A stretch of DNA of 64,000 nt from a virus, in IMG/VR virus record IMGVR_UViG_3300017716_002595, positions 32,001 to 96,000 of that record. The stretch is one strand, 5' to 3'. Each line of letters opens with the position of its first letter. Position 1 is the stretch's first letter. Below the pieces are notes generated by a model. That model was given only the letters and a program-made list of their open reading frames with translations. It did not search any database and was not told the origin of the DNA. The position numbers and the translations under genes are program-made. This document shows, in pieces, positions 1-64,000 of this stretch.

Positions 1-78
1 TGTCCATTAAATAAAAAAATATTTTCCCTAAAGAACCCAGAAATAAACCCATGTCCTGCAAACAAATGGAAAGAATAA
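1..78 (+). CDS. 3' end of a small Cys-rich protein (partial)
   Basis: Frame 1 reads CPLNKKIFSLKNPEINPCPANKWKE*, a CP...CPxxKW ending common in small phage Cys-rich proteins. Confidence 0.5.
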   Translation, partial: CPLNKKIFSLKNPEINPCPANKWKE

Positions 79-94
79 ATAACAAGTTATAATT

Positions 95-352
95 ATGATA
101 AAACAAACAGAAAACTCAACACATTTAACCTCAGAAGAATTACAAGAATTCAAAAACATTTATCAAGAATACCAAACAGCGGTATTTAATTTAGGTTTAT
201 TATCCTTAGATTTAGAAAATTTAAGTAAAGAAAAAACCCGCTTATCTGATCTAGTTTACGAAGTAAATGAAAAAAGATTAGAAATAGTAAGAAAATTAGG
301 TGATAAATACGGAGATAAACAAGTTAATTTAGAAACAGGTGCACTTGAATAA
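95..352 (+). CDS. hypothetical coiled-coil protein
   Basis: 85-aa ORF with a heptad-like Leu pattern, ends in NLETG. Confidence 0.6.
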   Translation: MIKQTENSTHLTSEELQEFKNIYQEYQTAVFNLGLLSLDLENLSKEKTRLSDLVYEVNEKRLEIVRKLGDKYGDKQVNLETGALE

Positions 353-381
353 AATAAATGTTGTTTTGTAAGGTTTTTAGA

Positions 382-389
382 ATATTTAT
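382..389 (+). promoter_or_regulatory. putative late promoter motif ATATTTAT
   Basis: Same octamer at 2575, 3176, 4219, 6564, 14602, 27063, 28355, 33229, 48219 and 53359, each just upstream of a gene start (mostly structural, lysis and secreted genes). Confidence 0.6.
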
Positions 390-432
390 TATTAGAACAA
401 ACTCTATTAGAAATTAAAAACAATAACATAAA

Positions 433-2571
433 ATGGCAGAAGCAATTATTTCTCCTGGTGTTTACACCAATGAAAATGACCAGAGTGCAGTAACTCAAGG
501 CCCAATCGTAGCTGGAGCAGCTATTGTAGGTCCTACAGTTAATGGTATTCCTTATGTTCCAACTCTAGTTACTACGTATAGTGACTATGTTGCAAAATTT
601 GGAACTACTTTTGAAAGCGGTGCTAACGGTAATTATGAATATTTTACCTCGTTAGCAGCTAAAAATTATTTTGACAATGGTGGAAACACATTGTTAGTAA
701 CAAGAATCACACATGCTGGAACAGGTTCATCAGCATTAGAATCATTTGCATCTGCAAGTATTCCTTTAGTAGGATTTGATGCAACTTCTTCTATGAGTGT
801 AGCAGGACTTAACGCAGATGACCCAGGTAATGGAACTGTATTTTTTATATTAACAGGATCAGCTAATTTAAATACTGCTGTATCTTATGGTAAATTTATA
901 ATGACAAGTAGTGCTAGTCAAATTGATGCTGCTCCAACATATTATATTTTAACAGGATCAACAGCTACAATTACTACTAATAATATTGTAAATAAAATTA
1001 ATTCATTACAGTCTACATTTAATATAGTAGCGAGCTCATCAGTAACAAATTTAGCTGTAACTGCTAGTGTGCCTTATAATGAAACATTAGGAAATTCATT
1101 CCATATAGTATCATCAAGTGTTGACAGAACCTTTGCTGGTGGTCTTACTGGTGCTCAATGTTTTGAATTAGAAACATTAGCATGGGGTGCCCAAATGAAC
1201 AACTCAGGAAGCATATTATCTTCAGGAGCTTTAGTAAATGGTAGTGCTACTAATGTTCGTTGGCAAGTTCAAAACGTAAATACTACACAAGGTACATTTA
1301 CATTAATTATAAGAAGTGGTAATGATACAGACGCTCAACCAAATATTCTTGAAACTTGGACTAACTTATCAATGGATGTTAATCAACCTAACTACATTGC
1401 TAGAGTAATTGGTAATACTAAACCAGTATATGTTTATTCAGCAGCAGATGGTCAAGGATATATTGATGTTCAAGGTGATTTTCCTAATGCTTCAAGATAT
1501 GTTAGAGTTGCAAACGTGCCTCAAGCACAATTTAACACATTTGATAATAATGGGTTATATCAATCTTCAGTATTTAGTGGAAGTTTACCAGAAAATGGAG
1601 ACGGAGGTTTAGCAGGTGCCTTTAATGGTGGTATAGCTGATACTAACTTAGGTAAGTTTATGTTTGAAAATATAACAACAGCAGCTACAAATGCTCAAGG
1701 ATTTACAGCAGCAGATTATGCAACAGCTTTAAATTTATTAAACAACACAGACGAATATCAGTTTAACTTACTAATGACCCCAGGTTTATTCCTAAGTGCA
1801 GGTTCAGCACCAGCAATAGGTTCAAACGGAGCTGATCCAATCGCATTGTGTGAAGGAAGAGCAGATGCTTTAGCAGTAGTTGACCCAGTACCTTATGGTG
1901 GTTCAATAACAAGTGCTAAAACAGCAGCAAATGCTTCAAACTCAAGCTATGCAGCAACATACTGGCCATGGTGTCAAGTATTTAGTTCAGCAATGGGTAG
2001 ATTAGTATGGGTTCCTTCTTCAGTATTAATGGGAGGTGTATTTGCCTTCAATGATGAAGTAGCAGCGCCTTGGTTTGCACCAGCAGGTATTACTAGAGGT
2101 GGTATTCCAAATGTAACAAGAGTTGAAAGAAGATTATCATTAAACGACAGAAACAACTTATATTTAGATAATGTAAACCCATTAGCTACATTCCCTGGAA
2201 ATGGTGTTGTAGTATTTGGTCAGAAAACATTACAACAAAAAGCAACAGCTTTAGATAGAGTAAATGTTAGAAGATTGTTAATTGCATTAAAAGGATATAT
2301 TGGTGGTGTAGCTCGTGGATTAGTATTTGAACAAAATACTGCTACTACTAGAAACGCATTCTTAAACCAAATCAACCCATACTTAGACAGTGTGGTTCAA
2401 AGACAAGGTTTATACGCTTATAAAGTAGTAATGGATGAATCAAACAATACACCAAGTGTAGTAGATAGAAATCAATTAATTGGTCAGATTTACATTCAAC
2501 CAACTAAAACTGCTGAATTTGTGATCTTAGATTTCACAATTTTACCAACAGGTGTTGAATTCCCATCCTAA
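433..2571 (+). CDS. contractile tail sheath protein (T4 gp18-like)
   Basis: N-terminal SPGVYTNEND; C-terminal YWPW, PWFAPAG, VFGQKTLQ, DRVNVRRLL and IYIQPTKTAEF sheath motifs. Confidence 0.95.
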   Translation: MAEAIISPGVYTNENDQSAVTQGPIVAGAAIVGPTVNGIPYVPTLVTTYSDYVAKFGTTFESGANGNYEYFTSLAAKNYFDNGGNTLLVTRITHAGTGSSALESFASASIPLVGFDATSSMSVAGLNADDPGNGTVFFILTGSANLNTAVSYGKFIMTSSASQIDAAPTYYILTGSTATITTNNIVNKINSLQSTFNIVASSSVTNLAVTASVPYNETLGNSFHIVSSSVDRTFAGGLTGAQCFELETLAWGAQMNNSGSILSSGALVNGSATNVRWQVQNVNTTQGTFTLIIRSGNDTDAQPNILETWTNLSMDVNQPNYIARVIGNTKPVYVYSAADGQGYIDVQGDFPNASRYVRVANVPQAQFNTFDNNGLYQSSVFSGSLPENGDGGLAGAFNGGIADTNLGKFMFENITTAATNAQGFTAADYATALNLLNNTDEYQFNLLMTPGLFLSAGSAPAIGSNGADPIALCEGRADALAVVDPVPYGGSITSAKTAANASNSSYAATYWPWCQVFSSAMGRLVWVPSSVLMGGVFAFNDEVAAPWFAPAGITRGGIPNVTRVERRLSLNDRNNLYLDNVNPLATFPGNGVVVFGQKTLQQKATALDRVNVRRLLIALKGYIGGVARGLVFEQNTATTRNAFLNQINPYLDSVVQRQGLYAYKVVMDESNNTPSVVDRNQLIGQIYIQPTKTAEFVILDFTILPTGVEFPS

Positions 2572-2611
2572 GCAATATTTATAATTAACAAACAATAAAT
2601 ACAGAGAGAAC

Positions 2612-3103
2612 ATGCCTATATTAAACGCAAACGAAATGATGTTTACACAGTATGAACCTAAAGTTCCAAACAGGTTTATAATGTATGTAAACGGTATTCC
2701 ATCATATATAATCAAAGGAGTAAGTGCCGTAAATTTTGATGATGGTGAAATTATTCTAGATCACATCAACACTTATAGAAAAATCCGTAGTGGGAAAAGA
2801 TTATGGGGAGACATGACATTTACATTATTTGACCCAATCGCTCCATCAGGTGCTCAGGTAGTAATGGAATGGGCTCGTTTAGCATATGAATCTATTACAG
2901 GTAGAGCAGGTTACTCGGATTTTTATAAAAAAGACATTACATTTAATGTTTTAGGTCCAGTTGGTGACGTAGTATCAGAGTGGGTAATCAAAGGAGCTTT
3001 CATTAAAACAGGAAACTTTGATGATTACGATTGGTCAACATATACCGAAGCCGTAAACCTTACTCTAACAATTGGAATGGATTATTGTATCTTAAATTAC
3101 TAA
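2612..3103 (+). CDS. tail tube protein (gp19-like)
   Basis: Follows the sheath gene; EPKxxNRF, W-x-D-x-T-x-T-L-x-DPI, YKKDI and W-x-I-K-G-A-F motifs. Confidence 0.9.
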   Translation: MPILNANEMMFTQYEPKVPNRFIMYVNGIPSYIIKGVSAVNFDDGEIILDHINTYRKIRSGKRLWGDMTFTLFDPIAPSGAQVVMEWARLAYESITGRAGYSDFYKKDITFNVLGPVGDVVSEWVIKGAFIKTGNFDDYDWSTYTEAVNLTLTIGMDYCILNY

Positions 3104-3128
3104 TACAAGTATTATATTAAATACAAAG

Positions 3129-3155
3129 AACCCGATAGAAATATCGGGTTTTTTT
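3129..3155 (+). terminator. rho-independent terminator
   Basis: AACCCGAT-AGAAAT-ATCGGGTT hairpin followed by a T run. Confidence 0.85.
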
Positions 3156-3207
3156 ATAGGAAACATTCTTTTGTTATATTTATATATATAAAAATAAATT
3201 TAAGTTT

Positions 3208-3969
3208 ATGGCAGAATTAAAATTTCCAACAGAAATTATTACATTACCTTCTAAAGGTCTTGTTTATCCTGAAACATCACTATTAGCTAAAGGTGAAATT
3301 GAAATGCGTTATATGAGCGCTAAAGATGAAGATATATTAACTAATATTAACTTCATTAAACAAGGAACAGCAATTGATAAATTACTAAAATCTCTAGTAG
3401 TATCACCTATTGATTTAGATGATTTAATTACAGGAGATAAAAATGCTATTTTATTCGCTGCTCGTATTTTAGGATATGGACATGATTACACATTTTCATT
3501 TAAAAATCAAGTAACAGGTAAAGACGATGAATATACTGTTGATTTAACTCAATTAGATGAAAAACCATTAGATGAAGCGTTATTTGTTCAAGGTAAAAAT
3601 GAATTTGATTTTACCTTTCCTAAATCAGGAAATAAAATAACTTTTAAGTTATTAACAGGTAAAGATGAAAAATCTATAGAAGCTGAAATTAAAGGATTAC
3701 AAAAAATAGATGCTAATGCTTCATATGAAAACACAACACGTTTAAAACATATGATAACATCTATTAATGGAAAAACAGACAAAGTATCAATCCATGATTT
3801 TGTAGACAATTACTTTTTAGCACCCGATTCAAGAGCATTCAAAAAATATTACTACGAGATATCTCCAGATATAGACACTACAATCACTATTGATAAGGAT
3901 GGATACGTACAGGAGGGCGTAGTTATCCCTATCGGGATTAACTTTTTTTGGCCTGACTTCCAAGTATAG
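3208..3969 (+). CDS. tail assembly chaperone / baseplate hub assembly protein (gp26-like)
   Basis: LPSKG..Y, MSAKDEDIL, L..GDKNAIL..ARILGYG and terminal FFWP; lies between the tube and tape-measure genes. Confidence 0.8.
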   Translation: MAELKFPTEIITLPSKGLVYPETSLLAKGEIEMRYMSAKDEDILTNINFIKQGTAIDKLLKSLVVSPIDLDDLITGDKNAILFAARILGYGHDYTFSFKNQVTGKDDEYTVDLTQLDEKPLDEALFVQGKNEFDFTFPKSGNKITFKLLTGKDEKSIEAEIKGLQKIDANASYENTTRLKHMITSINGKTDKVSIHDFVDNYFLAPDSRAFKKYYYEISPDIDTTITIDKDGYVQEGVVIPIGINFFWPDFQV

Positions 3970-4210
3970 AGAATACTTATTTACAAAAATCCATGAAATA
4001 TGCTTTTATGGACAAGGTGGTTATGATTGGGAGACAATATATAATTTACCAATAATGTATCGTGAATTTATTTATCATAAAATTCGTGAACATTATGATA
4101 AACAAAAAACGAATTCCGAAAAACAGCAAAAAATGATGCAATCTAAAACAGCAACAACTGTTAAACCACTAATCAACCCAACATATACAGCAAAAGCCCC
4201 ACGAAAGTAG
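3944..4210 (+). CDS. frameshifted extension of the tail chaperone (gpGT/gp51-like segment)
   Basis: +1 frame open 3923-4210 (FFGLTSKYREYLFTKIHEICFYGQGGYDWETIYNLPIMYREF...); no ATG until 4055; overlaps the upstream ORF at a T7 run (3943-3949). Confidence 0.65.
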   Translation, partial: FFGLTSKYREYLFTKIHEICFYGQGGYDWETIYNLPIMYREFIYHKIREHYDKQKTNSEKQQKMMQSKTATTVKPLINPTYTAKAPRK

Positions 4211-4217
4211 GGCTTTT
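4192..4217 (+). terminator. rho-independent terminator
   Basis: AAAAGCCC-CACGAAAGTA-GGGCTTTT hairpin. Confidence 0.7.
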
Positions 4218-4243
4218 CATATTTATTCATATAATATACTTTT

Positions 4244-6559
4244 ATGGCAGATAATATTAACAAACAAGATCTTCAAGATAGTACTAATGAATTAAATAAA
4301 TTTAATGATTCTTTAAAAGAATCTATAGATTTATCTAGATCATTATCTAAAAATGTTAAATCTGTTACTGATGCTCTTAAACTTTCTAAAGGAGCTAATA
4401 GTGAACTCTATAGTGATCTTAATAAATATAATGATGCTTTAGCAAAAGCATATAACCTTTCTAAAAGATTATATGGAGGAAGATTAAAAGAACAAGAAGT
4501 ATCTGAGGCCTTAAAAAACATTGAACGAACTTATGGAGAGTATATGGCTCGAAATAATAAATCATTTGGTGAAAGAGGTAGATTTACTGTAAGACAAAAA
4601 AGTCTTCAAGAAGAACTTAATAACTTAGCCGATAAAGAGGTTAAACGTCAAGAAGATATAGCAAATGCTGATGCTCGTATTGATAGTTTAAGACGTAATT
4701 TAGCAGATGAAGAAGCAGTTCGTAATGCTACTATGTCTCGAACCCAAAGAGATATAGCAGATAGAGCTATTGCTGATATTAAACTAAGAATTAAAGAAGA
4801 ATCTGAACTTGTTAATATTCTTGAAAAAGGAATTCAAAACAATGAACGAATAATAGCCCGAAAAACTCAAGAATTAGAAAAAGTTAATGAGATAATAGGA
4901 GCTCATAAAGAACTTCAAAAACAATATGAAGAAGAAATAAAGAATAATAAAATTCTTTTAGAAGCAGTTCAAAAACAAAATGCACCTGTAAATAAAATAG
5001 CTGAATCTTTTAAAAAGGTTCAAGGAATATTAGGAGCCTTTATGCCTATATTTAATTTCCTAAAATCAGTGGCATTTGATGTTTCTAATCAAGTAACACA
5101 ACTCCAAAAAGGATTAATGTTATCTTCAGATGAAGCATATAATGTAAGAAGTGAATTTAATGATTTAGCAGTAGCATCTGGAAATGTTCTTATTACTACT
5201 AATGCTTTAGTAGCATCAAATGCTGCTTTAGGTAAACAATTAGGGTTTAATGCTCGTTTTAGTAATGATGCTGTTGTTGAATTTACAAAATTAACTAAAC
5301 AGATAGGATTGAGTGAGGAAGCAGCTGGTGGTTTAGCTAAATTTGCTAAAGCTAATGGTATGACTCTAGAAGAAACTAAAACCACAGCTTTAGGAGTATC
5401 ACAAGCTTTATCTTCTCAATACGGAATACAATTAGATCAAAGAGAAGTACTTGAGGAAATAGGAAAAATATCAGGTCAAACATTAGCAATGTTTAAAGCT
5501 AATCCTGCTGCCTTAGCTCAAGCGGTTGCTCAAGCAAAACTTTTAGGAACTACTTTAGATATAGCTAAAAAACAGGCATCCGCTTTACTTGATTTTGAAT
5601 CATCTATTGAAAATGAATTACAAGCTGAATTATTAACAGGTCAACAATTTAATTTAGAAAGAGCTAGAGCCGCTTCATTAACAGGAGATTTAACCACAAC
5701 AATGAAAGAACTTAACAATCAAGGTGTTGATTTTAATAGGTTCTCTAACATGAATGTTATTGCTCAAGAAAAAGTAGCAGCAGCTTTAGGATTATCTACA
5801 GATGAATTATCTGACCAGTTATTAAAACAACAATATATGAACATGTCTAGAGAACAAGTAGTTGCTCTAGCAGGTGAAGAAGTAGCTAATCGTTTAGAAG
5901 CAGTTAGTGCTCAAGATAAATTTAATGCTGCTGTAGAAAAAATGAAGGATTTATTTGCAAACATAGCAGGTGGTCCTTTAGGACAGTTAGCAGAAATGAT
6001 GGCTGGATTATTAGATAGTTCTGCTGCTTTATATGGAATTATGACTGCCATAGCAGGTATATCATTTGTAAAATTAATAGCAAGTTTAGCCACAACTGCT
6101 GCAACTTTAGCATCATCTGCTGTAGCTGGAGGTGCATTAGCAGCATTCATTAATCCTGCAAGTTTAATTATAGGTATAGCAGCCTTAGCTACTTTAGGAG
6201 CACTAATAGGGGCCTCAATGACCAGCGCAAGTGAAGCAGCTCAACCAATAGGTGATATGTCTTATGCAAACGGTAAAACATTAATATCAACTGCAGAAGG
6301 AGGATTATTTGAACCAAGTCCAAATGATGAGATAGCAGTGGCTCCTGGTATAAGTGATATGATTAACAGATCACAAACATCATCTACTGTAGTACAACAA
6401 GATAACTCTGCTGTAGTAAATGCTATTAATACATTAATTACTGAAGCTAAAAATACAAATAGTGGTTTAGCTCAATTAAATGCTAAAAAATCTGAAATTA
6501 AAGTAGATAGTCAAAATTTCGGAACAACTCAACTTATAGGTACTTATACCTTGGCCTAA
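4244..6559 (+). CDS. tape measure protein
   Basis: Long helical, Ala/Leu-rich protein; LLDFESSIENELQAELLTG..NLERAR motif; hydrophobic stretch near the C-terminus; follows the chaperone. Confidence 0.85.
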   Translation: MADNINKQDLQDSTNELNKFNDSLKESIDLSRSLSKNVKSVTDALKLSKGANSELYSDLNKYNDALAKAYNLSKRLYGGRLKEQEVSEALKNIERTYGEYMARNNKSFGERGRFTVRQKSLQEELNNLADKEVKRQEDIANADARIDSLRRNLADEEAVRNATMSRTQRDIADRAIADIKLRIKEESELVNILEKGIQNNERIIARKTQELEKVNEIIGAHKELQKQYEEEIKNNKILLEAVQKQNAPVNKIAESFKKVQGILGAFMPIFNFLKSVAFDVSNQVTQLQKGLMLSSDEAYNVRSEFNDLAVASGNVLITTNALVASNAALGKQLGFNARFSNDAVVEFTKLTKQIGLSEEAAGGLAKFAKANGMTLEETKTTALGVSQALSSQYGIQLDQREVLEEIGKISGQTLAMFKANPAALAQAVAQAKLLGTTLDIAKKQASALLDFESSIENELQAELLTGQQFNLERARAASLTGDLTTTMKELNNQGVDFNRFSNMNVIAQEKVAAALGLSTDELSDQLLKQQYMNMSREQVVALAGEEVANRLEAVSAQDKFNAAVEKMKDLFANIAGGPLGQLAEMMAGLLDSSAALYGIMTAIAGISFVKLIASLATTAATLASSAVAGGALAAFINPASLIIGIAALATLGALIGASMTSASEAAQPIGDMSYANGKTLISTAEGGLFEPSPNDEIAVAPGISDMINRSQTSSTVVQQDNSAVVNAINTLITEAKNTNSGLAQLNAKKSEIKVDSQNFGTTQLIGTYTLA

Positions 6560-6596
6560 TTAAATATTTATAATAAACAATTAAAACAACATAATT

Positions 6597-6872
6597 ATGG
6601 GATTATTAAACTTATTACAAAACGGAACAAGTAACCTAGGATGGGACGGTGGACCAGTACCACCAGTTGCTCAACCTAACGTTATACCAAATCCTCCAGG
6701 AACACGCCATGATGAATATTCAATTAATGGAAATCCTGCAATTAGAGCAATTGGGGCTGGATTTGTACCTTATATTCCACCACCATCAATCTTAGAAGAA
6801 GGAGACCCAGCTAATACAGCTGAATTTAAAAACGCACCTGGGCAAAAATACTTAGACAACCCACCAGGATAA
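6597..6872 (+). CDS. Pro-rich small tail-module protein
   Basis: 91-aa ORF after a late motif; YSING.P and KYLDNPP. Confidence 0.55.
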   Translation: MGLLNLLQNGTSNLGWDGGPVPPVAQPNVIPNPPGTRHDEYSINGNPAIRAIGAGFVPYIPPPSILEEGDPANTAEFKNAPGQKYLDNPPG

Positions 6873-6887
6873 TAAAAAAATTTATTA

Positions 6888-8900
6888 ATGGCTATATTCC
6901 AACAAGCAACATTAACTAATTTAAGAAGTTTACAATACGGAAATGATACAATAGGAGGAGGTAATAGCGGTGAACCATATATCACTACTGCTATTCCTCC
7001 TGCTCTCCAACAACAAGTCGATTCAACCAACATATGGAATTCAGATAGTGGTTTAATACGTGGTGGATTTGTTGGTGCAACAAGAGCTTCTGTTACTGAT
7101 TTTGTTCGTATTGGGAAGTTTTTTAAAGATCCACCTAGAGGTCCAATGTTTATTATTAAACAAGTTGGACTACAGTTATCTAACCCACAGTTGGAAGCAC
7201 CTAGAGGTGCTGGGGCTGTTTTAAACAATGTATTACAAGGAAACTTTAGTACACTTTTTGGAGGTGGTGATAATTTTAATGCTAATATAGGTGCTACCCG
7301 TATTTACAATGGGGGTATTAATACATTACTTCAAGTACCTGTTAATGCTTTTGGAGGTCATATCGTTAGACATGGTTTATTACCCATCGAATCAGATAGT
7401 GCTAAATATGAAGCTGTTGCTAGAAACAATGATCCTCTAAATGAAGATGATGGAGGTAAAAATAATAGATTAGTTAGATTAAAAGCTAAATTAGAATCTG
7501 ATGAAAATGCTAACATAGCTCGTTATATTAGTGGTCCTGGTTCTGTTGATGGTATAGGAATTACTACTATTCCATATGTTTACAAAACATTAAAGAATAA
7601 TACTAGACCTTATATACCATTAGATACTTCATTATCTATAGATCAAGAAGGGAATAATGCTAATAATACAGATTATTCTAGTTTAGGACAGTTATATATA
7701 CGTCCTTCTTTAAATTTAAACTATTATAATGCTCAAGGAGTATCACTCCAATACTTTGATAATATTGGTTCAAGAATAGCATCAGAAAATAATATTCTTA
7801 TACCTACCAAAGGTAGAAATAACAATTTAACTCCAAATAGCCAAATTGATCAAAATGTTATTAAGTATTCTGCTGATGGTAAAACATATAATGCTTTAAA
7901 AAAAGCTATTGATGATCAACAAGAAAAAAATCAAATTGGTAACGTAACTTTACCTACAGAAGTAAAACTCCCTTTTCCCGTAGGAAATTCAATACAAGAT
8001 TTTACATTTACAACTCCTCTTATATTTAAACCAACTGGAAGATCAAGAAATGGGTTATTAGATTTAGCAAGCAGTAGTATAGAAACTAGACTAGGTTTAG
8101 CCCAAGCTGAAGGATATGGTGCTAAAGATAGTGTAAATTTAACACCTGTATTTTTATCTGATATTGCTCCTAATACTGCAATATTAATAAACGGAAAAAA
8201 ATATGGTACTAGAGATATAATTAAATTTAGAATTGAAGCTGTAAATAATGATAACCCAACAGGTCCAAGTGCTTGGATGGTATTTAGAGCATATCTTAAA
8301 GATATAACAGACACACCAAACCCAACATGGAATACAGTTAATTATGTAGGTAGAGGAGAACCTTTTTACATTTATAAAGGATTTGAACGTAGTCTATCAT
8401 TTACTCTTCAAGTAGCAGCAATGTCTGAAGAAGAGTTAAGACCAATGTGGCAAAAATTAAATTATCTATATTCAAATACAATGCCTGATTATAGTAATAA
8501 TGTAATGAGAGCTCCATATATGAGATTAACATTAGGAGACTACATGTTTAGACAACCAGGTATAATTAAAAATTTAACATATACTATAGGTAATGATTCA
8601 CCTTGGGAAATAGCATTAGATGAACCTGAAGTAGGAAGTTCATTATACGAATTACCACATGTAATGACTATACAAATGACTTATGCTCCTATACATGATT
8701 TCTTACCACGTAAATTCCCTTCAGTATTTGGAGACCCACTTAAAAATTGGAGTAACTTACCAGCATTTGTAGCTGATAGACAAACAAATCAATATGGAAC
8801 AGAAGATAATCCGTGGTTGACATCTATGTACAATACTTCTACGATAGGTAATATTAAAAATTTAGGTATACTTCCTGTTGGAAAACTACCAACCAATTAA
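6888..8900 (+). CDS. baseplate / tail tube initiator-like structural protein
   Basis: C-terminal FRAYL..ITD...W....YVGRGE.FY.YKGFERSLSF...LTLGD tube-fold domain; sits in the tail module. Confidence 0.7.
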   Translation: MAIFQQATLTNLRSLQYGNDTIGGGNSGEPYITTAIPPALQQQVDSTNIWNSDSGLIRGGFVGATRASVTDFVRIGKFFKDPPRGPMFIIKQVGLQLSNPQLEAPRGAGAVLNNVLQGNFSTLFGGGDNFNANIGATRIYNGGINTLLQVPVNAFGGHIVRHGLLPIESDSAKYEAVARNNDPLNEDDGGKNNRLVRLKAKLESDENANIARYISGPGSVDGIGITTIPYVYKTLKNNTRPYIPLDTSLSIDQEGNNANNTDYSSLGQLYIRPSLNLNYYNAQGVSLQYFDNIGSRIASENNILIPTKGRNNNLTPNSQIDQNVIKYSADGKTYNALKKAIDDQQEKNQIGNVTLPTEVKLPFPVGNSIQDFTFTTPLIFKPTGRSRNGLLDLASSSIETRLGLAQAEGYGAKDSVNLTPVFLSDIAPNTAILINGKKYGTRDIIKFRIEAVNNDNPTGPSAWMVFRAYLKDITDTPNPTWNTVNYVGRGEPFYIYKGFERSLSFTLQVAAMSEEELRPMWQKLNYLYSNTMPDYSNNVMRAPYMRLTLGDYMFRQPGIIKNLTYTIGNDSPWEIALDEPEVGSSLYELPHVMTIQMTYAPIHDFLPRKFPSVFGDPLKNWSNLPAFVADRQTNQYGTEDNPWLTSMYNTSTIGNIKNLGILPVGKLPTN

Positions 8901-8914
8901 TATATTCATAAATT

Positions 8915-9226
8915 ATGATATACGATAATTCAGACATATTAACTACAAATATTAATTCACCATTTGGTGCTGGGAAACAGTATTACAAAGCAAAAAAATT
9001 TCCACCTATACCACCCTCAGAAAGTGATATATATGTTATTACTACAGTAGGAGATAGATTAGATTTACTTGCTTTTTCATATTATAATGATGCTTCGTTA
9101 TGGTGGGTTATATCGGGAGTAAATAATGGAGTTACATTTGGTTCTATGTTTCCTGAACCTGGTACACAACTTAGAATTCCTATTGATATAAATGAAGTAT
9201 TAAGTAGTTTTAATAACACAAATTAA
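8915..9226 (+). CDS. LysM-type baseplate wedge protein (gp53/tail X-like)
   Basis: GDRLDLLAFSYYNDASLWWVI...N...G..LRIP. Confidence 0.85.
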   Translation: MIYDNSDILTTNINSPFGAGKQYYKAKKFPPIPPSESDIYVITTVGDRLDLLAFSYYNDASLWWVISGVNNGVTFGSMFPEPGTQLRIPIDINEVLSSFNNTN

Positions 9227-9232
9227 TAAGTT

Positions 9233-12200
9233 ATGTCTATATTTAGAGAAACGTTTGAGCCTTTTGTTAAAGAAGAACTAAATCGAAGACAAGCGGGTAT
9301 GCTTACTCGTAACCCTAACTTTATCCATCAATTAAACTCAAGATCAGCTTGGGTAAGGATGACGTCTGGAGTTAATGTTAATGGTAGTAATAATTTAGCG
9401 AAAAATTACGTTTTACAAGGCGGTATCTTAAACGTCGCCACGGCTACTAAAGGCGATAAGGTAACCGATATTTTCGCGTTAAAATCGGGATTAGGCGGTG
9501 CTTCTAATACATATAGTAATAAAACTGCTGGAGGTGCTACAAATAGATTAGGTATAAAACCTATGCCCGGTGTTACTAATGTATCTATACAATCTAAAGG
9601 TGCTTATGGATCACTTCAAGAAGCAACAGTATCATTTGTTTGTTGGGATATTAAACAATTAGAGGAACTAGAACTACTTTATATGCGCCCAGGATATACT
9701 GTATTGTTTGAAATGGGATGGGATTATGCTAAAGCAAATGGTGTATTACCTCGATATAATATATTAACTCCTACAAAAATACCTTTAGTATTAAATGATG
9801 CTTTTAAAGATATACATACCTTAATAGAAAAAAGTAAAGGAAGCTACAGTGCTTTATTAGGATATGTAAAAAATTATAGCTGGTCAGCTCGTGATGATGG
9901 TGGATATGATTGTACTACATCTATTATATCTTTAGGAGAAGTATTAGAATCTTTAAAATGTAACTGGGTTCCTATTAATACTAAAGCATTTGATAGAAGC
10001 AATAGGGGTTTATTAGGACTAACGGCATCACCTGAAATACCAGAATCATACAAACAAGGCATAATCCCAGGATTGCTTCGTGAAATATACCAGTATGTAA
10101 GACCAGGAAGTAATACAGGAGTTATAGGTATTAATTTTAAAGTACCTGATAATGATATATCTTATGATGTTTTTCGAAAAAAAGTAGGTAGTGCTAAAAA
10201 GAATAATAGAGGAGGTTTAGCTAAAAATTTAAATAAAGGAGAAACAAGTTATGAGCATTATATAACCTTACAAAGTTTTTGTGATTTAATAAATAAACAT
10301 GTTCTATTAAAAGATGGCTCTAAAGAAGATAATCCTTTAGTTCAAATTACTACTAACGAGCAAGCTCCTAATGGTACTTTAACTAATGTTCCTCTTAAAT
10401 GTATTGCTAGTCCTTTATCATTATCTACAAATTTAGGAGTATGTTATGTTGAAAACCCTAATTGGGAAAGTTTAGAGGTACAAACACCACAAGTATCATC
10501 AACTGTTGAAACTACTATTGTTGGAGATATATCAACTGCTGTAAATGCTGAAACATTTGGGTGGGGTTTTGGAGATTATCCTAATAATGTATTTAAAAGA
10601 TTTGCATCAAATATAACTAAAACAGAACTTGATTCTATAACAACTGGTTTTAATTTAATAGATGTAGCATCAGCACTTCTTAATAGAAAAAAATTCTATA
10701 CTTATAAATCTTCATTAGGACTTCAAGGAGATATAGATAAACTAGCATCTGATTTAGGAAACGCTTTAACTAAAGTAGAATATGTTCCTGTTAAAGATCA
10801 AGATGGAAATATTAGTTTACGTCCTAAATTTTTCTTTTTTAATGGGTCTTCTTTTATATCTACAACTTCTAATAATAGTAATATTGATGTTCTAGATTAT
10901 TTTGGAACTGCTGAAGCTGTATATCTTCAACTTTTTCGTTATGATTATGATAAAAATGGAAAATTAAATACTAACGCTAATGAAGGAAGACCTGAAGATC
11001 CTTTTCTTGAAAGTAATTCTATTGTAAAAGATAATAAAGGAACAAGTTGGACTAAACAAGGTGTTGTTAGTGCTATTCAAAAAGCATTATCTAATATACC
11101 TATAAATCCTGTATTGAAAAAAAGTCTTGAAGACCAATTACCAGAAGTAGCTCAACAAATAGCAGAACAAGCAGAACAAGCTGGAAAAAGTGAAGCCTCT
11201 AAACAATTTTTAGTAGATGTAAAAGGAGTTAATGAAAAACAACTTGGAATTATAGGGAATATATATGTTAATTTAGAATATCTTTATGATAAAGCTATAT
11301 CTAGAAATCTAGCAGCTAATGATAATCAAACTAAAAATGTTATTTCTTTAAGAGATTATTTACAAGAAATATTAAGAGATGTTCAAAATAGTATTGGTAA
11401 TTTAAATACATTTGATCTTCAAGTAGATGATAGAAATTCTATAGGAAGAATAATAGACATTAATTCTACTCAAGACCCTTTAAATGTAAAAGATGAATTA
11501 TTTACACTACAGATACACAACCTGAGCTCATGCGTAAGACAATATAATTTTCAATCAAAAATATTTCCAGAAATGGGATCAATTATAGCTATTAGTGCTC
11601 AAGATCCTGCAGGTGTTGGTACGTTAGGGTATGATAATGCTACGTTAGTTGCTTGGAATCAAGGTATTTCTGATAGATTAATACCTAAAAAATTAACTAG
11701 TAAAAATGATTTATTAGATCAACAAAATAAAGTAGTAACTTATATATTACCATTTTTAACTCAAATGTGGAAATATTTTAAAGTTATCTCAGATGGATCT
11801 TCTGAAGATGATATCAATCTAGTATATGGTGGTTTAAATTTTGCTTTTAGAGATTTTTTAGCACACCTAGATAAAGAAAATGTAGGAAGTAATAGATTTA
11901 AAACAATTATACCAACAGAACTAAGTGTTACTTTAGATGGTATCGGAGGTATAATTATAGGAAATTTATTTAAAATCAATGAAGATATTGTACCTAAAGG
12001 ATATAGAGGTGTAGCTGGTAGAAAATTAGCATATATTGTTACAAGATTAGGACATACTATAACGGATAATGATTGGACTACACAAATAAGTGCTTACCCA
12101 ATAATATTTGAACCATCTATAGGAAGTGAAGTTTGGAAACAATGGAATAACGAACAATACCCCGGAGATGCTACTATAATTAGAGTAGGAGGGAGAGGAA

Positions 12201-12754
12201 TTGGTGCTATTTATTCAAACCAAACTGAAGCTTATCTTGAAGCTGTTAAGAACGAACCAAATTTTGCAAATAAATTAAAATCAGTAGCACAAAACATAGG
12301 AGTTAGTGAATCTGATTTGCTAACAGTAATGTATAAAGAAACAGCAGGAACTTTAGATCCTTCAACTACTAATTCAATAGGATGTGTAGGTTTAATTCAA
12401 TTTTGTCCTGATGTATCTAGAGGATCTATTAAAACTATTAGTGGTAAACAATATACTTTATCTAACTTAAGTCAAATGACAAGAGATCAACAACTAGATG
12501 TTGTTGAATCTTATTACAAATCATTAGGATTTAGATCTGACAAACCTAGAACACTTACTGATCTTTATGTAGCAACATTCTATCCTGCTGCTATAGGAAA
12601 ACCTAGTACTTATATAGTAGGAAGTGATAATTCTATAAATTTCCAACATAAATTAGCAGAACAAAACCCAGGCATAGCTAAATATAGTAATGTATTTGTA
12701 AATGGAAAAAAAGTAATAAATTTAGACGCTGTTAGAGCATTTATACAATCATAA
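9233..12754 (+). CDS. baseplate hub protein with C-terminal lytic transglycosylase/lysozyme-like domain
   Basis: PMPGVT and LYMRPGYTVLFEMGW hub motifs; C-terminal VMYKETAGT.DP...N..GCVGLIQF. Confidence 0.75.
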   Translation: MSIFRETFEPFVKEELNRRQAGMLTRNPNFIHQLNSRSAWVRMTSGVNVNGSNNLAKNYVLQGGILNVATATKGDKVTDIFALKSGLGGASNTYSNKTAGGATNRLGIKPMPGVTNVSIQSKGAYGSLQEATVSFVCWDIKQLEELELLYMRPGYTVLFEMGWDYAKANGVLPRYNILTPTKIPLVLNDAFKDIHTLIEKSKGSYSALLGYVKNYSWSARDDGGYDCTTSIISLGEVLESLKCNWVPINTKAFDRSNRGLLGLTASPEIPESYKQGIIPGLLREIYQYVRPGSNTGVIGINFKVPDNDISYDVFRKKVGSAKKNNRGGLAKNLNKGETSYEHYITLQSFCDLINKHVLLKDGSKEDNPLVQITTNEQAPNGTLTNVPLKCIASPLSLSTNLGVCYVENPNWESLEVQTPQVSSTVETTIVGDISTAVNAETFGWGFGDYPNNVFKRFASNITKTELDSITTGFNLIDVASALLNRKKFYTYKSSLGLQGDIDKLASDLGNALTKVEYVPVKDQDGNISLRPKFFFFNGSSFISTTSNNSNIDVLDYFGTAEAVYLQLFRYDYDKNGKLNTNANEGRPEDPFLESNSIVKDNKGTSWTKQGVVSAIQKALSNIPINPVLKKSLEDQLPEVAQQIAEQAEQAGKSEASKQFLVDVKGVNEKQLGIIGNIYVNLEYLYDKAISRNLAANDNQTKNVISLRDYLQEILRDVQNSIGNLNTFDLQVDDRNSIGRIIDINSTQDPLNVKDELFTLQIHNLSSCVRQYNFQSKIFPEMGSIIAISAQDPAGVGTLGYDNATLVAWNQGISDRLIPKKLTSKNDLLDQQNKVVTYILPFLTQMWKYFKVISDGSSEDDINLVYGGLNFAFRDFLAHLDKENVGSNRFKTIIPTELSVTLDGIGGIIIGNLFKINEDIVPKGYRGVAGRKLAYIVTRLGHTITDNDWTTQISAYPIIFEPSIGSEVWKQWNNEQYPGDATIIRVGGRGIGAIYSNQTEAYLEAVKNEPNFANKLKSVAQNIGVSESDLLTVMYKETAGTLDPSTTNSIGCVGLIQFCPDVSRGSIKTISGKQYTLSNLSQMTRDQQLDVVESYYKSLGFRSDKPRTLTDLYVATFYPAAIGKPSTYIVGSDNSINFQHKLAEQNPGIAKYSNVFVNGKKVINLDAVRAFIQS

Positions 12755-12757
12755 AAT

Positions 12758-13255
12758 ATGAGACCAATACCAAAAAGCAAAATAGTAGAAAATCAATATA
12801 CTAATGGAACCGGTTTTGGGAAAAATATCTTATTACGTTTTCCTAATACTAAAAAACCATACATTGGATCATACTCAGTAATAAATGGTTCTAAGTACTA
12901 TAGTGGGAAAGAATATATAGAAAGTTCACAACTTTTAGAACGATATACTCTACCCATAAACCCTAGTGCTGTAGCATCGGCTGGTTCCATTCCAACTCTA
13001 GCAGCTATTTCTGCTGCAGGGGTTATACTTTCCGGCAATAAAAATTCACCTTCAACTGCTTCCCCAGTTCGTTACTTTTATAAAGATTTAACTTCATCTA
13101 ATAATCTAATTAAACAAATTGATAAAAAGGCATACGACCAATTATCAGGTAAATTAAGTAATAATTATCAAGTAATATCATATAATAAAAATACTCAAAC
13201 TTTAGAAGAGGTAAATAAACAAATGCCTGGATTAACTGCTTTCTTGGGTACCTAA
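12758..13255 (+). CDS. hypothetical protein (tail module)
   Basis: 165-aa ORF with PKSKI..NQYTNG and PYIG.Y motifs. Confidence 0.55.
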   Translation: MRPIPKSKIVENQYTNGTGFGKNILLRFPNTKKPYIGSYSVINGSKYYSGKEYIESSQLLERYTLPINPSAVASAGSIPTLAAISAAGVILSGNKNSPSTASPVRYFYKDLTSSNNLIKQIDKKAYDQLSGKLSNNYQVISYNKNTQTLEEVNKQMPGLTAFLGT

Positions 13256-13274
13256 AATTTTATTCGTATATTTA
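13244..13274 (+). promoter_or_regulatory. Bacteroidota-type housekeeping-sigma promoter
   Basis: TTG-N20-TATATTTA; resembles the -33 TTTG / -7 TAnnTTTG consensus. Confidence 0.75.
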
Positions 13275-13294
13275 ACGAATAAATAAATAAGGTT

Positions 13295-14572
13295 ATGTTT
13301 TATATAATTGAAAAAGAAGATCAATTACCCCACTTACCGCACTTCGATAAATGTTTTATTCATGTTATAGCAAATAATGACAACTATCATCCTGCTATAT
13401 CTGAAGTATCATTAATTTATGTTAAACCCTTTGATGATAAAGGATATATATTTTGTATAAATCATACAGAGTCATTAGGTTTAAAATGGCAATCTCTTAA
13501 AAAATTCTTATCGGAAAAAGAATTATATGCCATAGATGCTAAACACACTAAATACTTCTTAGGAGGAAAAATAAATGATATAACATTTAACTACATAGAT
13601 AAACATGGAACCAAACCAGACTTATCATCTTGTACCCCTAACATAAATTCAGATTTCTATACACGATACGGAGAATTAAAAAATATAAATACTTTAATTC
13701 CTATATCTAAACATTACGAATATTGTGAAAATTTATACGAATTACTACAGAATTATATGATTAAAAATACTGAATATTCACATAAATTAACTACTGTATT
13801 CTTTAAAATAGAAAAAGAAGGCATAAGGTTAGATAAAGAATGCTTTATTAAGTATCATAAAGATCATAACACACCTCAATTTTCAATTAGTAAAGGAAGA
13901 GCTTATACTCAATACAATTTATATACATTAACCGGTCGTCCTTCTAATTCATTTAACAACATAAATTATGCTGCTTTAAATAAAGAAAATGGTGAAAGAA
14001 CTTGTTATATTCCTAATAATGATATATATTTAGAGTTTGATTTTAATGGTTACCATCCACGATTATTAGGAACTTTAACTGGATATGAGTTTGATAAAGA
14101 AATAAATGTTTATGCTCAAATAGCAGAAATATTACAAACTGAAGACATATTAAAAGTTAAAGAAACAACATTTCAAAATTTATATGGTGGTATTAGATAC
14201 GAATTACAAAGTAAACCATTTTTTAAGAATGTACACATGTTCACTGATAGTTTATGGGACGAAATTCAATATGGTGGTTCAATAACAACACCATCAGGAA
14301 AAACATTTCGTTTAAAAGATATTGATAATCCTAATCCTCAAAAAGTATTAAATTATCTTATACAAAATTTTGAAACATCACAAAATGTTGAACAAATATT
14401 TGATTTATATAACGATTTTCGTTCATTAAAATCAAGAATTGTACTTTATACTTATGATGCTATATTAATAGATGCCGTGCAAGACGAAGTAAATCAAATA
14501 AAAGAGATTATACATAAATTAAAATACCCAACCAAAGTAAAAATAGGAACTAACTATAACGAATTAACATAA
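13295..14572 (+). CDS. divergent, compact family A DNA polymerase
   Basis: TLTGRPSN, motif A EFDFNGYHPRL, motif B K..TFQNLYG, NYLIQ, motif C LYTYDAIL. Confidence 0.8.
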   Translation: MFYIIEKEDQLPHLPHFDKCFIHVIANNDNYHPAISEVSLIYVKPFDDKGYIFCINHTESLGLKWQSLKKFLSEKELYAIDAKHTKYFLGGKINDITFNYIDKHGTKPDLSSCTPNINSDFYTRYGELKNINTLIPISKHYEYCENLYELLQNYMIKNTEYSHKLTTVFFKIEKEGIRLDKECFIKYHKDHNTPQFSISKGRAYTQYNLYTLTGRPSNSFNNINYAALNKENGERTCYIPNNDIYLEFDFNGYHPRLLGTLTGYEFDKEINVYAQIAEILQTEDILKVKETTFQNLYGGIRYELQSKPFFKNVHMFTDSLWDEIQYGGSITTPSGKTFRLKDIDNPNPQKVLNYLIQNFETSQNVEQIFDLYNDFRSLKSRIVLYTYDAILIDAVQDEVNQIKEIIHKLKYPTKVKIGTNYNELT

Positions 14573-14580
14573 GATACCTA

Positions 14581-15042
14581 ATGGTTATGACAGAAAGCCC
14601 GATATTTATCACCAGTTATGAATTTAATGACATCATTATAAATGACATGGTAGGAAATAAACTTTTTTGCACATTTGTTGCACCCTCTAAATTAGACGAA
14701 ACTCTAAATATACTTACAAATAAATATTCTATATTGTATGATAAAATATTTGTATTGGAATCAACCGATACAGATGAATTAATCTTAACATATAACATAG
14801 ACGTGGTAAATACTAGTTCTAAAAATGCTTTACCTAATACTATTTTACTTCACAGAAAAAAAGAATCTAACACATTATATACTATTAACGCCCTTAATGC
14901 TCTTATAAAAGAATTAAATGGAGGTGTATTAGATACTAATTATAAGGTTAAATGGGAAGACCATCGTAACGTTATATTACTTACCCAAGAAGGAGGACTA
15001 AGAAAAGTTCACACTAAAATTCACAATATTATTAAAGTATAA
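14581..15042 (+). CDS. conserved phage hypothetical protein (true start probably 14647)
   Basis: NKLFCTF...HRKKESNTLYTINALN; an ATATTTAT motif at 14602 precedes the ATG at 14647. Confidence 0.65.
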   Translation: MVMTESPIFITSYEFNDIIINDMVGNKLFCTFVAPSKLDETLNILTNKYSILYDKIFVLESTDTDELILTYNIDVVNTSSKNALPNTILLHRKKESNTLYTINALNALIKELNGGVLDTNYKVKWEDHRNVILLTQEGGLRKVHTKIHNIIKV

Positions 15043-15043
15043 T

Positions 15044-15074
15044 TTGGATATCCCAAATTTCTTTCTTACATTTA
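15044..15074 (+). promoter_or_regulatory. Bacteroidota-type promoter
   Basis: TTG-N20-TACATTTA. Confidence 0.8.
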
Positions 15075-15109
15075 CCTAAAACAAGTTATAAACAAATTTA
15101 AAAAACGTT

Positions 15110-15943
15110 ATGGATTTATCTTTAATCAAGCAGACGTTGGCCACCTTTAACAACAAAGGCCAGTCTAGAGAAAAAACAGATTACACAAAAATTTTTTGGA
15201 AACCAAAAGTAGGAAAACATCAAGTTCGTATTGTTCCTTCTAAGTTTAACAAGTCTACACCGTTCCGTGAGATTTATTTTCACTACGGGTACACTAAAGG
15301 ACCTATTTTAGCATTAACCAATTGGGGTGAAGCTGATCCTATTGCTGAAGCAGCACAAAAACTTCGCAAATCAGACAATCCAGATCATTGGCAAATGGCT
15401 AAAAAAATTACTCCTAAAATGAGAGTATTTGCACCCGTTATTGTTCGTGGTGAAGAAGACATGGGTGTTCGTTTATGGGAATTTGGTAAAGAAATTTACA
15501 CTCAATTAATGAACATTGCAATGAATGAAGATTACGGTGATTACACTGACATTCAAGATGGTCGTGACTTTATTGTAGAAGGTACTGATGATACAGTAGC
15601 AGGTCGTAAAGTAGTAAAATGTATTCTTACACCAAGAGTAAAAACTACACCTATTACAGAAGATGCAGTAGCATTACGTTCATACTTAGATGAACAACCT
15701 GATATCTTTGCTATCAATAAAAAACACACTTACGAAAGCTTAAAAGAAATTTTTGAAAAGTGGGCTAATCCTGAAGAAGAAGAAGACAATACTCCTATTG
15801 CTTCTACTACTGATGATGAAGATGAAACACCAAGTATGGGAGACTTACCTTGGGAAAAGAAAGAAGAAAAAGCATCTCCATACACACTACAAACAAAACA
15901 ACCAAAAGCTGACAAGTTCGAAGATTTATTTGATAAAGAATAA
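15110..15943 (+). CDS. single-stranded DNA-binding protein (gp32-like)
   Basis: FWKP..G...VRIVP, DPI.E, LWEFGKEIY, GRDF, acidic C-terminal tail ending FEDLF. Confidence 0.85.
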   Translation: MDLSLIKQTLATFNNKGQSREKTDYTKIFWKPKVGKHQVRIVPSKFNKSTPFREIYFHYGYTKGPILALTNWGEADPIAEAAQKLRKSDNPDHWQMAKKITPKMRVFAPVIVRGEEDMGVRLWEFGKEIYTQLMNIAMNEDYGDYTDIQDGRDFIVEGTDDTVAGRKVVKCILTPRVKTTPITEDAVALRSYLDEQPDIFAINKKHTYESLKEIFEKWANPEEEEDNTPIASTTDDEDETPSMGDLPWEKKEEKASPYTLQTKQPKADKFEDLFDKE

Positions 15944-15945
15944 TT

Positions 15946-17046
15946 ATGGCCAAAAGAAACACTATAAATGATGCAGCATCTGTTGCCATCAGGTCATCTT
16001 CTAACAAAGGATTTGATTTAGATTCATTCAAAAAATCTAAAAATCTATCAGAATCATCAAAGTTTAAAAAACAAAGATGGATCCCATTCTCACATGCAGT
16101 AGCCGAAGCACTCTCTATCCCGGGAGTGCCAATGGGACAAGTAACTATAGCTAGAGGAGGATCTGATACAGGAAAAACTACACTAATGATTGAAGCAGCA
16201 GTTTCTGCTCAACAACTTGGAGTGTTACCTGTGTTTATCATTACTGAGATGAAATGGGATTTTGCCCATGCTAAAAAGATGGGATTAGAAATTGAAGCTG
16301 TATCTAATGCCGAAACCGGAGAAGATGTTGATTATAAAGGATTTTTCCTATATGTTGACCGTTCTTCATTAAACACTATTGAAGATGTATCTGCATTTAT
16401 TGCTGATATACTTGATGAACAGAAAAAAGGTAAATTACCTTACGACTTATTATTTCTTTGGGATTCAGTTGGATCGATTCCATGTGATATGAGTGTTAAA
16501 CAAGGAAATAATAATCCTATGTGGAATGCTGGTGCTATGGCTACTCAATTTGGTAACTTTATTAACCAACAATTCCCACTATCACGTAAAGAGAAATATC
16601 CTTACACAAATACATTCTTTGTAATTAATAAAACTGGAGTACAACCAGCATTAACACCAATGTCACAACCAAGAATGACAAATAAAGGTGGGAATGCAAT
16701 GTATTGGGATGCTGCCATTGTAATTACATTTGGAAACGTTACAAATAGCGGTACTTCTAAAATTAACGTACAGCATAAAGGTAAAAAAGTTGAATTTGCT
16801 AAACGTACTAAAATAGCAATTGATAAAATTCATGCTGATTGCGGTATTGCTACAGCTTCAACTGTAATTGTAACACCACACGGATTTATTCCTGATACAC
16901 CAGAAGCTGTAAAAGAGTATAAGAAAACGTATGCTCACGAATGGTTTGAAGAAATAACAGATGTAGACAGTTTACAAATTACTGAAGATGCTAGTGAGTG
17001 GAATGAAAGTCAAAATATATCACCAATGTTAGAAATTGAGGAATAA
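15946..17046 (+). CDS. uvsX: RecA/UvsX-like recombinase
   Basis: Walker A GGSDTGKT, TEMKW, Walker B FLWDSVGS, KGG.A. Confidence 0.85.
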   Translation: MAKRNTINDAASVAIRSSSNKGFDLDSFKKSKNLSESSKFKKQRWIPFSHAVAEALSIPGVPMGQVTIARGGSDTGKTTLMIEAAVSAQQLGVLPVFIITEMKWDFAHAKKMGLEIEAVSNAETGEDVDYKGFFLYVDRSSLNTIEDVSAFIADILDEQKKGKLPYDLLFLWDSVGSIPCDMSVKQGNNNPMWNAGAMATQFGNFINQQFPLSRKEKYPYTNTFFVINKTGVQPALTPMSQPRMTNKGGNAMYWDAAIVITFGNVTNSGTSKINVQHKGKKVEFAKRTKIAIDKIHADCGIATASTVIVTPHGFIPDTPEAVKEYKKTYAHEWFEEITDVDSLQITEDASEWNESQNISPMLEIEE

Positions 17047-18074
17047 TGTTTGACAAAAAATTTCTACTCCAGGTATTAGACTCAATAGTAGAAGATAAAC
17101 CTACTAAAAATAGTCGTATTCTTATCATAGATTCTATGAATACGTTCATGAGAAATTTCTCATCAGTTAATACACTTAACCCAGCGGGCCACCATATAGG
17201 TGGTCTCGTAGGTTATTTACGAAGTATCGGATATGCTATAAAATCATTTCGTCCTACTAGAGTAATATTAGTGTTTGATGGGCATGGAAGTACAGTTAAT
17301 AAGAAAAATCTATACCCTGGATATAAAGGTAATAGAAGTATATCTCGTATTACAAATTGGGATATATTTGATGATAAAGATGATGAAAGCGAAGCAATGA
17401 GCAATCAAATGACTCGCCTTATTCAATATTTAAAGCAACTACCAGTATCTTTAGTATCAATAGATAAAATTGAAGCTGATGATAGTATAGGTCTTATAGC
17501 AAACCATTATGCTGCTGATGAAGATTGTAAAACAGTAACGATAATGTCGGCTGATAAAGATTTTTATCAATTAATTAGCGATAAAATTCAAGTTTATTCA
17601 CCAATTAAGAAAAAAGTATATAAAGTTAATGATGTTCTTGAAGAATTTAATGTACATCCTAATAACTTTTTAATTTACAAAGCACTATTAGGAGACAACT
17701 CTGACAATCTTCCAGGAGTTAGAGGATTAGGTCCTAAAAAAATAGTTAAGTTGTTTTCTTTAGAAAGTGCAGATGAATACAAATTAGAAGATATTTACAA
17801 GATAAGCGCAGATAACGCAAAGAAAAGTCCAATGTACGCAAGTATATTAGAAACGAAAAATCAATTAAATATCAACTATCAATTAATGAATATACGCGAA
17901 CCTAATATATCAGACGATAGCAAAGAAGATATAATTAATCTATTAAATGAAGAAATTACTTCATTAAATGTTGGTGGGTTTATGGTGTTATACGAGTCAG
18001 ATGGATTAGTAAATTCTATACCAAATACTCACGGATGGTTATCAGAAAATTTTGGCTCTCTCATATTAAGATAG
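17046..18074 (+). CDS. 5'-3' exonuclease / flap endonuclease (T4 RNase H-like)
   Basis: IIDSMN, VFDG, YKGNR, EADD, SADKDFYQL, GDNSDNLPGVRGLGPK. Confidence 0.92.
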   Translation: MFDKKFLLQVLDSIVEDKPTKNSRILIIDSMNTFMRNFSSVNTLNPAGHHIGGLVGYLRSIGYAIKSFRPTRVILVFDGHGSTVNKKNLYPGYKGNRSISRITNWDIFDDKDDESEAMSNQMTRLIQYLKQLPVSLVSIDKIEADDSIGLIANHYAADEDCKTVTIMSADKDFYQLISDKIQVYSPIKKKVYKVNDVLEEFNVHPNNFLIYKALLGDNSDNLPGVRGLGPKKIVKLFSLESADEYKLEDIYKISADNAKKSPMYASILETKNQLNINYQLMNIREPNISDDSKEDIINLLNEEITSLNVGGFMVLYESDGLVNSIPNTHGWLSENFGSLILR

Positions 18075-18082
18075 TATATTTA
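18052..18082 (+). promoter_or_regulatory. Bacteroidota-type promoter
   Basis: TTG-N20-TATATTTA. Confidence 0.75.
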
Positions 18083-18118
18083 CAAAAATAGGTTATTAAC
18101 AATTAAATAGGTTATATA

Positions 18119-19477
18119 TTGACAACTTTATCAAAACTGTCCCAATACGGACCAGCATTTCAAATCAAAGTAATAGGCGCTCTATTAACAGATAGAAATT
18201 TCTTAATTACTATATCCGATGCTTTAACTGAAGATTATTTTGAAAATACTTCACACCAATGGATTATTAAGGAAGTTTTAAGTTATTTTCATAAATACCA
18301 TACTGTGCCTTCAATGGAAGCACTAAAGGTAGAAATACAAAAAATTGAAAATGATGTATTACAAATAGCAGTTAAAGAACAATTAGTACAAGCATATCGA
18401 GATTCGGAACAGACAGATGCTCAATACATTAAAGATGAATTTTTAGGATTTTGCCGAAATCAGCAAATGAAAAAAGCTATTATTGCTTCTACAAATTTAT
18501 TAAGTATTAATGACTTTGATTCAATTAGACAATTAATTCTTAATGCACTTAAAGTAGGTGAAATAAGATCTATTGGTCATGAGTATGAAAAAGATGTTGA
18601 AACTAGATATCGTGATGATAATAGATCACCAATTCCATTCCCTTGGGATGTTATGAATAATATTACACAAGGTGGTTATGGTAAAGGTGAATTAGTCATT
18701 ATATTTGGTAATCCTGGTGGTGGTAAATCATGGGCTATTATTGATATGGCAACACATGCTGCTAAATTAGGATTTAATGTATTATATTATACTCTTGAAT
18801 TAAGTGAAACTTATGTAGCAAGACGTATGGATGCTAATTTATTACATATTCCTGTAGACAAAATTACAGCACATCGTGAAGAAATTGAGAAAATGGCTCA
18901 AGAAATACCTGGTAAAATTAAAATTAAAGAATTTCCTGCAGGTAAAACTACATTAGACAATATTGAACAACATATTGAGCAATTAAGAATGCAATATGAA
19001 TTTGTACCTGATGTTATTTTTATTGATTACATTGATTTACTTAAAAATTCATCACGAGATAGATTAGAAGGTACTGAAGATATTTACACCAGTATTCGAG
19101 GATTAGCAACAGAATTAGGTCTTCCAATTGTAACTCCATCACAAGCTAATAGAACAGGTGCTAAAAGTGATATTATTGAAGGAGATAATATAGCAGGTTC
19201 ATATTCTAAATTAATGATTGGTGATATTGTTTTATCATTAGCTAGAAATAGAAAAGATAAATTAGAAGGTACAGGCCGTTGGCATGTTATGAAAAATAGA
19301 TTAGGAGGAGATGGTATGACATTCGCATCAACCATCGATACTTCCATGGGTAAAATCGAGATATTCGAAGACTTCCTAGAAATCGATACCTCATCCACAG
19401 ACAAAAAGCCAGGCGATTATAACGCAGTAGATAGAGATGAAAAAGACTTTTTGAGAAATTTTATTCTTAATTCGTAA
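18119..19477 (+). CDS. dnaB: DnaB/gp41-like replicative helicase (TTG start)
   Basis: Walker A GNPGGGKS, YTLEL, IFIDYIDLL, SQANR, KNRLG. Confidence 0.92.
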   Translation: MTTLSKLSQYGPAFQIKVIGALLTDRNFLITISDALTEDYFENTSHQWIIKEVLSYFHKYHTVPSMEALKVEIQKIENDVLQIAVKEQLVQAYRDSEQTDAQYIKDEFLGFCRNQQMKKAIIASTNLLSINDFDSIRQLILNALKVGEIRSIGHEYEKDVETRYRDDNRSPIPFPWDVMNNITQGGYGKGELVIIFGNPGGGKSWAIIDMATHAAKLGFNVLYYTLELSETYVARRMDANLLHIPVDKITAHREEIEKMAQEIPGKIKIKEFPAGKTTLDNIEQHIEQLRMQYEFVPDVIFIDYIDLLKNSSRDRLEGTEDIYTSIRGLATELGLPIVTPSQANRTGAKSDIIEGDNIAGSYSKLMIGDIVLSLARNRKDKLEGTGRWHVMKNRLGGDGMTFASTIDTSMGKIEIFEDFLEIDTSSTDKKPGDYNAVDRDEKDFLRNFILNS

Positions 19478-19520
19478 TGTTACCTATTTATAGACCCATC
19501 TTTAAAATTTAAAAAGAAAC

Positions 19521-20501
19521 ATGAGAGACATTACAAAAGAAAGAGTAGTTTACAAGCCATTCGAATACCCCGAAGCACATGATTATTGGTTAAAACAGCA
19601 ACAAGCACATTGGTTACATACAGAAGTTCCTATGATGTCTGATGTAAATGATTGGAAGCAAAATTTATTAGAAACTGAAAAAAATATTATTGGTTCTATT
19701 TTAAAAGGTTTCGCACAAACAGAAACAGTAGTAAATGATTACTGGACAAATTTAGTAACATCTTGGTTTAGAAAACCAGAAATTATTAAAATGGCTGTTA
19801 CTTTTGGAGCATTTGAAACTATTCATGCTGAAGCTTATTCATTATTAAATGAAGAATTAGGACTAGATAATTTTTCTGAATTTTTAGAAGATGAAGCTAC
19901 AATGGCTAAGATTCAGGGATTAATGGATGTAAGAGATTCACACAATGGTGAAGTTGATTGGAGTAAAAGAGCAAAATCATTAGCTATATTTTCAGCATTC
20001 ACTGAAGGAGTTAATTTATTTTCATCATTTGCAATTTTATTGTCTTTTAAATTAAGAAATTTATTAAAGGGAGTAGGACAGATTGTAGAATGGTCAATTA
20101 GAGATGAATCATTACATTCAGAAGCAGGATGTTGGTTATTTAGACAATTAATGTTAGAAAAACCAGAATTAAACACACCTGAACTAAAAAAATCAATTGA
20201 AGAAGCAGCTTTATTATCTTTAAAATTAGAATTAGACTTTATTGATAAAGTTTATGAAATGGGAGATTTAGATGGTTGTTCAAAATATGATTTAGTTAGC
20301 TTTATTAAATATAGAGTTAACACTAAAATGCAAGATTTAGGTTACGAGTCTATAGTAAATGGAATTGATGATGCTTCAATAAAAAGAATGAAATGGTTTG
20401 ATAGTTTATCAGCTGGTAAACAACATACAGATTTCTTCGCATCAAGAGTAACAAATTATTCAAAAGGAGTTCAAAACTGGGACGCAAACGATTTATTTTA
20501 A
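19521..20501 (+). CDS. nrdB: class I ribonucleotide reductase beta subunit
   Basis: ETIHAEAY, EGVNLFSSF, RDESLH, DFFA.RVTNY. Confidence 0.95.
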   Translation: MRDITKERVVYKPFEYPEAHDYWLKQQQAHWLHTEVPMMSDVNDWKQNLLETEKNIIGSILKGFAQTETVVNDYWTNLVTSWFRKPEIIKMAVTFGAFETIHAEAYSLLNEELGLDNFSEFLEDEATMAKIQGLMDVRDSHNGEVDWSKRAKSLAIFSAFTEGVNLFSSFAILLSFKLRNLLKGVGQIVEWSIRDESLHSEAGCWLFRQLMLEKPELNTPELKKSIEEAALLSLKLELDFIDKVYEMGDLDGCSKYDLVSFIKYRVNTKMQDLGYESIVNGIDDASIKRMKWFDSLSAGKQHTDFFASRVTNYSKGVQNWDANDLF

Positions 20502-20504
20502 TAT

Positions 20505-22220
20505 ATGGACAACAATAGTTTAATAGCAGATTACACGCAATGGGAAAGGGGTAAAGATTATCCTGAATATTTCGACGAAATATCATTAGCAACAATTAGC
20601 AAGGGATACTTGCTACCTGGAGAAACACCTAGAAAAGCATACAGAAGAGTAGCAATTGCTACTGCGACAAGATTAAACCGACCTGATTTAGAGAATAAAT
20701 TCTTTAAAATATTATGGAATGGTTGGTTAGGATTAGCATCTCCTGTATTATCAAACATGGGTACAGATAGAGGTTTACCTATTTCATGTTTTGGTGTAGA
20801 TACACCGGATTCTATACGAGGAATCGGTTTAACTAACGCAGAACTAATGAAATTGACATCTGTTGGTGGAGGAGTAGGTATTAGTTTATCTCGCATTAGA
20901 CCACGTGGAAGAGAAATTAAAGGTAATGGTAAATCTGAAGGAGTAGTACCATGGGCTAAAATTTATGACTCAACTATTATCGCTACTAATCAGGGTAATG
21001 TTAGAAGAGGAGCAGCATCTGTTAATTTAGATATTAACCATGCAGATATTGATGAATTCTTAGAAATCAGAAGACCAAAAGGAGATCCAAATAGACAATG
21101 TTTAAATTTACATCAATGTGTTGTTGTAGATGATGTGTTTATGAGAAAATTAGAATCAAGAGATCAACCATCAATGGAGCGTTGGGCTAAGATTTTAAAA
21201 GCTAGAATGGAAACTGGAGAACCATATATTATGTTTAAGGATAATGTAAATAAAGCAAATCCTATTGCTTACATGATGCATAATCTTGATGTTTCAATGA
21301 CTAACATTTGTACTGAAATTACTCTTCATACAGATGAAGAACATTCATTTATTTGTTGTTTATCTTCATTAAATTTAGCTAAGTATGATGAATGGAAAGA
21401 TACAGACACCGTTCAATTATCTATTTACTTTTTAGATGGGGTAATGCAAGAATTTATTGAAAAAACAAGTGGTAAAGAAAGTATGACTAGAACAAATGCT
21501 CACGCTAAAAAAGGTAGAGCATTAGGATTAGGAGTAATGGGGTGGCATACATTCCTACAACAAAAAGGATTACCATTTAATTCAATTGCTTCAACTGCTC
21601 ACACTCACAATATCTTTAGTAAAATTAAAAACGAAGCAGAAGCTGCATCTCGTCAATTAGCTGTAGAATATGGAGAACCATTATGGTGTCGTGGAACTGG
21701 TATGCGTAATACGCATTTACTTGCGATAGCTCCGACGGTATCTAACAGTGTCATAACAGGCGGTATTTCAGCAGGAATTGAGCCGTTACCCGCAAATATT
21801 TACACATTTAATGGTGCTAAAGGTACATTTATTCGTAAAAATAAGGTATTAGAAAACTTATTAGAAGAAAAAGGTCAAAATAAAGATAAATACTGGGATC
21901 AAATGTTAAGAGATAATGGTAGTGTTTTAGGTTTACCTGACACTATATTATCACCAGATGAAAAAGAATTATTTTTAACATTCCCTGAAATTAATCAGTT
22001 AGAATTAGTTAGACAAGCAGCAATTAGACAAAGATATATTGATCAAACTCAATCTTTAAATCTATCATTTGATCCTCAAGATTCACCAAAATGGATTAAC
22101 CAGGTTCATATGGAAGCTCATAAATTAGGAATTAAAACATTATATTATTTAAGAACTGATTCAGTAATTAAAGGTGATTTAGGATCACGTCAAGCTGAAT
22201 GCGTAAGTTGTGAAGGTTAA
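20505..22220 (+). CDS. nrdA: class I ribonucleotide reductase alpha subunit (no ATP cone)
   Basis: ISCF, GGGVG, NICTEI, CCLSSLN, AIAPTVS, KTLYY, C-terminal CVSCEG. Confidence 0.95.
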   Translation: MDNNSLIADYTQWERGKDYPEYFDEISLATISKGYLLPGETPRKAYRRVAIATATRLNRPDLENKFFKILWNGWLGLASPVLSNMGTDRGLPISCFGVDTPDSIRGIGLTNAELMKLTSVGGGVGISLSRIRPRGREIKGNGKSEGVVPWAKIYDSTIIATNQGNVRRGAASVNLDINHADIDEFLEIRRPKGDPNRQCLNLHQCVVVDDVFMRKLESRDQPSMERWAKILKARMETGEPYIMFKDNVNKANPIAYMMHNLDVSMTNICTEITLHTDEEHSFICCLSSLNLAKYDEWKDTDTVQLSIYFLDGVMQEFIEKTSGKESMTRTNAHAKKGRALGLGVMGWHTFLQQKGLPFNSIASTAHTHNIFSKIKNEAEAASRQLAVEYGEPLWCRGTGMRNTHLLAIAPTVSNSVITGGISAGIEPLPANIYTFNGAKGTFIRKNKVLENLLEEKGQNKDKYWDQMLRDNGSVLGLPDTILSPDEKELFLTFPEINQLELVRQAAIRQRYIDQTQSLNLSFDPQDSPKWINQVHMEAHKLGIKTLYYLRTDSVIKGDLGSRQAECVSCEG

Positions 22221-22221
22221 T

Positions 22222-22404
22222 ATGGATACATCAAATAAAATACTAAAATATTTGGAGACTGTTGAAAAAGATATTAAATTTATAGAAGAACAGATAAAAG
22301 CCAATCCAAATAATATAACACAATATGAAGAACAACTAGATTCGCTTTTAGCGAATTTAGGTTCTGAATTATTATTACTAAGTAAAGAAGAAGAAACAGA
22401 ATAA
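22222..22404 (+). CDS. hypothetical protein
   Basis: 60-aa helical ORF starting right after the nrdA stop. Confidence 0.45.
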   Translation: MDTSNKILKYLETVEKDIKFIEEQIKANPNNITQYEEQLDSLLANLGSELLLLSKEEETE

Positions 22405-22407
22405 GTT

Positions 22408-22917
22408 ATGGGAAAGTACCAATCAACAAAATTATTCGATAACTACTCAGTAGCTATCAGACAATGGAAAGCACAACATTCACACTGTCAATTATTACAC
22501 GGTTATGCATTAGAATTCAAAGTATGGTTTGAATCAATTGAACCTTTAGAGGAAAATCAATTAGATGAAATGAACTGGATTATGGATTATGGTGGATTTA
22601 AACCACTTCCAAAAGGAGGAGAATCAGTCGAAGAATTAAAGAAAACCGGTAACGGTTTAAAAGATTGGATGGACTATATGTGGGACCACACTCTATTAAT
22701 TGAGAAAGATGACCCACAATTAGAAACATTCCAATATATGCAAGAATTAGGATTATGTCATTTACGAGTTATGGATAAAATTGGAGCTGAATCAGCTGCT
22801 AAAATGGTTTATGACAAGTTTAATGATGTAATGTCTAAGAGTGGTGGTGGTAGAGTAAAAGTAGTAAAAGTAGAGTGTTGGGAAGCACCTAAAAATTCAA
22901 GTATTTACCAAGAATAA
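22408..22917 (+). CDS. queD: 6-carboxy-5,6,7,8-tetrahydropterin synthase
   Basis: HCQLLHGY, MDYG, WDHTLL, GAE, VECWE.PKNS. Confidence 0.9.
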   Translation: MGKYQSTKLFDNYSVAIRQWKAQHSHCQLLHGYALEFKVWFESIEPLEENQLDEMNWIMDYGGFKPLPKGGESVEELKKTGNGLKDWMDYMWDHTLLIEKDDPQLETFQYMQELGLCHLRVMDKIGAESAAKMVYDKFNDVMSKSGGGRVKVVKVECWEAPKNSSIYQE

Positions 22918-22925
22918 ATTATATT

Positions 22926-23177
22926 ATGAAAAAAGTCATTAGATTTACAGCAGCATGGTGTGGACCATGTAAATTATTTGCTCCTACATTTAACCAAGTA
23001 GCAGCAGAAACTTCAGGAGTACAATTTGAAACAGTTGATGTTGATTCAGGACATCAATCTATTATGGAAAATGGAATTAGAAACGTTCCTACTACTGTAG
23101 TAATTGAAGCAAATGGTACTATAAGAAAACAAAGTGGAAACATGAGTGCAAGCGCACTAAAAGCCTTTATTGGATAA
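22926..23177 (+). CDS. trxA: thioredoxin
   Basis: WCGPC active site and VPT cis-Pro. Confidence 0.92.
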   Translation: MKKVIRFTAAWCGPCKLFAPTFNQVAAETSGVQFETVDVDSGHQSIMENGIRNVPTTVVIEANGTIRKQSGNMSASALKAFIG

Positions 23178-23965
23178 TGAAAATATCACACGAATTACCG
23201 TTATCATTACTTCCATATAGTTTTGGGTGGAATGATTATGAGTACTGTTTACCTCACTTATTAGATAAACATAGTGATTATAGACAATTTTTCTTAGATT
23301 CAAGAGAAAGAAATCGTTTTATTATTATGGATAATGGGTTATTTGAAGGTGTAACACACACAACTCAAGACCTATTAGAAAAAATCAATTTAATCGAACC
23401 AGATATCTTTATTGTACCTGATGAATGGAATGATAAAGCAATAACGGCTAAAAATGCTAAACATTGGTTACAATATGACTTACCAGAACGCACTAACTTA
23501 ATGATAGTGATGCAAGGTAGAACTATAAGTGAAATGCATCAATTATACCAACAGTGTGTTGATTTAGGTTATACTCACTTCGCATTTAATCATTCTTCTG
23601 TATTATATCAAGAATTATGCCCTACAGAAAATAAACTAGCTAATCAAACAGTTGGAAGGGTATTACTTTTAGAAAATATGAAAGATGAAAAATTAATTAA
23701 ACCACATCACTATATCCATTTACTAGGATGTTCGGTACCTCAAGAATTTACTCACTACAGAGATAATTGGGAACCAGGAATGATTAATTCAGTAGATACT
23801 TCAAACCCAATTATATGTGGTGCCTTAGGTATTAGATATGATGAAGTAGGTTTATTAGAAAAACCATCAAACAAAATTGAAGAATTTATGGAGTCTAATT
23901 TAGATGAACAATTAGAAGACATCAAATATAATATACAAGGCTTTAAAAACTTCTGCAATAAATAG
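23177..23965 (+). CDS. dpdA: TGT-fold 7-deazaguanine transglycosylase-like protein (DpdA-like)
   Basis: IMDNGLFE (cf. DSGxF), VPD, VMQG, IHLLG and SVDTS TGT motifs; lies between queD and queC. Confidence 0.7.
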   Translation: MKISHELPLSLLPYSFGWNDYEYCLPHLLDKHSDYRQFFLDSRERNRFIIMDNGLFEGVTHTTQDLLEKINLIEPDIFIVPDEWNDKAITAKNAKHWLQYDLPERTNLMIVMQGRTISEMHQLYQQCVDLGYTHFAFNHSSVLYQELCPTENKLANQTVGRVLLLENMKDEKLIKPHHYIHLLGCSVPQEFTHYRDNWEPGMINSVDTSNPIICGALGIRYDEVGLLEKPSNKIEEFMESNLDEQLEDIKYNIQGFKNFCNK

Positions 23966-23996
23966 TTGGAAAACTAATATAAATTTATTATATTTA
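23966..23996 (+). promoter_or_regulatory. Bacteroidota-type promoter
   Basis: TTG-N20-TATATTTA. Confidence 0.75.
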
Positions 23997-24016
23997 CATA
24001 AATAAAATTAAACGTT

Positions 24017-24160
24017 ATGAGCAAAACATCTGCAAAAAGTAAGTACGAGCAATTAATGGCTTGGCTACCAACTTTAGGACAATCTAAAAAGTCTAAAGTA
24101 GAAAAACAATCCACAAAATTCAGCAAAGCTGATTATTATAAAGAAAGAGGAGCTAAATAA
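24017..24160 (+). CDS. small basic hypothetical protein (47 aa)
   Basis: MSKTSAKSKYEQLMAWLPTL...; directly after a promoter, GTTATG start context; absent from the ORF track. Confidence 0.6.
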   Translation: MSKTSAKSKYEQLMAWLPTLGQSKKSKVEKQSTKFSKADYYKERGAK

Positions 24161-24333
24161 TGATTGAAGCATTAAGACATGCTTTTGGTCTTTGTGGAGA
24201 ACATTGGCACCCTAACATACTAAATATATCAGCCGCTTCTTTAGGATTTGTAGGATTATCTTCATATATTAAATACAAGTTTAACATTTTAAAAAGTTAT
24301 GTAACATGGAACAAGAACAAAAACCGTACATGA
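24160..24333 (+). CDS. small membrane protein (57 aa)
   Basis: MIEALRHAFGLCGEHWHPNILNISAASLGFVGL...; TAATG coupling to the previous ORF. Confidence 0.55.
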   Translation: MIEALRHAFGLCGEHWHPNILNISAASLGFVGLSSYIKYKFNILKSYVTWNKNKNRT

Positions 24334-24569
24334 TGTCTCTTTATGAGTATCTAGGTAAAGCTGCTGGATCTGAATTAGGTAAAGAAGTAGCAGAAACTGC
24401 TGTAAAGTTAAAAGAAACTATACATAAAAAGTATATAGAAAATACTCGTTATAAAGGGGAAATATTAATGTATCGTAGAGAATTTCTTGATACTTACTTC
24501 GGGAATATAGTATATGAGGGTGAAGTAAAACCTTCTAATGGAGATCCTGAAAATTATGTTCAATTATAA
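24306..24569 (+). CDS. hypothetical protein
   Basis: SLYEYLGKAAG.ELG..V...Y.G.I..Y..EFLD.YF. Confidence 0.6.
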   Translation: MEQEQKPYMMSLYEYLGKAAGSELGKEVAETAVKLKETIHKKYIENTRYKGEILMYRREFLDTYFGNIVYEGEVKPSNGDPENYVQL

Positions 24570-24622
24570 TAATAACGTTTGCCTATACGTTTCAAATACC
24601 TGGTACAAATAAAAAATAAATT

Positions 24623-25573
24623 ATGTCTAAAAAACATGTTGTAGTATCCTTAAGTGGAGGAATGGACTCAAGTACATTATTACTTAGATGTCTAAAAGAA
24701 TATGATAGTGTAACAGCTATTTCATTTGACTATGGTCAAAAACATAGTGTAGAGCTACAAAGAGCTCAATCATTGGTAGATTATGTTAATTCTACTTTAA
24801 GTAATTTAAGTTTTGAAGAAAAAGTTCAATGGGTTATGAAAAACCGAGATATTGAATTAGAAAACTTAGCTATTACTGAAGCAGCATCAAATTTATCTCC
24901 TATTACTTATCGTCAAATCCAATTAAATGGGTTAGTTGATTTATTAGATTCAGCCTTAGTAACAGGAGGTGAAGATGTACCAGAAGGTCATTATGCAGAA
25001 GATAATATGAAAGCAACAGTTGTTCCTAACAGAAACAAAATATTTGCTTCTATTACTCAAGCAGTAGCCTTATCAATTGCAAATCGTACAGGAGAGAATT
25101 GTGATATTGCTTTAGGTATTCACGCTGGAGATCATGCTATCTATCCAGACTGTAGACAAGAATTTAGAGATGCAGATGATGCAGCTTTTAGAATTGGAAA
25201 CTGGGAAGCTGAAAGAGTAGGTTATTTTACACCTTACTTAGAAGGAGATAAATTTACTATCCTTCAAGACGGAGAAGTGTTATGTAAAGAGTTGTACTTA
25301 GACTTTGATGAAGTTTATAAAAGAACTAATACATCTTACAAACCAATCCTTCTAGATATTGAAACTACATATTCAAAAGATGGAGTAACTTATTGGGATA
25401 ATAAAAAAGAATGGTTTTCAGATTATAAATCAGCTTCATCAGTTGAAAGAGTAGAAGCATTTATTAAATTAGGAAGACCTGATCCAGCTCCTTACGCAGA
25501 CGAAACAGGACCAGTAACATGGGAATATGTAGTAACAGAAGTAACAAAAGTATTAGATAATCATAATAAATAA
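24623..25573 (+). CDS. queC: 7-cyano-7-deazaguanine (preQ0) synthase
   Basis: SGGMDS, FDYGQKH, TVVPNRN, HAGDHAIYPDCR. Confidence 0.93.
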   Translation: MSKKHVVVSLSGGMDSSTLLLRCLKEYDSVTAISFDYGQKHSVELQRAQSLVDYVNSTLSNLSFEEKVQWVMKNRDIELENLAITEAASNLSPITYRQIQLNGLVDLLDSALVTGGEDVPEGHYAEDNMKATVVPNRNKIFASITQAVALSIANRTGENCDIALGIHAGDHAIYPDCRQEFRDADDAAFRIGNWEAERVGYFTPYLEGDKFTILQDGEVLCKELYLDFDEVYKRTNTSYKPILLDIETTYSKDGVTYWDNKKEWFSDYKSASSVERVEAFIKLGRPDPAPYADETGPVTWEYVVTEVTKVLDNHNK

Positions 25574-25577
25574 GATT

Positions 25578-25919
25578 ATGGACAAAACAGTAAGCAGTCT
25601 CACAATTTCAGGTATATCCACTATAAACGGATATTCAGGAACAACACTTAACACAAATTTAAACGGAACAAATAACACATACTTAACAGATTACACATTT
25701 AATCCAAATAACATGACACCAAAACAAGTACACGTAGCAGTATTCACAATCAAAAGAGATAAAGATACAAATGAAATCAATTCAACAACATTTGTAAAAG
25801 AATTATGGGTTGAGCAAAAGAACGGAACATCAATTGATTTACTAGTTGCTAAAAAATTAGATAAAGATTTTGATCCAGAAACAACTATTATTAAAGTACT
25901 TTCAACAGTAAGTTTCTAA
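25578..25919 (+). CDS. hypothetical protein
   Basis: 113-aa ORF, Thr/Asn-rich N-terminus. Confidence 0.5.
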   Translation: MDKTVSSLTISGISTINGYSGTTLNTNLNGTNNTYLTDYTFNPNNMTPKQVHVAVFTIKRDKDTNEINSTTFVKELWVEQKNGTSIDLLVAKKLDKDFDPETTIIKVLSTVSF

Positions 25920-25927
25920 TAAAAAGT

Positions 25928-25958
25928 TTGGAGAACCAAAAAATTATTCATATATTGA
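25928..25958 (+). promoter_or_regulatory. Bacteroidota-type promoter
   Basis: TTG-N20-TATATTGA. Confidence 0.7.
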
Positions 25959-25980
25959 ATTAACTTAAAAAAATAAAATC

Positions 25981-26142
25981 ATGAAAAAAGTATTTTTAGT
26001 ATTAGCATTAGTAGCTGGTTTAACAGTTACAAGTTGTAAACAAGCAGGAACAGCTGAAACATCAACAGTAGACTCAACAGAGGTAGCGGTTGATTCAGTT
26101 CAAGTAGATTCAACATCAGTTGACACTACAATAGTAGAATAA
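25981..26142 (+). CDS. small Bacteroidota-type lipoprotein (53 aa) with VDS/VDT repeats
   Basis: MKKVFLVLALVAGLTVTSC lipobox, then KQAGTAETSTVDSTEVAVDSVQVDSTSVDTTIVE; absent from the ORF track. Confidence 0.8.
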   Translation: MKKVFLVLALVAGLTVTSCKQAGTAETSTVDSTEVAVDSVQVDSTSVDTTIVE

Positions 26143-26150
26143 ATTACCAA

Positions 26151-26237
26151 GAATCGGTTAGTGTAATCAGTGTAATGCTGGCAGAGGGTAACACCGCTTC
26201 TATGCGGGATGAGGGTTCGAGTCCCTCACCGATTCCA
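26151..26237 (+). ncRNA. aberrant tRNA-like element
   Basis: Acceptor AATCGGT/ACCGATT + CCA, T-arm GAGGG-TTCGAGT-CCCTC, D-stem GTGT/ACAC with an oversized loop; anticodon arm only 3-4 bp with a 6-nt loop. Confidence 0.75.
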
Positions 26238-26246
26238 AATTTTAAG

Positions 26247-26605
26247 ACTACCGTTCTTTGAAATAAAACTTATAAATTATGGAACAAATTTTAGCATTTG
26301 TTTTAGGTGTTAGTGGAGCTCTTCTTGTATGGGGAGTTGTGGTAGCGTTTAAGACAGCAAAGTTAGCAAAACAAAATGAACAAAGTATTCTAAATATAGA
26401 ACAATGGGTTCATAGAAACGATGAATTAGTAAATCGTAGAATTGATCAAGAAATTGATCGAGTAGATCGTCTACATCAAGACAGTATTTCATTTACTGAC
26501 TCTAGAGTAGATAAATTAGAAGCAAAAATCTTATTAGTTGATAAGGATGGTTGTGAACCAACTAAAAAATTATTAAAAGGATAAATTAACCCAAAGAACG
26601 GTAGT
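26247..26605. repeat. 14-bp perfect inverted repeat enclosing ORF 26279-26584
   Basis: ACTACCGTTCTTTG (26247-26260) / CAAAGAACGGTAGT (26592-26605). Confidence 0.9.
26279..26584 (+). CDS. membrane protein, N-terminal TM helix plus coiled coil
   Basis: ILAFVLGVSGALLVWGVVVAF followed by a heptad region (DSRVDKLE). Confidence 0.7.
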   Translation: MEQILAFVLGVSGALLVWGVVVAFKTAKLAKQNEQSILNIEQWVHRNDELVNRRIDQEIDRVDRLHQDSISFTDSRVDKLEAKILLVDKDGCEPTKKLLKG

Positions 26606-26637
26606 AAAAATATTATTAATTTAAAATCAGAGTTATT

Positions 26638-26865
26638 ATGACAAAAAGAACAAAAACCAAACAATTGAACAGAACAGCTAAATTAGCTTTCTACATGGCT
26701 CGTCAACAAAAAGGTGACAACACTACTTTAGCAGAACAAACAGGATTTACTCCTAGCTTTGTTAGTTATGTTAAAAGAGGACAAAGAAGAATAAATGAAA
26801 CATTAGCAACTGCTATGTATGATTTATCTAAAAAAAGAGTAAAAAACAGTGTTTTAAGCGCATAG
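26638..26865 (+). CDS. XRE-like helix-turn-helix DNA-binding protein
   Basis: TTLAEQTGFTPSFVSYVKRGQRRI. Confidence 0.7.
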   Translation: MTKRTKTKQLNRTAKLAFYMARQQKGDNTTLAEQTGFTPSFVSYVKRGQRRINETLATAMYDLSKKRVKNSVLSA

Positions 26866-26867
26866 TT

Positions 26868-27056
26868 ATGGGACACCACTTAATCGATGATGCTTTAGAA
26901 AATCAAGAACAATTAGAATTAGTTTCTTATAGTGAAGAATTAGGTATGATTGATTATGTTAAAGTATCATACCATACTATCTTAACTACTCCTAACGATG
27001 CTGAATTAGGAGAATTAGTGAGAAATACATTACACAAATTGCAAAAAAATAGATAA
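26868..27056 (+). CDS. hypothetical protein
   Basis: TPNDAELGELVR motif. Confidence 0.55.
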   Translation: MGHHLIDDALENQEQLELVSYSEELGMIDYVKVSYHTILTTPNDAELGELVRNTLHKLQKNR

Positions 27057-27074
27057 ATTTTTATATTTATCGAT

Positions 27075-28349
27075 ATGAAACTTGGTCTGCAACATATCAA
27101 AAAATGGTTATACCCCCTTATTCTCACTATAGGGGGTATTTTTTTGTCCTATGGACAAAATTTTACATACTCTGGCTACATTTATGGAACCAAAGAAATA
27201 GGAGTACAAGGGATAGCAGTAAAATTATTCACTAGAACATCAGGTAATTCAGCTGTAACAGCAGGATCAGAACAATTCGGTGTTACTAATGGATCTACAT
27301 TTCTAGCTCGAAATGTATTTAATGCCTCTCCAAACAACAGTACAACCTATAACTATATTACTACAAACGCTTTTATAGTAACTACTGCTGCTGGATCAGC
27401 AACAATAGCTCCATTTTCATCAAACATACCTGCTAATAGAAATAGAGGAACATCTGTATTGTATTCTTCTCAAGCAGATGAAGCTTCAGTAGCTATAACA
27501 CTCCCTGCAGGATTTACAACTTCTTTCTTAGGAAGCACTTATTCAAGTGGACACGTAAATGCAAACTCTTGGTTTACTTTTGGAACGGCAAATAGTAGTG
27601 GGTATCAAGGAAATGCAACAAACCCACCAGCGCCTACAATTCACATAGGATCCGTTGATAATAGTTTTTCGGATAATAATATGACGTTTGTATCAACTGA
27701 AGCATATACTGATCCTTTTTGGGGAGATGTATTTAGAGTGAGATATGAAGGTAATTCAAAATATACCCAATCAGGAGTTGATACTATTTGGGATTTATAT
27801 TTTGTAAAAAATCAGCCTAATATAAAATTAGTAGTTTGGAGACAATTCGTAACAGATGGTTCTAGTACAAGTATATCAGGAACACCCGCAGGACCTTGGA
27901 CTTTAAACACAACATCTACAACAAACACATCAGGGTATTATAATTTTAATACTGCGTTAAGCACAACATCAAATGAGTTTTATATTCAAATAGATACACC
28001 AACATTAACTAACGCATTAGCTGTATTAGATGCTACTGATAGTAATAATAAAGTATTAAATGGTGGATTAACTTCTTTAGATTATTATAGATATGATGTT
28101 AACAATACTAATAATATAACAGTATCTGATGTATATTCAATTTTTATGAGACGAAACGGAGTATTACCATCTTATAGTGGAACATTACCCGTATTAAGAA
28201 TATTTACACCCGTAGAATTTAACGCTTTAAAAACATCGACTACAGATTTAAGAACAACGTATCCTGGAGTACAATCAATAACAATAAATAATCCAACATC
28301 TGGTGGAACTTCTAATTACTATATAACACGATTAGGGTATAGTAATTAA
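27075..28349 (+). CDS. secreted protein with nidogen-like beta domain and C-terminal dockerin-like domain
   Basis: Signal peptide ending SYG|Q; DEASVAITLP.GF..SFLG.TYS..HVNANSWFTFG; Ca-loop YDVNNTNNITVSD. Confidence 0.65.
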   Translation: MKLGLQHIKKWLYPLILTIGGIFLSYGQNFTYSGYIYGTKEIGVQGIAVKLFTRTSGNSAVTAGSEQFGVTNGSTFLARNVFNASPNNSTTYNYITTNAFIVTTAAGSATIAPFSSNIPANRNRGTSVLYSSQADEASVAITLPAGFTTSFLGSTYSSGHVNANSWFTFGTANSSGYQGNATNPPAPTIHIGSVDNSFSDNNMTFVSTEAYTDPFWGDVFRVRYEGNSKYTQSGVDTIWDLYFVKNQPNIKLVVWRQFVTDGSSTSISGTPAGPWTLNTTSTTNTSGYYNFNTALSTTSNEFYIQIDTPTLTNALAVLDATDSNNKVLNGGLTSLDYYRYDVNNTNNITVSDVYSIFMRRNGVLPSYSGTLPVLRIFTPVEFNALKTSTTDLRTTYPGVQSITINNPTSGGTSNYYITRLGYSN

Positions 28350-28426
28350 CTATCATATTTATCTATAGACATGAAAGTGTAAAAACACCTGGTTTTTGAA
28401 TTAATAATTACTTAAACAAAAAAGAA

Positions 28427-29518
28427 ATGAAAAAATTACTTTTAGCTTTAAGTTTGGTTTTAGTATCATTAACAGGATTCGCACAAACTACAGCACCTGA
28501 TGCTACTAAGCCTTACTTAATCTTTGACGCTAGTTATAATCTAGCACCAATTGGAGCAACACCTACAAACGTTGCAATTTATTATGATAATGCTGGTTCT
28601 ACAGATATCAAAGCCGTACAGTACAGATTTTGGTATGACAAAAACGTATTTGATTCTCCAACAGTAACTTACACAGGAGCTGAAACAAACAACTATTTCC
28701 AAACATTAGTAAACGCTACTGAAGGAAATGTAACAGTTACATGGGTTTACACTGGAGCAAATGCTTCTTTCAACATCGCAGATGGAGAAATGTTCAACGT
28801 AGCTTTACCGTTCAAATCAGGTTACACCAATGGGACTGTAACCGCAATGGCATTTACAGGAGGAACAGCTTACCCAGCTTACGGTACTTTAGCAAATGGA
28901 ACTGATACAACATTAGGATTACAAAATTATGGTGGAGCATTTACAGAACCAGTATTTAACTATGCTGCTACATTCTTAAATTCGCCCACTAACCCAGCTG
29001 AAAATGTCCCAGTTATTTTACAAAAATCTTCAAATGGAACAACTTGGGTAGATGTAATAACTGTTAACACAGCAACTACAACAGGGGTAGCATCATTCAC
29101 AACTAACTTAGACCAAAACTACTGGCAAATTAGAGTAAAAGTAGCACCAGGTCTTACTGCACCAGATGCTTTATCTACAGCAGATGCTGACATGATGGCT
29201 CAACTTGCTACAGGATTACAAACACCAACTGGAATCCAATTCTATACTGCTAACCCTAACCAAGCAAATGGAATTACAATTTCAGATTCATATACATTAT
29301 TTTCAAGATTAGCTCAAGGTTTAACAACTTATCCAAACAATCCTGATGTATTATTCTTTACAGAAGCCCAATACACTCAAATTGCAGCTGCTTCAACAAG
29401 TTTATCAGCTACAATACCAGGAGTATCAACATTTACTTCAGCTAATATCAATAATACAACAGCTGCTAATTATTATTTATTAGTATTAGGAGACGCAAAC
29501 GGAACAGGACGTAATTAA
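28427..29518 (+). CDS. secreted cohesin + dockerin-like protein
   Basis: Signal peptide GFA|Q; cohesin-like IKAVQYRFWYDKNVF...DGEMFNV; dockerin-like STADA...ANPNQANGITISD and LGDANG. Confidence 0.65.
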   Translation: MKKLLLALSLVLVSLTGFAQTTAPDATKPYLIFDASYNLAPIGATPTNVAIYYDNAGSTDIKAVQYRFWYDKNVFDSPTVTYTGAETNNYFQTLVNATEGNVTVTWVYTGANASFNIADGEMFNVALPFKSGYTNGTVTAMAFTGGTAYPAYGTLANGTDTTLGLQNYGGAFTEPVFNYAATFLNSPTNPAENVPVILQKSSNGTTWVDVITVNTATTTGVASFTTNLDQNYWQIRVKVAPGLTAPDALSTADADMMAQLATGLQTPTGIQFYTANPNQANGITISDSYTLFSRLAQGLTTYPNNPDVLFFTEAQYTQIAAASTSLSATIPGVSTFTSANINNTTAANYYLLVLGDANGTGRN

Positions 29519-29519
29519 T

Positions 29520-30251
29520 ATGTTACGCTATATAATCATAGCACTGTTATCAATAAATTCACTATATTCTCAGGTACAATTTCAAGTACCTGGGATTACA
29601 GTGTCTCTATCTAATACTATTGATTTACCTGTAACAATTCAAACAAACGGGAATGTATTAGGGAGTTTAGAGTTTGCTTTAAATTATGATCAAAATATTC
29701 TACAATTCTCAGAAATAATCTTATCTGAAAAAGCACAAACCTGGTTAACCTATACAATGGATACCGGAAATGGAAAAGTAAGATGGGGAGGATATGATAG
29801 AACACATGGACAATATTCTATTACAAACCCTACAGAACTATTTATATTGAAGTTTACAGTACTTAATCCTAACTGGACTACAACTCCTATAACAGTAGGA
29901 AGAAAGACAGCGGGAGATGTACAAGGATGGGATATAGCTGTAACTAATACAGATGGGTATGTTAACATGAATAGAAATGCCGCTCCTTTAGATGAAGACG
30001 GTATTAATGGTAGAGCATATCCTGTACCTACAAATGATACTGTAACATTAGATTTATCTCTTCCTGTAAGTGGAGACTATAATATAATAGTCTATGACCT
30101 AAATGGTAATGTTTTACAAAACAAAAAACAACGTTTTGTAAAAGGAGATAATTTTATTCAAGAAAACTTACACCCTTACCCAAGTGGTGTCTATTTATTA
30201 CAAATAACAAATACTAAATTTGTAAAAACATTTAAAATTATAAAAAATTAA
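29520..30251 (+). CDS. secreted cohesin-domain protein with T9SS C-terminal sorting domain
   Basis: Signal LYS|Q; IDLPV...LGSLEFALNYDQNILQF...LFILKF; CTD YPVPTND...VYDLNG...SGVYLLQI...KTFKIIK. Confidence 0.8.
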   Translation: MLRYIIIALLSINSLYSQVQFQVPGITVSLSNTIDLPVTIQTNGNVLGSLEFALNYDQNILQFSEIILSEKAQTWLTYTMDTGNGKVRWGGYDRTHGQYSITNPTELFILKFTVLNPNWTTTPITVGRKTAGDVQGWDIAVTNTDGYVNMNRNAAPLDEDGINGRAYPVPTNDTVTLDLSLPVSGDYNIIVYDLNGNVLQNKKQRFVKGDNFIQENLHPYPSGVYLLQITNTKFVKTFKIIKN

Positions 30252-30254
30252 ACT

Positions 30255-30581
30255 ATGTCAGAAGAAACAAACAACGAAGGTGGATTATCAGGATTGAAAA
30301 AAACCATTATTGGAACTCTAACTACAGTAATCGGTGGAGCAGGTATTTGGGTATCAACAACTTTATTTGGAGGCCACCCAGAAGATAAGGAAGAACCAAA
30401 AACCGAAGTAGCAGCACCAGCTGCAGCGCCTGTTATTAATGTTAATTTGGAAAACAATAACACCAACCAACAAAAACAACAATCTAATAACTCTAATTCT
30501 AATAACGTAAAGCAACAACCAGTACCAGTACAAACAGCTCCTGCTCCTACTCCAGTTAAAAAAGAAGAAGAGTCATGGTAA
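30255..30581 (+). CDS. single-TM protein with Asn/Gln-rich and Pro-rich tail
   Basis: TIIGTLTTVIGGAGIWV TM segment; INVNLENNNTNQQKQQSNNSNSNN. Confidence 0.7.
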   Translation: MSEETNNEGGLSGLKKTIIGTLTTVIGGAGIWVSTTLFGGHPEDKEEPKTEVAAPAAAPVINVNLENNNTNQQKQQSNNSNSNNVKQQPVPVQTAPAPTPVKKEEESW

Positions 30582-31288
30582 AAAATATATTAGTATTTAT
30601 AACTTTATTTCTTAGTTTAGTATCCTATTCACAAAAAATAGGCTCTACTAAAACTGAGGAGTATAAGGCTGATTTTGAAAAGAAACAGTCTTTAGAAGTT
30701 GTATCTAATTATACCGATACTATTCAAATACCAATATCTGTATTAAAAATTGGTATTAATGCAGAATTATATGAAATGTATCCTGAATTAAAGGACGCTA
30801 GAGTAGGATTAGGTGTAGCTAACATAGTACTTGAATATTTAGAATCTACAGATAGATTTGTATTCACAGAAGATAAAGAAGAGATAAAACAAAAAATGAT
30901 TGCTCAACATAAAGCATCAGCCAAAGGAATCTCTTCAAATGAAATAGTTGTTAAAGGAAATGTAATTCTAGCAAAATACTTCGTTTACATAGAAGTATAT
31001 GATTTTAGTGTAGGTGAGGATGAAGAAATTGCAACTAACGGAATCGAAATAAAACAAAAAACAATATTAGGATTACAAGTAAGATTTGTGGATGCACAAA
31101 CTGGTGAAATAATTACTGGATCAGGATCTGGTGAAGCGGTTACAGTGAAGAAAGCTAATCTACTAGACGGAATCGACGATATAAAATTTAACCAATCAAC
31201 AATCGGAATATCTACCAAAAAGTCATTAGAAACTGCTTCTTCAAGAGTAGTAAGTAAAATGATTAAAAAGGGGATATTTCGTAGTTAA
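30575..31288 (+). CDS. CsgG/HfaB-like (curli transport fold) secreted protein
   Basis: Signal SYS|Q; GLGVANIVLEYL..TDRFVFTE, AKYFVYIEVYDF, LQVRFVDAQTGEII. Confidence 0.75.
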   Translation: MVKNILVFITLFLSLVSYSQKIGSTKTEEYKADFEKKQSLEVVSNYTDTIQIPISVLKIGINAELYEMYPELKDARVGLGVANIVLEYLESTDRFVFTEDKEEIKQKMIAQHKASAKGISSNEIVVKGNVILAKYFVYIEVYDFSVGEDEEIATNGIEIKQKTILGLQVRFVDAQTGEIITGSGSGEAVTVKKANLLDGIDDIKFNQSTIGISTKKSLETASSRVVSKMIKKGIFRS

Positions 31289-32706
31289 TGAAAAAATGGA
31301 TACTATTATTCTCACTATTTTCAGCCCTGACTTCTTGGAGTCAGTACACTTATACTTACAAAGACCCTTGCACTCTAGTATCAAAAAGTATTTACGTACC
31401 AGCTGGTGGAGGGGTAATGGTAAGTTACTTCGACAATCATAGCACTTTTACATCTAATGATTTTTCTTCGGGAGTATTTGACAACTGGTTAAATACAGTA
31501 TCTCAACAAAACACAAACTCACCTTGCGAATCTGTAACTACAGCTATTGTAAATGGTATAACTAACATTACCGTTGCTAATACTTTAACCATTGTTACAA
31601 ATGTAATATCTGTAACTAACATTGCACAATCAATAGCATCTGTAGGAGGATCTATGGGGGATTCTATGACAGCTACAGCAGGAGGAGTAACAAACTCTTC
31701 ACAAAATGAAGAAGGTAGTACTAACCAAAACTCAAAAGATGACAAAAAATCAAATTCAAATACATCTGCAGGAACGAATACAGGAACTGCTGGAACAAGC
31801 CCAACAGGTAACCAAAATCAAGGAGGCCAAACCAATCCTAATTCTTCTGGAGGAACACCTTCACAACCTCCATCAGGAACACCTCAACAAGGAGGAGAAA
31901 CTACAAATCCAAATCAACCAACTTCAACAGGAGGTTCAACGTCTGAGTCATCTGTAGAAGGATCAAGCGGTGGAGGAAGCAACTTAGCTAACTCTTTATC
32001 AAATGCTGTAGACGGTGGATCAGCAGATGGAGGGAGCACTTCTGGAGGTGGAGGTAAAAAATCTAATGCTGCTACAAAAAATGCAGGAAGTTTAATCGCT
32101 TCTGGAGATATAGTAGCAATAGCTAATACTGATCAAACTCAAAACTTTAGATTTGTAGGAAGTATAACTCATGCTAACACAAGAGGAACTAGGATTAAAG
32201 GAGTATTATTTAATTTCACATCAGGGGTTAATAACTTAAATGTTACTTTTTATAAATCTTGGGTTAATAAATCTAGAAAATTAAATACAGTAGGTGCTCA
32301 ATCCTTTATGATGGATTTCGATAAAAACTTCTTTAGTACAACTACAGTACTAGAATCATATAAAGTAAACAAAAAATTAACAGGTATGTTTGGTGTAAAC
32401 TTTACAGCAGGTAAAATGGGAGAAAGATCTCTATTAAATATGTCTGCCGTAGGAGGTGTTCATACTACTTTTAAAGTAAGTGATAGAGTTAGTACTAGTA
32501 TACTTATATTAGGAGTTTATTCTCCATTCACTCAATTCTATGAAGGTAAATGGTGGGATGCTGGGATATTAGCTGTACCGTTTAATTCCTGGGACATAAA
32601 AATAACAAAAACATTCAAGTTTAACGTAAGCTTTACAGGAGTATACCAAGTTGGTGAATCATTCCTAAACTATCAAGTACTCACAGGAGGTAAATTAAAT
32701 TTCTAA
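31288..32706 (+). CDS. secreted protein: Cys-pair N-domain, G/S/T/N/Q low-complexity linker, probable outer-membrane beta-barrel
   Basis: Signal SWS|Q; alternating amphipathic strands in the C-terminal half; ends YQVLTGGKLNF (terminal Phe, BAM-type signal). Confidence 0.65.
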   Translation: MKKWILLFSLFSALTSWSQYTYTYKDPCTLVSKSIYVPAGGGVMVSYFDNHSTFTSNDFSSGVFDNWLNTVSQQNTNSPCESVTTAIVNGITNITVANTLTIVTNVISVTNIAQSIASVGGSMGDSMTATAGGVTNSSQNEEGSTNQNSKDDKKSNSNTSAGTNTGTAGTSPTGNQNQGGQTNPNSSGGTPSQPPSGTPQQGGETTNPNQPTSTGGSTSESSVEGSSGGGSNLANSLSNAVDGGSADGGSTSGGGGKKSNAATKNAGSLIASGDIVAIANTDQTQNFRFVGSITHANTRGTRIKGVLFNFTSGVNNLNVTFYKSWVNKSRKLNTVGAQSFMMDFDKNFFSTTTVLESYKVNKKLTGMFGVNFTAGKMGERSLLNMSAVGGVHTTFKVSDRVSTSILILGVYSPFTQFYEGKWWDAGILAVPFNSWDIKITKTFKFNVSFTGVYQVGESFLNYQVLTGGKLNF

Positions 32707-32709
32707 TAT

Positions 32710-32778
32710 ATGAAAACATTAAATCAATTATTTGAAAAGTTCTACGATAAAATTTCTAATTTCCTTTTTGGAAAATAA
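32710..32778 (+). CDS. 22-aa amphipathic peptide
   Basis: MKTLNQLFEKFYDKISNFLFGK; fills the gap between two operon genes. Confidence 0.5.
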   Translation: MKTLNQLFEKFYDKISNFLFGK

Positions 32779-32791
32779 ATTATTAAACAAT

Positions 32792-33229
32792 ATGAAAAAA
32801 TTAATTTTTATTTTATTATTTCCTATTTTCATGTTTTCACAAGAGTGTTATACTGTTAAAGAAATAACTTCAAGTGCTCAAATCGAAGAAATGAGTCAAA
32901 AAAGAATTACATTTGGTATTAAACAAATGGCTGAAGAATTAATATCTGACAAATATTCTATATGTCAAGATGGTAATCCTGTTATTATTGATGTTTATTC
33001 TATAGAAGCGCCTTCTAAAGGAATGTCATTAGGGCCATTTGCTAAAAATAAAAAACAAACTATAGTAAAAATAAAAGTATTATTAGGTGATAAAGAATTA
33101 TTAGGTGAAGGATTAGCCGAAACATCAACACAATCTATGTTTTTAGATTTAAATGATGATAATTTACCATTCAATAAAACTTCATTTGCATCAGCTATCA
33201 AAAAAGCATTAGAATCAGCTTTAAATTAA
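32792..33229 (+). CDS. secreted protein, second CsgG/TolB-N-like fold (start 32792)
   Basis: MKKLIFILLFPIFMFS|Q; FGIKQMAEEL and G.G.AET...FNKTSFASAIKKALE, paralleling FNQSTIGISTKKSLE in 30575. Confidence 0.6.
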   Translation: MKKLIFILLFPIFMFSQECYTVKEITSSAQIEEMSQKRITFGIKQMAEELISDKYSICQDGNPVIIDVYSIEAPSKGMSLGPFAKNKKQTIVKIKVLLGDKELLGEGLAETSTQSMFLDLNDDNLPFNKTSFASAIKKALESALN

Positions 33230-33306
33230 TATTTATCGACAAATGTTATATAATTTGTTTTGAAAGTAGGTTATACAATTAATTAACTAACTTAAAAAAT
33301 TATTTT

Positions 33307-33549
33307 ATGGGATTTTTCAGTATTTTTAAAAAATCAAATGATTACAATGAAAAAGTTGTAATTGGATTCATGTCATTTATGGTAATGGTAATTGCTATTG
33401 TAGTAGACCTTGTAACAGGTTACATGGGTAAAGCATTAGAATTAAACGAGTACATCTTCGACGCATTTATGTACATTACATTAGGTTCATTCCTTCCAGA
33501 TGTATTAGAAAAATTTGCAGGATTTAAAAACGGTAAAAAAGAAGAATAA
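33307..33549 (+). CDS. putative holin (2 TM)
   Basis: Two hydrophobic helices and a charged C-terminus, directly upstream of the endolysin. Confidence 0.6.
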   Translation: MGFFSIFKKSNDYNEKVVIGFMSFMVMVIAIVVDLVTGYMGKALELNEYIFDAFMYITLGSFLPDVLEKFAGFKNGKKEE

Positions 33550-33551
33550 TT

Positions 33552-34163
33552 ATGAGCTTAAAAAGTTTACAAGCTAAAATAGGAGTAGCAGCAGACGGAG
33601 CATTCGGTCCTGGTACTATGAAAAAAGCAATGGAGTTTTATAAACTAACACCAGTTAGAGCAGCTCACTTCTTTGCACAAACCGCTCACGAAACAGGTGG
33701 TTATAAATTGTTTTCTGAAAACTTAAACTACTCAGCTCAAGGTCTTCAAGGTATATTCGGAAAATATTTTCCAGGTACTTTAGAAGAGTCTTATGCTAGA
33801 AATCCTGAAAAAATCGCAAACAGAGTTTACGCATCTAGGATGGGTAACGGTGATGAAAAATCAGGAGATGGTTGGAAATACAGAGGTAGAGGTGCTTTAC
33901 AATTAACTGGAAAAGATAATTATGCTGCATTCGCTAAGTATTTACAAAAACCAGAAATCATGACTAACCCTGATTTAGTAGCTACAGAATATTCATTTGA
34001 ATCAGCAATGTTCTTCTTTGATAAAAACAAATTGTGGGAGATATGCGACAAAGGAATTAACGATGCAGCTATATTAGCTCTTACAAAAAGAATTAACGGT
34101 GGTACTCACGGGTTAGAGGATAGAAACCAAAAAACTAAAAAATACTACGAATACGTTAAATAG
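33552..34163 (+). CDS. endolysin, glycoside hydrolase family 19 with peptidoglycan-binding N-terminus
   Basis: ADGAFGPGT; AHFFAQTAHETGG, ENLNYS, YRGRGALQLTGKDNY, TKRINGGTHGLEDR. Confidence 0.93.
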   Translation: MSLKSLQAKIGVAADGAFGPGTMKKAMEFYKLTPVRAAHFFAQTAHETGGYKLFSENLNYSAQGLQGIFGKYFPGTLEESYARNPEKIANRVYASRMGNGDEKSGDGWKYRGRGALQLTGKDNYAAFAKYLQKPEIMTNPDLVATEYSFESAMFFFDKNKLWEICDKGINDAAILALTKRINGGTHGLEDRNQKTKKYYEYVK

Positions 34164-34174
34164 TAAAACATAAG

Positions 34175-34591
34175 ATGAAAACTTCACTTTTAATTACATT
34201 ATCATTGACAACAGCTTGCGCATTTATAGGTTCATATTTTATGAATCTAACAGCAGATAACATAGAACAATACCTTTCGGTAGCATTTGTAATATTTGCT
34301 GACGGATTTTTCGGTGTTTGGGCTGGAATTAAAAGAGAGGGATTCCAAACTTGTAAAGCATTAAGTGTACTAAAAACATTTGTATTTTGGACAGTAATGC
34401 TTTCAGCTATATTAACAATAGAAAGAGGATTCACTGGAACATCATGGTTAAGTGAGACAATTATGGCTCCATTCTTGGTATTCCAGTTAATCTCTATTTT
34501 AAAAAATGCATCAATGGTAGGAGTAGTTAAAAACGAACTACTAACTCAAATTTTAGATAAACTAGATAAACATAAAGGAAAAAGACAATAA
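34175..34591 (+). CDS. phage holin family protein
   Basis: 3-4 TM segments; D.FFGVWAG..REGF, SILKNASMVG; follows the endolysin. Confidence 0.75.
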   Translation: MKTSLLITLSLTTACAFIGSYFMNLTADNIEQYLSVAFVIFADGFFGVWAGIKREGFQTCKALSVLKTFVFWTVMLSAILTIERGFTGTSWLSETIMAPFLVFQLISILKNASMVGVVKNELLTQILDKLDKHKGKRQ

Positions 34592-34614
34592 AGTCGTAAA
34601 AATAGAATAATATT

Positions 34615-34648
34615 AGGTTGGATAATTCCCAACCTTTTATTATCTTTA
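34615..34648 (+). promoter_or_regulatory. terminator hairpin overlapping a Bacteroidota-type promoter
   Basis: AGGTTGG-ATAATTC-CCAACCT-TTT; TTG(34618)-N20-TATCTTTA. Confidence 0.7.
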
Positions 34649-34663
34649 TAAAAATTTAAAGTT

Positions 34664-35437
34664 ATGAAAAGAATAGAAGATTATAACAAAACACTTCCCA
34701 TTGTAGAACTTTATACAGCTGTACAATCAGAAGGAAGTAGAGCAGGCTATCCAACGGTAGTAATCAGAACAACAGGCTGTACTCACAGATGTTGGTTTGG
34801 TGATGGTGGTTGGTGTGATTCTTGGTATACAAGTATTCATCCTGAGAAAGGACATATTAGTTTCCAAGACATTATTAACATGTATGATGCCAATCCTCAC
34901 ATCACAGAAATGATGTTAACTGGAGGATCACCTACAATGCACCCAGCATTAGTAAATGAACTAACACATTTTGCACATGAAAGAAAAATCTTCATTACAA
35001 TCGAAACTGAGGGCTCTCATTTTCTGGAGACTGACTATCCTATTAATTTACTTTCCATATCACCTAAGTTTAGTAACTCGGTTCCTAAAATCGGAGTACT
35101 TACACCTCAAGGAGCGGTTACGGATGAAAAAATGATCAAGCAACACAACAAGTTAAGACTTAACTATGATGCTATGTCTAAAATGATAGCTTATCATTCC
35201 GACTACCACTTAAAACCAGTATGGGATGGGGAAGATCAAGGAGCATTAGATGAAATTATGGGTTGTATTAAAGTATTAGATATACCGCAAGATAAAGTAT
35301 GGTTCATGCCAGCTGGTGATTCAAGAGAGGCTTTATTTAAATCATATCCTAAAATGTTTGATTGGGTGAGAGATAATGGTTATAGATTAACTTGGAGACC
35401 ACATATCATTGCGTTTGAAGATCAAAGAGAAGTATAA
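34664..35437 (+). CDS. queE: 7-carboxy-7-deazaguanine synthase (radical SAM)
   Basis: QSEG..AG.P.V.IR..GC.HRC...WCDS, LTGGSP, IETEG, SISPK. Confidence 0.9.
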   Translation: MKRIEDYNKTLPIVELYTAVQSEGSRAGYPTVVIRTTGCTHRCWFGDGGWCDSWYTSIHPEKGHISFQDIINMYDANPHITEMMLTGGSPTMHPALVNELTHFAHERKIFITIETEGSHFLETDYPINLLSISPKFSNSVPKIGVLTPQGAVTDEKMIKQHNKLRLNYDAMSKMIAYHSDYHLKPVWDGEDQGALDEIMGCIKVLDIPQDKVWFMPAGDSREALFKSYPKMFDWVRDNGYRLTWRPHIIAFEDQREV

Positions 35438-35443
35438 TATTAC

Positions 35444-35474
35444 TTGGATATTAAAATAAAATTTATTACATTTA
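35444..35474 (+). promoter_or_regulatory. Bacteroidota-type promoter
   Basis: TTG-N20-TACATTTA. Confidence 0.8.
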
Positions 35475-35501
35475 GTAAAGATAAAAAAACAACTTATTGT
35501 T

Positions 35502-36197
35502 ATGGAAAACAAACGACGAAAGAGTCACACTGATCTAGAAGTGGTACAAGTAGGATTTGCTAATGGTGTTGCACCTGGTTTCCCTTTTACCGATCAAGAA
35601 AAGGAAAAAATGATCGATGATGCTGAACAAGCATATGGTTTATTTTTAGATGCCTTAAAATGTGATTGGAGAAATGATCCAAATTCAATGGAAACTCCAC
35701 GACGTGTAGCTAAAGCTTACGTTCACGATTTATGGAAAGGTAGATATACTGCAATGTCTGAAATTACTTCATTTCCAAGTGATGGTTATGATGGTATTAT
35801 AATTGAAAGAAATATACCATTAACATCAATGTGCTCACATCACCATCAAACAATTGGAGGTGTAGTTCATATTGGTTATATCTCAGGAGAAAATGGTCAA
35901 GTAATTGGTTTATCTAAATTAAATCGTATTGTAGAATTATTTGGCCGTAGAGGAGCTATTCAAGAACAATTAACATCAGCTATTCATAATGCTGTGGATA
36001 AAATTACAGAAGGTAATTTAGGTGTTATTGTAACTATAGTAGGTACTCATAATTGTGTGTCTTGTAGAGGTGTTAAACATCAAGGTGCAGCAATGGTTAC
36101 TACTAAAGCAAGTGGTGCTTTTAGAGATGATGCCAATAATGCTCGTAAAGAGTTCTTTGATTCATTAAAGATTAATAATGGTGGACATAATATTTAA
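35502..36197 (+). CDS. folE: GTP cyclohydrolase I
   Basis: ETPRRVAK, SMCSHH, IGLSKLNR, IQEQLT, HNCVSCRGV. Confidence 0.95.
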   Translation: MENKRRKSHTDLEVVQVGFANGVAPGFPFTDQEKEKMIDDAEQAYGLFLDALKCDWRNDPNSMETPRRVAKAYVHDLWKGRYTAMSEITSFPSDGYDGIIIERNIPLTSMCSHHHQTIGGVVHIGYISGENGQVIGLSKLNRIVELFGRRGAIQEQLTSAIHNAVDKITEGNLGVIVTIVGTHNCVSCRGVKHQGAAMVTTKASGAFRDDANNARKEFFDSLKINNGGHNI

Positions 36198-36200
36198 GAT

Positions 36201-36599
36201 ATGTTAAAAGTAAGTAATAAAATATATTTAAGTTGGGATGATACTATTAATTTAGTTGATAAATTATGTGAAAAAATCATCACTGAACTTCCTAATATTG
36301 ATTCAATTTATGGTATTAAGCGCGGTGGGTTAATTCCTGCCGTAATGGTATCTCATAAATTAGGATTACCTTGGTCCGATGTAATGTTACCTAATACATT
36401 AGTTATAGATGATATTGCTGATACTGGATTAACATTAAAAAACAGCATTGGAGGTTATACAGCAGTATTACATTATAAACCTCACACTTCATGTCATATT
36501 CCTAATTTATGGGCATCTATACATGAAGGAGATGAATGGATTATTTATCCATGGGAAAGAAAAGATTCACAAACAATTCAAGATTACAAAAATTTATAA
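36201..36599 (+). CDS. purine phosphoribosyltransferase (Gpt-like)
   Basis: LSWD, RGGLIPA, LVIDDIADTG.T PRPP loop, WIIYPWE. Confidence 0.88.
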   Translation: MLKVSNKIYLSWDDTINLVDKLCEKIITELPNIDSIYGIKRGGLIPAVMVSHKLGLPWSDVMLPNTLVIDDIADTGLTLKNSIGGYTAVLHYKPHTSCHIPNLWASIHEGDEWIIYPWERKDSQTIQDYKNL

Positions 36600-36604
36600 T
36601 AGTT

Positions 36605-37129
36605 ATGATAACAGAACCAAAAGTACCTTTTATTGATGAGGTAGAAGAATTTAACGCCGTAATGGGCAAACCAAACAGTTATGAACCAAACATACCCCAA
36701 AGAAAAGAATGGGAATTTGTATATAATTTCATCCTTGAAGAACTTGAAGAATATAGAGAAGCTTGCGAAAGAGGAGACATCGTTGAGGTTTTGGACGCTC
36801 TTTGCGATATTACTTATGTTGCCACTGGGAACGGTACTATGCTACATGGCCTTAAGGATAAGATATGGCCAGCCTATCAAGAGGTTCAAGCGTCAAATTT
36901 ATCTAAAGCTTGCCAAACAGAAGAAGAAGCTAAAGCAACTGTCCTTCAAAGATCGAGTGAGCAAGGTGAGGAGTGTCATTACGAAAAAGTTGGGGAATAT
37001 TTTATTGTTTATAGAACAAGAGATAAAAAAGTAATGAAAAATGTAAATTACTTTAAACCTAACTTAAAACAATTCTTTACTGATAAAGAAATACAAAAAT
37101 CATATTTAAAACAAATTATTAACATTTAA
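36605..37129 (+). CDS. MazG-like / PRA-PH all-alpha NTP pyrophosphohydrolase
   Basis: V.EFN, EELEEY, EVLDALCDITYV, EVQASNLSK. Confidence 0.85.
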   Translation: MITEPKVPFIDEVEEFNAVMGKPNSYEPNIPQRKEWEFVYNFILEELEEYREACERGDIVEVLDALCDITYVATGNGTMLHGLKDKIWPAYQEVQASNLSKACQTEEEAKATVLQRSSEQGEECHYEKVGEYFIVYRTRDKKVMKNVNYFKPNLKQFFTDKEIQKSYLKQIINI

Positions 37130-37139
37130 ACAAATTATT

Positions 37140-37427
37140 ATGAACGGATTAGAAATTATTATTTTAATAGGATTGATAGTAGCTATGGCTGCTGGAGTAG
37201 GTTATTTTTTAACTAAAGGACAACCAACCTTAAAAGAAATGACAGAAGAACCAAAAGAAAAATTTCAACCAAGAAAAGTTATTCAACAAACTGCAACACG
37301 TCAAGTAAATGATGCTGTTAAAGAAGTAGTAGGCATCACAGAACCTGAGGTTAAAAAAGAAACAAAATCAGAGTTCCCTATTGACAAGCCAAAGAAAAAA
37401 AGAAAATATTATCCAAAGAAAAAATAA
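37140..37427 (+). CDS. single-TM protein with basic tail
   Basis: N-terminal TM segment; C-terminal KPKKKRKYYPKKK. Confidence 0.6.
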   Translation: MNGLEIIILIGLIVAMAAGVGYFLTKGQPTLKEMTEEPKEKFQPRKVIQQTATRQVNDAVKEVVGITEPEVKKETKSEFPIDKPKKKRKYYPKKK

Positions 37428-37441
37428 TATAAATTCTAGTT

Positions 37442-38719
37442 ATGTCTAAAAAAAAGGTTTCCGATGAAACTATATTTGTGCAAATTGCATCGTATAGAGA
37501 TCCTGAATTATTACCTACTTTAGAAAGTTGTATATCTAATGCTAAATACCCAGAAAACTTACGTTTCTGTATTGCTTGGCAACATTCTAAAGAAGATGAA
37601 TGGGATACTTTAGACCAATATAAAAACGATCCTCGCTTTAATATATTAGATATAAACTACAAAGATGCAAAAGGCGTATGTTGGGCTAGAAATAAACTTC
37701 AACGACAGTATAACGGAGAAAAATACACATTACAGTTGGATTCTCATCACCGATTCGATAAGAATTGGGATGAGACTCTAATTGATATGTTGAAAGGTCT
37801 TCAAGCTAAAGGTCATAAAAAACCATTATTAACTGCATATTTGCCTGGATATTTCCCTAAAAATGATCCTGAAGGTAGAAATATAGAAATATGGCATACG
37901 AATTATGACAGATTTATGCCTGAGGGTCCTATATTCATTACTCCTGACTACGTACCAAATTGGAGAGACATTAAAGAACCAATACCTGCCAGACTATACT
38001 CAGGACACTTTGCCTTTACTTTAGGTAGTTTCGTACATGAAGTACCACACGATCCTGATTTATATTTCCATGGAGAAGAAACATCAATAGCTGCTCGTGC
38101 TTATACACATGGGTATGACTTGTTTCATCCTCATATTCCTGTTATATGGCATGAATATACTAGAGAAGGAAAACAACGTCATTGGGATGATCATCAATTT
38201 TCACCTTTAGATAAACGTTCATTTAAAAAATATCGAGCATTATTTGGTATAGATGATGAAAGCAGAGAAGATTTTGACTTTGTAGGATATGATCTAGGAA
38301 CTGAACGCACCTTAGCAGAATTTGAACATTATATAGGTGTTGATTTTAAAGGAAAACGTGTTCATATTTACACATCTCAACACAAATTACTACCAGTACC
38401 ATATACAACTGAAGAAGAATGGGAAGCTAATATGACTCGACGTTTTAAATATTGTATTAACGTTTATAAAGGTTCACTTACTGAAGAAGATTATGATTGT
38501 TGGGTGATAGCCTTCAAGGATAAAAACGGTGTTGAAATTAATAGACAAGATGCTGATGCTGATGAAATCAAACGAATAAAACTTGGAAGTCCAGGACAAT
38601 TTTATGATATTTGGCGAGAATTTGATTGTGTAGAATATCCAACAAGTTGGTTACTATGGCCTCACAGTCCATCTAAAGACTGGAATCACGAAATAATACA
38701 AAACGAAATACCTTATTAA
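37442..38719 (+). CDS. GT60-like (Skp1-type) GlcNAc transferase
   Basis: TIFVQIASYRDPEL, GVCWAR, LQLDSHHRF, LYFHGEE, RAYTHGYDLF. Confidence 0.8.
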   Translation: MSKKKVSDETIFVQIASYRDPELLPTLESCISNAKYPENLRFCIAWQHSKEDEWDTLDQYKNDPRFNILDINYKDAKGVCWARNKLQRQYNGEKYTLQLDSHHRFDKNWDETLIDMLKGLQAKGHKKPLLTAYLPGYFPKNDPEGRNIEIWHTNYDRFMPEGPIFITPDYVPNWRDIKEPIPARLYSGHFAFTLGSFVHEVPHDPDLYFHGEETSIAARAYTHGYDLFHPHIPVIWHEYTREGKQRHWDDHQFSPLDKRSFKKYRALFGIDDESREDFDFVGYDLGTERTLAEFEHYIGVDFKGKRVHIYTSQHKLLPVPYTTEEEWEANMTRRFKYCINVYKGSLTEEDYDCWVIAFKDKNGVEINRQDADADEIKRIKLGSPGQFYDIWREFDCVEYPTSWLLWPHSPSKDWNHEIIQNEIPY

Positions 38720-40005
38720 TGAAAAAAGCAGAAAACCGCAAAATATTCATTCATCTACCAGCGTATAGAGAACCTGAATTAATTCCTACAATAGAATCTG
38801 CATTAAATAATGCAAAATATCCTAAAAGATTAGTATTCGGTATATGCCGTCAATACAATAATGAGGATGGATTTGATAATATTGATGCTTACAGAAAAGA
38901 CAAGCGCTTTAAAATTATTGATATACCATATACAGAAGCTAAAGGATTACCTTATGCTCGTTATCAAATCAATACTTTAATTACAAATGAAGACTACATT
39001 TGTCAATTAGATTCTCACCATAGATTCGCACAAGATTGGGACGTTACATTAATTGAAATGCATGATCAATTAAAAGCTAAAGGACATAAAAAACCTATAC
39101 TAGCTGCTTATTTACCTTACTATAATCCATTTAATGATCCTACAGAGCGTACTATGGAACCTTGGCAACAAACATTTGCCTCATTTTACCCACATGGAAC
39201 AATATTCATTAGACCAGGATTATTACATGGATGGCAAGATATGATAGAACCAGCACCGTCAAGATTCTTATCAGGACATTTCTGTTTTGCTGATAGTCAT
39301 TGGGCTAAAACTGTTCTTCATGATGCTGATATATACTTTAGTGGTGAAGAATTAAATTTAACTGTACGTTCATATACTCACGGTTATGATATGTTCCATC
39401 CACATAAATTAGTTGTATGGCATGCTACAATGCGTGAAGAACGAGATGGTATTTTAGTATGGGATGATCAATCTAAACGTGGAGAAGATTGGTGGACTCA
39501 GCAAAATATAGCTAGAGCTAAAATTAGACAATTACTTCAAACAGAAGATAATGGATTTAATTTAACTGGTTATGATTTAGGAACTGAGCGTACATTAAAA
39601 GATTATGAGAAATATGCTGGTATTCATTTTAAGAAACGTGCAGTACAACGATATACATTAGAAAATCAGTACCCACCAAATCCATTTATTGAAGATGATC
39701 AAGAATGGGAAGATTCATTTATGTTCTCATTTTATCATTTATTACAATTTAATAAAACTACTTTTAAACATACAGATTATGATTTTTGGGTTGTAGCATT
39801 TGATGATGAAAATGGAAATGAAATATGGAGAGAAGATTATAATGAGCATCAAATTAAACAAATAATGAGTCTTCAAGGAGATTGGTATAATGAAGAAAAA
39901 TTCTTCTTAACAGATAGAGTACCAACAAAATGGGTTATTTGGGCTCATAGTAAATCTCAAGAATGGGCAGAACGAATAGAAGGACCAGTGAATTATGGAA
40001 ACTAA
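38719..40005 (+). CDS. GT60-like GlcNAc transferase (tandem paralog)
   Basis: IFIHLPAYREPEL, QLDSHHRF, YFSGEE, RSYTHGYDMF. Confidence 0.8.
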   Translation: MKKAENRKIFIHLPAYREPELIPTIESALNNAKYPKRLVFGICRQYNNEDGFDNIDAYRKDKRFKIIDIPYTEAKGLPYARYQINTLITNEDYICQLDSHHRFAQDWDVTLIEMHDQLKAKGHKKPILAAYLPYYNPFNDPTERTMEPWQQTFASFYPHGTIFIRPGLLHGWQDMIEPAPSRFLSGHFCFADSHWAKTVLHDADIYFSGEELNLTVRSYTHGYDMFHPHKLVVWHATMREERDGILVWDDQSKRGEDWWTQQNIARAKIRQLLQTEDNGFNLTGYDLGTERTLKDYEKYAGIHFKKRAVQRYTLENQYPPNPFIEDDQEWEDSFMFSFYHLLQFNKTTFKHTDYDFWVVAFDDENGNEIWREDYNEHQIKQIMSLQGDWYNEEKFFLTDRVPTKWVIWAHSKSQEWAERIEGPVNYGN

Positions 40006-40912
40006 AATTGTAACATCATATTATCCATTTCACAATGGAGAGCCTTACTGGGGTCAATTAAATAGAGATAGATGGTACAAATACTCCTTAGCTACAATTT
40101 GTGGCTTGGGAGTAAATACTGTATGTTACACTGATCCTGAAGATAAAGGATATAATCAATTAGTAGAATTAAAAGAGAAATTTAATCTTAAAAATTTAAC
40201 TATTAAAATATATAATATTGAAAATAATCCTTATCAAGATAGAGTACATACAATAAGAACAAACAAATCAGAATTATATAATAATCCTAAAAATGTTAGA
40301 TTTTATACTAGACCTACTGTTATATATTGGATGAAATATTCATTTTTAGAAATGGAATACGAAGCTAATACTCAACTGTATTGGATTGATGCTGGTTTAT
40401 CTCATAGTGGATTATTTCCTTCTTCGGCCAATCAATATAGTGCCGAATCTGAGTTTGCTACGTTTTATGGAAATGAATATATGGCAAACGAGTATAAAGT
40501 ATACAATTACAACAAAGCATTCACACTAGAAATATTAGACAAAATAAATGTGTATGCTGAGGATAAAATCATTAACTTACATAGACATTCAACTGATGAT
40601 AATTTACATGAATTTAATGAAAAATTAAATCTAGATACAAATTATGAATCTATCTACCCTATAGCAGGAATATTTGGAGGAAACTCAGATTTAATGCTAC
40701 AATATATTAATAAATCTAAAGAAGTAATAGAACAAATACTTCAAGTAGATGAAATATGTACAGAACAGGAGATAATGGCTTACATAAATGCCACTAATAA
40801 AGAATGGTTTAAAAATTGGTATTTTGATACTTTTTATCATGAAGATTGGAGTAACATATTCACACCAGGACAAATATCCTTTTCACATTTCTTTTTAAAA
40901 CCTTTAACTTAA
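39995..40912 (+). CDS. HtrL/YibB-like glycosyltransferase
   Basis: IVTSYY, K..FL, YWIDAGL, AGIFGG, TEQEIM. Confidence 0.7.
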   Translation: METKIVTSYYPFHNGEPYWGQLNRDRWYKYSLATICGLGVNTVCYTDPEDKGYNQLVELKEKFNLKNLTIKIYNIENNPYQDRVHTIRTNKSELYNNPKNVRFYTRPTVIYWMKYSFLEMEYEANTQLYWIDAGLSHSGLFPSSANQYSAESEFATFYGNEYMANEYKVYNYNKAFTLEILDKINVYAEDKIINLHRHSTDDNLHEFNEKLNLDTNYESIYPIAGIFGGNSDLMLQYINKSKEVIEQILQVDEICTEQEIMAYINATNKEWFKNWYFDTFYHEDWSNIFTPGQISFSHFFLKPLT

Positions 40913-40913
40913 T

Positions 40914-42530
40914 ATGGCAAATATAGCTTTTTACGGTTCCCACAACGCCGCTTATGTTGTGGAAGAAAATAATGAGATACTCTTAGTATTGGAATTAGAA
41001 AGATTTCTTAATTATAAAAATAGTGGTTTAGCTCAATATAAATGTCCTAAAACAGAAGATTTATTATTTTATGCTCAATATATTCCTAAATGGATAATGG
41101 AAAAATTAAATATAACAGAATTTGAAAACTGTTATCATTTAAATACTGATGTTATTATATATGAAAAACATGATTTAGAAAAATATATACCTGCTAAAAA
41201 TTACGTACATTGTTTACATCATGAAGGACATGCTGCTGGGTGTTTTTATCAATCTCCACATAATGAAATGTTAATTTTTTCATTTGATGGTGGAGGAAAT
41301 GATGGAAAATTTAATGTATATCACTGTGTTAGAGGTGAATCACCAAGATTATTAGAATGTGTAACAAGTCCATTATCTGATAGTCCTCATATTCATTATG
41401 ATTTAGGATTTCCTTATATGATGTTAGGTCATTATCTTAAAGACATTAATTTTGAAGATTTAGGAACAGGTAATCTTGTATATCCTGGTAAAATGATGGG
41501 TTTATCTTCATACGGTAAAGTAAAGAAAAAATGGTTACCTGCTTTTATGGATTTTTATAAAAGTAATCTTAATGGTTTAGATTTTCAACAACATGTAGAT
41601 GAATTAGGAGAAAAAATAGGTGTTAAGTTTGATATAAATGATAGAATAGAAGGTAAGTTAGGTTGGGATATAGCAGCAACAACACAGAGAGCTTTTGAAG
41701 ATAGCTTTTTAGAAGTAACACTACCATATATGAACCAGTATTCTGACTTACCAATTGGTATAACAGGAGGATGTGGTTTAAATATATTATTAAATACACG
41801 TTTAGTAACTGAGTTTAAGAGAGACGTATTTGTAGCTCCTGACCCAAATGATTGTGGCATTGCTTTAGGTATACTTTTAAACCATTTAAAACCAGAAAAA
41901 GCATTTGATAGTACTTACTCAGGTACAACGCTCTTAGATCTAGATAATTTATCTTATTATATACAAAACAGTAATACTAGATTTTTATCTAGCTTTTTAG
42001 ATCAAGATACATTAGTTAATGATTTAGCTGATGGAAAAATAGTAGGAGTAGCTAGAGGAAGATCAGAACATGGAGCTAGAGCTTTAGGAAACAGAAGTAT
42101 ACTTTGTAACCCATCAATACCAGAAATGAAAGATGTTTTAAATGCTAAAGTAAAACATAGAGAATGGTATAGACCATTTGCCCCAGTAGTACGTTTAGAA
42201 GATATATCTAAGTATTTTGAATGGGAAGGTGAATCTAGATGGATGAGTTTCTGCCCTACAGTAAAACCAGAATGGAGAAAAAAATTAGCAGCTATCACAC
42301 ATGTAGATAATACTGCACGAGTTCAAACTGTAACTCGTGAACAAAATGAATGGTTATACGATTTATTAACTAAATTTGAAGAAAAAACGGGTGTTGGGGT
42401 GTTATTAAATACATCATTTAATGTAGATGGAAAACCTATATTATCTACTTGTAAAGATGCTTTTACAATACTTGAAAAAACAGAGATGGATTGTTTAATT
42501 ATAGAAGATTATTATTTTAAAAAATATTAA
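40914..42530 (+). CDS. O-carbamoyltransferase (NodU/CmcH family)
   Basis: SHNAA, ELERF, HHEGHA, DGGG, GKMMGL, GGCGLN, EHGARALGNRSIL, KHREWYRPFAP, LNTSFN. Confidence 0.93.
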   Translation: MANIAFYGSHNAAYVVEENNEILLVLELERFLNYKNSGLAQYKCPKTEDLLFYAQYIPKWIMEKLNITEFENCYHLNTDVIIYEKHDLEKYIPAKNYVHCLHHEGHAAGCFYQSPHNEMLIFSFDGGGNDGKFNVYHCVRGESPRLLECVTSPLSDSPHIHYDLGFPYMMLGHYLKDINFEDLGTGNLVYPGKMMGLSSYGKVKKKWLPAFMDFYKSNLNGLDFQQHVDELGEKIGVKFDINDRIEGKLGWDIAATTQRAFEDSFLEVTLPYMNQYSDLPIGITGGCGLNILLNTRLVTEFKRDVFVAPDPNDCGIALGILLNHLKPEKAFDSTYSGTTLLDLDNLSYYIQNSNTRFLSSFLDQDTLVNDLADGKIVGVARGRSEHGARALGNRSILCNPSIPEMKDVLNAKVKHREWYRPFAPVVRLEDISKYFEWEGESRWMSFCPTVKPEWRKKLAAITHVDNTARVQTVTREQNEWLYDLLTKFEEKTGVGVLLNTSFNVDGKPILSTCKDAFTILEKTEMDCLIIEDYYFKKY

Positions 42531-42533
42531 AAA

Positions 42534-44831
42534 ATGGATTTATTTGAATTAGTAGAAAAATATGGTACTGATAAAACATTAAGTGGTTATACTCACACTT
42601 ATTCTGATTTATTTAAACCAATAAAAGACCAAGTAACAACAGTACTAGAAATAGGTTTAGGAACATTAAATCCAGAAATACCTAGCTCGTTTGCAGGAAA
42701 TGTTCGACATTTTGATTTTTACAAACCAGGAGGATCATTACGTGTATGGCGAGATTATTTTTCTAAAGCTCAAGTATATGGTATTGATATAGCTAAAGAT
42801 TGTATGTTTAGTGAAGAAAGAATTAAAACATTTTTATTTGATTCTTCTGAAAAAGAATATTGTGATTATTATTTAGACACTTTAGAATTTGATATTATTA
42901 TAGATGATGGAAATCACGATCCTAAATATCAAGTTAAAACATTAAGAAATTTATTCCCTAAATTAAAAGAAGGAGGAATATATGTTATTGAAGATTTAGG
43001 AGGATACCCAGGTACTGAAGAGTTATTAATTGAATATCGTGACGAATTTGAAGAATTAACTAAAGGGTATGATGTTGTAAATAAAGGAAATCATATTGTT
43101 ATACAAAAGACAAAAGTAGAAACAGTGGAAACAATAGAAATTGAAAATAAAGAATTAACAGTAGTTACAGGACTATGGGACATTAGTCGCGCAGGTAGAA
43201 GTTTTGAGCATTATATTGAAAATTTTAATAAATTTTTAGAAATGCCTGTAAATATGTTCATTTATGTTCCTAAAGATTTAGAACATTTAGTTTGGGCAAA
43301 ACGTAGCAGATCAAATACTCATGTTAGAATATTTGAATTAGAAGATATTAAAAATAATTTTTATCAACAATTCTGGGATAAAACCCAAGAAATCAGAACA
43401 AACCCAGAATGGCTTAATCAAGCAGGATGGTTAGCAGGTTCACCACAAGCATCAAATGAATGGTACAACCCAATTGTACAATCAAAAATGTTTATGCTGC
43501 ATGATGCTAAACTACTAAATATGTTTGACACAGATTATTTTATATGGTTAGATGCAGGAATAACAAATACAGTATATGAAAAATACTTTACAGAAAATAA
43601 ATGTTTAGATAAATTAATACCCCATTTAAATACATTTTTATTCTTAAGTTATCCATATCAAGCTGATAGTGAAATTCATGGATTTGATTTTAAAGCTATA
43701 AACAAATATGCTCGTGAAGAAGTAAAATATGTTTGTAGAGGTGGATTATTTGGTGGACATAAAGATTTCTTATCACAAGCCAATGGAACTTATTATCATT
43801 TACTTCAAGATACATTAACATCTGGATTAATGGGAACCGAAGAATCATTATTTAGTATAATGGCTCATTTAGAACCACACATTTATAGAAGATATGCTTT
43901 AGAGGGAAATGGTCTTATAGTTAAATTTGTTCAAGATTTGATAGAAGATAATGTAAGATTAGAAAATAATGGAGGTAGATCTCATGTATTACCAAAAGGA
44001 ATCTATAATGCAAATACTTCTAAAACATCTCTATACATGCTGACATTTAATTTCCCAGAACAAATAGAACATACTGTTACTACTTGGGAAGCTAATTCAT
44101 CTGATTGGATGTCTAAACCTAGAAAAGTATTATTAGACAATTCAACTGATGAAAACGCCAGAGTAAAAAATCAAGAATTAGCTAAAAAATATAATTTCGA
44201 ATATATACCAATGGAAGGAAATGTAGGTATAAATGGTGGTAGATTATTCGCTGCTAAACATTTCCAAGAATCAGATAGTGATTATTATTTCTTCTTTGAA
44301 GATGATATGGGATTATATCCAAGTACAGAACAAGGATTCTGTAGAAATGGATTTAAAAATTATATTCCTAATTTATACAAAACTATTCATGAAATAATGG
44401 CTAAAGAAGACTTTGATTTTCTAAAACTATCATTTACTGAAGTTTATATGGATAATAATATTCAAGTATCTTGGTATAATGTGCCTCAATCTGTTAGAAC
44501 ATATATGTGGCCTGATTATGATCAACTACCAATAAGTGGTCTAGACCAGTATGCCCCTAGAACTAAATTTGATAAAATAGATGTTCATAATGAATTATCT
44601 TACATCTCAGGAGAAGTATATTATGCTAACTGGCCTATGATTGTAAATAAAAAAGGTAATCAAAAAATGTTTTTAGATACTCAGTGGGAACATCCATTTG
44701 AACAAACTTGGATGAGTTACATGTTCCAAGAAACAGTTAAAGGAAATATAAAACCAGCAGTATTATTAGCTTCACCTGTACTTCATGATAGAATAGTTTT
44801 TTATAAACCTGAAGAAAGACGTGAGAATTAA
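42534..44831 (+). CDS. fusion: SAM methyltransferase + HtrL-like GT + GT2-like domain
   Basis: YGTDK...VLEIG...IIIDDGNH...YVIEDL; TVVTGLWD...WLDAGI...GGLFGG; DNS...FFEDDM. Confidence 0.75.
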   Translation: MDLFELVEKYGTDKTLSGYTHTYSDLFKPIKDQVTTVLEIGLGTLNPEIPSSFAGNVRHFDFYKPGGSLRVWRDYFSKAQVYGIDIAKDCMFSEERIKTFLFDSSEKEYCDYYLDTLEFDIIIDDGNHDPKYQVKTLRNLFPKLKEGGIYVIEDLGGYPGTEELLIEYRDEFEELTKGYDVVNKGNHIVIQKTKVETVETIEIENKELTVVTGLWDISRAGRSFEHYIENFNKFLEMPVNMFIYVPKDLEHLVWAKRSRSNTHVRIFELEDIKNNFYQQFWDKTQEIRTNPEWLNQAGWLAGSPQASNEWYNPIVQSKMFMLHDAKLLNMFDTDYFIWLDAGITNTVYEKYFTENKCLDKLIPHLNTFLFLSYPYQADSEIHGFDFKAINKYAREEVKYVCRGGLFGGHKDFLSQANGTYYHLLQDTLTSGLMGTEESLFSIMAHLEPHIYRRYALEGNGLIVKFVQDLIEDNVRLENNGGRSHVLPKGIYNANTSKTSLYMLTFNFPEQIEHTVTTWEANSSDWMSKPRKVLLDNSTDENARVKNQELAKKYNFEYIPMEGNVGINGGRLFAAKHFQESDSDYYFFFEDDMGLYPSTEQGFCRNGFKNYIPNLYKTIHEIMAKEDFDFLKLSFTEVYMDNNIQVSWYNVPQSVRTYMWPDYDQLPISGLDQYAPRTKFDKIDVHNELSYISGEVYYANWPMIVNKKGNQKMFLDTQWEHPFEQTWMSYMFQETVKGNIKPAVLLASPVLHDRIVFYKPEERREN

Positions 44832-44851
44832 ATAAAAGGTTATTATATTTA
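44821..44851 (+). promoter_or_regulatory. Bacteroidota-type promoter (variant)
   Basis: GTG-N20-TATATTTA. Confidence 0.55.
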
Positions 44852-44866
44852 CAAAAAATTAAAGTT

Positions 44867-47452
44867 ATGTACCAAAGTATCTATTATAATAGAACTACTA
44901 AACAATATCATGTGCGCGACGATAAAAAGGGATGGGTTACCTTCCCTTATCGTGCTACATGTTATATACCCAATGAGGGAGGTGAATATAAAACATTAGA
45001 TGGACAACGCGTATCTCCTACATTACAATATGGGTATAAAGACCCAAATGTATTTGAAAGTGATGTTGACAAATATACTAGAATACTAGTTGATGCCTAT
45101 TATGAGTCTGATGATGTTCCTACTTACCAAAATATAGTTTATTTAGATATTGAGTGTGAAATAGCAGGAGCACTTACTCAAGATAGTGTTCGTGATCCTC
45201 AAGGTAAAATAACTTCTATTGCTGTGTATGATAACACTACTAAAGAGTATTATTGTTATGTATTAGATGAAGCTAAAAAATTACCATCATCTAAAACAGA
45301 TAACAAACATATTATATCTTGTACATCTGAAAAAGACTTATTATCCCAATTTCTTAATAAATGGGAAGAATTAGACCCAATAATTATATCCGGTTGGAAC
45401 AGCGAATTCTTCGATATACCGTACTTATATCATAGGATCGCCAAGGTATTGGGAAAAGAAGAGGCCGTGCGTTTATCGCCGTTAAAACAAGTAGATAGCA
45501 ATGAATTTTTAGGAGTTAAAACAACAACTATAGCTGGTTTAAATCATTTGGATTATATGTTACTATTTAAAAAATATGTAACAACTCAAGAACCATCTTA
45601 TGCCTTAGGAAACATAGGTGAAAAATATGTTAATTTAGGAAAAATAGAATACTTAGGTTCACTTGATAAATTATTCCAAGAAGATGTTCAAAAGTTCATT
45701 GATTACAACATTCGAGATGTTGAAATTATAATTGAACTAGAGAAAAAACTTAAATTTATCGATTTAACAGTTACTGTATGTCATTTATGTCATGTTCCAT
45801 ATGATCAAATTTATATGTCAACTATGCTAAATGAAGGTGCTATTTTAACTTATTTAAAGCGTAAAGGTATAATATCACCAAATAAACCTACAACCTATAA
45901 TCCTGAATTACGAAACATTAAAGAAGAGTATGCTGGTGGATACTTAAAAGATCCTGTACCTGGTTTATATGAGTGGGTTATTGACTTAGATTTTACATCA
46001 TTGTATCCTTCTATTATTAGATCCTTAAACATGGGTATTGAGACTTTAGTAGGTCGTATTGTAAATAGAGACAAATATGATAATCAGTGGTCATTAAAAG
46101 AATTAAAACTACTAAACCCAGAAATGGATCTTACTATTGAAAAAGTAAATGAAAATAAAAGCATTACTAGATCAACTGTAAAAGTAAGTAAAATAATAAA
46201 GTTTATTGAACAAGGAAACTACATAATATCAGCACCTGGGGTTATCTTCAGAAAAGATAAAGAAAGTGTAGTATGTGAAATATTAACTGACTGGTTTAAT
46301 AAGAGAAGTGAATATAAAGCATTAATGAAAGATGCATTTAAAGTTAAAAAAGACCCAATATTAGGAGACTTTTATAATAGACGTCAACATGCCTATAAAA
46401 TTAAATTAAATGATGTTTACGGATGTTATGCTATTAATGGTTGGAGATATACTGATGGTCATAAATTTATATCAAAAGCTATTACACTTACAGGACAACG
46501 CTTAATTCAAGAATCTATTAAACATGTGAATAAATGGATGAACAACCAAATTAATACAGAAGGTATAGATTACATTGTAACATCTGATACAGATTCGCTT
46601 TTTATTCAAGTTAAAGATTTACTTAGACAAAGATATCCTGATCTAGATTTAAACAATAGAGAAGAAACAGTTAAGTATGTTTTAGAAATTGCTACTGAAG
46701 TACAACAAATTGCAAATGATAATTTACATAGTTTAGTAGTTGAATTATTTAATCTACATGATAGAGAACATTATTTCGATTTAAAACAAGAGGTTGTACT
46801 TGAACGAGGATATTTTGCAGGTAAAAGACGTTATGCTCAATTTATTGTAAATAAAGAAGGTGTTCCTGTAGAAGAACTAGATATTAAGGGATTAGATTTG
46901 ATGAAATCAAATTTTCCACCGTATTTCCGAAACTTTAGTAAACAACTACTTCAAGACATAATGTTTGGAAAACCTAAACCAGATATAGATAAACAAATAC
47001 TAGCATTTAGAGAAAGTATAGATACTGTAGATTGGAGATTACTGTTAAAACCTACAGGTTTAAAAAACATAGGAGGATACATTGCTTCTCCTCCTAAAGC
47101 CGGTGAAATATTCTCTAAATTAGGATTAAAATGTCCAATTAACACTAAATCGGCTATATATTACAATGATATATTACGTTTTAAAAAACTAGATAAACAA
47201 TACAATACATTTCAGATAGGAGATAAAATGTTTATAGCTTATTTAAAAGACAATCCATACAATATAGAAGTTATAGGTTTTAATGGATATGACGATCCTC
47301 CATTTATTACTGAGTTTATAGAAAAATACCTAGACAAAACACAGTTATTTGATTCTGTGTTAAGGAATAAATTAGAAAGTTTATATGATGATCTAAAATG
47401 GGGTAAACCTATCTTTAATAGTAATATAAATAAATTCTTTAAATTTGGATAA
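44867..47452 (+). CDS. family B DNA polymerase (gp43-like)
   Basis: Exonuclease DIE, GWNSEFFDIPY, YNIRDV; DFTSLYPS, KIKLNDVYG, DTDS, KRRYA. Confidence 0.95.
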   Translation: MYQSIYYNRTTKQYHVRDDKKGWVTFPYRATCYIPNEGGEYKTLDGQRVSPTLQYGYKDPNVFESDVDKYTRILVDAYYESDDVPTYQNIVYLDIECEIAGALTQDSVRDPQGKITSIAVYDNTTKEYYCYVLDEAKKLPSSKTDNKHIISCTSEKDLLSQFLNKWEELDPIIISGWNSEFFDIPYLYHRIAKVLGKEEAVRLSPLKQVDSNEFLGVKTTTIAGLNHLDYMLLFKKYVTTQEPSYALGNIGEKYVNLGKIEYLGSLDKLFQEDVQKFIDYNIRDVEIIIELEKKLKFIDLTVTVCHLCHVPYDQIYMSTMLNEGAILTYLKRKGIISPNKPTTYNPELRNIKEEYAGGYLKDPVPGLYEWVIDLDFTSLYPSIIRSLNMGIETLVGRIVNRDKYDNQWSLKELKLLNPEMDLTIEKVNENKSITRSTVKVSKIIKFIEQGNYIISAPGVIFRKDKESVVCEILTDWFNKRSEYKALMKDAFKVKKDPILGDFYNRRQHAYKIKLNDVYGCYAINGWRYTDGHKFISKAITLTGQRLIQESIKHVNKWMNNQINTEGIDYIVTSDTDSLFIQVKDLLRQRYPDLDLNNREETVKYVLEIATEVQQIANDNLHSLVVELFNLHDREHYFDLKQEVVLERGYFAGKRRYAQFIVNKEGVPVEELDIKGLDLMKSNFPPYFRNFSKQLLQDIMFGKPKPDIDKQILAFRESIDTVDWRLLLKPTGLKNIGGYIASPPKAGEIFSKLGLKCPINTKSAIYYNDILRFKKLDKQYNTFQIGDKMFIAYLKDNPYNIEVIGFNGYDDPPFITEFIEKYLDKTQLFDSVLRNKLESLYDDLKWGKPIFNSNINKFFKFG

Positions 47453-47475
47453 CCAAAAAACAATTATTACATTTA
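47445..47475 (+). promoter_or_regulatory. Bacteroidota-type promoter
   Basis: TTG-N20-TACATTTA. Confidence 0.8.
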
Positions 47476-47479
47476 AAAT

Positions 47480-48217
47480 ATGATTCAAAAATTAGACTTA
47501 GTAGCAAGTATTGAAAAATATTACCTTGGAGGTATTATTGAAAGCGTTAAATGGAATGTGTCCGGAGGTAAATTACATACAAATTTTGTATCTCCTTATC
47601 AAGACTTAGTAGGACATATAGAATGTGATCTTAATATAGAAGATGGAACTATAGGTATATTTAATACTAGTGCTCTATTAAAAATGTTAAGCATATTAGA
47701 ACATGATATATTAGTTAATATAGAAACAACTCATAAAATTCCAACTAAACTACTTATTGAAGATTCTAATTTTTCTCTCCAATATACTTTAGCAGATCCA
47801 TACATTATACCACCATCACCTTCTATTGATGAACCTGAATACAATACTGAGTTTGATATAGATGCTGAGTTTATTCTTAGATTTACCAAAGCTAAAAATG
47901 CTTTAGGTTCTAATACTAAAGACATAGTGCGAATAACTAATTTCGTTCATGAAGATGGAGTTAAACAAGCTAAATTTATATTAGGAGATCCTACATCTCA
48001 TTCAAATAAAGTAGAATTTACATGTGATGCTTCTTATGAAGTATTTCATAAAGAATTACTTACCTTTAATTCATCTCATATAAAAGAGATCCTATCAGTA
48101 AATAAAGAAAATATTCAAAGTGCTAAAGGATACATCAGTATGCAAGGGTTACTTAAATTAGAATTTATTACAGGAGTAGGAAAATCAGTATATTACTTAC
48201 CGGAATTAAAATTTTAA
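47480..48217 (+). CDS. sliding clamp (gp45/PCNA-like)
   Basis: 245 aa after PolB; GIFNTS.LLKML, Y.LADP.II, IS.QGLLKLEF...S.YYL. Confidence 0.75.
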   Translation: MIQKLDLVASIEKYYLGGIIESVKWNVSGGKLHTNFVSPYQDLVGHIECDLNIEDGTIGIFNTSALLKMLSILEHDILVNIETTHKIPTKLLIEDSNFSLQYTLADPYIIPPSPSIDEPEYNTEFDIDAEFILRFTKAKNALGSNTKDIVRITNFVHEDGVKQAKFILGDPTSHSNKVEFTCDASYEVFHKELLTFNSSHIKEILSVNKENIQSAKGYISMQGLLKLEFITGVGKSVYYLPELKF

Positions 48218-48238
48218 TATATTTATAATAAACAAAAG

Positions 48239-48722
48239 ACTTTAGGGCAATACAGTTTTTAAATTATTAACGCGATCTTAGGACGCACAAAACGTAAATC
48301 AAAATGAGTACACAATTCAACGAATGGGATATCCTATTTCACAATTTTTTCTTTCCAACAAGCGGATTCGGATCAGCATCCACAACCAAACAACCACATC
48401 CATTAAACATCTATTATGACGAAACAGGCCTTCACTTTGAGGTAGCATGTACTGGTCTAACTAAAGAAGATGTTAAAGTAGATATTGAAGACGATATCTT
48501 AAAAATCAGTTATGACAAACCTGAAGAACTTTTACATCCTGGTACAATCCATAGAAGTTTATCTAAAAAATCCTTTAATTTAGGTTACAAAATTTCAAGT
48601 AAATATGATTTAAGTAAATCTGATGGTAAACTAGAAAATGGTTTACTAACAATCTTTATTCCTATTACTGAAAAAGCTAAACCTAAAACTATTAAAATCA
48701 AATAAAAATATTGCCCTAAAGT
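48239..48722. repeat. 14-bp perfect inverted repeat enclosing the Hsp20 gene
   Basis: ACTTTAGGGCAATA (48239-48252) / TATTGCCCTAAAGT (48709-48722). Confidence 0.9.
48304..48705 (+). CDS. small heat shock protein (Hsp20)
   Basis: P.NIY, A..G..KEDV.V..E...L.I, LENGLLTI.IP, KPKTIKIK. Confidence 0.92.
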   Translation: MSTQFNEWDILFHNFFFPTSGFGSASTTKQPHPLNIYYDETGLHFEVACTGLTKEDVKVDIEDDILKISYDKPEELLHPGTIHRSLSKKSFNLGYKISSKYDLSKSDGKLENGLLTIFIPITEKAKPKTIKIK

Positions 48723-48757
48723 TAGGTTTTCTCAAAAATATTTTATACATTACAGTT

Positions 48758-48937
48758 ATGAATCAAATAATTAAAATAAACGACGAATTATTTTTAGTAA
48801 AACGCGTTACAGGCGAACATTACGGACGATTTGCTCATTTATGGAACGAATTGTCTCCCACTAACAAAGTATTTAAAAAAGATAACCAAATGTACTTTTG
48901 TGAAGTGATAGAGGATGCAAACATTATAGAAAATTAA
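48758..48937 (+). CDS. hypothetical protein (59 aa)
   Basis: MNQIIKINDELFLVKR...YFCEVIEDA; follows a promoter-like TAG-N20-TACATTAC; absent from the ORF track. Confidence 0.6.
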   Translation: MNQIIKINDELFLVKRVTGEHYGRFAHLWNELSPTNKVFKKDNQMYFCEVIEDANIIEN

Positions 48938-48962
48938 TATTAATATTTAAACCAAGAAGTTT

Positions 48963-49259
48963 ATGATCAAAGCCGTTTGGGACGCCATTATTGTAAAGGT
49001 GGACGAAAAAGCAGAAAAAATGCATGGTAAGTTTATTATCCCTGACTTATCTCAAGAAAAAGCAATTATAGGGAATGTTATTGATGTTGGGCCTGGAAGA
49101 TGGAACAACGCTGGAGATGCCCTTATACCTATGTCTTTCAAAGTAGGGGATAGAGTAGTATTACCTCAAGTAGGACCTACTAAATTAGAATGGGATGGTG
49201 TAGAATACATCGCCGTTTCTGAAGCACAAGTATTAGCATTAATTGTAGAACAAAATTAA
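48963..49259 (+). CDS. groES: co-chaperonin
   Basis: IIPD..QEK...G.VIDVGPG, KVGDRV, E..VLA. Confidence 0.9.
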   Translation: MIKAVWDAIIVKVDEKAEKMHGKFIIPDLSQEKAIIGNVIDVGPGRWNNAGDALIPMSFKVGDRVVLPQVGPTKLEWDGVEYIAVSEAQVLALIVEQN

Positions 49260-49261
49260 AT

Positions 49262-50893
49262 ATGAAAACAGCTTTTAATCAAGAAGTAAAAGAAAAATTA
49301 GCTAAAGGAATTAAAACAGTAGCAGATGCTGTTGGTTCTACTTTAGGTCCATATGGACGAAATGTATTGTTTATCGATGAATTTGGGGGTGTACGTAGCA
49401 CAAAAGATGGTGTTACTGTAGCAAAAGAACTAAAAGAGCTTGAAGATCCATTAGAAAACATGGGAGCACAAACAGTAAAGCAAGCATCTATTAAAACAGC
49501 AGAAAAAGCTGGGGATGGTACTACAACTTCAACTGTAATAGCAAATGAATTAATACAAAAAGCATTTAGTAGTATTACACCAAATACAAATGTTGTATTA
49601 GTTAAAAAAGGAATTGAAGCAGCCATGACAGAAATTGTTTCAGGTTTAAAACAAATTAAACGTGAGATTAGCTCTGAAGAACAAATTAGACAAGTAGCAA
49701 CTATATCAGCTAATAATGATGAAGAATTAGGAACACTAGTAGCAGAAGCTATGAATTTAGTAGGACAAGACGGTGTTGTAACTGTTGAGGAATCTAAAAC
49801 AGGTGAAACTTCATTAGAAACAGTTGAAGGTATTCAATTTGACAGAGGATACAAATCAATGTACTTTGTTACAGATAATAACTCAATGTCATCTACTCTA
49901 CAAGACCCAGTAATTTTAATATATGATGGTCGATTAGTAGCGGTTAAAGAATTACTTCCAATTCTTGAAGGTGCTTCTCAAGCAGATAGCTCATTATTAA
50001 TTATTGCTGAAGATATTGATGGTGAAGCATTATCTACATTAATTGTAAATAAAATGAGAGGTTTACTAAAAGTAGTAGCTGTTAAAGCTCCTGACTTTGG
50101 AGATAGACGTACTGCCGTTTTAGAAGATATCGCTACTGTAACGGGAGGTACTGTTGTGTCACCTGAAAAAGGAATGAAACTAGATCGTTTTAACTCAGAC
50201 TGGTTTGGTAAAGCACGTGTTGCTACCGTAACTAAAGATACTACTACAATTGTAGATGGTACTGGAGCTACAGGTGATATTGAAAATAGAGTAGCTGAAT
50301 TAAAAGAGCAAATTGGAAAAGCTAATTCATCATTTGAAAAAGAGCATTTACAAGAGCGTTTAGGTAAATTAGTAGGTGGTGTAGCTGTAATCAATATTGG
50401 TGGTGCTACTGAAACTGAAATTAAAGAGAAAAAGGACCGTATTGATGATGCTCTTCAAGCAACAAAAGCTGCTTTAGAAGAAGGATTATTACCAGGTGGA
50501 GGTATTGCTTTACTAGAAGCTAGAGAAGGAATTACTCAAACTAAAACAGATAACGACGATTTTAATTTAGGAAAAAGAATAGCATATTCTGCATGTAGTG
50601 CTCCTTTCTTAAAAATCCTTACCAACGCTGGTATTGAAAATACTTCTGATATTTTATTTAACTTAAGACAAGCTAGATTGGATAACGGGGAAAAAGGTCG
50701 TACATTTGGGTATGATATTAAAACAGAAACTGTAACAGATATGTTTGAAGCTGGAATTATTGATCCTATGAAAGTAGTGAGAACCGCATTATCAAACGCA
50801 GTATCAGTAGCAGGAACTATTTTATTAACTGAATGTGCAATTTATAACGAACCTAAAAAAGACAAAGATGATCAACAACAGTTTATGGGTTGA
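49262..50893 (+). CDS. groEL: chaperonin
   Basis: TLGP.GRNV, TKDGVTVA, AGDGTTT, FDRGY, KAPDFGDRR, PGGG, IIDP.KV. Confidence 0.96.
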   Translation: MKTAFNQEVKEKLAKGIKTVADAVGSTLGPYGRNVLFIDEFGGVRSTKDGVTVAKELKELEDPLENMGAQTVKQASIKTAEKAGDGTTTSTVIANELIQKAFSSITPNTNVVLVKKGIEAAMTEIVSGLKQIKREISSEEQIRQVATISANNDEELGTLVAEAMNLVGQDGVVTVEESKTGETSLETVEGIQFDRGYKSMYFVTDNNSMSSTLQDPVILIYDGRLVAVKELLPILEGASQADSSLLIIAEDIDGEALSTLIVNKMRGLLKVVAVKAPDFGDRRTAVLEDIATVTGGTVVSPEKGMKLDRFNSDWFGKARVATVTKDTTTIVDGTGATGDIENRVAELKEQIGKANSSFEKEHLQERLGKLVGGVAVINIGGATETEIKEKKDRIDDALQATKAALEEGLLPGGGIALLEAREGITQTKTDNDDFNLGKRIAYSACSAPFLKILTNAGIENTSDILFNLRQARLDNGEKGRTFGYDIKTETVTDMFEAGIIDPMKVVRTALSNAVSVAGTILLTECAIYNEPKKDKDDQQQFMG

Positions 50894-51779
50894 GAAATAT
50901 CGTAGTCAAACACTAGATACATACGTGGGGAATGAAGGCATTAAAGCCTTCATCTCCAAATGTATTACAAAAAACGATATACCTCATTTATTACTTTATG
51001 GTAAAGCCGGAACCGGAAAAACCACTTTAGCTAAATTAATTACTAAAAACATTAAATGTGATGTAATGTACATTAATGCGTCTGATGAAAGAGGTATTGA
51101 TACTATTAGAGATAAAATTGTAGATTTTGCCTCTGTAAATAGTTTTAACCCAATCAAGGTTATTATATTAGATGAAGCAGACTATATAACGTCTCAAGCT
51201 CAAGCGGCTTTAAGAAATGTTATGGAAACATATTCTGCTAAAACTAGATTTATATTAACAGCAAACTATGCTGAGCGTATAATTGAGCCATTAAAAAGTA
51301 GATGTCAATCATTTCATATTGAACCACCTGCAAAAGGAGAAGTTGCAAAACATCTAGCAGGGATCTTAGATCAAGAGAATATGACATATGAACTATCAGT
51401 ACTAGCAAGCTTAGTAAAAGCATACTACCCAGATATTAGAAAAATAATAAATGCATCTCAACAATCTATAGATGATAATAATAATCTAAATCCTAATGCT
51501 TTAATTGCTGATATAGAAAATACATTAAATAATGTTATCCAATATTTAAAATCACCAAATAAACAAAGTTGGGCTAATATACGTCAAACTGTAGTAAATG
51601 ATGATATAAATGATTTTATTCCTTTATTTACAGGAATATATGAACGAGCATCAGAATTTAGCGAATCACCAGCAGATGTATCAATCCACGCTGCTCAGTA
51701 TATGTGGCAAAATAATTCAATTGCTGATCGTGAATTGAATTTTATGGCTTTTATTTCACAACTATTAAAAATTAAATAA
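50868..51779 (+). CDS. clamp loader AAA+ subunit (gp44/RFC-like)
   Basis: LWVEKYR, G.AGTGKT, NASDERGID, LDEAD, SRC. Confidence 0.93.
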   Translation: MINNSLWVEKYRSQTLDTYVGNEGIKAFISKCITKNDIPHLLLYGKAGTGKTTLAKLITKNIKCDVMYINASDERGIDTIRDKIVDFASVNSFNPIKVIILDEADYITSQAQAALRNVMETYSAKTRFILTANYAERIIEPLKSRCQSFHIEPPAKGEVAKHLAGILDQENMTYELSVLASLVKAYYPDIRKIINASQQSIDDNNNLNPNALIADIENTLNNVIQYLKSPNKQSWANIRQTVVNDDINDFIPLFTGIYERASEFSESPADVSIHAAQYMWQNNSIADRELNFMAFISQLLKIK

Positions 51780-52000
51780 TGAATCAAAAAGAATTAAACA
51801 TGAATGTATCTTTACAAGATACTACACCTATTACTTGTGATGAATGTGGTCATGAAGTGTTTATAGAAGGCGTTATACTGCGTCAAGTATCAAAATTCCT
51901 AACAGGTACTGCACAAAATGCTTTAATGCCTATACCTGTATTTACTTGCGCTAAATGTGGACATGTAAATGAGCATTTTATGCCTAAAGATAAAGAATAA
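51779..52000 (+). CDS. zinc-ribbon protein
   Basis: CDECG...CAKCGH. Confidence 0.7.
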   Translation: MNQKELNMNVSLQDTTPITCDECGHEVFIEGVILRQVSKFLTGTAQNALMPIPVFTCAKCGHVNEHFMPKDKE

Positions 52001-52452
52001 TGACAGTTTGGGATTGGTTAAAACAGGTTACGTACATAAGGGAGCCTTGGGATAATTTTAGTGAAGAAGATAAAGAAAGTTTTAATGTCTACATGCTTCA
52101 TAAGGTTATCTCAATGCATGAACCTTACATTGAATTAGCAAACTATTTACAAAAGTTCTGGTTGTTAACTCCAAAACAAGTATATGACGTATATTGTGGT
52201 TATTTACCTAAAACCTCTATATATGCTAAATACATTAAATCAAATCAACCAAAACCAAATCAAGAATTAGTTACTATATTAGCTAATCATTATCAATTAT
52301 CAACAAGAGAGATAAAATCTTATCTACATATATTAAGTGAAGATGAAATAAAAAATGTTTTAATTGGTAGAGGAGTAAATGAGGAAGAAATTCAAAAATT
52401 ATTAGGTTATGAAAAAAGTACCAAAGCATCTAAAACCTCTTCTAGAGCATAA
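52000..52452 (+). CDS. clamp loader small subunit (gp62-like)
   Basis: WDWLKQV, FNVYM.HK..SM, LPK...YAKYIK, Y.LS.RE; close to the gp44-like gene. Confidence 0.65.
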   Translation: MTVWDWLKQVTYIREPWDNFSEEDKESFNVYMLHKVISMHEPYIELANYLQKFWLLTPKQVYDVYCGYLPKTSIYAKYIKSNQPKPNQELVTILANHYQLSTREIKSYLHILSEDEIKNVLIGRGVNEEEIQKLLGYEKSTKASKTSSRA

Positions 52453-53350
52453 AGCTGAAGAAATTAATTGGGAAACAGATAAAATTGTATCTTACTCTCA
52501 ATTTTCAACTTGGAAACAGTGTCCCCATAAATGGAAACTTCAAAATGTAGATAAACTTAAAAATCCACCAAGTATTCATTTAATATTTGGAACTTCAATG
52601 CATACTGCTATACAACATTATTTAAAAGTAATGTATGAACAAAGTGGGGCAGCTGCTGATAGAGAAGATATAATTAAATTATTTGAAGATACTCTTAGAG
52701 AAGAATACAAAAAAGGTTTTGAGCAAAATAAACAAGTCCATTTTTCAAATGCTGAAGAGATGGCTGAGTTTTTTGAAGATGGAAAGACAATACTAGAATA
52801 CTTTAAAAGAAAAAAAGGAGGTTATTTTTCAACTCGTAAAACACATCTTGTAGGAATAGAATTTCCTTTATCTTATTCACCACATGAAGGGTATCCTAAT
52901 GTTAAATTTAAAGGATTTATTGATCTTATATTTTACAACGAGAATACAGAAAAATTATACATCTATGATATAAAAACTTCAACTCGTGGGTGGAAAGACC
53001 AAGATAAAAAAGATGAAACCAAAACATCCCAAATCTTACTCTACAAATCATATTTCAGTAAAATATTTAATTGGGATGTAGATAAAATAGATGTTGAGTT
53101 CTTCATTGTAAAACGAAAAATATGGGAAGAAAGTGATTTCCCCATTCCTCGAATTCAAGAATTTATCCCTCCATCAGGAACAAGAAAACGTTTGAATGCT
53201 ACAGAAGCTTTTCGTACATTCATTGAAGATTGTTTCAATACAGAAGGTAAACCACAAGAAAAGGAATTTACAAAAATTGTAAGTCCATTATGTAAATGGT
53301 GTCAATTTAATGATAAACCTTCTCTCTGTAATAAAATCAATTCTTTATAA
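52409..53350 (+). CDS. PD-(D/E)XK nuclease (RecB/Cas4-like, with Fe-S Cys)
   Basis: SYSQ...CP, FGT.MH, GFIDL, DIKTS, Q..LY, CKWC...C. Confidence 0.85.
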   Translation: MKKVPKHLKPLLEHKAEEINWETDKIVSYSQFSTWKQCPHKWKLQNVDKLKNPPSIHLIFGTSMHTAIQHYLKVMYEQSGAAADREDIIKLFEDTLREEYKKGFEQNKQVHFSNAEEMAEFFEDGKTILEYFKRKKGGYFSTRKTHLVGIEFPLSYSPHEGYPNVKFKGFIDLIFYNENTEKLYIYDIKTSTRGWKDQDKKDETKTSQILLYKSYFSKIFNWDVDKIDVEFFIVKRKIWEESDFPIPRIQEFIPPSGTRKRLNATEAFRTFIEDCFNTEGKPQEKEFTKIVSPLCKWCQFNDKPSLCNKINSL

Positions 53351-53384
53351 ATTTACATATATTTATATCCAAATATATAACATT

Positions 53385-53588
53385 ATGGCAAGTAAAAACG
53401 AAAAATTAACTTTAACAAGTGTAAAAGTACACGAAGATCTATTTGATGAGTTTAAAGTAGCAAGTATTAAAAACAAATTTAATTTACAAAAATTAACAAA
53501 CCGAGCAATGCATCTTTATTTAAATAATGATGAATTTCGCAAACAACTACACAACCACACTGAATTAGTGTTGAGTGGCAGTCTTTAA
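53385..53588 (+). CDS. ribbon-helix-helix-like DNA-binding protein
   Basis: LTSVKV..DLFDEFK...LQKL.NRAMHLY. Confidence 0.6.
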   Translation: MASKNEKLTLTSVKVHEDLFDEFKVASIKNKFNLQKLTNRAMHLYLNNDEFRKQLHNHTELVLSGSL

Positions 53589-53605
53589 AAGTTTTAACAA
53601 ACGTT

Positions 53606-55048
53606 ATGAAAAAACATTACATCCCTCAGGAGCAACGAAAAAAAATCCTTATTCTATCTGATGACATCAGAACAACATCCGGGATTGCTACTATGACAAG
53701 AGAAATGGTTTTAGGAACATGTCACCATTTCAATTGGGTAAATTTAGGAGCAACAATCAAAAACCCAGATGAAGGTAAAAAAATCGACTTAAGTGGAGAT
53801 TCAAACAAATTTAATGGTATAACGGATGCTAGTGTTTTCCTCTATCCATCATCCGGATATGGTACTATTGAAAGAGTAAGAGAATTACTTAAAATAGAAA
53901 AACCAGATGCAATAATGCTATTCACTGATCCCCGTTATTGGGAATGGTTATGGGTACATGAAAGAGAAATACGTTCTCAAGTTCCAATCTTATATCTTAA
54001 TATTTGGGATTCATTACCTTATCCAATATATAATAGAGGATATTATGATTCATGTGACTTATTAATGGCAATTTCTAAACAAACTGAAAATATAAACAGA
54101 GTTGTATTAGGAGAAAAAGCTAAAAGTAAAGTAATTACTTATGTTCCTCATGGTATTAATGAAGATATTTTCTTCCCTATCGATGAAAATCATGAAAAAT
54201 GGGATGAATTACAACAATTTAAAAAACAATTATTTAATGGTAAAGAATATGAATTTACATTAATGTTTAACTCAAGAAACATTAGACGTAAATCATTTCC
54301 AGATACATTATTAGCTTGGAAAATGTTTGTAGATGGATTACCTGAAGATAAAAAAGATAAAGTAGCATTTATTGCTCATACTCAACCCATAGATGAAAAT
54401 GGTACTGATTTAAATGCTGTTATTGAAATGATTTGGGGTAAAACACCACCAAACGTATTCATTACTGGTTTAAATAGATTCGTACCTGAACAAATGAACT
54501 TACTATATAATTGCTCAGATGCGGGTATATTAATATCTTCAAATGAAGGATGGGGATTATCTTTAACAGAAGCAATGATGTGTGGTAAACCTATTATTGC
54601 TAATGTAACTGGAGGTATGCAAGACCAAATGAGATTCGAAGACGAAAATGGCGAATGGGTTCAATTTACAGAAGAATTTGGTTCTAATCATTTTGGAAAA
54701 TATAAAAAACATGGTGAATGGGCATTTCCTGTATTCCCTAGCAACATGAGTTTAATTGGTTCCGTACCAACACCTTATATATTTGATGATAGAGCAGATT
54801 TTAGAGATGCTGCTGATCAAATTAAAGTACTCTATAATTTAGGGAAAGAAGAAAGAACAAATAAAGGAAAAGCGGCTAGAAAATGGGTAATGTCTGATGA
54901 AGCTATGATGACTTCTAAAAATATGTCTATCAATGTTATAAATTCTATTAATAAGACTTTAGAAACATTTACACCAAGACCATCTTACGATTTTATCCAC
55001 ATTAATGAACTACCAGCAAAACAAAACAAACATATAATTTCGTTATGA
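53606..55048 (+). CDS. GT4-family glycosyltransferase
   Basis: SGIA, VPHGI, SRNIRRK, SSNEGWGLSLTEAMMCGKP. Confidence 0.88.
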   Translation: MKKHYIPQEQRKKILILSDDIRTTSGIATMTREMVLGTCHHFNWVNLGATIKNPDEGKKIDLSGDSNKFNGITDASVFLYPSSGYGTIERVRELLKIEKPDAIMLFTDPRYWEWLWVHEREIRSQVPILYLNIWDSLPYPIYNRGYYDSCDLLMAISKQTENINRVVLGEKAKSKVITYVPHGINEDIFFPIDENHEKWDELQQFKKQLFNGKEYEFTLMFNSRNIRRKSFPDTLLAWKMFVDGLPEDKKDKVAFIAHTQPIDENGTDLNAVIEMIWGKTPPNVFITGLNRFVPEQMNLLYNCSDAGILISSNEGWGLSLTEAMMCGKPIIANVTGGMQDQMRFEDENGEWVQFTEEFGSNHFGKYKKHGEWAFPVFPSNMSLIGSVPTPYIFDDRADFRDAADQIKVLYNLGKEERTNKGKAARKWVMSDEAMMTSKNMSINVINSINKTLETFTPRPSYDFIHINELPAKQNKHIISL

Positions 55049-56346
55049 GTAAACCACTTTGCATAATCAGTAGCCCAGTAGACACTTTTAGTGGGTATGG
55101 AGCTAGATCACGTGATTTTATAAAATCTCTTATTAAAGTTAAAGGAGAAGAATGGGATATTAAACTATTATCTCAACGTTGGGGACAAACTCCATTTGGA
55201 GCATTAGATCCAAATATAGAAGAAGAAGCAGATCTAAAAAATCGCATCATAGGACAAGTAACTATGCAACTACCAGCAAGACCAGATGTATGGATTCAAA
55301 TTACAGTACCTAATGAATTTCAACCTGTTGGAAGTAAATTTAATCTTGGAGTAACAGCTGGAATTGAGACTACCATCTGTGATCCTTCTTGGATAGATGG
55401 TTTGAATAAAATGGATTTAAATTTAGTTTCATCTGAACATTCAAAACAGGTATTTACATCTAGTAAATTTGAACAAAAAAATCAAGTAGGACAAGTTACT
55501 AATATTATTGAATTAAAAAAACCTATAGAAATTTTATTTGAAGGTGCAGATTTAACTAAATACTTTAAAATAACTGAAAAGAACGATTTTAATATTTATA
55601 AAGATTTAGATTCTATTAAAGAAAATTTTGCATTTTTATTCGTAGGTCATTGGTTACAAGGTGATTTTGGTGAAGATAGAAAAAATGTGGGTTATTTAAT
55701 TAAAGCATTTTTAGAAACTTTTAAATATAAAAAAGTTCAACCTGCCTTAATTTTAAAAATATCACAAGGAGCTACCTCTATATTAGATAGAGATAGAATT
55801 CTTAATAAAATAGATGATATTAGAAAAACTGTTCATGGGGGTAAAAAAGCTAATATTTACGTAATACACGGCGATTTAACCGATGAAGAGATAAACGCCA
55901 TATACAACCACCAAAAAGTAAAGGCAATGGTTAATCTTACAAAAGGAGAAGGATTTGGAAGACCATTACTTGAATTTAGTGTAGTAGGTAAACCTATTAT
56001 TGCTTCTGGTTGGAGTGGTCATTTAGATTTCTTACCTTCAGAATTCGCAGGTTTAGTAGGAGGTACATTAAATAATGTTCATCAAAGTGCGCATGTTCAA
56101 AATACTATTCTACTAGAAAGTCAGTGGTTTAAACCAGATGATAATCAAGTAGGACATGCCCTTACTGAAGTTTTTGACAAATATAAAACATATCAAGAAA
56201 AAGCAAAACGTTTAGCATTTAAAAATAAACAAGAATTTTCGTTTGATAAAATGACAGAAAAACTAGACGAATTGTTAAAACAATATGTTCCTGAATTTCC
56301 TAAACATGTTGAAATTAAATTACCAAAATTAAAAAAGATAGAATAA
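55045..56346 (+). CDS. GT4-family glycosyltransferase
   Basis: SGYG, FLFVG, DRKNV, KGEGFGRPLLE. Confidence 0.88.
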   Translation: MSKPLCIISSPVDTFSGYGARSRDFIKSLIKVKGEEWDIKLLSQRWGQTPFGALDPNIEEEADLKNRIIGQVTMQLPARPDVWIQITVPNEFQPVGSKFNLGVTAGIETTICDPSWIDGLNKMDLNLVSSEHSKQVFTSSKFEQKNQVGQVTNIIELKKPIEILFEGADLTKYFKITEKNDFNIYKDLDSIKENFAFLFVGHWLQGDFGEDRKNVGYLIKAFLETFKYKKVQPALILKISQGATSILDRDRILNKIDDIRKTVHGGKKANIYVIHGDLTDEEINAIYNHQKVKAMVNLTKGEGFGRPLLEFSVVGKPIIASGWSGHLDFLPSEFAGLVGGTLNNVHQSAHVQNTILLESQWFKPDDNQVGHALTEVFDKYKTYQEKAKRLAFKNKQEFSFDKMTEKLDELLKQYVPEFPKHVEIKLPKLKKIE

Positions 56347-56347
56347 C

Positions 56348-56779
56348 ATGAACGATAATTTAGTAAAATGTCCTCATTGTGAAGCCGAAATGTGTTATGA
56401 GTACCATAATCCACAATACATCCAATGGATGTGTTTTAACTGTGGGTATGGTAGTACATCACATATGGTTAAAGATAGTGACTTTGTAAAATCATCTAAA
56501 GAAGTATTACCTGAATTAATTAAAGATTTAGAATTTACAGATGAGAACGATTTTGTATGGTACCCAAGTACTATTAACATTCCTGAAAAAGGAATATTAT
56601 TTCCTAATGGGAGTAATAAAGATAATTGGATGTGGGCTGTTGCTCCGTTAACTCTTATCACAAAGGAAGAAAAATCTCGTTTTCCTAAAAAACAAACACA
56701 TAAAGTTGATTTGAGTAACATGCAATATTTTCCTAAAGAAGAATTTGCTAGAGCAGTTACTACCTTAAACGAGTTGTAA
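56348..56779 (+). CDS. zinc-finger hypothetical protein
   Basis: CPHC...CFNCG. Confidence 0.6.
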   Translation: MNDNLVKCPHCEAEMCYEYHNPQYIQWMCFNCGYGSTSHMVKDSDFVKSSKEVLPELIKDLEFTDENDFVWYPSTINIPEKGILFPNGSNKDNWMWAVAPLTLITKEEKSRFPKKQTHKVDLSNMQYFPKEEFARAVTTLNEL

Positions 56780-56781
56780 AA

Positions 56782-57399
56782 ATGAAAATTAGTTATGCTA
56801 TAACAGTTTGTAATGAATTGGAGGAAATTAAACGTTTAGTTTCTTTCCTCCTTTCAAACAAACGAAAAGAAGATGAGATAATAATCTTGTTTGATGATAA
56901 AGGTACTGAGGAAGTTTGGAATTATTTAATCCAAGTAGAAGGAGACATAGCGCTACTTCACAAAGCTCAATTTAAGAATGACTTCAGTGAATGGAAAAAC
57001 AAACTGTCCAAATTATGCTCAGGAGATTATATCTTTCAAATAGACGCAGATGAAATCCCTAACTTAACCTTAATTGAACATCTCCCAGAAATACTTGAAA
57101 TGAATCAAGGAATAGATGTACTTCTAGTTCCTAGAGTAAATACTGTAGAAGGACTAACCCAAGAACATATACAAAAATGGGGATGGGTAGTAGATAATCA
57201 AGGATGGGTTAATTACCCTGATTTTCAATGGAGAATCTACAAAAACACACCAGACATTAAATGGATAAACAAAGTACATGAAAGATTAATAGGGTACAAA
57301 ACTATATCAAATTTACCTCAAATGGAAGCCTGTTCTTTATATCATCCTAAAACAATTGAAAGACAAGAAAAACAAAACGATTATTACGAAACATTATGA
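56782..57399 (+). CDS. GT2-family glycosyltransferase
   Basis: ISYAITVCNE, DFS.WKN, FQIDADE, PD.Q.R, VHE. Confidence 0.88.
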   Translation: MKISYAITVCNELEEIKRLVSFLLSNKRKEDEIIILFDDKGTEEVWNYLIQVEGDIALLHKAQFKNDFSEWKNKLSKLCSGDYIFQIDADEIPNLTLIEHLPEILEMNQGIDVLLVPRVNTVEGLTQEHIQKWGWVVDNQGWVNYPDFQWRIYKNTPDIKWINKVHERLIGYKTISNLPQMEACSLYHPKTIERQEKQNDYYETL

Positions 57400-58394
57400 A
57401 AATACTAATTACAGGAATAGCAGGATTACTTGGAAGTAGATTAGCAGATTGGATTATTATTAATCATCCTGAAGTTGAAATTATTGGGATAGATGATTTA
57501 AGTGGAGGTTATATTGATAATGTTAATTCTAAAGTACAATTTCACCAAATTAATATAGCAACAGAACCTCATAAACTTAACACATTATTTCAAAATACAC
57601 ATCCTGATTATGTATATCATTTTGCTGCATATGCTGCTGAGGGATTATCTCCTTTTATTAGACACTACAATTATACTAATAATCTGTTATCTACAGCTAA
57701 TATTGTAAATAATTGTATTAACTATGATATTAAACGTTTAGTATTTACATCTACAATGGCCGTATATGGACATGGTGAAGGAGGTATATTTCATGAAGAT
57801 ATGCGCCGTAACCCAATCGATCCTTATGGAGTTGCTAAAGCAGCTTGTGAACGTGATATTGAAATTGCTAATGAACAACATGGATTAGATTATTGTATTA
57901 TTCGTCCTCATAATGTATTTGGAGCTAATCAAAATATTTGGGACAAATACCGAAATGTATTAGGAATTTGGATGTATTATCATATGGAAGGAAAACCTAT
58001 TACTATTTTTGGTGATGGAACTCAAAAACGAGCTTTTAGTTATATTGATGATTCTTTAGAACCATTATGGAATGCTTCTATTAGACCTGAAGCATCTAAA
58101 CAAATAATTAATTTAGGAGGAATTCATGAGTATAGTATAAATGAAGCCGCTCAAACACTTTCTGAAGTATTAGGTGGTGCTGAAAAAATCCACTTAGAAG
58201 GGAGACATGAAGTCCACACAGCTGTTCCTACATTCCAAAAATCTATAGATATTTTAGGTTTTGAACATAAGACTGATTTAAAAGAAGGATTAGAAAAAAT
58301 GTGGAAATGGGCTCAAAATCAACCAAAAAGAGAAAGATTTGTATGGGATGATTATGAAATCGAAAAAGGAATTTATACATTCTGGAAAAAATAA
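57396..58394 (+). CDS. NAD-dependent sugar epimerase/dehydratase
   Basis: GIAGLLG, STMAVYG, PYGVAK, GDGTQKR. Confidence 0.9.
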   Translation: MKILITGIAGLLGSRLADWIIINHPEVEIIGIDDLSGGYIDNVNSKVQFHQINIATEPHKLNTLFQNTHPDYVYHFAAYAAEGLSPFIRHYNYTNNLLSTANIVNNCINYDIKRLVFTSTMAVYGHGEGGIFHEDMRRNPIDPYGVAKAACERDIEIANEQHGLDYCIIRPHNVFGANQNIWDKYRNVLGIWMYYHMEGKPITIFGDGTQKRAFSYIDDSLEPLWNASIRPEASKQIINLGGIHEYSINEAAQTLSEVLGGAEKIHLEGRHEVHTAVPTFQKSIDILGFEHKTDLKEGLEKMWKWAQNQPKRERFVWDDYEIEKGIYTFWKK

Positions 58395-58402
58395 AAATTA
58401 TT

Positions 58403-59032
58403 ATGGCAAACGGAATATATAAAATAACAGAAGACTTTGAAAAAGCATTAGCTGATTACACAGGTGCTCCTTATGTAGTAACTGTAGATAATCAAAGCAA
58501 TGCTCTGTTTTTAGCATTAATGTATGAAAATGTAAAGGGACAAGAAATAACTATCCCATCAAGAACCTACCCATCAGTACCATGTGAAATAATCCATGCT
58601 GGAGGAAAAGTAAAATTTAAACCTGTAAAAGGGAAAACAATAAAAGGAGCTTATCAACTAGAGCCAACGAACGTTTGGGACTCAGCATTAAGCTTTACAG
58701 CAGGTATGTATAAACCAGGAACACACGCATGTATTTCTTTTACAGGTCCTTACAAACATTTTAAACTAAGTAAAGGTGGAGCTATATTAACTGATAATTA
58801 TGAGGCTTATCTTTGGTTTAAACGAGCTAGATATAGTGGAAGAAGAGAATGCTCTTATCATGATGATCATTTTGACATGATTGGGTGGAATTTTTATATG
58901 ATGCCTGAATTAGCAGCTAGAGGAATGCTTTTAATGAATCAATTTTACAACACTGATGGTACTCCTAAACATAATGAAGATTTAGAACTACCATACCCAG
59001 ATTTATCTAAATTTGAAATTTATAAACAATAA
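58403..59032 (+). CDS. short DegT/DnrJ-family PLP sugar aminotransferase
   Basis: FEKALADY.G, ALFLAL, DSA, SF...KH...GGAILT, GWNFYM. Confidence 0.75.
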   Translation: MANGIYKITEDFEKALADYTGAPYVVTVDNQSNALFLALMYENVKGQEITIPSRTYPSVPCEIIHAGGKVKFKPVKGKTIKGAYQLEPTNVWDSALSFTAGMYKPGTHACISFTGPYKHFKLSKGGAILTDNYEAYLWFKRARYSGRRECSYHDDHFDMIGWNFYMMPELAARGMLLMNQFYNTDGTPKHNEDLELPYPDLSKFEIYKQ

Positions 59033-59652
59033 TGAAAAAGATTAAAAAACTATTTACGTGGCCAACTGAAAAACCAAATGTTTCCGAAAGTAACTATAAT
59101 TGGTTTGGTGAGGGTAATGCATCAATATTACATCGGGTAATAAGTGAAAGAAATCCTAAATATATTTTAGAGATGGGAAGCTGGAATGGTTCTGGGTCGA
59201 CAAAATTTATTTTACAACATGCGCCTGATGCTTATCTTGTGTGTATTGATCATTGGAGTGATGATGAAAATGATTATGTTCAAAAAGAATGTGGTATTGA
59301 AGAAATAAAAAAGTTATGGTATCAAATTGAGATTTTATTTGATACATTTTTAGTAAATACTTGGGAATATCAAGATCGTTTAACACCTTTTAAAGTTAAA
59401 ACTGAAATTGGTTTACCACAATTAGGTAAATTGAATATACCATTTGATTTAATTTATATCGATGCACACCATGATTATGAAAGTGTATTACATGATTTAG
59501 AGGTTTCTTATAAATTATGGCCTAATGCTACTATAGTAGGAGATGATTATATGTGGGCTGGTGTAAAACGAGCTGCTCATGAGTTTGCAGAAAAAAACAA
59601 TTTAGAAATAGTAGTAGAAGATAATTGCTTTTATTATAAAAATAAACTATGA
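59032..59652 (+). CDS. class I SAM methyltransferase
   Basis: ILEMGSWNG, IDHW, DLIYIDAHH.YE.V..D, GDDY. Confidence 0.85.
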   Translation: MKKIKKLFTWPTEKPNVSESNYNWFGEGNASILHRVISERNPKYILEMGSWNGSGSTKFILQHAPDAYLVCIDHWSDDENDYVQKECGIEEIKKLWYQIEILFDTFLVNTWEYQDRLTPFKVKTEIGLPQLGKLNIPFDLIYIDAHHDYESVLHDLEVSYKLWPNATIVGDDYMWAGVKRAAHEFAEKNNLEIVVEDNCFYYKNKL

Positions 59653-60221
59653 AAAGAGCATTAATAGGTTATGGAGGTCATGCTCGTGAAGTAATGGCTC
59701 AAATAGGAGAAACTTTACCTTGTTTTGTAGATGATGTCTATGTAACTCAAAATTTATTATCTCTTTCATCATTTGATCCAACAAAGTATGAAGTTATGAT
59801 AGCTATTGGATCTTCTAAAGCTAGGTATGACGTTATTCAAAGACTTCCTAAAAATACTAAATATTTTACATTTATTCACCCTACAGCTTTATTAATGAAT
59901 GATATAGAAATAGGTGAAGGAAGTTTTATAGGAGCTTATTCAATATTAACTACAAATATAAAAATAGGAAAACATGCCTTATTAAATAGGGGAAATCAAA
60001 TAGGGCATGATTGTACAATAGGGGATTATTTTAGTGCAATGCCTGGAGCTATAGTATCAGGAAATGTAGTTATAAATGATTGTGTTTATATGGGAAGTAA
60101 TTCTACTATTAAAGAAAAATGTACAATACATAGTTTTGCAACAATAGGGATGAATGCATGTGTTGTAAAATCTATAAATAATTCACAAACTTATATTGGA
60201 ACTCCTGCTAAAAAATTATGA
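59649..60221 (+). CDS. PglD/NeuD-like sugar acetyltransferase
   Basis: GYGGHAREV, IHPTA, hexapeptide repeats, IGHD, G.PAK. Confidence 0.9.
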   Translation: MKRALIGYGGHAREVMAQIGETLPCFVDDVYVTQNLLSLSSFDPTKYEVMIAIGSSKARYDVIQRLPKNTKYFTFIHPTALLMNDIEIGEGSFIGAYSILTTNIKIGKHALLNRGNQIGHDCTIGDYFSAMPGAIVSGNVVINDCVYMGSNSTIKEKCTIHSFATIGMNACVVKSINNSQTYIGTPAKKL

Positions 60222-60892
60222 TACACGTCATATATAGACATACAAGTAATGTAAGTGGATTTGGAAAAAATCGACCTACATGGTTTTCTTATGAAAAAAG
60301 TTTAAATAATATTTTATCAACAATTGAGGGGGTAGATTTTGTAAAATTTCATCTGCTTTATGATGGTGTATTTACAGGAAAAGATGATAGAATTCACTGC
60401 CATACAAACTTTAGTGGGGGTTCAGATTGGAATTCGTATGTTTATGCCTGGAATTATATTAAAAAGTTAGAGTTACAAGATGATGATCTGATTTATTTGG
60501 CAGAAAATGATTATGCTTTTGTAGATGGATGGCCTTATAAAATAAAAGAATTATTTGAAACATATGATGAGTTAGATTATGTTACCCTTTATGATCATCC
60601 TGATAAATACAATACTAATATATACCCTGACTTACCAGCGTACTTATTTGTAACTAAAACTCATCATTGGAGATTAACACCAAGTACAACAGGTAGTGTT
60701 ATATTTGGAAAAAGAATATTAAATGAAGATTTTGATGTTCATACATCTAATCCAAGTGATTTTTGGAGATTTAAAGAATTACATGATAATAGGTCTAGAA
60801 CCGTTTTATCACCTATACCTAGCTTAGCTACTCATTGTGAAATAGAGCATTTAGCTCCTATAATAAATTGGGAAAAATTAAATAAAAAATGA
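60218..60892 (+). CDS. putative glycosyltransferase
   Basis: IYLAENDY, VTLYDHPDKY, STT, SPIPSLATH. Confidence 0.7.
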   Translation: MIHVIYRHTSNVSGFGKNRPTWFSYEKSLNNILSTIEGVDFVKFHLLYDGVFTGKDDRIHCHTNFSGGSDWNSYVYAWNYIKKLELQDDDLIYLAENDYAFVDGWPYKIKELFETYDELDYVTLYDHPDKYNTNIYPDLPAYLFVTKTHHWRLTPSTTGSVIFGKRILNEDFDVHTSNPSDFWRFKELHDNRSRTVLSPIPSLATHCEIEHLAPIINWEKLNKK

Positions 60893-61620
60893 AAACATTA
60901 GTAGTAATATTACAATACAATACCCATGAACTTACAGATAGTTTATACCAAACATTAAAACCATATGAAGAAGATGTATATGATCTTGTTGTAATTGATA
61001 ATGGATCCGATAAGGAAAAAATTAGTCAATATGCAACATATGCTCTTGAAGAAAATGGTTATTATGGTGGAGGATTAAATGCCGCTTTAGGGCTTATTAT
61101 GGAATCACCTCAATATGATTCTATTATGGTACTTAATAATGATATATTATGCCATGGTAAAGATTATGTAAAAACATTAAGACAAGAAATGTTTGATAAT
61201 GATCTTATGATTATATCACCTTGTGTTTTAGAACCACATACTGGAGAACAAACATTATGGAAACCAATGAGACCATGGCATACTGGTTTAACTAGACTAG
61301 CTCCTTTTGTCGATTATCAAGCTCCATTATTAAAACGAGAATTTGTGGAAAAAATTTACCCTTTTAACGATAAATTAAAATATGGTTGGGGACAAGACCA
61401 TCTATCAGGAATAATATGTGAACAAAATAACTGGAAAATAGGTGTATGTGATAAAGTACCAATAATACATCTAATTAGCCAAACTATAGAACAAAATCCT
61501 GAAACTTTATCTAGTGTAAATAATTTAGCTGAAAAGAATATGTTTGAATATTTTCAACAAGAAAATTTATTCAATGAATTTATTAGTATAAGAACTAAAT
61601 CAATGACATATGAAGTATAA
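60889..61620 (+). CDS. GT2-family glycosyltransferase
   Basis: VIDNGS, N.YYGGGLN, LNND, YGWG.D. Confidence 0.85.
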   Translation: MKTLVVILQYNTHELTDSLYQTLKPYEEDVYDLVVIDNGSDKEKISQYATYALEENGYYGGGLNAALGLIMESPQYDSIMVLNNDILCHGKDYVKTLRQEMFDNDLMIISPCVLEPHTGEQTLWKPMRPWHTGLTRLAPFVDYQAPLLKREFVEKIYPFNDKLKYGWGQDHLSGIICEQNNWKIGVCDKVPIIHLISQTIEQNPETLSSVNNLAEKNMFEYFQQENLFNEFISIRTKSMTYEV

Positions 61621-62485
61621 TACATTAGCAACGTTACATATAATGTGGTATGAAAGTCAAATGATTAATGAAACTCTTGACTCTATACAACAAGCAATAT
61701 CAAATGCTCAACATCCCGTACAACTGATTTTATGTTTAAATTCACAAACATATATTGAAAAACCAGATGAAGGGTTTACTCCAGAACAAATGTTTGATGT
61801 GTTTTTAAATCATCCTGTATTAAAAGATGCAATTATATTTAAAAAAACAGATAATGATCCTTTTTACAACATTGGAGATTGGACCAGAGAAATTTACGGA
61901 CCCGAATATGAAGCAAAGTACACTGTTTGGTTAGAAAGTGATTGTTTAGTACCTGAAGATTATTTCTTCTTATTAGAAAATATTAATATAGATCACCCAC
62001 ACCTTATATCTTTATCAAATAGAAAAATGTGGGATTCTACTTGGGATGAAATAGAACACCCTTACATACAGCAAATTCCAAGAACTGGGCCTCCTGAAGA
62101 ACCTCAAAGAAATACTCCTGAACCTTTTGGTGTAGGACATTATATAAATCAAGAAGATTTAAATAAATTTAATAAACAATATGAACCTGTTTTAATTAAA
62201 TTATCTCAACCTAAAGTAGATGGGGCTATGGCTGCTGTATCTAATAACTTTCCTTATCCGTTTATAGCTGAAGGTGTTCATTTAGGAGGTCATGATTATT
62301 ATATGGAATTGTTTATGAAAAAGAATAATATCCCTCAATATCATATGCCTACTAGATTAAAAGGACATAATTGTTCACATCCTAAAAAACGATTAGGAAC
62401 AAGCACACCAAGAGGAGGAGAAGTATATAAAAAATACGAAAAACAATGCAAAGAACTTATTCATAAATTAATATTTAATACTTAA
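61610..62485 (+). CDS. putative glycosyltransferase
   Basis: HIMWYE, WLESD DxD-like motif; glycosylation-cluster context. Confidence 0.55.
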   Translation: MKYNTLATLHIMWYESQMINETLDSIQQAISNAQHPVQLILCLNSQTYIEKPDEGFTPEQMFDVFLNHPVLKDAIIFKKTDNDPFYNIGDWTREIYGPEYEAKYTVWLESDCLVPEDYFFLLENINIDHPHLISLSNRKMWDSTWDEIEHPYIQQIPRTGPPEEPQRNTPEPFGVGHYINQEDLNKFNKQYEPVLIKLSQPKVDGAMAAVSNNFPYPFIAEGVHLGGHDYYMELFMKKNNIPQYHMPTRLKGHNCSHPKKRLGTSTPRGGEVYKKYEKQCKELIHKLIFNT

Positions 62486-62486
62486 A

Positions 62487-63413
62487 ATGGACAAAAATTC
62501 AAAAATATTAATAACAGGATCCACAGGAATGGTAGGATCGGCTGTTGTTAGAATGTTAAGAGAATTAGGGTATAATAATTTATTAACACCTCCTAGAAAA
62601 GAAGTAGATTTAGTAAATCCCCAAGATGTACAAGCATACTTCGCATATCATAAACCAGAATATGTTTTCTTAATAGCTGCTAAAGTAGGAGGAATACATG
62701 CTAATATGACTTACAGAGCTGATTTTATTTTTGATAATTTAATGATGCAGAGTAATACTATAAATGCTTGTAAAGAAAATAATGTTAAAAAAGTATTATT
62801 TGTTAGTAGTGGTTGTGTTTATCCAAAATATGCCGAAAATCCTATTAGTGAAGAGGCAATGTTAACAGGATTATTAGAACCTTCTAATGAACATTATTCA
62901 ATAGCTAAAATAGCAGGTATAAAAATGTGTGAAGCTTACAATATGCAATATGGTTTAGATTATGCTGTTGTAATACCAAATAACATTTATGGTCCTGGAG
63001 ATAATTATCATCCTGAAAATTCTCATGTTATGGCTTCTTTAATTAGAAAATTTCATGAAGCTAAGCAAAACGGAACTGATGTTGAGATATGGGGAAGTGG
63101 AAAACAAATGAGAGAGTTTGTTTATGTAGAAGATGTTGCAAAAGCATGTGTCTCTTTAATAGATAGTTCGTACATTGGGGCTTACAATTGCAGTAGTGAA
63201 TATGAAATTACTATAAAAGATTTAGCTGAATTAGTAGCTGAAATTTTAGAATTTAAAGGTAATATTGTGTATAATACTGATAAACCTGAAGGACATCCAA
63301 GAAAAGGATTTTCATGTGCTAAACTAAAACAAACAGGATGGGATGCCTCAACATCATTAAGAGAAGGTATTCAATTAGCATATGAATGGTATAAACAAAA
63401 TTTAAATAAATAA
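62487..63413 (+). CDS. fcl: GDP-L-fucose synthase
   Basis: G.TGMVGSA, AAKVGGI.AN, SGCVYP, YSIAKIAG, NIYGPGDNY, SHV, WGSG...REF. Confidence 0.93.
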   Translation: MDKNSKILITGSTGMVGSAVVRMLRELGYNNLLTPPRKEVDLVNPQDVQAYFAYHKPEYVFLIAAKVGGIHANMTYRADFIFDNLMMQSNTINACKENNVKKVLFVSSGCVYPKYAENPISEEAMLTGLLEPSNEHYSIAKIAGIKMCEAYNMQYGLDYAVVIPNNIYGPGDNYHPENSHVMASLIRKFHEAKQNGTDVEIWGSGKQMREFVYVEDVAKACVSLIDSSYIGAYNCSSEYEITIKDLAELVAEILEFKGNIVYNTDKPEGHPRKGFSCAKLKQTGWDASTSLREGIQLAYEWYKQNLNK

Positions 63414-63414
63414 T

Positions 63415-64000
63415 ATGATAACTTACGCATTATCAACATTTAACACATTAAACTATTTAAAATTAGCAGTACATTCGGCAAGAGAAAATGGATACTATAA
63501 AGATGCTCCGTTTGTAATACATGCTGAAAATTGTACTGATGGTACTGATGAATGGTTAGAAGAAAACAAAGAACGATATAATTTAGAAATTTATATTGAA
63601 AAAAATGAAATACCTCGAGGAATAGGTGGTGGAATGAATTTCTGCGCTAGTAAAGTTAAAACAAAATATATTGGATTCTTATCTTCAGATTTCTACATGG
63701 CCCAAAATTGGGATAAAGAATTAGTAGATGTATGTGAAAATAACCCACAAGATAAAATATGGTCGTTTAGCTACAGAGTAGAACCAGACATATTTAATGA
63801 TCCTAACAGTAGACCAGGAGTAATAAAAGTTCCAGTTGATGCATTTGGTGAATTTTATCATAACTTTAATGGTGATTTCTTTACAGAATGGAGTAATGAA
63901 TTCGCTGCTTCAAATGATATAATATTTGATGTTCCTCAAGGAGTAAGTGGTGTTATTAAAAAAGAAGATTGGGACTATATTGGTGGAAACGACGACAGAT
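63415..64000 (+). CDS. GT2-family glycosyltransferase (partial, runs off the window)
   Basis: MITYALSTFNTLNYLKLAV.S...ENCTDGTDEWL...GIGGGMN. Confidence 0.8.
   Translation, partial: MITYALSTFNTLNYLKLAVHSARENGYYKDAPFVIHAENCTDGTDEWLEENKERYNLEIYIEKNEIPRGIGGGMNFCASKVKTKYIGFLSSDFYMAQNWDKELVDVCENNPQDKIWSFSYRVEPDIFNDPNSRPGVIKVPVDAFGEFYHNFNGDFFTEWSNEFAASNDIIFDVPQGVSGVIKKEDWDYIGGNDDR

What the first reader, a model, noticed from the sequence alone, without database searches (positions are those of the whole stretch)
27063..33229. Phage-encoded cohesin-dockerin / T9SS / CsgG-fold operon: a candidate surface scaffold built on the infected cell
Seen: seven co-oriented envelope genes plus a peptide, behind ATATTTAT late-type motifs (27063, 28355) and directly before the holin-endolysin cassette. 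Six have Sec signals cleaving before Gln, as is typical of Bacteroidota. Domains by motif: nidogen-like + dockerin (27075); cohesin + dockerin (28427); cohesin + T9SS CTD (29520); TM + N/Q-rich tail (30255); CsgG/HfaB-fold (30575); low-complexity linker + beta-barrel ending in Phe (31288); second CsgG-like fold (32792). Established: cohesin-dockerin pairs build cellulosome scaffolds; CTDs route proteins through the Bacteroidota T9SS to the surface; CsgG/HfaB export or anchor curli and holdfast. Inference: the three-part logic suggests anchor (cohesin-CTD), self-extending link (cohesin-dockerin binding head to tail) and tip adhesin (dockerin), with a phage-supplied pore or barrel for subunits lacking a CTD. 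Possible roles: aggregating infected cells with new hosts, masking receptors, or deterring grazers. I do not know of a described phage system like this.
Basis: partly seen in the sequence, partly recalled or inferred. Interest (0 to 1): 0.92.

Follow-up and report, generated by a model that had tools for sequence, protein, structure and literature searches.

The report
Phage cohesin-dockerin lectin display cassette
A large family of T4-like phages of Flavobacteria carries a conserved, late-type operon of exported proteins that look built to assemble swappable sugar-binding heads onto a cohesin-dockerin scaffold sent to the infected cell's surface by the host type IX secretion system, next to two CsgG-fold proteins and a probable outer-membrane barrel. 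No such phage system turned up in the literature I could search.

Summary
Seven co-oriented genes (27075-33229) lie directly before the lysis genes, and six have Sec signals cleaved before Gln.

Domain calls:
- O3 is cohesin plus a type-A T9SS CTD (Pfam, NCBIfam).
- O2 is cohesin, small beta-sandwich, dockerin (AF2 model; cohesin Z 15.1).
- O1 and O2 share the sandwich-dockerin module (hhalign 94.7% to true dockerins; controls at most 0.9%).
- O5 has a CsgG fold (Z 13.1), and O7 is its short paralogue (97.4%).
- O6's barrel is probable only, and O1's "nidogen-like" head was not confirmed.

New here:
- The cassette is phage-specific and widespread. O5 alone has 221 IMG/VR matches, and gene order is kept across 80 loci.
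- dN/dS is 0.11-0.36.
- A promoter-like motif shared with tail genes sits before O2 in 34 of 52 lineages.
- O2 and O3 are one fused protein in most lineages.
- O1 heads are swapped (C-type lectin, ConA-like, PA14, GEVED) even between near-identical phages.

Best reading (about 0.55): a T9SS-exported lectin display scaffold on infected cells. The "phage-supplied CsgG pore" is doubtful: no lipobox, an acidic hairpin, a shortened second hairpin and no curli partners. Phage T9SS cargo and phage CsgG have each been reported separately; the combined cohesin-dockerin system was not found in the literature searched.

The parts
27063..27070 (+). ATATTTAT promoter-like motif 4 nt before the O1 start codon
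   Evidence: The same motif ends 4-6 nt before the start in 9 of 45 O1-type upstream regions of related phages. It precedes tail sheath, tube and hub genes in the window.
27075..28349 (+). O1, 424 aa: Sec signal (cleaved before Gln28), variable head (aa ~28-272, family unknown), small beta-sandwich (aa ~274-314), dockerin-like core (aa ~315-369), conserved C-terminal extension (aa ~370-424)
   Evidence: Head: 400 unannotated relatives; NIDO not confirmed. In related phages the head is Lectin_C, Laminin_G_3, PA14, GEVED or Ig_7.
28355..28362 (+). ATATTTAT promoter-like motif 64 nt before the O2 start; likely head of the O2-O7 transcription unit
   Evidence: 34 of 52 distinct related upstream regions; none upstream of O3-O7.
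28427..29518 (+). O2, 363 aa adaptor: Sec signal, cohesin (aa 25-175), transthyretin-like beta-sandwich (aa ~180-239), dockerin-like helices (aa ~242-300), C-terminal extension ending in the invariant G-D-x-N-x-T-G (aa 355-361)
   Evidence: AF2 model pLDDT 82.5. Foldseek cohesins E 1e-7 to 1e-5. VIA 6kgc_A Z 15.1, rmsd 2.5 A over 137 aa; 3kcp_A Coh-X-Doc Z 14.3 over aa 28-298. PDB profile hits. Dockerin hhalign 94.7%. Invariant columns.
29520..30251 (+). O3, 243 aa anchor: Sec signal, cohesin (aa 20-129), type-A T9SS C-terminal sorting domain (aa 167-243)
   Evidence: Pfam Cohesin 37.5 bits (cut-off 24.1) and Por_Secre_tail 40.7 bits (cut-off 27). TIGR04183 45.2 bits (cut-off 23). Fused to O2 in most lineages.
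30255..30581 (+). O4, 108 aa: bitopic inner-membrane protein (TM aa ~17-39, Lys-Lys before it) with a P/A/N/Q-rich periplasmic tail; its stop overlaps the O5 start by 7 nt
   Evidence: Read. The N-terminal ~50-60 aa are conserved and the tail is variable in relatives. dN/dS 0.15-0.26.
30575..31288 (+). O5, 237 aa: CsgG-fold protein and the most conserved gene of the cassette. SPase-I type signal here (no lipobox Cys); long beta-hairpin aa 135-173 with an acidic tip
   Evidence: Profile hit to E. coli CsgG, E 3e-4. AF2 pLDDT 81.6. Foldseek 4uv3/4uv2 E 3e-8. VIA 6lqh_A Z 13.1, rmsd 3.3 A over 178 aa. Links to Pfam CsgG proteins. N-terminus and hairpins.
31288..32706 (+). O6, 472 aa: Sec signal, N-terminal domain with an invariant Cys pair (C28, C80), S/G/T/N/Q-rich spacer of ~150 aa that varies in length between phages, and a C-terminal ~205 aa domain that is probably an outer-membrane beta-barrel
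   Evidence: Atlas features 0.94-0.95 near Tsx/OmpK, KdgM and Phage_OMP clusters. Periodicity z only 1.6; last residue F/L/I in 36 of 44. No PDB sequence match. No relatives in 300 Bacteroidota genomes.
32792..33229 (+). O7, 145 aa: Sec signal, invariant Cys19; short paralogue of O5 (CsgG-like core lacking the middle helical segment)
   Evidence: hhalign A3 vs A2 probability 97.4%, E 1.4e-11. Alignment.
33229..34591 (+). Context: third ATATTTAT motif (33229), small TM protein (33307-33549), GH19 endolysin (33552-34163), holin (34175-34591)
   Evidence: The motif is upstream of the small TM gene in 10 of 13 related loci. Adjacency to lysis genes holds only in some lineages.

Best explanation
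This is a phage-encoded, late-expressed envelope module that builds a cohesin-dockerin scaffold carrying a glycan-binding head on the surface of the infected Flavobacteriia cell.

Shown:
- All parts are exported: six Sec signals and one membrane anchor.
- O3 is a cohesin with a type-A T9SS sorting domain.
- O2 is cohesin, beta-sandwich, dockerin.
- O1-type proteins are a variable lectin-like head plus the same sandwich-dockerin module.
- The phage has exactly two cohesins and two dockerins in the part held.
- O2 and O3 are one polypeptide in most related phages.

Inferred:
- O3 is carried across the outer membrane by the host T9SS and stays on, or is released from, the surface.
- O2 docks on O3, replacing the covalent link of the fused forms.
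- O1 docks on O2, so the head is displayed at the tip.
- The head is exchanged between otherwise near-identical phages, much as receptor-binding proteins are. Its ligand is therefore most likely a variable surface glycan of the host population.
- The likeliest uses are masking the phage's own receptor on infected cells and debris, or tethering neighbouring susceptible cells.
- O4 (inner-membrane anchor with a periplasm-spanning tail), O5 and O7 (CsgG-fold) and O6 (probable OM barrel with a long spacer and a Cys-pair domain) form an accessory envelope complex. It either anchors the scaffold or helps the CTD-less subunits across the outer membrane, by analogy with PelC-PelB and LptE-LptD rather than with a curli pore.
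For: - Domain identities.
- Natural O2-O3 fusion with Cohesin + Por_Secre_tail and recurrent sub-threshold Dockerin_1 at the same position.
- Conserved gene order in all 46 full-length loci, with at least one O1-type gene in 45 of 46.
- Head swapping. Heads found: Lectin_C, Laminin_G_3, PA14, GEVED, Ig_7. L009 keeps O2, O3, O6 and O7 at 92-95% identity but carries a GEVED-headed O1 that shares only the signal peptide and 37% of the tail.
- Only O1 and O2 carry the dockerin module, only O2 and O3 a cohesin, and only O3 a CTD, in the 105.7 kb held.
- The two cohesins are unrelated at pairwise level, and the two dockerin classes are distinct (29% between classes, 39-54% within).
- Purifying selection, dN/dS 0.11-0.36.
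- Promoter-like motif shared with tail genes and conserved before O2.
- Phage-specific distribution.
- Fold neighbours of O5 after CsgG are PelC and LptE, which are partners of OM barrels.
Against: - No binding, localisation or expression data exist.
- Cohesin-dockerin pairing was not modelled, because no multimer tool was available.
- No dockerin in the family reaches Pfam's gathering score (17-20 bits against 22.9), and its first Ca-binding loop is degenerate.
- From my own knowledge of the T9SS, type-A CTD cargo can be released rather than anchored.
- O1 and O2 lack a CTD, and no demonstrated route takes them across the outer membrane.
- The O6 barrel is not demonstrated.
- The role given to O4-O7 is by analogy only.
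- The head of this particular O1 has no identified fold, so 'lectin' is extrapolated from paralogous heads in other phages.
- Only about 64% of the genome is held.
Confidence: 0.55

Rival explanations
1. Secreted, not anchored. The T9SS releases O3 after CTD cleavage, and the O1-O2-O3 complex acts as a soluble multivalent lectin. It could agglutinate cells, coat particles or polysaccharide, or block receptors on neighbouring cells. O4-O7 would serve an unrelated envelope function.
For: The type-A CTD is compatible with release (my own knowledge of Flavobacterium T9SS cargo). There is no SLH, sortase or lipid anchor in O1-O3. Multivalency follows from two cohesin-dockerin pairs.
Against: The strict co-conservation of O4-O7 with O2/O3 in one motif-headed unit argues for one machine. 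O6 has the topology of an anchor: a probable barrel plus a long spacer.
Confidence: 0.15
2. O5 (with O7) is a true CsgG-type outer-membrane secretion channel. It exports unfolded O1 and O2, which lack a CTD, or the N/Q-rich parts of O4 and O6 as fibre-like material. This would be a phage type-VIII-like pathway feeding a T9SS-anchored scaffold.
For: CsgG is the best fold match by 3.5 Z units, and the family profile hits E. coli CsgG. The model shows a long hairpin at the TM1 position. Some phage homologues keep a lipobox. Phage CsgG/CsgF clusters exist elsewhere (PMC7029224, PMC9004378).
Against: The window's O5 has Tyr in place of the lipobox Cys. The hairpin tip carries the conserved acidic S-E-D-E. 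The TM2 segment is about 11 residues shorter than in E. coli CsgG. No CsgE, CsgF or curlin repeat is present. CsgG-like domains also occur as non-channel modules fused to kinases and caspases. The low-complexity tails are not conserved.
Confidence: 0.15
3. O4-O7 are lysis accessories. They would be an outer-membrane disruption or spanin-like device (IM-anchored O4, OM-associated O5/O7, OM barrel O6) that happens to be co-transcribed with surface proteins.
For: In the window the cassette abuts the small-TM, endolysin and holin genes, which carry the same motif. An endolysin lies within a few kb in many related loci. O4 is a type-II membrane protein translationally coupled to O5. No canonical spanin was noticed in the region.
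Against: In Immutovirus no lysis gene is annotated within 11 kb downstream of the cassette in the stretch shown. O5 is a 237-aa CsgG-fold protein, not a small o-spanin lipoprotein, and is not lipidated here. O4 has a low-complexity tail rather than a coiled coil. The order O2O3-O4-O5-O6 is invariant, whereas the position of the lysis genes varies.
Confidence: 0.1
4. A non-functional or recently captured host fragment, or virion components.
For: Cohesin, dockerin, CTD and CsgG families are all common in Bacteroidota chromosomes.
Against: The cassette has 221 IMG/VR matches and conserved order over 26-100% identity. dN/dS is 0.11-0.36. No host locus has the same neighbours. O6 has no host relatives in 300 genomes. 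The single 'bacterial' locus sits on a contig with a tail sheath gene. By established knowledge of tailed-phage assembly, Sec signals on six proteins are incompatible with cytoplasmic virion assembly.
Confidence: 0.03

Closest known systems
Cellulosome scaffoldins of Clostridia (e.g. C. thermocellum CipA Coh9-X-DocII bound to anchoring cohesins; PDB 3kcp, 4fl4)
   Same: True cohesin fold (Z up to 15.1). The adaptor has the module order cohesin, small beta-sandwich, dockerin, and aligns along aa 28-298 with 3kcp_A. There are two divergent cohesin classes and two dockerin classes, as in type I/type II hierarchies.
   Different: Encoded by a virulent-type phage. The anchor is a T9SS CTD rather than SLH domains or sortase. 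The cargo is lectin-like heads, not enzymes. The first F-hand of the dockerin is degenerate, and a conserved ~55-aa extension follows it. Only two cohesins are present.
Non-cellulosomal dockerins and cohesins of Bacteroidota chromosomes
   Same: The phage sandwich-dockerin profile directly hits bacterial regions that Pfam certifies as Dockerin_1. Dockerin_1 occurs in 93 of 301 sampled genomes.
   Different: The bacterial dockerins sit inside giant 1000-4000 aa proteins. No host locus with the cassette's gene set was found.
Phage-encoded T9SS cargo of 'Cryophage' (Bellas et al. 2020, PMC7468147)
   Same: A Bacteroidota phage carrying genes with type-A T9SS sorting domains. They are variable between phage variants, include a PA14 protein, and were proposed to act in competition or superinfection.
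   Different: There the variable proteins carry the CTD themselves. Here the CTD sits on a constant cohesin anchor, and the variable heads attach through dockerins. That paper does not contain the words cohesin or dockerin.
Phage-encoded CsgG/CsgF clusters of pelagimyophages and methylophage Melnitz (PMC7029224, PMC9004378)
   Same: T4-like aquatic myoviruses with a CsgG homologue of unknown role. 'Sibling capture' and lysis-timing hypotheses were proposed. The top viral structural match of O5 is annotated CsgG.
   Different: Those phages have CsgF, and their CsgG models keep a barrel. Here there is no CsgF or CsgE, there is a second truncated paralogue (O7), and the association is with cohesin-dockerin and T9SS parts.
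E. coli curli channel CsgG (PDB 4uv3, 6lqh)
   Same: Same fold over 178 residues (Z 13.1, rmsd 3.3 A) and a profile-level sequence match.
   Different: No lipobox in this O5, an acidic TM1-equivalent hairpin, a TM2 segment about 11 residues shorter, and no curli subunits or accessory proteins.
PelC-PelB and LptE-LptD (lipoprotein of the CsgG/LptE fold class paired with an OM beta-barrel)
   Same: After CsgG, the next structural neighbours of O5 are PelC (Z 9.6), PelBC (8.7) and LptE in LptDE (8.7). O5 and O7 are encoded on either side of a probable barrel protein.
   Different: This is an analogy only: no sequence relationship was shown, the barrel is unverified, and no polysaccharide or LPS genes are in the cassette.

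Membership tests
Cohesin (PF00963) | Sequence match above Pfam gathering score | tested here: met
   O3: 37.5 bits against 24.1 and 38.8 bits. O2 itself reaches only 15.5 bits, though one O2 homologue cluster carries PF00963.
Cohesin (PF00963) | Nine-stranded jelly-roll cohesin fold | tested here: met
   O2 aa 25-175: VIA Z 15.1, rmsd 2.5 A over 137 aa to 6kgc_A. The first 20 rows of the VIA list are all cohesins, Z 9.8-15.1. Foldseek E 1e-7 to 1e-5. O3 was not folded.
Cohesin-dockerin system | Ca-dependent high-affinity binding of dockerin to cohesin | not testable with these tools
   No multimer prediction or experiment was available.
Dockerin (PF00404) | Sequence match above Pfam gathering score (22.9 bits) | tested here: not met
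   Best 17-20 bits, in 5 of 10 fused O2-O3 proteins at the same position. 5 of 19 O1 relatives, best E 0.012. The window's O1 and O2 give no hit at E up to 1.
Dockerin (PF00404) | Profile-level homology to certified dockerins | tested here: met
   hhalign of A5 against 17 Bacteroidota Dockerin_1 domains: probability 94.7%, E 6e-8, 56 columns. Unrelated, reversed and 20 shuffled controls give at most 0.9%. The A5 profile hits bacterial regions that coincide with Pfam Dockerin_1 hits.
Dockerin (PF00404) | Two duplicated F-hand Ca-binding loop-helix segments | tested here: inconclusive
   The second loop is canonical: D-V-N-x-[DT]-N-x-I-T-[IV]-S-D followed by a helix. The first helix aligns, but the first loop lacks the D-x-N-x-D pattern and is not covered by the hhalign match. 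Three helices are present in the model at aa 251-297.
T9SS type-A C-terminal sorting domain (TIGR04183 / PF18962) | C-terminal ~75-aa domain above the curated cut-offs | tested here: met
   O3 aa 167-243: 45.2 bits against 23, 40.7 against 27. It is the only one in the 105.7 kb held.
T9SS type-A C-terminal sorting domain (TIGR04183 / PF18962) | T9SS-dependent export and CTD cleavage in the host | not testable with these tools
   The host of this uncultured phage is unknown. Cultured relatives infect Flavobacterium sp. LMO8. That Flavobacterium has a T9SS is established knowledge, not tested here.
CsgG (PF03783) | Sequence match above Pfam gathering score | tested here: not met
   O5 and O7 give no Pfam hit at E up to 1. 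The link is transitive: O5 relatives at phmmer E 1e-9 to 1e-17 carry PF03783 above cut-off, and the O5 profile hits host PF03783 proteins at E down to 6e-22.
CsgG (PF03783) | CsgG fold | tested here: met
   6lqh_A Z 13.1, rmsd 3.3 A over 178 aa, with the next family at Z 9.6. 4uv3/4uv2 Foldseek E 3e-8. Profile against PDB CsgG, E 3e-4. O7 is homologous to O5, 97.4%.
CsgG (PF03783) | N-terminal lipobox Cys (outer-membrane lipoprotein) | tested here: not met
   The window's O5 reads ..LVSYS|QK with no Cys. Some phage homologues have L-F-S-C, and the bacterial relatives have a canonical lipobox. O7 has an invariant Cys19, but its -1 residue is E, K, N or D.
CsgG (PF03783) | Two amphipathic transmembrane hairpins forming a 36-strand nonameric barrel | tested here: inconclusive
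   A long hairpin (aa 135-173) is modelled, but its tip is acidic and conserved as S-x-[SG]-E-[DE]-E. The TM2-equivalent segment is about 11 residues shorter than in E. coli CsgG, by my count from the alignment and the window sequence, and has low pLDDT. The oligomer was not modelled.
Curli (type VIII) secretion system | Presence of CsgA/B curlin repeats and CsgE/CsgF accessory proteins | tested here: not met
   No PF07012, PF10627 or PF10614 match at E up to 0.1 in the 105.7 kb held. The genome is about 64% complete.
Outer-membrane beta-barrel (O6 C-terminal domain) | Even number of amphipathic strands and a C-terminal aromatic/hydrophobic beta-signal | tested here: inconclusive
   The window's O6 ends ..KLNF. 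The last residue is F, L or I in 36 of 44 family members. Period-2 hydrophobic moment z is only 1.6 against shuffles. Atlas features 0.94-0.95 lie next to Tsx/OmpK, KdgM and Phage_OMP clusters. No Pfam or PDB sequence match.
NIDO / nidogen-like domain (PF06119) for the O1 head | Sequence or profile match to NIDO | tested here: not met
   No Pfam hit in 19 family members. hhalign against 9 Bacteroidota NIDO domains gives 0.1-0.5%, equal to shuffles. There are only two short motif resemblances and an Atlas score of 0.78. The fold was not tested.
Two-component spanin | Type-II inner-membrane protein with a periplasmic coiled coil, plus a small OM lipoprotein, encoded with the lysis genes | tested here: not met
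   O4 is a type-II membrane protein, but its tail is low-complexity P/N/Q-rich. O5 is a 237-aa CsgG-fold protein without a lipobox here. Adjacency to lysis genes is not conserved.

The most novel reading that the evidence does not exclude
Large Flavobacteriia phages build their own modular display scaffold on the infected cell. A constant T9SS-exported cohesin anchor and adaptor accept interchangeable dockerin-tagged lectins. The phage population swaps these lectins as it swaps receptor-binding proteins, either to mask its receptor glycan on infected cells and debris or to tether fresh hosts. A CsgG-fold ring and barrel complex acts as a previously unknown envelope partner of a cohesin-dockerin system.
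Probability: 0.4. Interest if true: 0.88.

Novelty: new variant of a known kind. Interest (0 to 1): 0.75.

Why it matters
Cohesin-dockerin assemblies are known as bacterial and archaeal devices, above all for cellulose degradation. A virus-encoded version that uses the host's type IX secretion system and carries lectin heads would be a new use of this module and a new class of phage 'surface remodelling' genes.

The cassette is abundant. O5 alone has 5784 relatives in public metagenomes and 221 matches in IMG/VR. It is under purifying selection and is present in cultured phages (Immutovirus on Flavobacterium sp. LMO8), so the hypothesis can be tested directly.

The head swapping between near-identical phages points to an arms-race interface that is not the virion's own receptor-binding protein. 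It could bear on how phages avoid wasting progeny on dead cells, exclude competitors or aggregate hosts in aquatic particles.

It also bears on the unexplained CsgG homologues in other aquatic T4-like phages. Here the CsgG-fold protein looks unsuited to be a curli-type pore, and it sits in a defined protein context.

A plug-in cohesin-dockerin display system for T9SS-bearing bacteria could also be a useful tool.

Tried and rejected
- Single-sequence searches of O1, O2, O4-O7 against Pfam, PHROGs, NCBIfam and PDB gave nothing. Profiles and folds were needed.
- NIDO for the O1 head was rejected as unproven. Atlas score 0.78, no Pfam hit in 19 relatives, no PDB hit, hhalign at shuffle level under three settings.
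- O6: the PDB profile gave only low-complexity noise. The hydrophobic-periodicity test was weak (z 1.6). There are no host relatives.
- The focused dockerin profile against PDB sequences stayed insignificant (4uyp_B E 1.4). The question was settled by hhalign against Bacteroidota dockerins and by overlap with Pfam-certified regions.
- Curli system: no CsgE, CsgF or curlin.
- Host origin of the cassette: the host CsgG genes have unrelated neighbours (thioredoxin-like, peptidase S9, Ppx, or DUF4810 + GNA1162), and no O2, O6 or O7 relatives lie within 9 kb.
- The one hit in 'bacterial' genomes lies on a 254 kb MAG contig that also encodes a tail sheath.
- The sigma-70 promoter and intrinsic terminator scans equal chance.
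- The 22-codon ORF between O6 and O7 is not conserved.

Full report
**What the window is.** The window lies in a 105.7 kb IMG/VR virus record that CheckV estimates to be 64% complete. It is AT-rich (about 31% GC), and almost all genes are on the + strand. Tail sheath, tail tube and baseplate hub genes lie at 433-3969. By megablast, 73% of the 6.3 kb query covering the cassette, O2 to O6, is about 80.5% identical to Flavobacterium phages vB_FspM_immuto (Immutovirus, 160 kb, host Flavobacterium sp. LMO8, Baltic Sea). The orthologous genes there are annotated 'lectin C-type domain', 'cohesin domain' and five 'hypothetical' proteins.

**The observation.** O2 to O6 are packed with gaps of at most 3 nt or with overlaps; the O4 stop overlaps the O5 start by 7 nt. 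Six proteins begin with a hydrophobic signal followed by Gln. O4 has a single TM helix preceded by Lys-Lys, and a P/A/N/Q-rich tail. Downstream are a small TM protein, a GH19 endolysin and a holin.

**The motif.** ATATTTAT is at 27063, 28355 and 33229.
- Its total count (14) is below the shuffle expectation (about 23).
- 12 of 14 copies are on the + strand and sit in short gaps before genes, including the tail sheath, tail tube and baseplate hub.
- In related phages it lies within 110 nt upstream of the O2 homologue in 34 of 52 distinct upstream regions.
- The background is 2.2% of 110-nt windows, and it is upstream of O3-O7 in 0 of 227 regions.
- So O2 to O7 behave as one unit with a conserved promoter-like element shared with late structural genes. 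'Late' is by association only, not measured.

**Distribution and conservation.**
- O5 has 5784 relatives at E up to 1e-3 in the metagenome protein collection and 221 matches in IMG/VR, many on contigs of 100-300 kb.
- Among one genome per GTDB species there is a single close match. It lies on a 254 kb MAG contig that also encodes a tail-sheath homologue, so it is most likely a binned jumbo phage or a prophage.
- tblastn of all cassette proteins against the fetched loci shows the same order everywhere. Identities are O5 66-100%, O2 31-96%, O3 26-99%, O6 24-97% and O7 26-100%.
- Of 46 loci with at least 7 kb on both sides, 24 read O2O3(fused)-O4-O5-O6-O7-O1, 13 read O1-O2-O3-O4-O5-O6-O7 as in the window, and 6 read O2O3-O4-O5-O6-O1-O7. 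45 of 46 carry at least one O1-type gene.
- Pairwise dN/dS of O2 to O7 against four relatives is 0.11-0.36.
- The cassette's neighbours differ between phages. In Immutovirus it follows NrdAB and nucleases, and no lysis gene is annotated within 11 kb downstream of the cassette in the stretch shown.
- The idea of an unexpressed host fragment is therefore rejected.

**The scaffold proteins: O3 and O2.**
- O3 matches Pfam Cohesin (aa 20-129, 37.5 bits) and Por_Secre_tail (aa 167-240, 40.7 bits). It also matches NCBIfam's type-A sorting domain (45.2 bits).
- O2 was folded on a 47-sequence alignment (pLDDT 82.5).
- O2 residues 25-175 are a cohesin: VIA-align Z 15.1, rmsd 2.5 A over 137 residues to 6kgc_A, with the first 20 rows of the list all cohesins at Z 9.8-15.1. 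Foldseek gives E 1e-7 to 1e-5.
- The best full-length matches are the CipA Coh9-X-DocII chains 4fl4 and 3kcp (aligned over aa 28-298). These have the same module order.
- A profile of the family gives weak but mutually consistent PDB matches. They are a transthyretin-like sandwich at 185-225, a dockerin (4uyp_B) at 252-306, a cohesin at 398-534 and a T9SS CTD at 546-626 of the fused form.

**The dockerin.**
- O1 (aa ~274-424) and O2 (aa ~220-363) share a homologous module at 25-39% identity.
- The module consists of a small beta-sandwich, a helical segment and a conserved ~55-aa extension. The helical segment has the consensus D-A-x3-N-x2-V-L-G ... D-V-N-x-D-N-x-I-T-I-S-D-x-Y-x-I-F-x-R-x2-G.
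- hhalign of this module against 17 Pfam-certified dockerins taken from Bacteroidota genomes gives probability 94.7%, E 6e-8, over 56 columns.
- The controls were three unrelated alignments, the reversed dockerin alignment and 20 column shuffles. They give at most 0.9%.
- Independently, the phage profile hits large bacterial proteins exactly where Pfam calls Dockerin_1 above its cut-off. Examples are G132:C11 102329-102634 against 102440-102580 and G208:C1 2666074-2666547 against 2666230-2666373.
- Sub-threshold Dockerin_1 hits recur at the same position in 5 of 10 fused proteins and 5 of 19 O1 relatives.
- The first Ca-binding loop is degenerate, and no member passes Pfam's threshold. I therefore call it a divergent dockerin.

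**The fusion.** In most lineages O2 and O3 are one ORF of 629-648 aa with the order cohesin, sandwich, dockerin, extension, cohesin, CTD. In the window's clade the gene is split. O3 has acquired its own signal peptide where the fused forms have a ~40-aa linker. This natural fusion and fission is the strongest indirect evidence that O2 and O3 act in one complex. It implies that the whole adaptor is T9SS cargo in the fused lineages.

**The heads.**
- O1-type proteins keep the signal peptide and the sandwich-dockerin module but carry different heads: Lectin_C, Laminin_G_3 (ConA-like), PA14, GEVED and Ig_7.
- Exchange happens between close relatives. L009 has O2, O3, O6 and O7 at 92-95% identity to the window, but its O1 is a GEVED protein. 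It shares 96% of the first 28 residues and only 37% of the tail. L012 has two O1-type genes in tandem.
- The window's own head has 400 unannotated relatives.
N-x-N ... F, and P-F-W-x-D-V. Pfam, PDB and profile-profile tests do not support it. The Atlas score of 0.78 is below a usable level.

**Stoichiometry.** In the 105.7 kb held, the dockerin module occurs only in O1 and O2, cohesin only in O2 and O3, and the CTD only in O3. The two cohesins show no pairwise similarity (BLASTP E 3.6). The two dockerin classes are 29% identical between classes and 39-54% within. This fits two specific pairs (O1 on O2, O2 on O3), but the pairing is inferred.

**O5 and O7.**
- O5 relatives found by an exhaustive phmmer search include proteins in which Pfam sees CsgG and LpoB above threshold. 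Some are fused to Ser/Thr kinases, and other O5 relatives are fused to caspases.
- The O5 family profile hits E. coli CsgG (E 3e-4).
- In 52 of 401 sampled Bacteroidota genomes the profile hits chromosomal proteins (E down to 1.6e-20). The three checked are PF03783 members at E 1e-30 to 1e-42.
- The AF2 model (pLDDT 81.6, pTM 0.74) matches CsgG best. VIA gives 6lqh_A Z 13.1, rmsd 3.3 A over 178 aa, against Z 9.6 or less for PelC, LptE, FlgT-type and related lipoproteins. Foldseek gives E 3e-8.
- O7 is a shortened paralogue (hhalign 97.4%).

**Is O5 a channel?** The features that make CsgG a channel are doubtful here.
- The window's O5 has Tyr where some phage homologues and the bacterial relatives have the lipobox Cys.
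- The TM1-equivalent hairpin carries a conserved acidic tip.
- The TM2-equivalent segment is about 11 residues shorter than in E. coli CsgG and has low confidence.
- No CsgE, CsgF or curlin repeat is encoded in the part held.
- I therefore accept 'CsgG fold' and doubt 'CsgG-type pore'.

**O4 and O6.**
- O4's first 50-60 residues (cytoplasmic stub plus TM) are conserved, and its tail is variable.
- O6 has a conserved N-terminal domain with an invariant Cys pair, a low-complexity spacer whose length varies (proteins of 363-737 aa), and a conserved C-terminal ~205 residues.
- Language-model features place that C-terminal part next to small 12-stranded porins and a 'Phage_OMP' cluster, at 0.94-0.95.
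- My periodicity test is weak (z 1.6), and the terminal residue is F, L or I in 36 of 44 members.
- There is no Pfam or PDB sequence match, and no relative in 300 Bacteroidota genomes.
- The barrel is thus probable but unproven.

**Mechanism.** I commit, at about 0.55, to a late-expressed, T9SS-dependent surface scaffold. O3 would be the anchor, O2 the adaptor and O1 the exchangeable glycan-binding tip. O4 to O7 would form an accessory envelope complex.
- Shown: the domain identities, export signals, fusion, head exchange, conservation and selection.
- Inferred: the pairings, the surface location, the expression timing, the ligand and the role of O4-O7.
- Head exchange between near-identical phages suggests a ligand that varies among host strains. 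The most likely uses are receptor masking on infected cells and debris, or tethering of neighbouring hosts. I cannot separate these two.

**Rivals.**
- A released soluble lectin complex (0.15).
- A true CsgG-type export pore for the CTD-less subunits (0.15).
- A lysis-accessory role for O4-O7 (0.10).
- A host fragment or virion parts (0.03).

**Comparison with the literature.**
- Phage-encoded T9SS cargo has been reported once ('Cryophage': an endoglucanase, a GH39 and a PA14 protein, variable between variants; PMC7468147).
- Phage CsgG/CsgF clusters are described in pelagimyophages and Melnitz, with unresolved function (PMC7029224, PMC9004378).
- The best viral structural match of O5 is annotated CsgG.
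- Full-text searches combining phage, cohesin, dockerin, T9SS and CsgG terms found no description of a phage cohesin-dockerin system.
- The paper on Baltic Flavobacterium phages that infect strain LMO8 contains none of the terms cohesin, lectin, CsgG, curli or secretion.
- I class the finding as a new variant of known kinds (cohesin-dockerin scaffolds, phage-encoded surface cargo) rather than categorically new. Every module is known; the new elements are the combination, the viral origin, the T9SS anchor and the lectin cargo.

**Limits.**
- Two structure predictions were allowed, so O1's head, O3, O4, O6 and O7 were not folded, and no complex was modelled.
- The genome is incomplete.
- The genome samples were 301-401 of the Bacteroidota species held, so absences mean 'not found in those searched'.

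Noticed in passing
window 24623-25573, 34664-35437, 35502-36197: QueC, QueE-like radical SAM and GTP cyclohydrolase I genes flank the cassette and the lysis genes (translations; QueC annotated in Immutovirus). Immutovirus phages appear in a study of 7-deazaguanine DNA modifications (PMC10516641). In Immutovirus the cassette lies upstream of QueC, whereas in the window it lies downstream, so the module has moved relative to the modification genes.
   Followed up: partly
L003 / G001:C291 (254 kb contig of a Bacteroidetes MAG): The only 'bacterial genome' locus with the cassette sits on a contig that also encodes an endolysin and a 1020-aa tail-sheath homologue. It is probably a jumbo phage binned into the MAG, or a prophage. 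IMG/VR contigs of 270 and 308 kb also carry the cassette.
   Followed up: partly
P0301, P0325, P0336, P0337, P0339 (relatives of O5): CsgG-like domains related to O5 occur fused to an N-terminal Ser/Thr protein kinase, and other relatives are fused to a C-terminal caspase (Peptidase_C14) domain. This shows that the fold is also used as a non-channel sensor or partner domain.
   Followed up: no
window 27063-27075 and related loci: Upstream of O1-type genes the ATATTTAT motif ends only 4-6 nt before the start codon (9 of 45 regions), whereas before O2 it ends 8-65 nt away, mostly in clusters at 27-38 and 55-65 nt. If it is a -10-like element, O1 mRNAs would be nearly leaderless. This is unexplained.
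   Followed up: partly
window 32710-32778: A 22-codon ORF lies in the 85-nt O6-O7 gap. In L009 O7 starts 3 nt after O6 ends, so that ORF is not conserved. A TTG at 32732 would extend O7 by 20 residues, but the alignment supports the ATG at 32792.
   Followed up: yes
L112 (G042:C15) and other Bacteroidota chromosomes: Chromosomal CsgG-family genes of Bacteroidota occur either alone or in a CsgG - small ORF - DUF4810 - GNA1162-like cluster. That is a conserved lipoprotein set of unknown function with no curli genes nearby.
   Followed up: no
window 53606-56346: Two adjacent glycosyltransferase-like genes (PHROG 2170, category 'moron/auxiliary') lie in the phage. One has the ATATTTAT motif about 250 nt upstream, and the other has a copy inside its ORF. 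They may belong to DNA or surface glycan modification.
   Followed up: no
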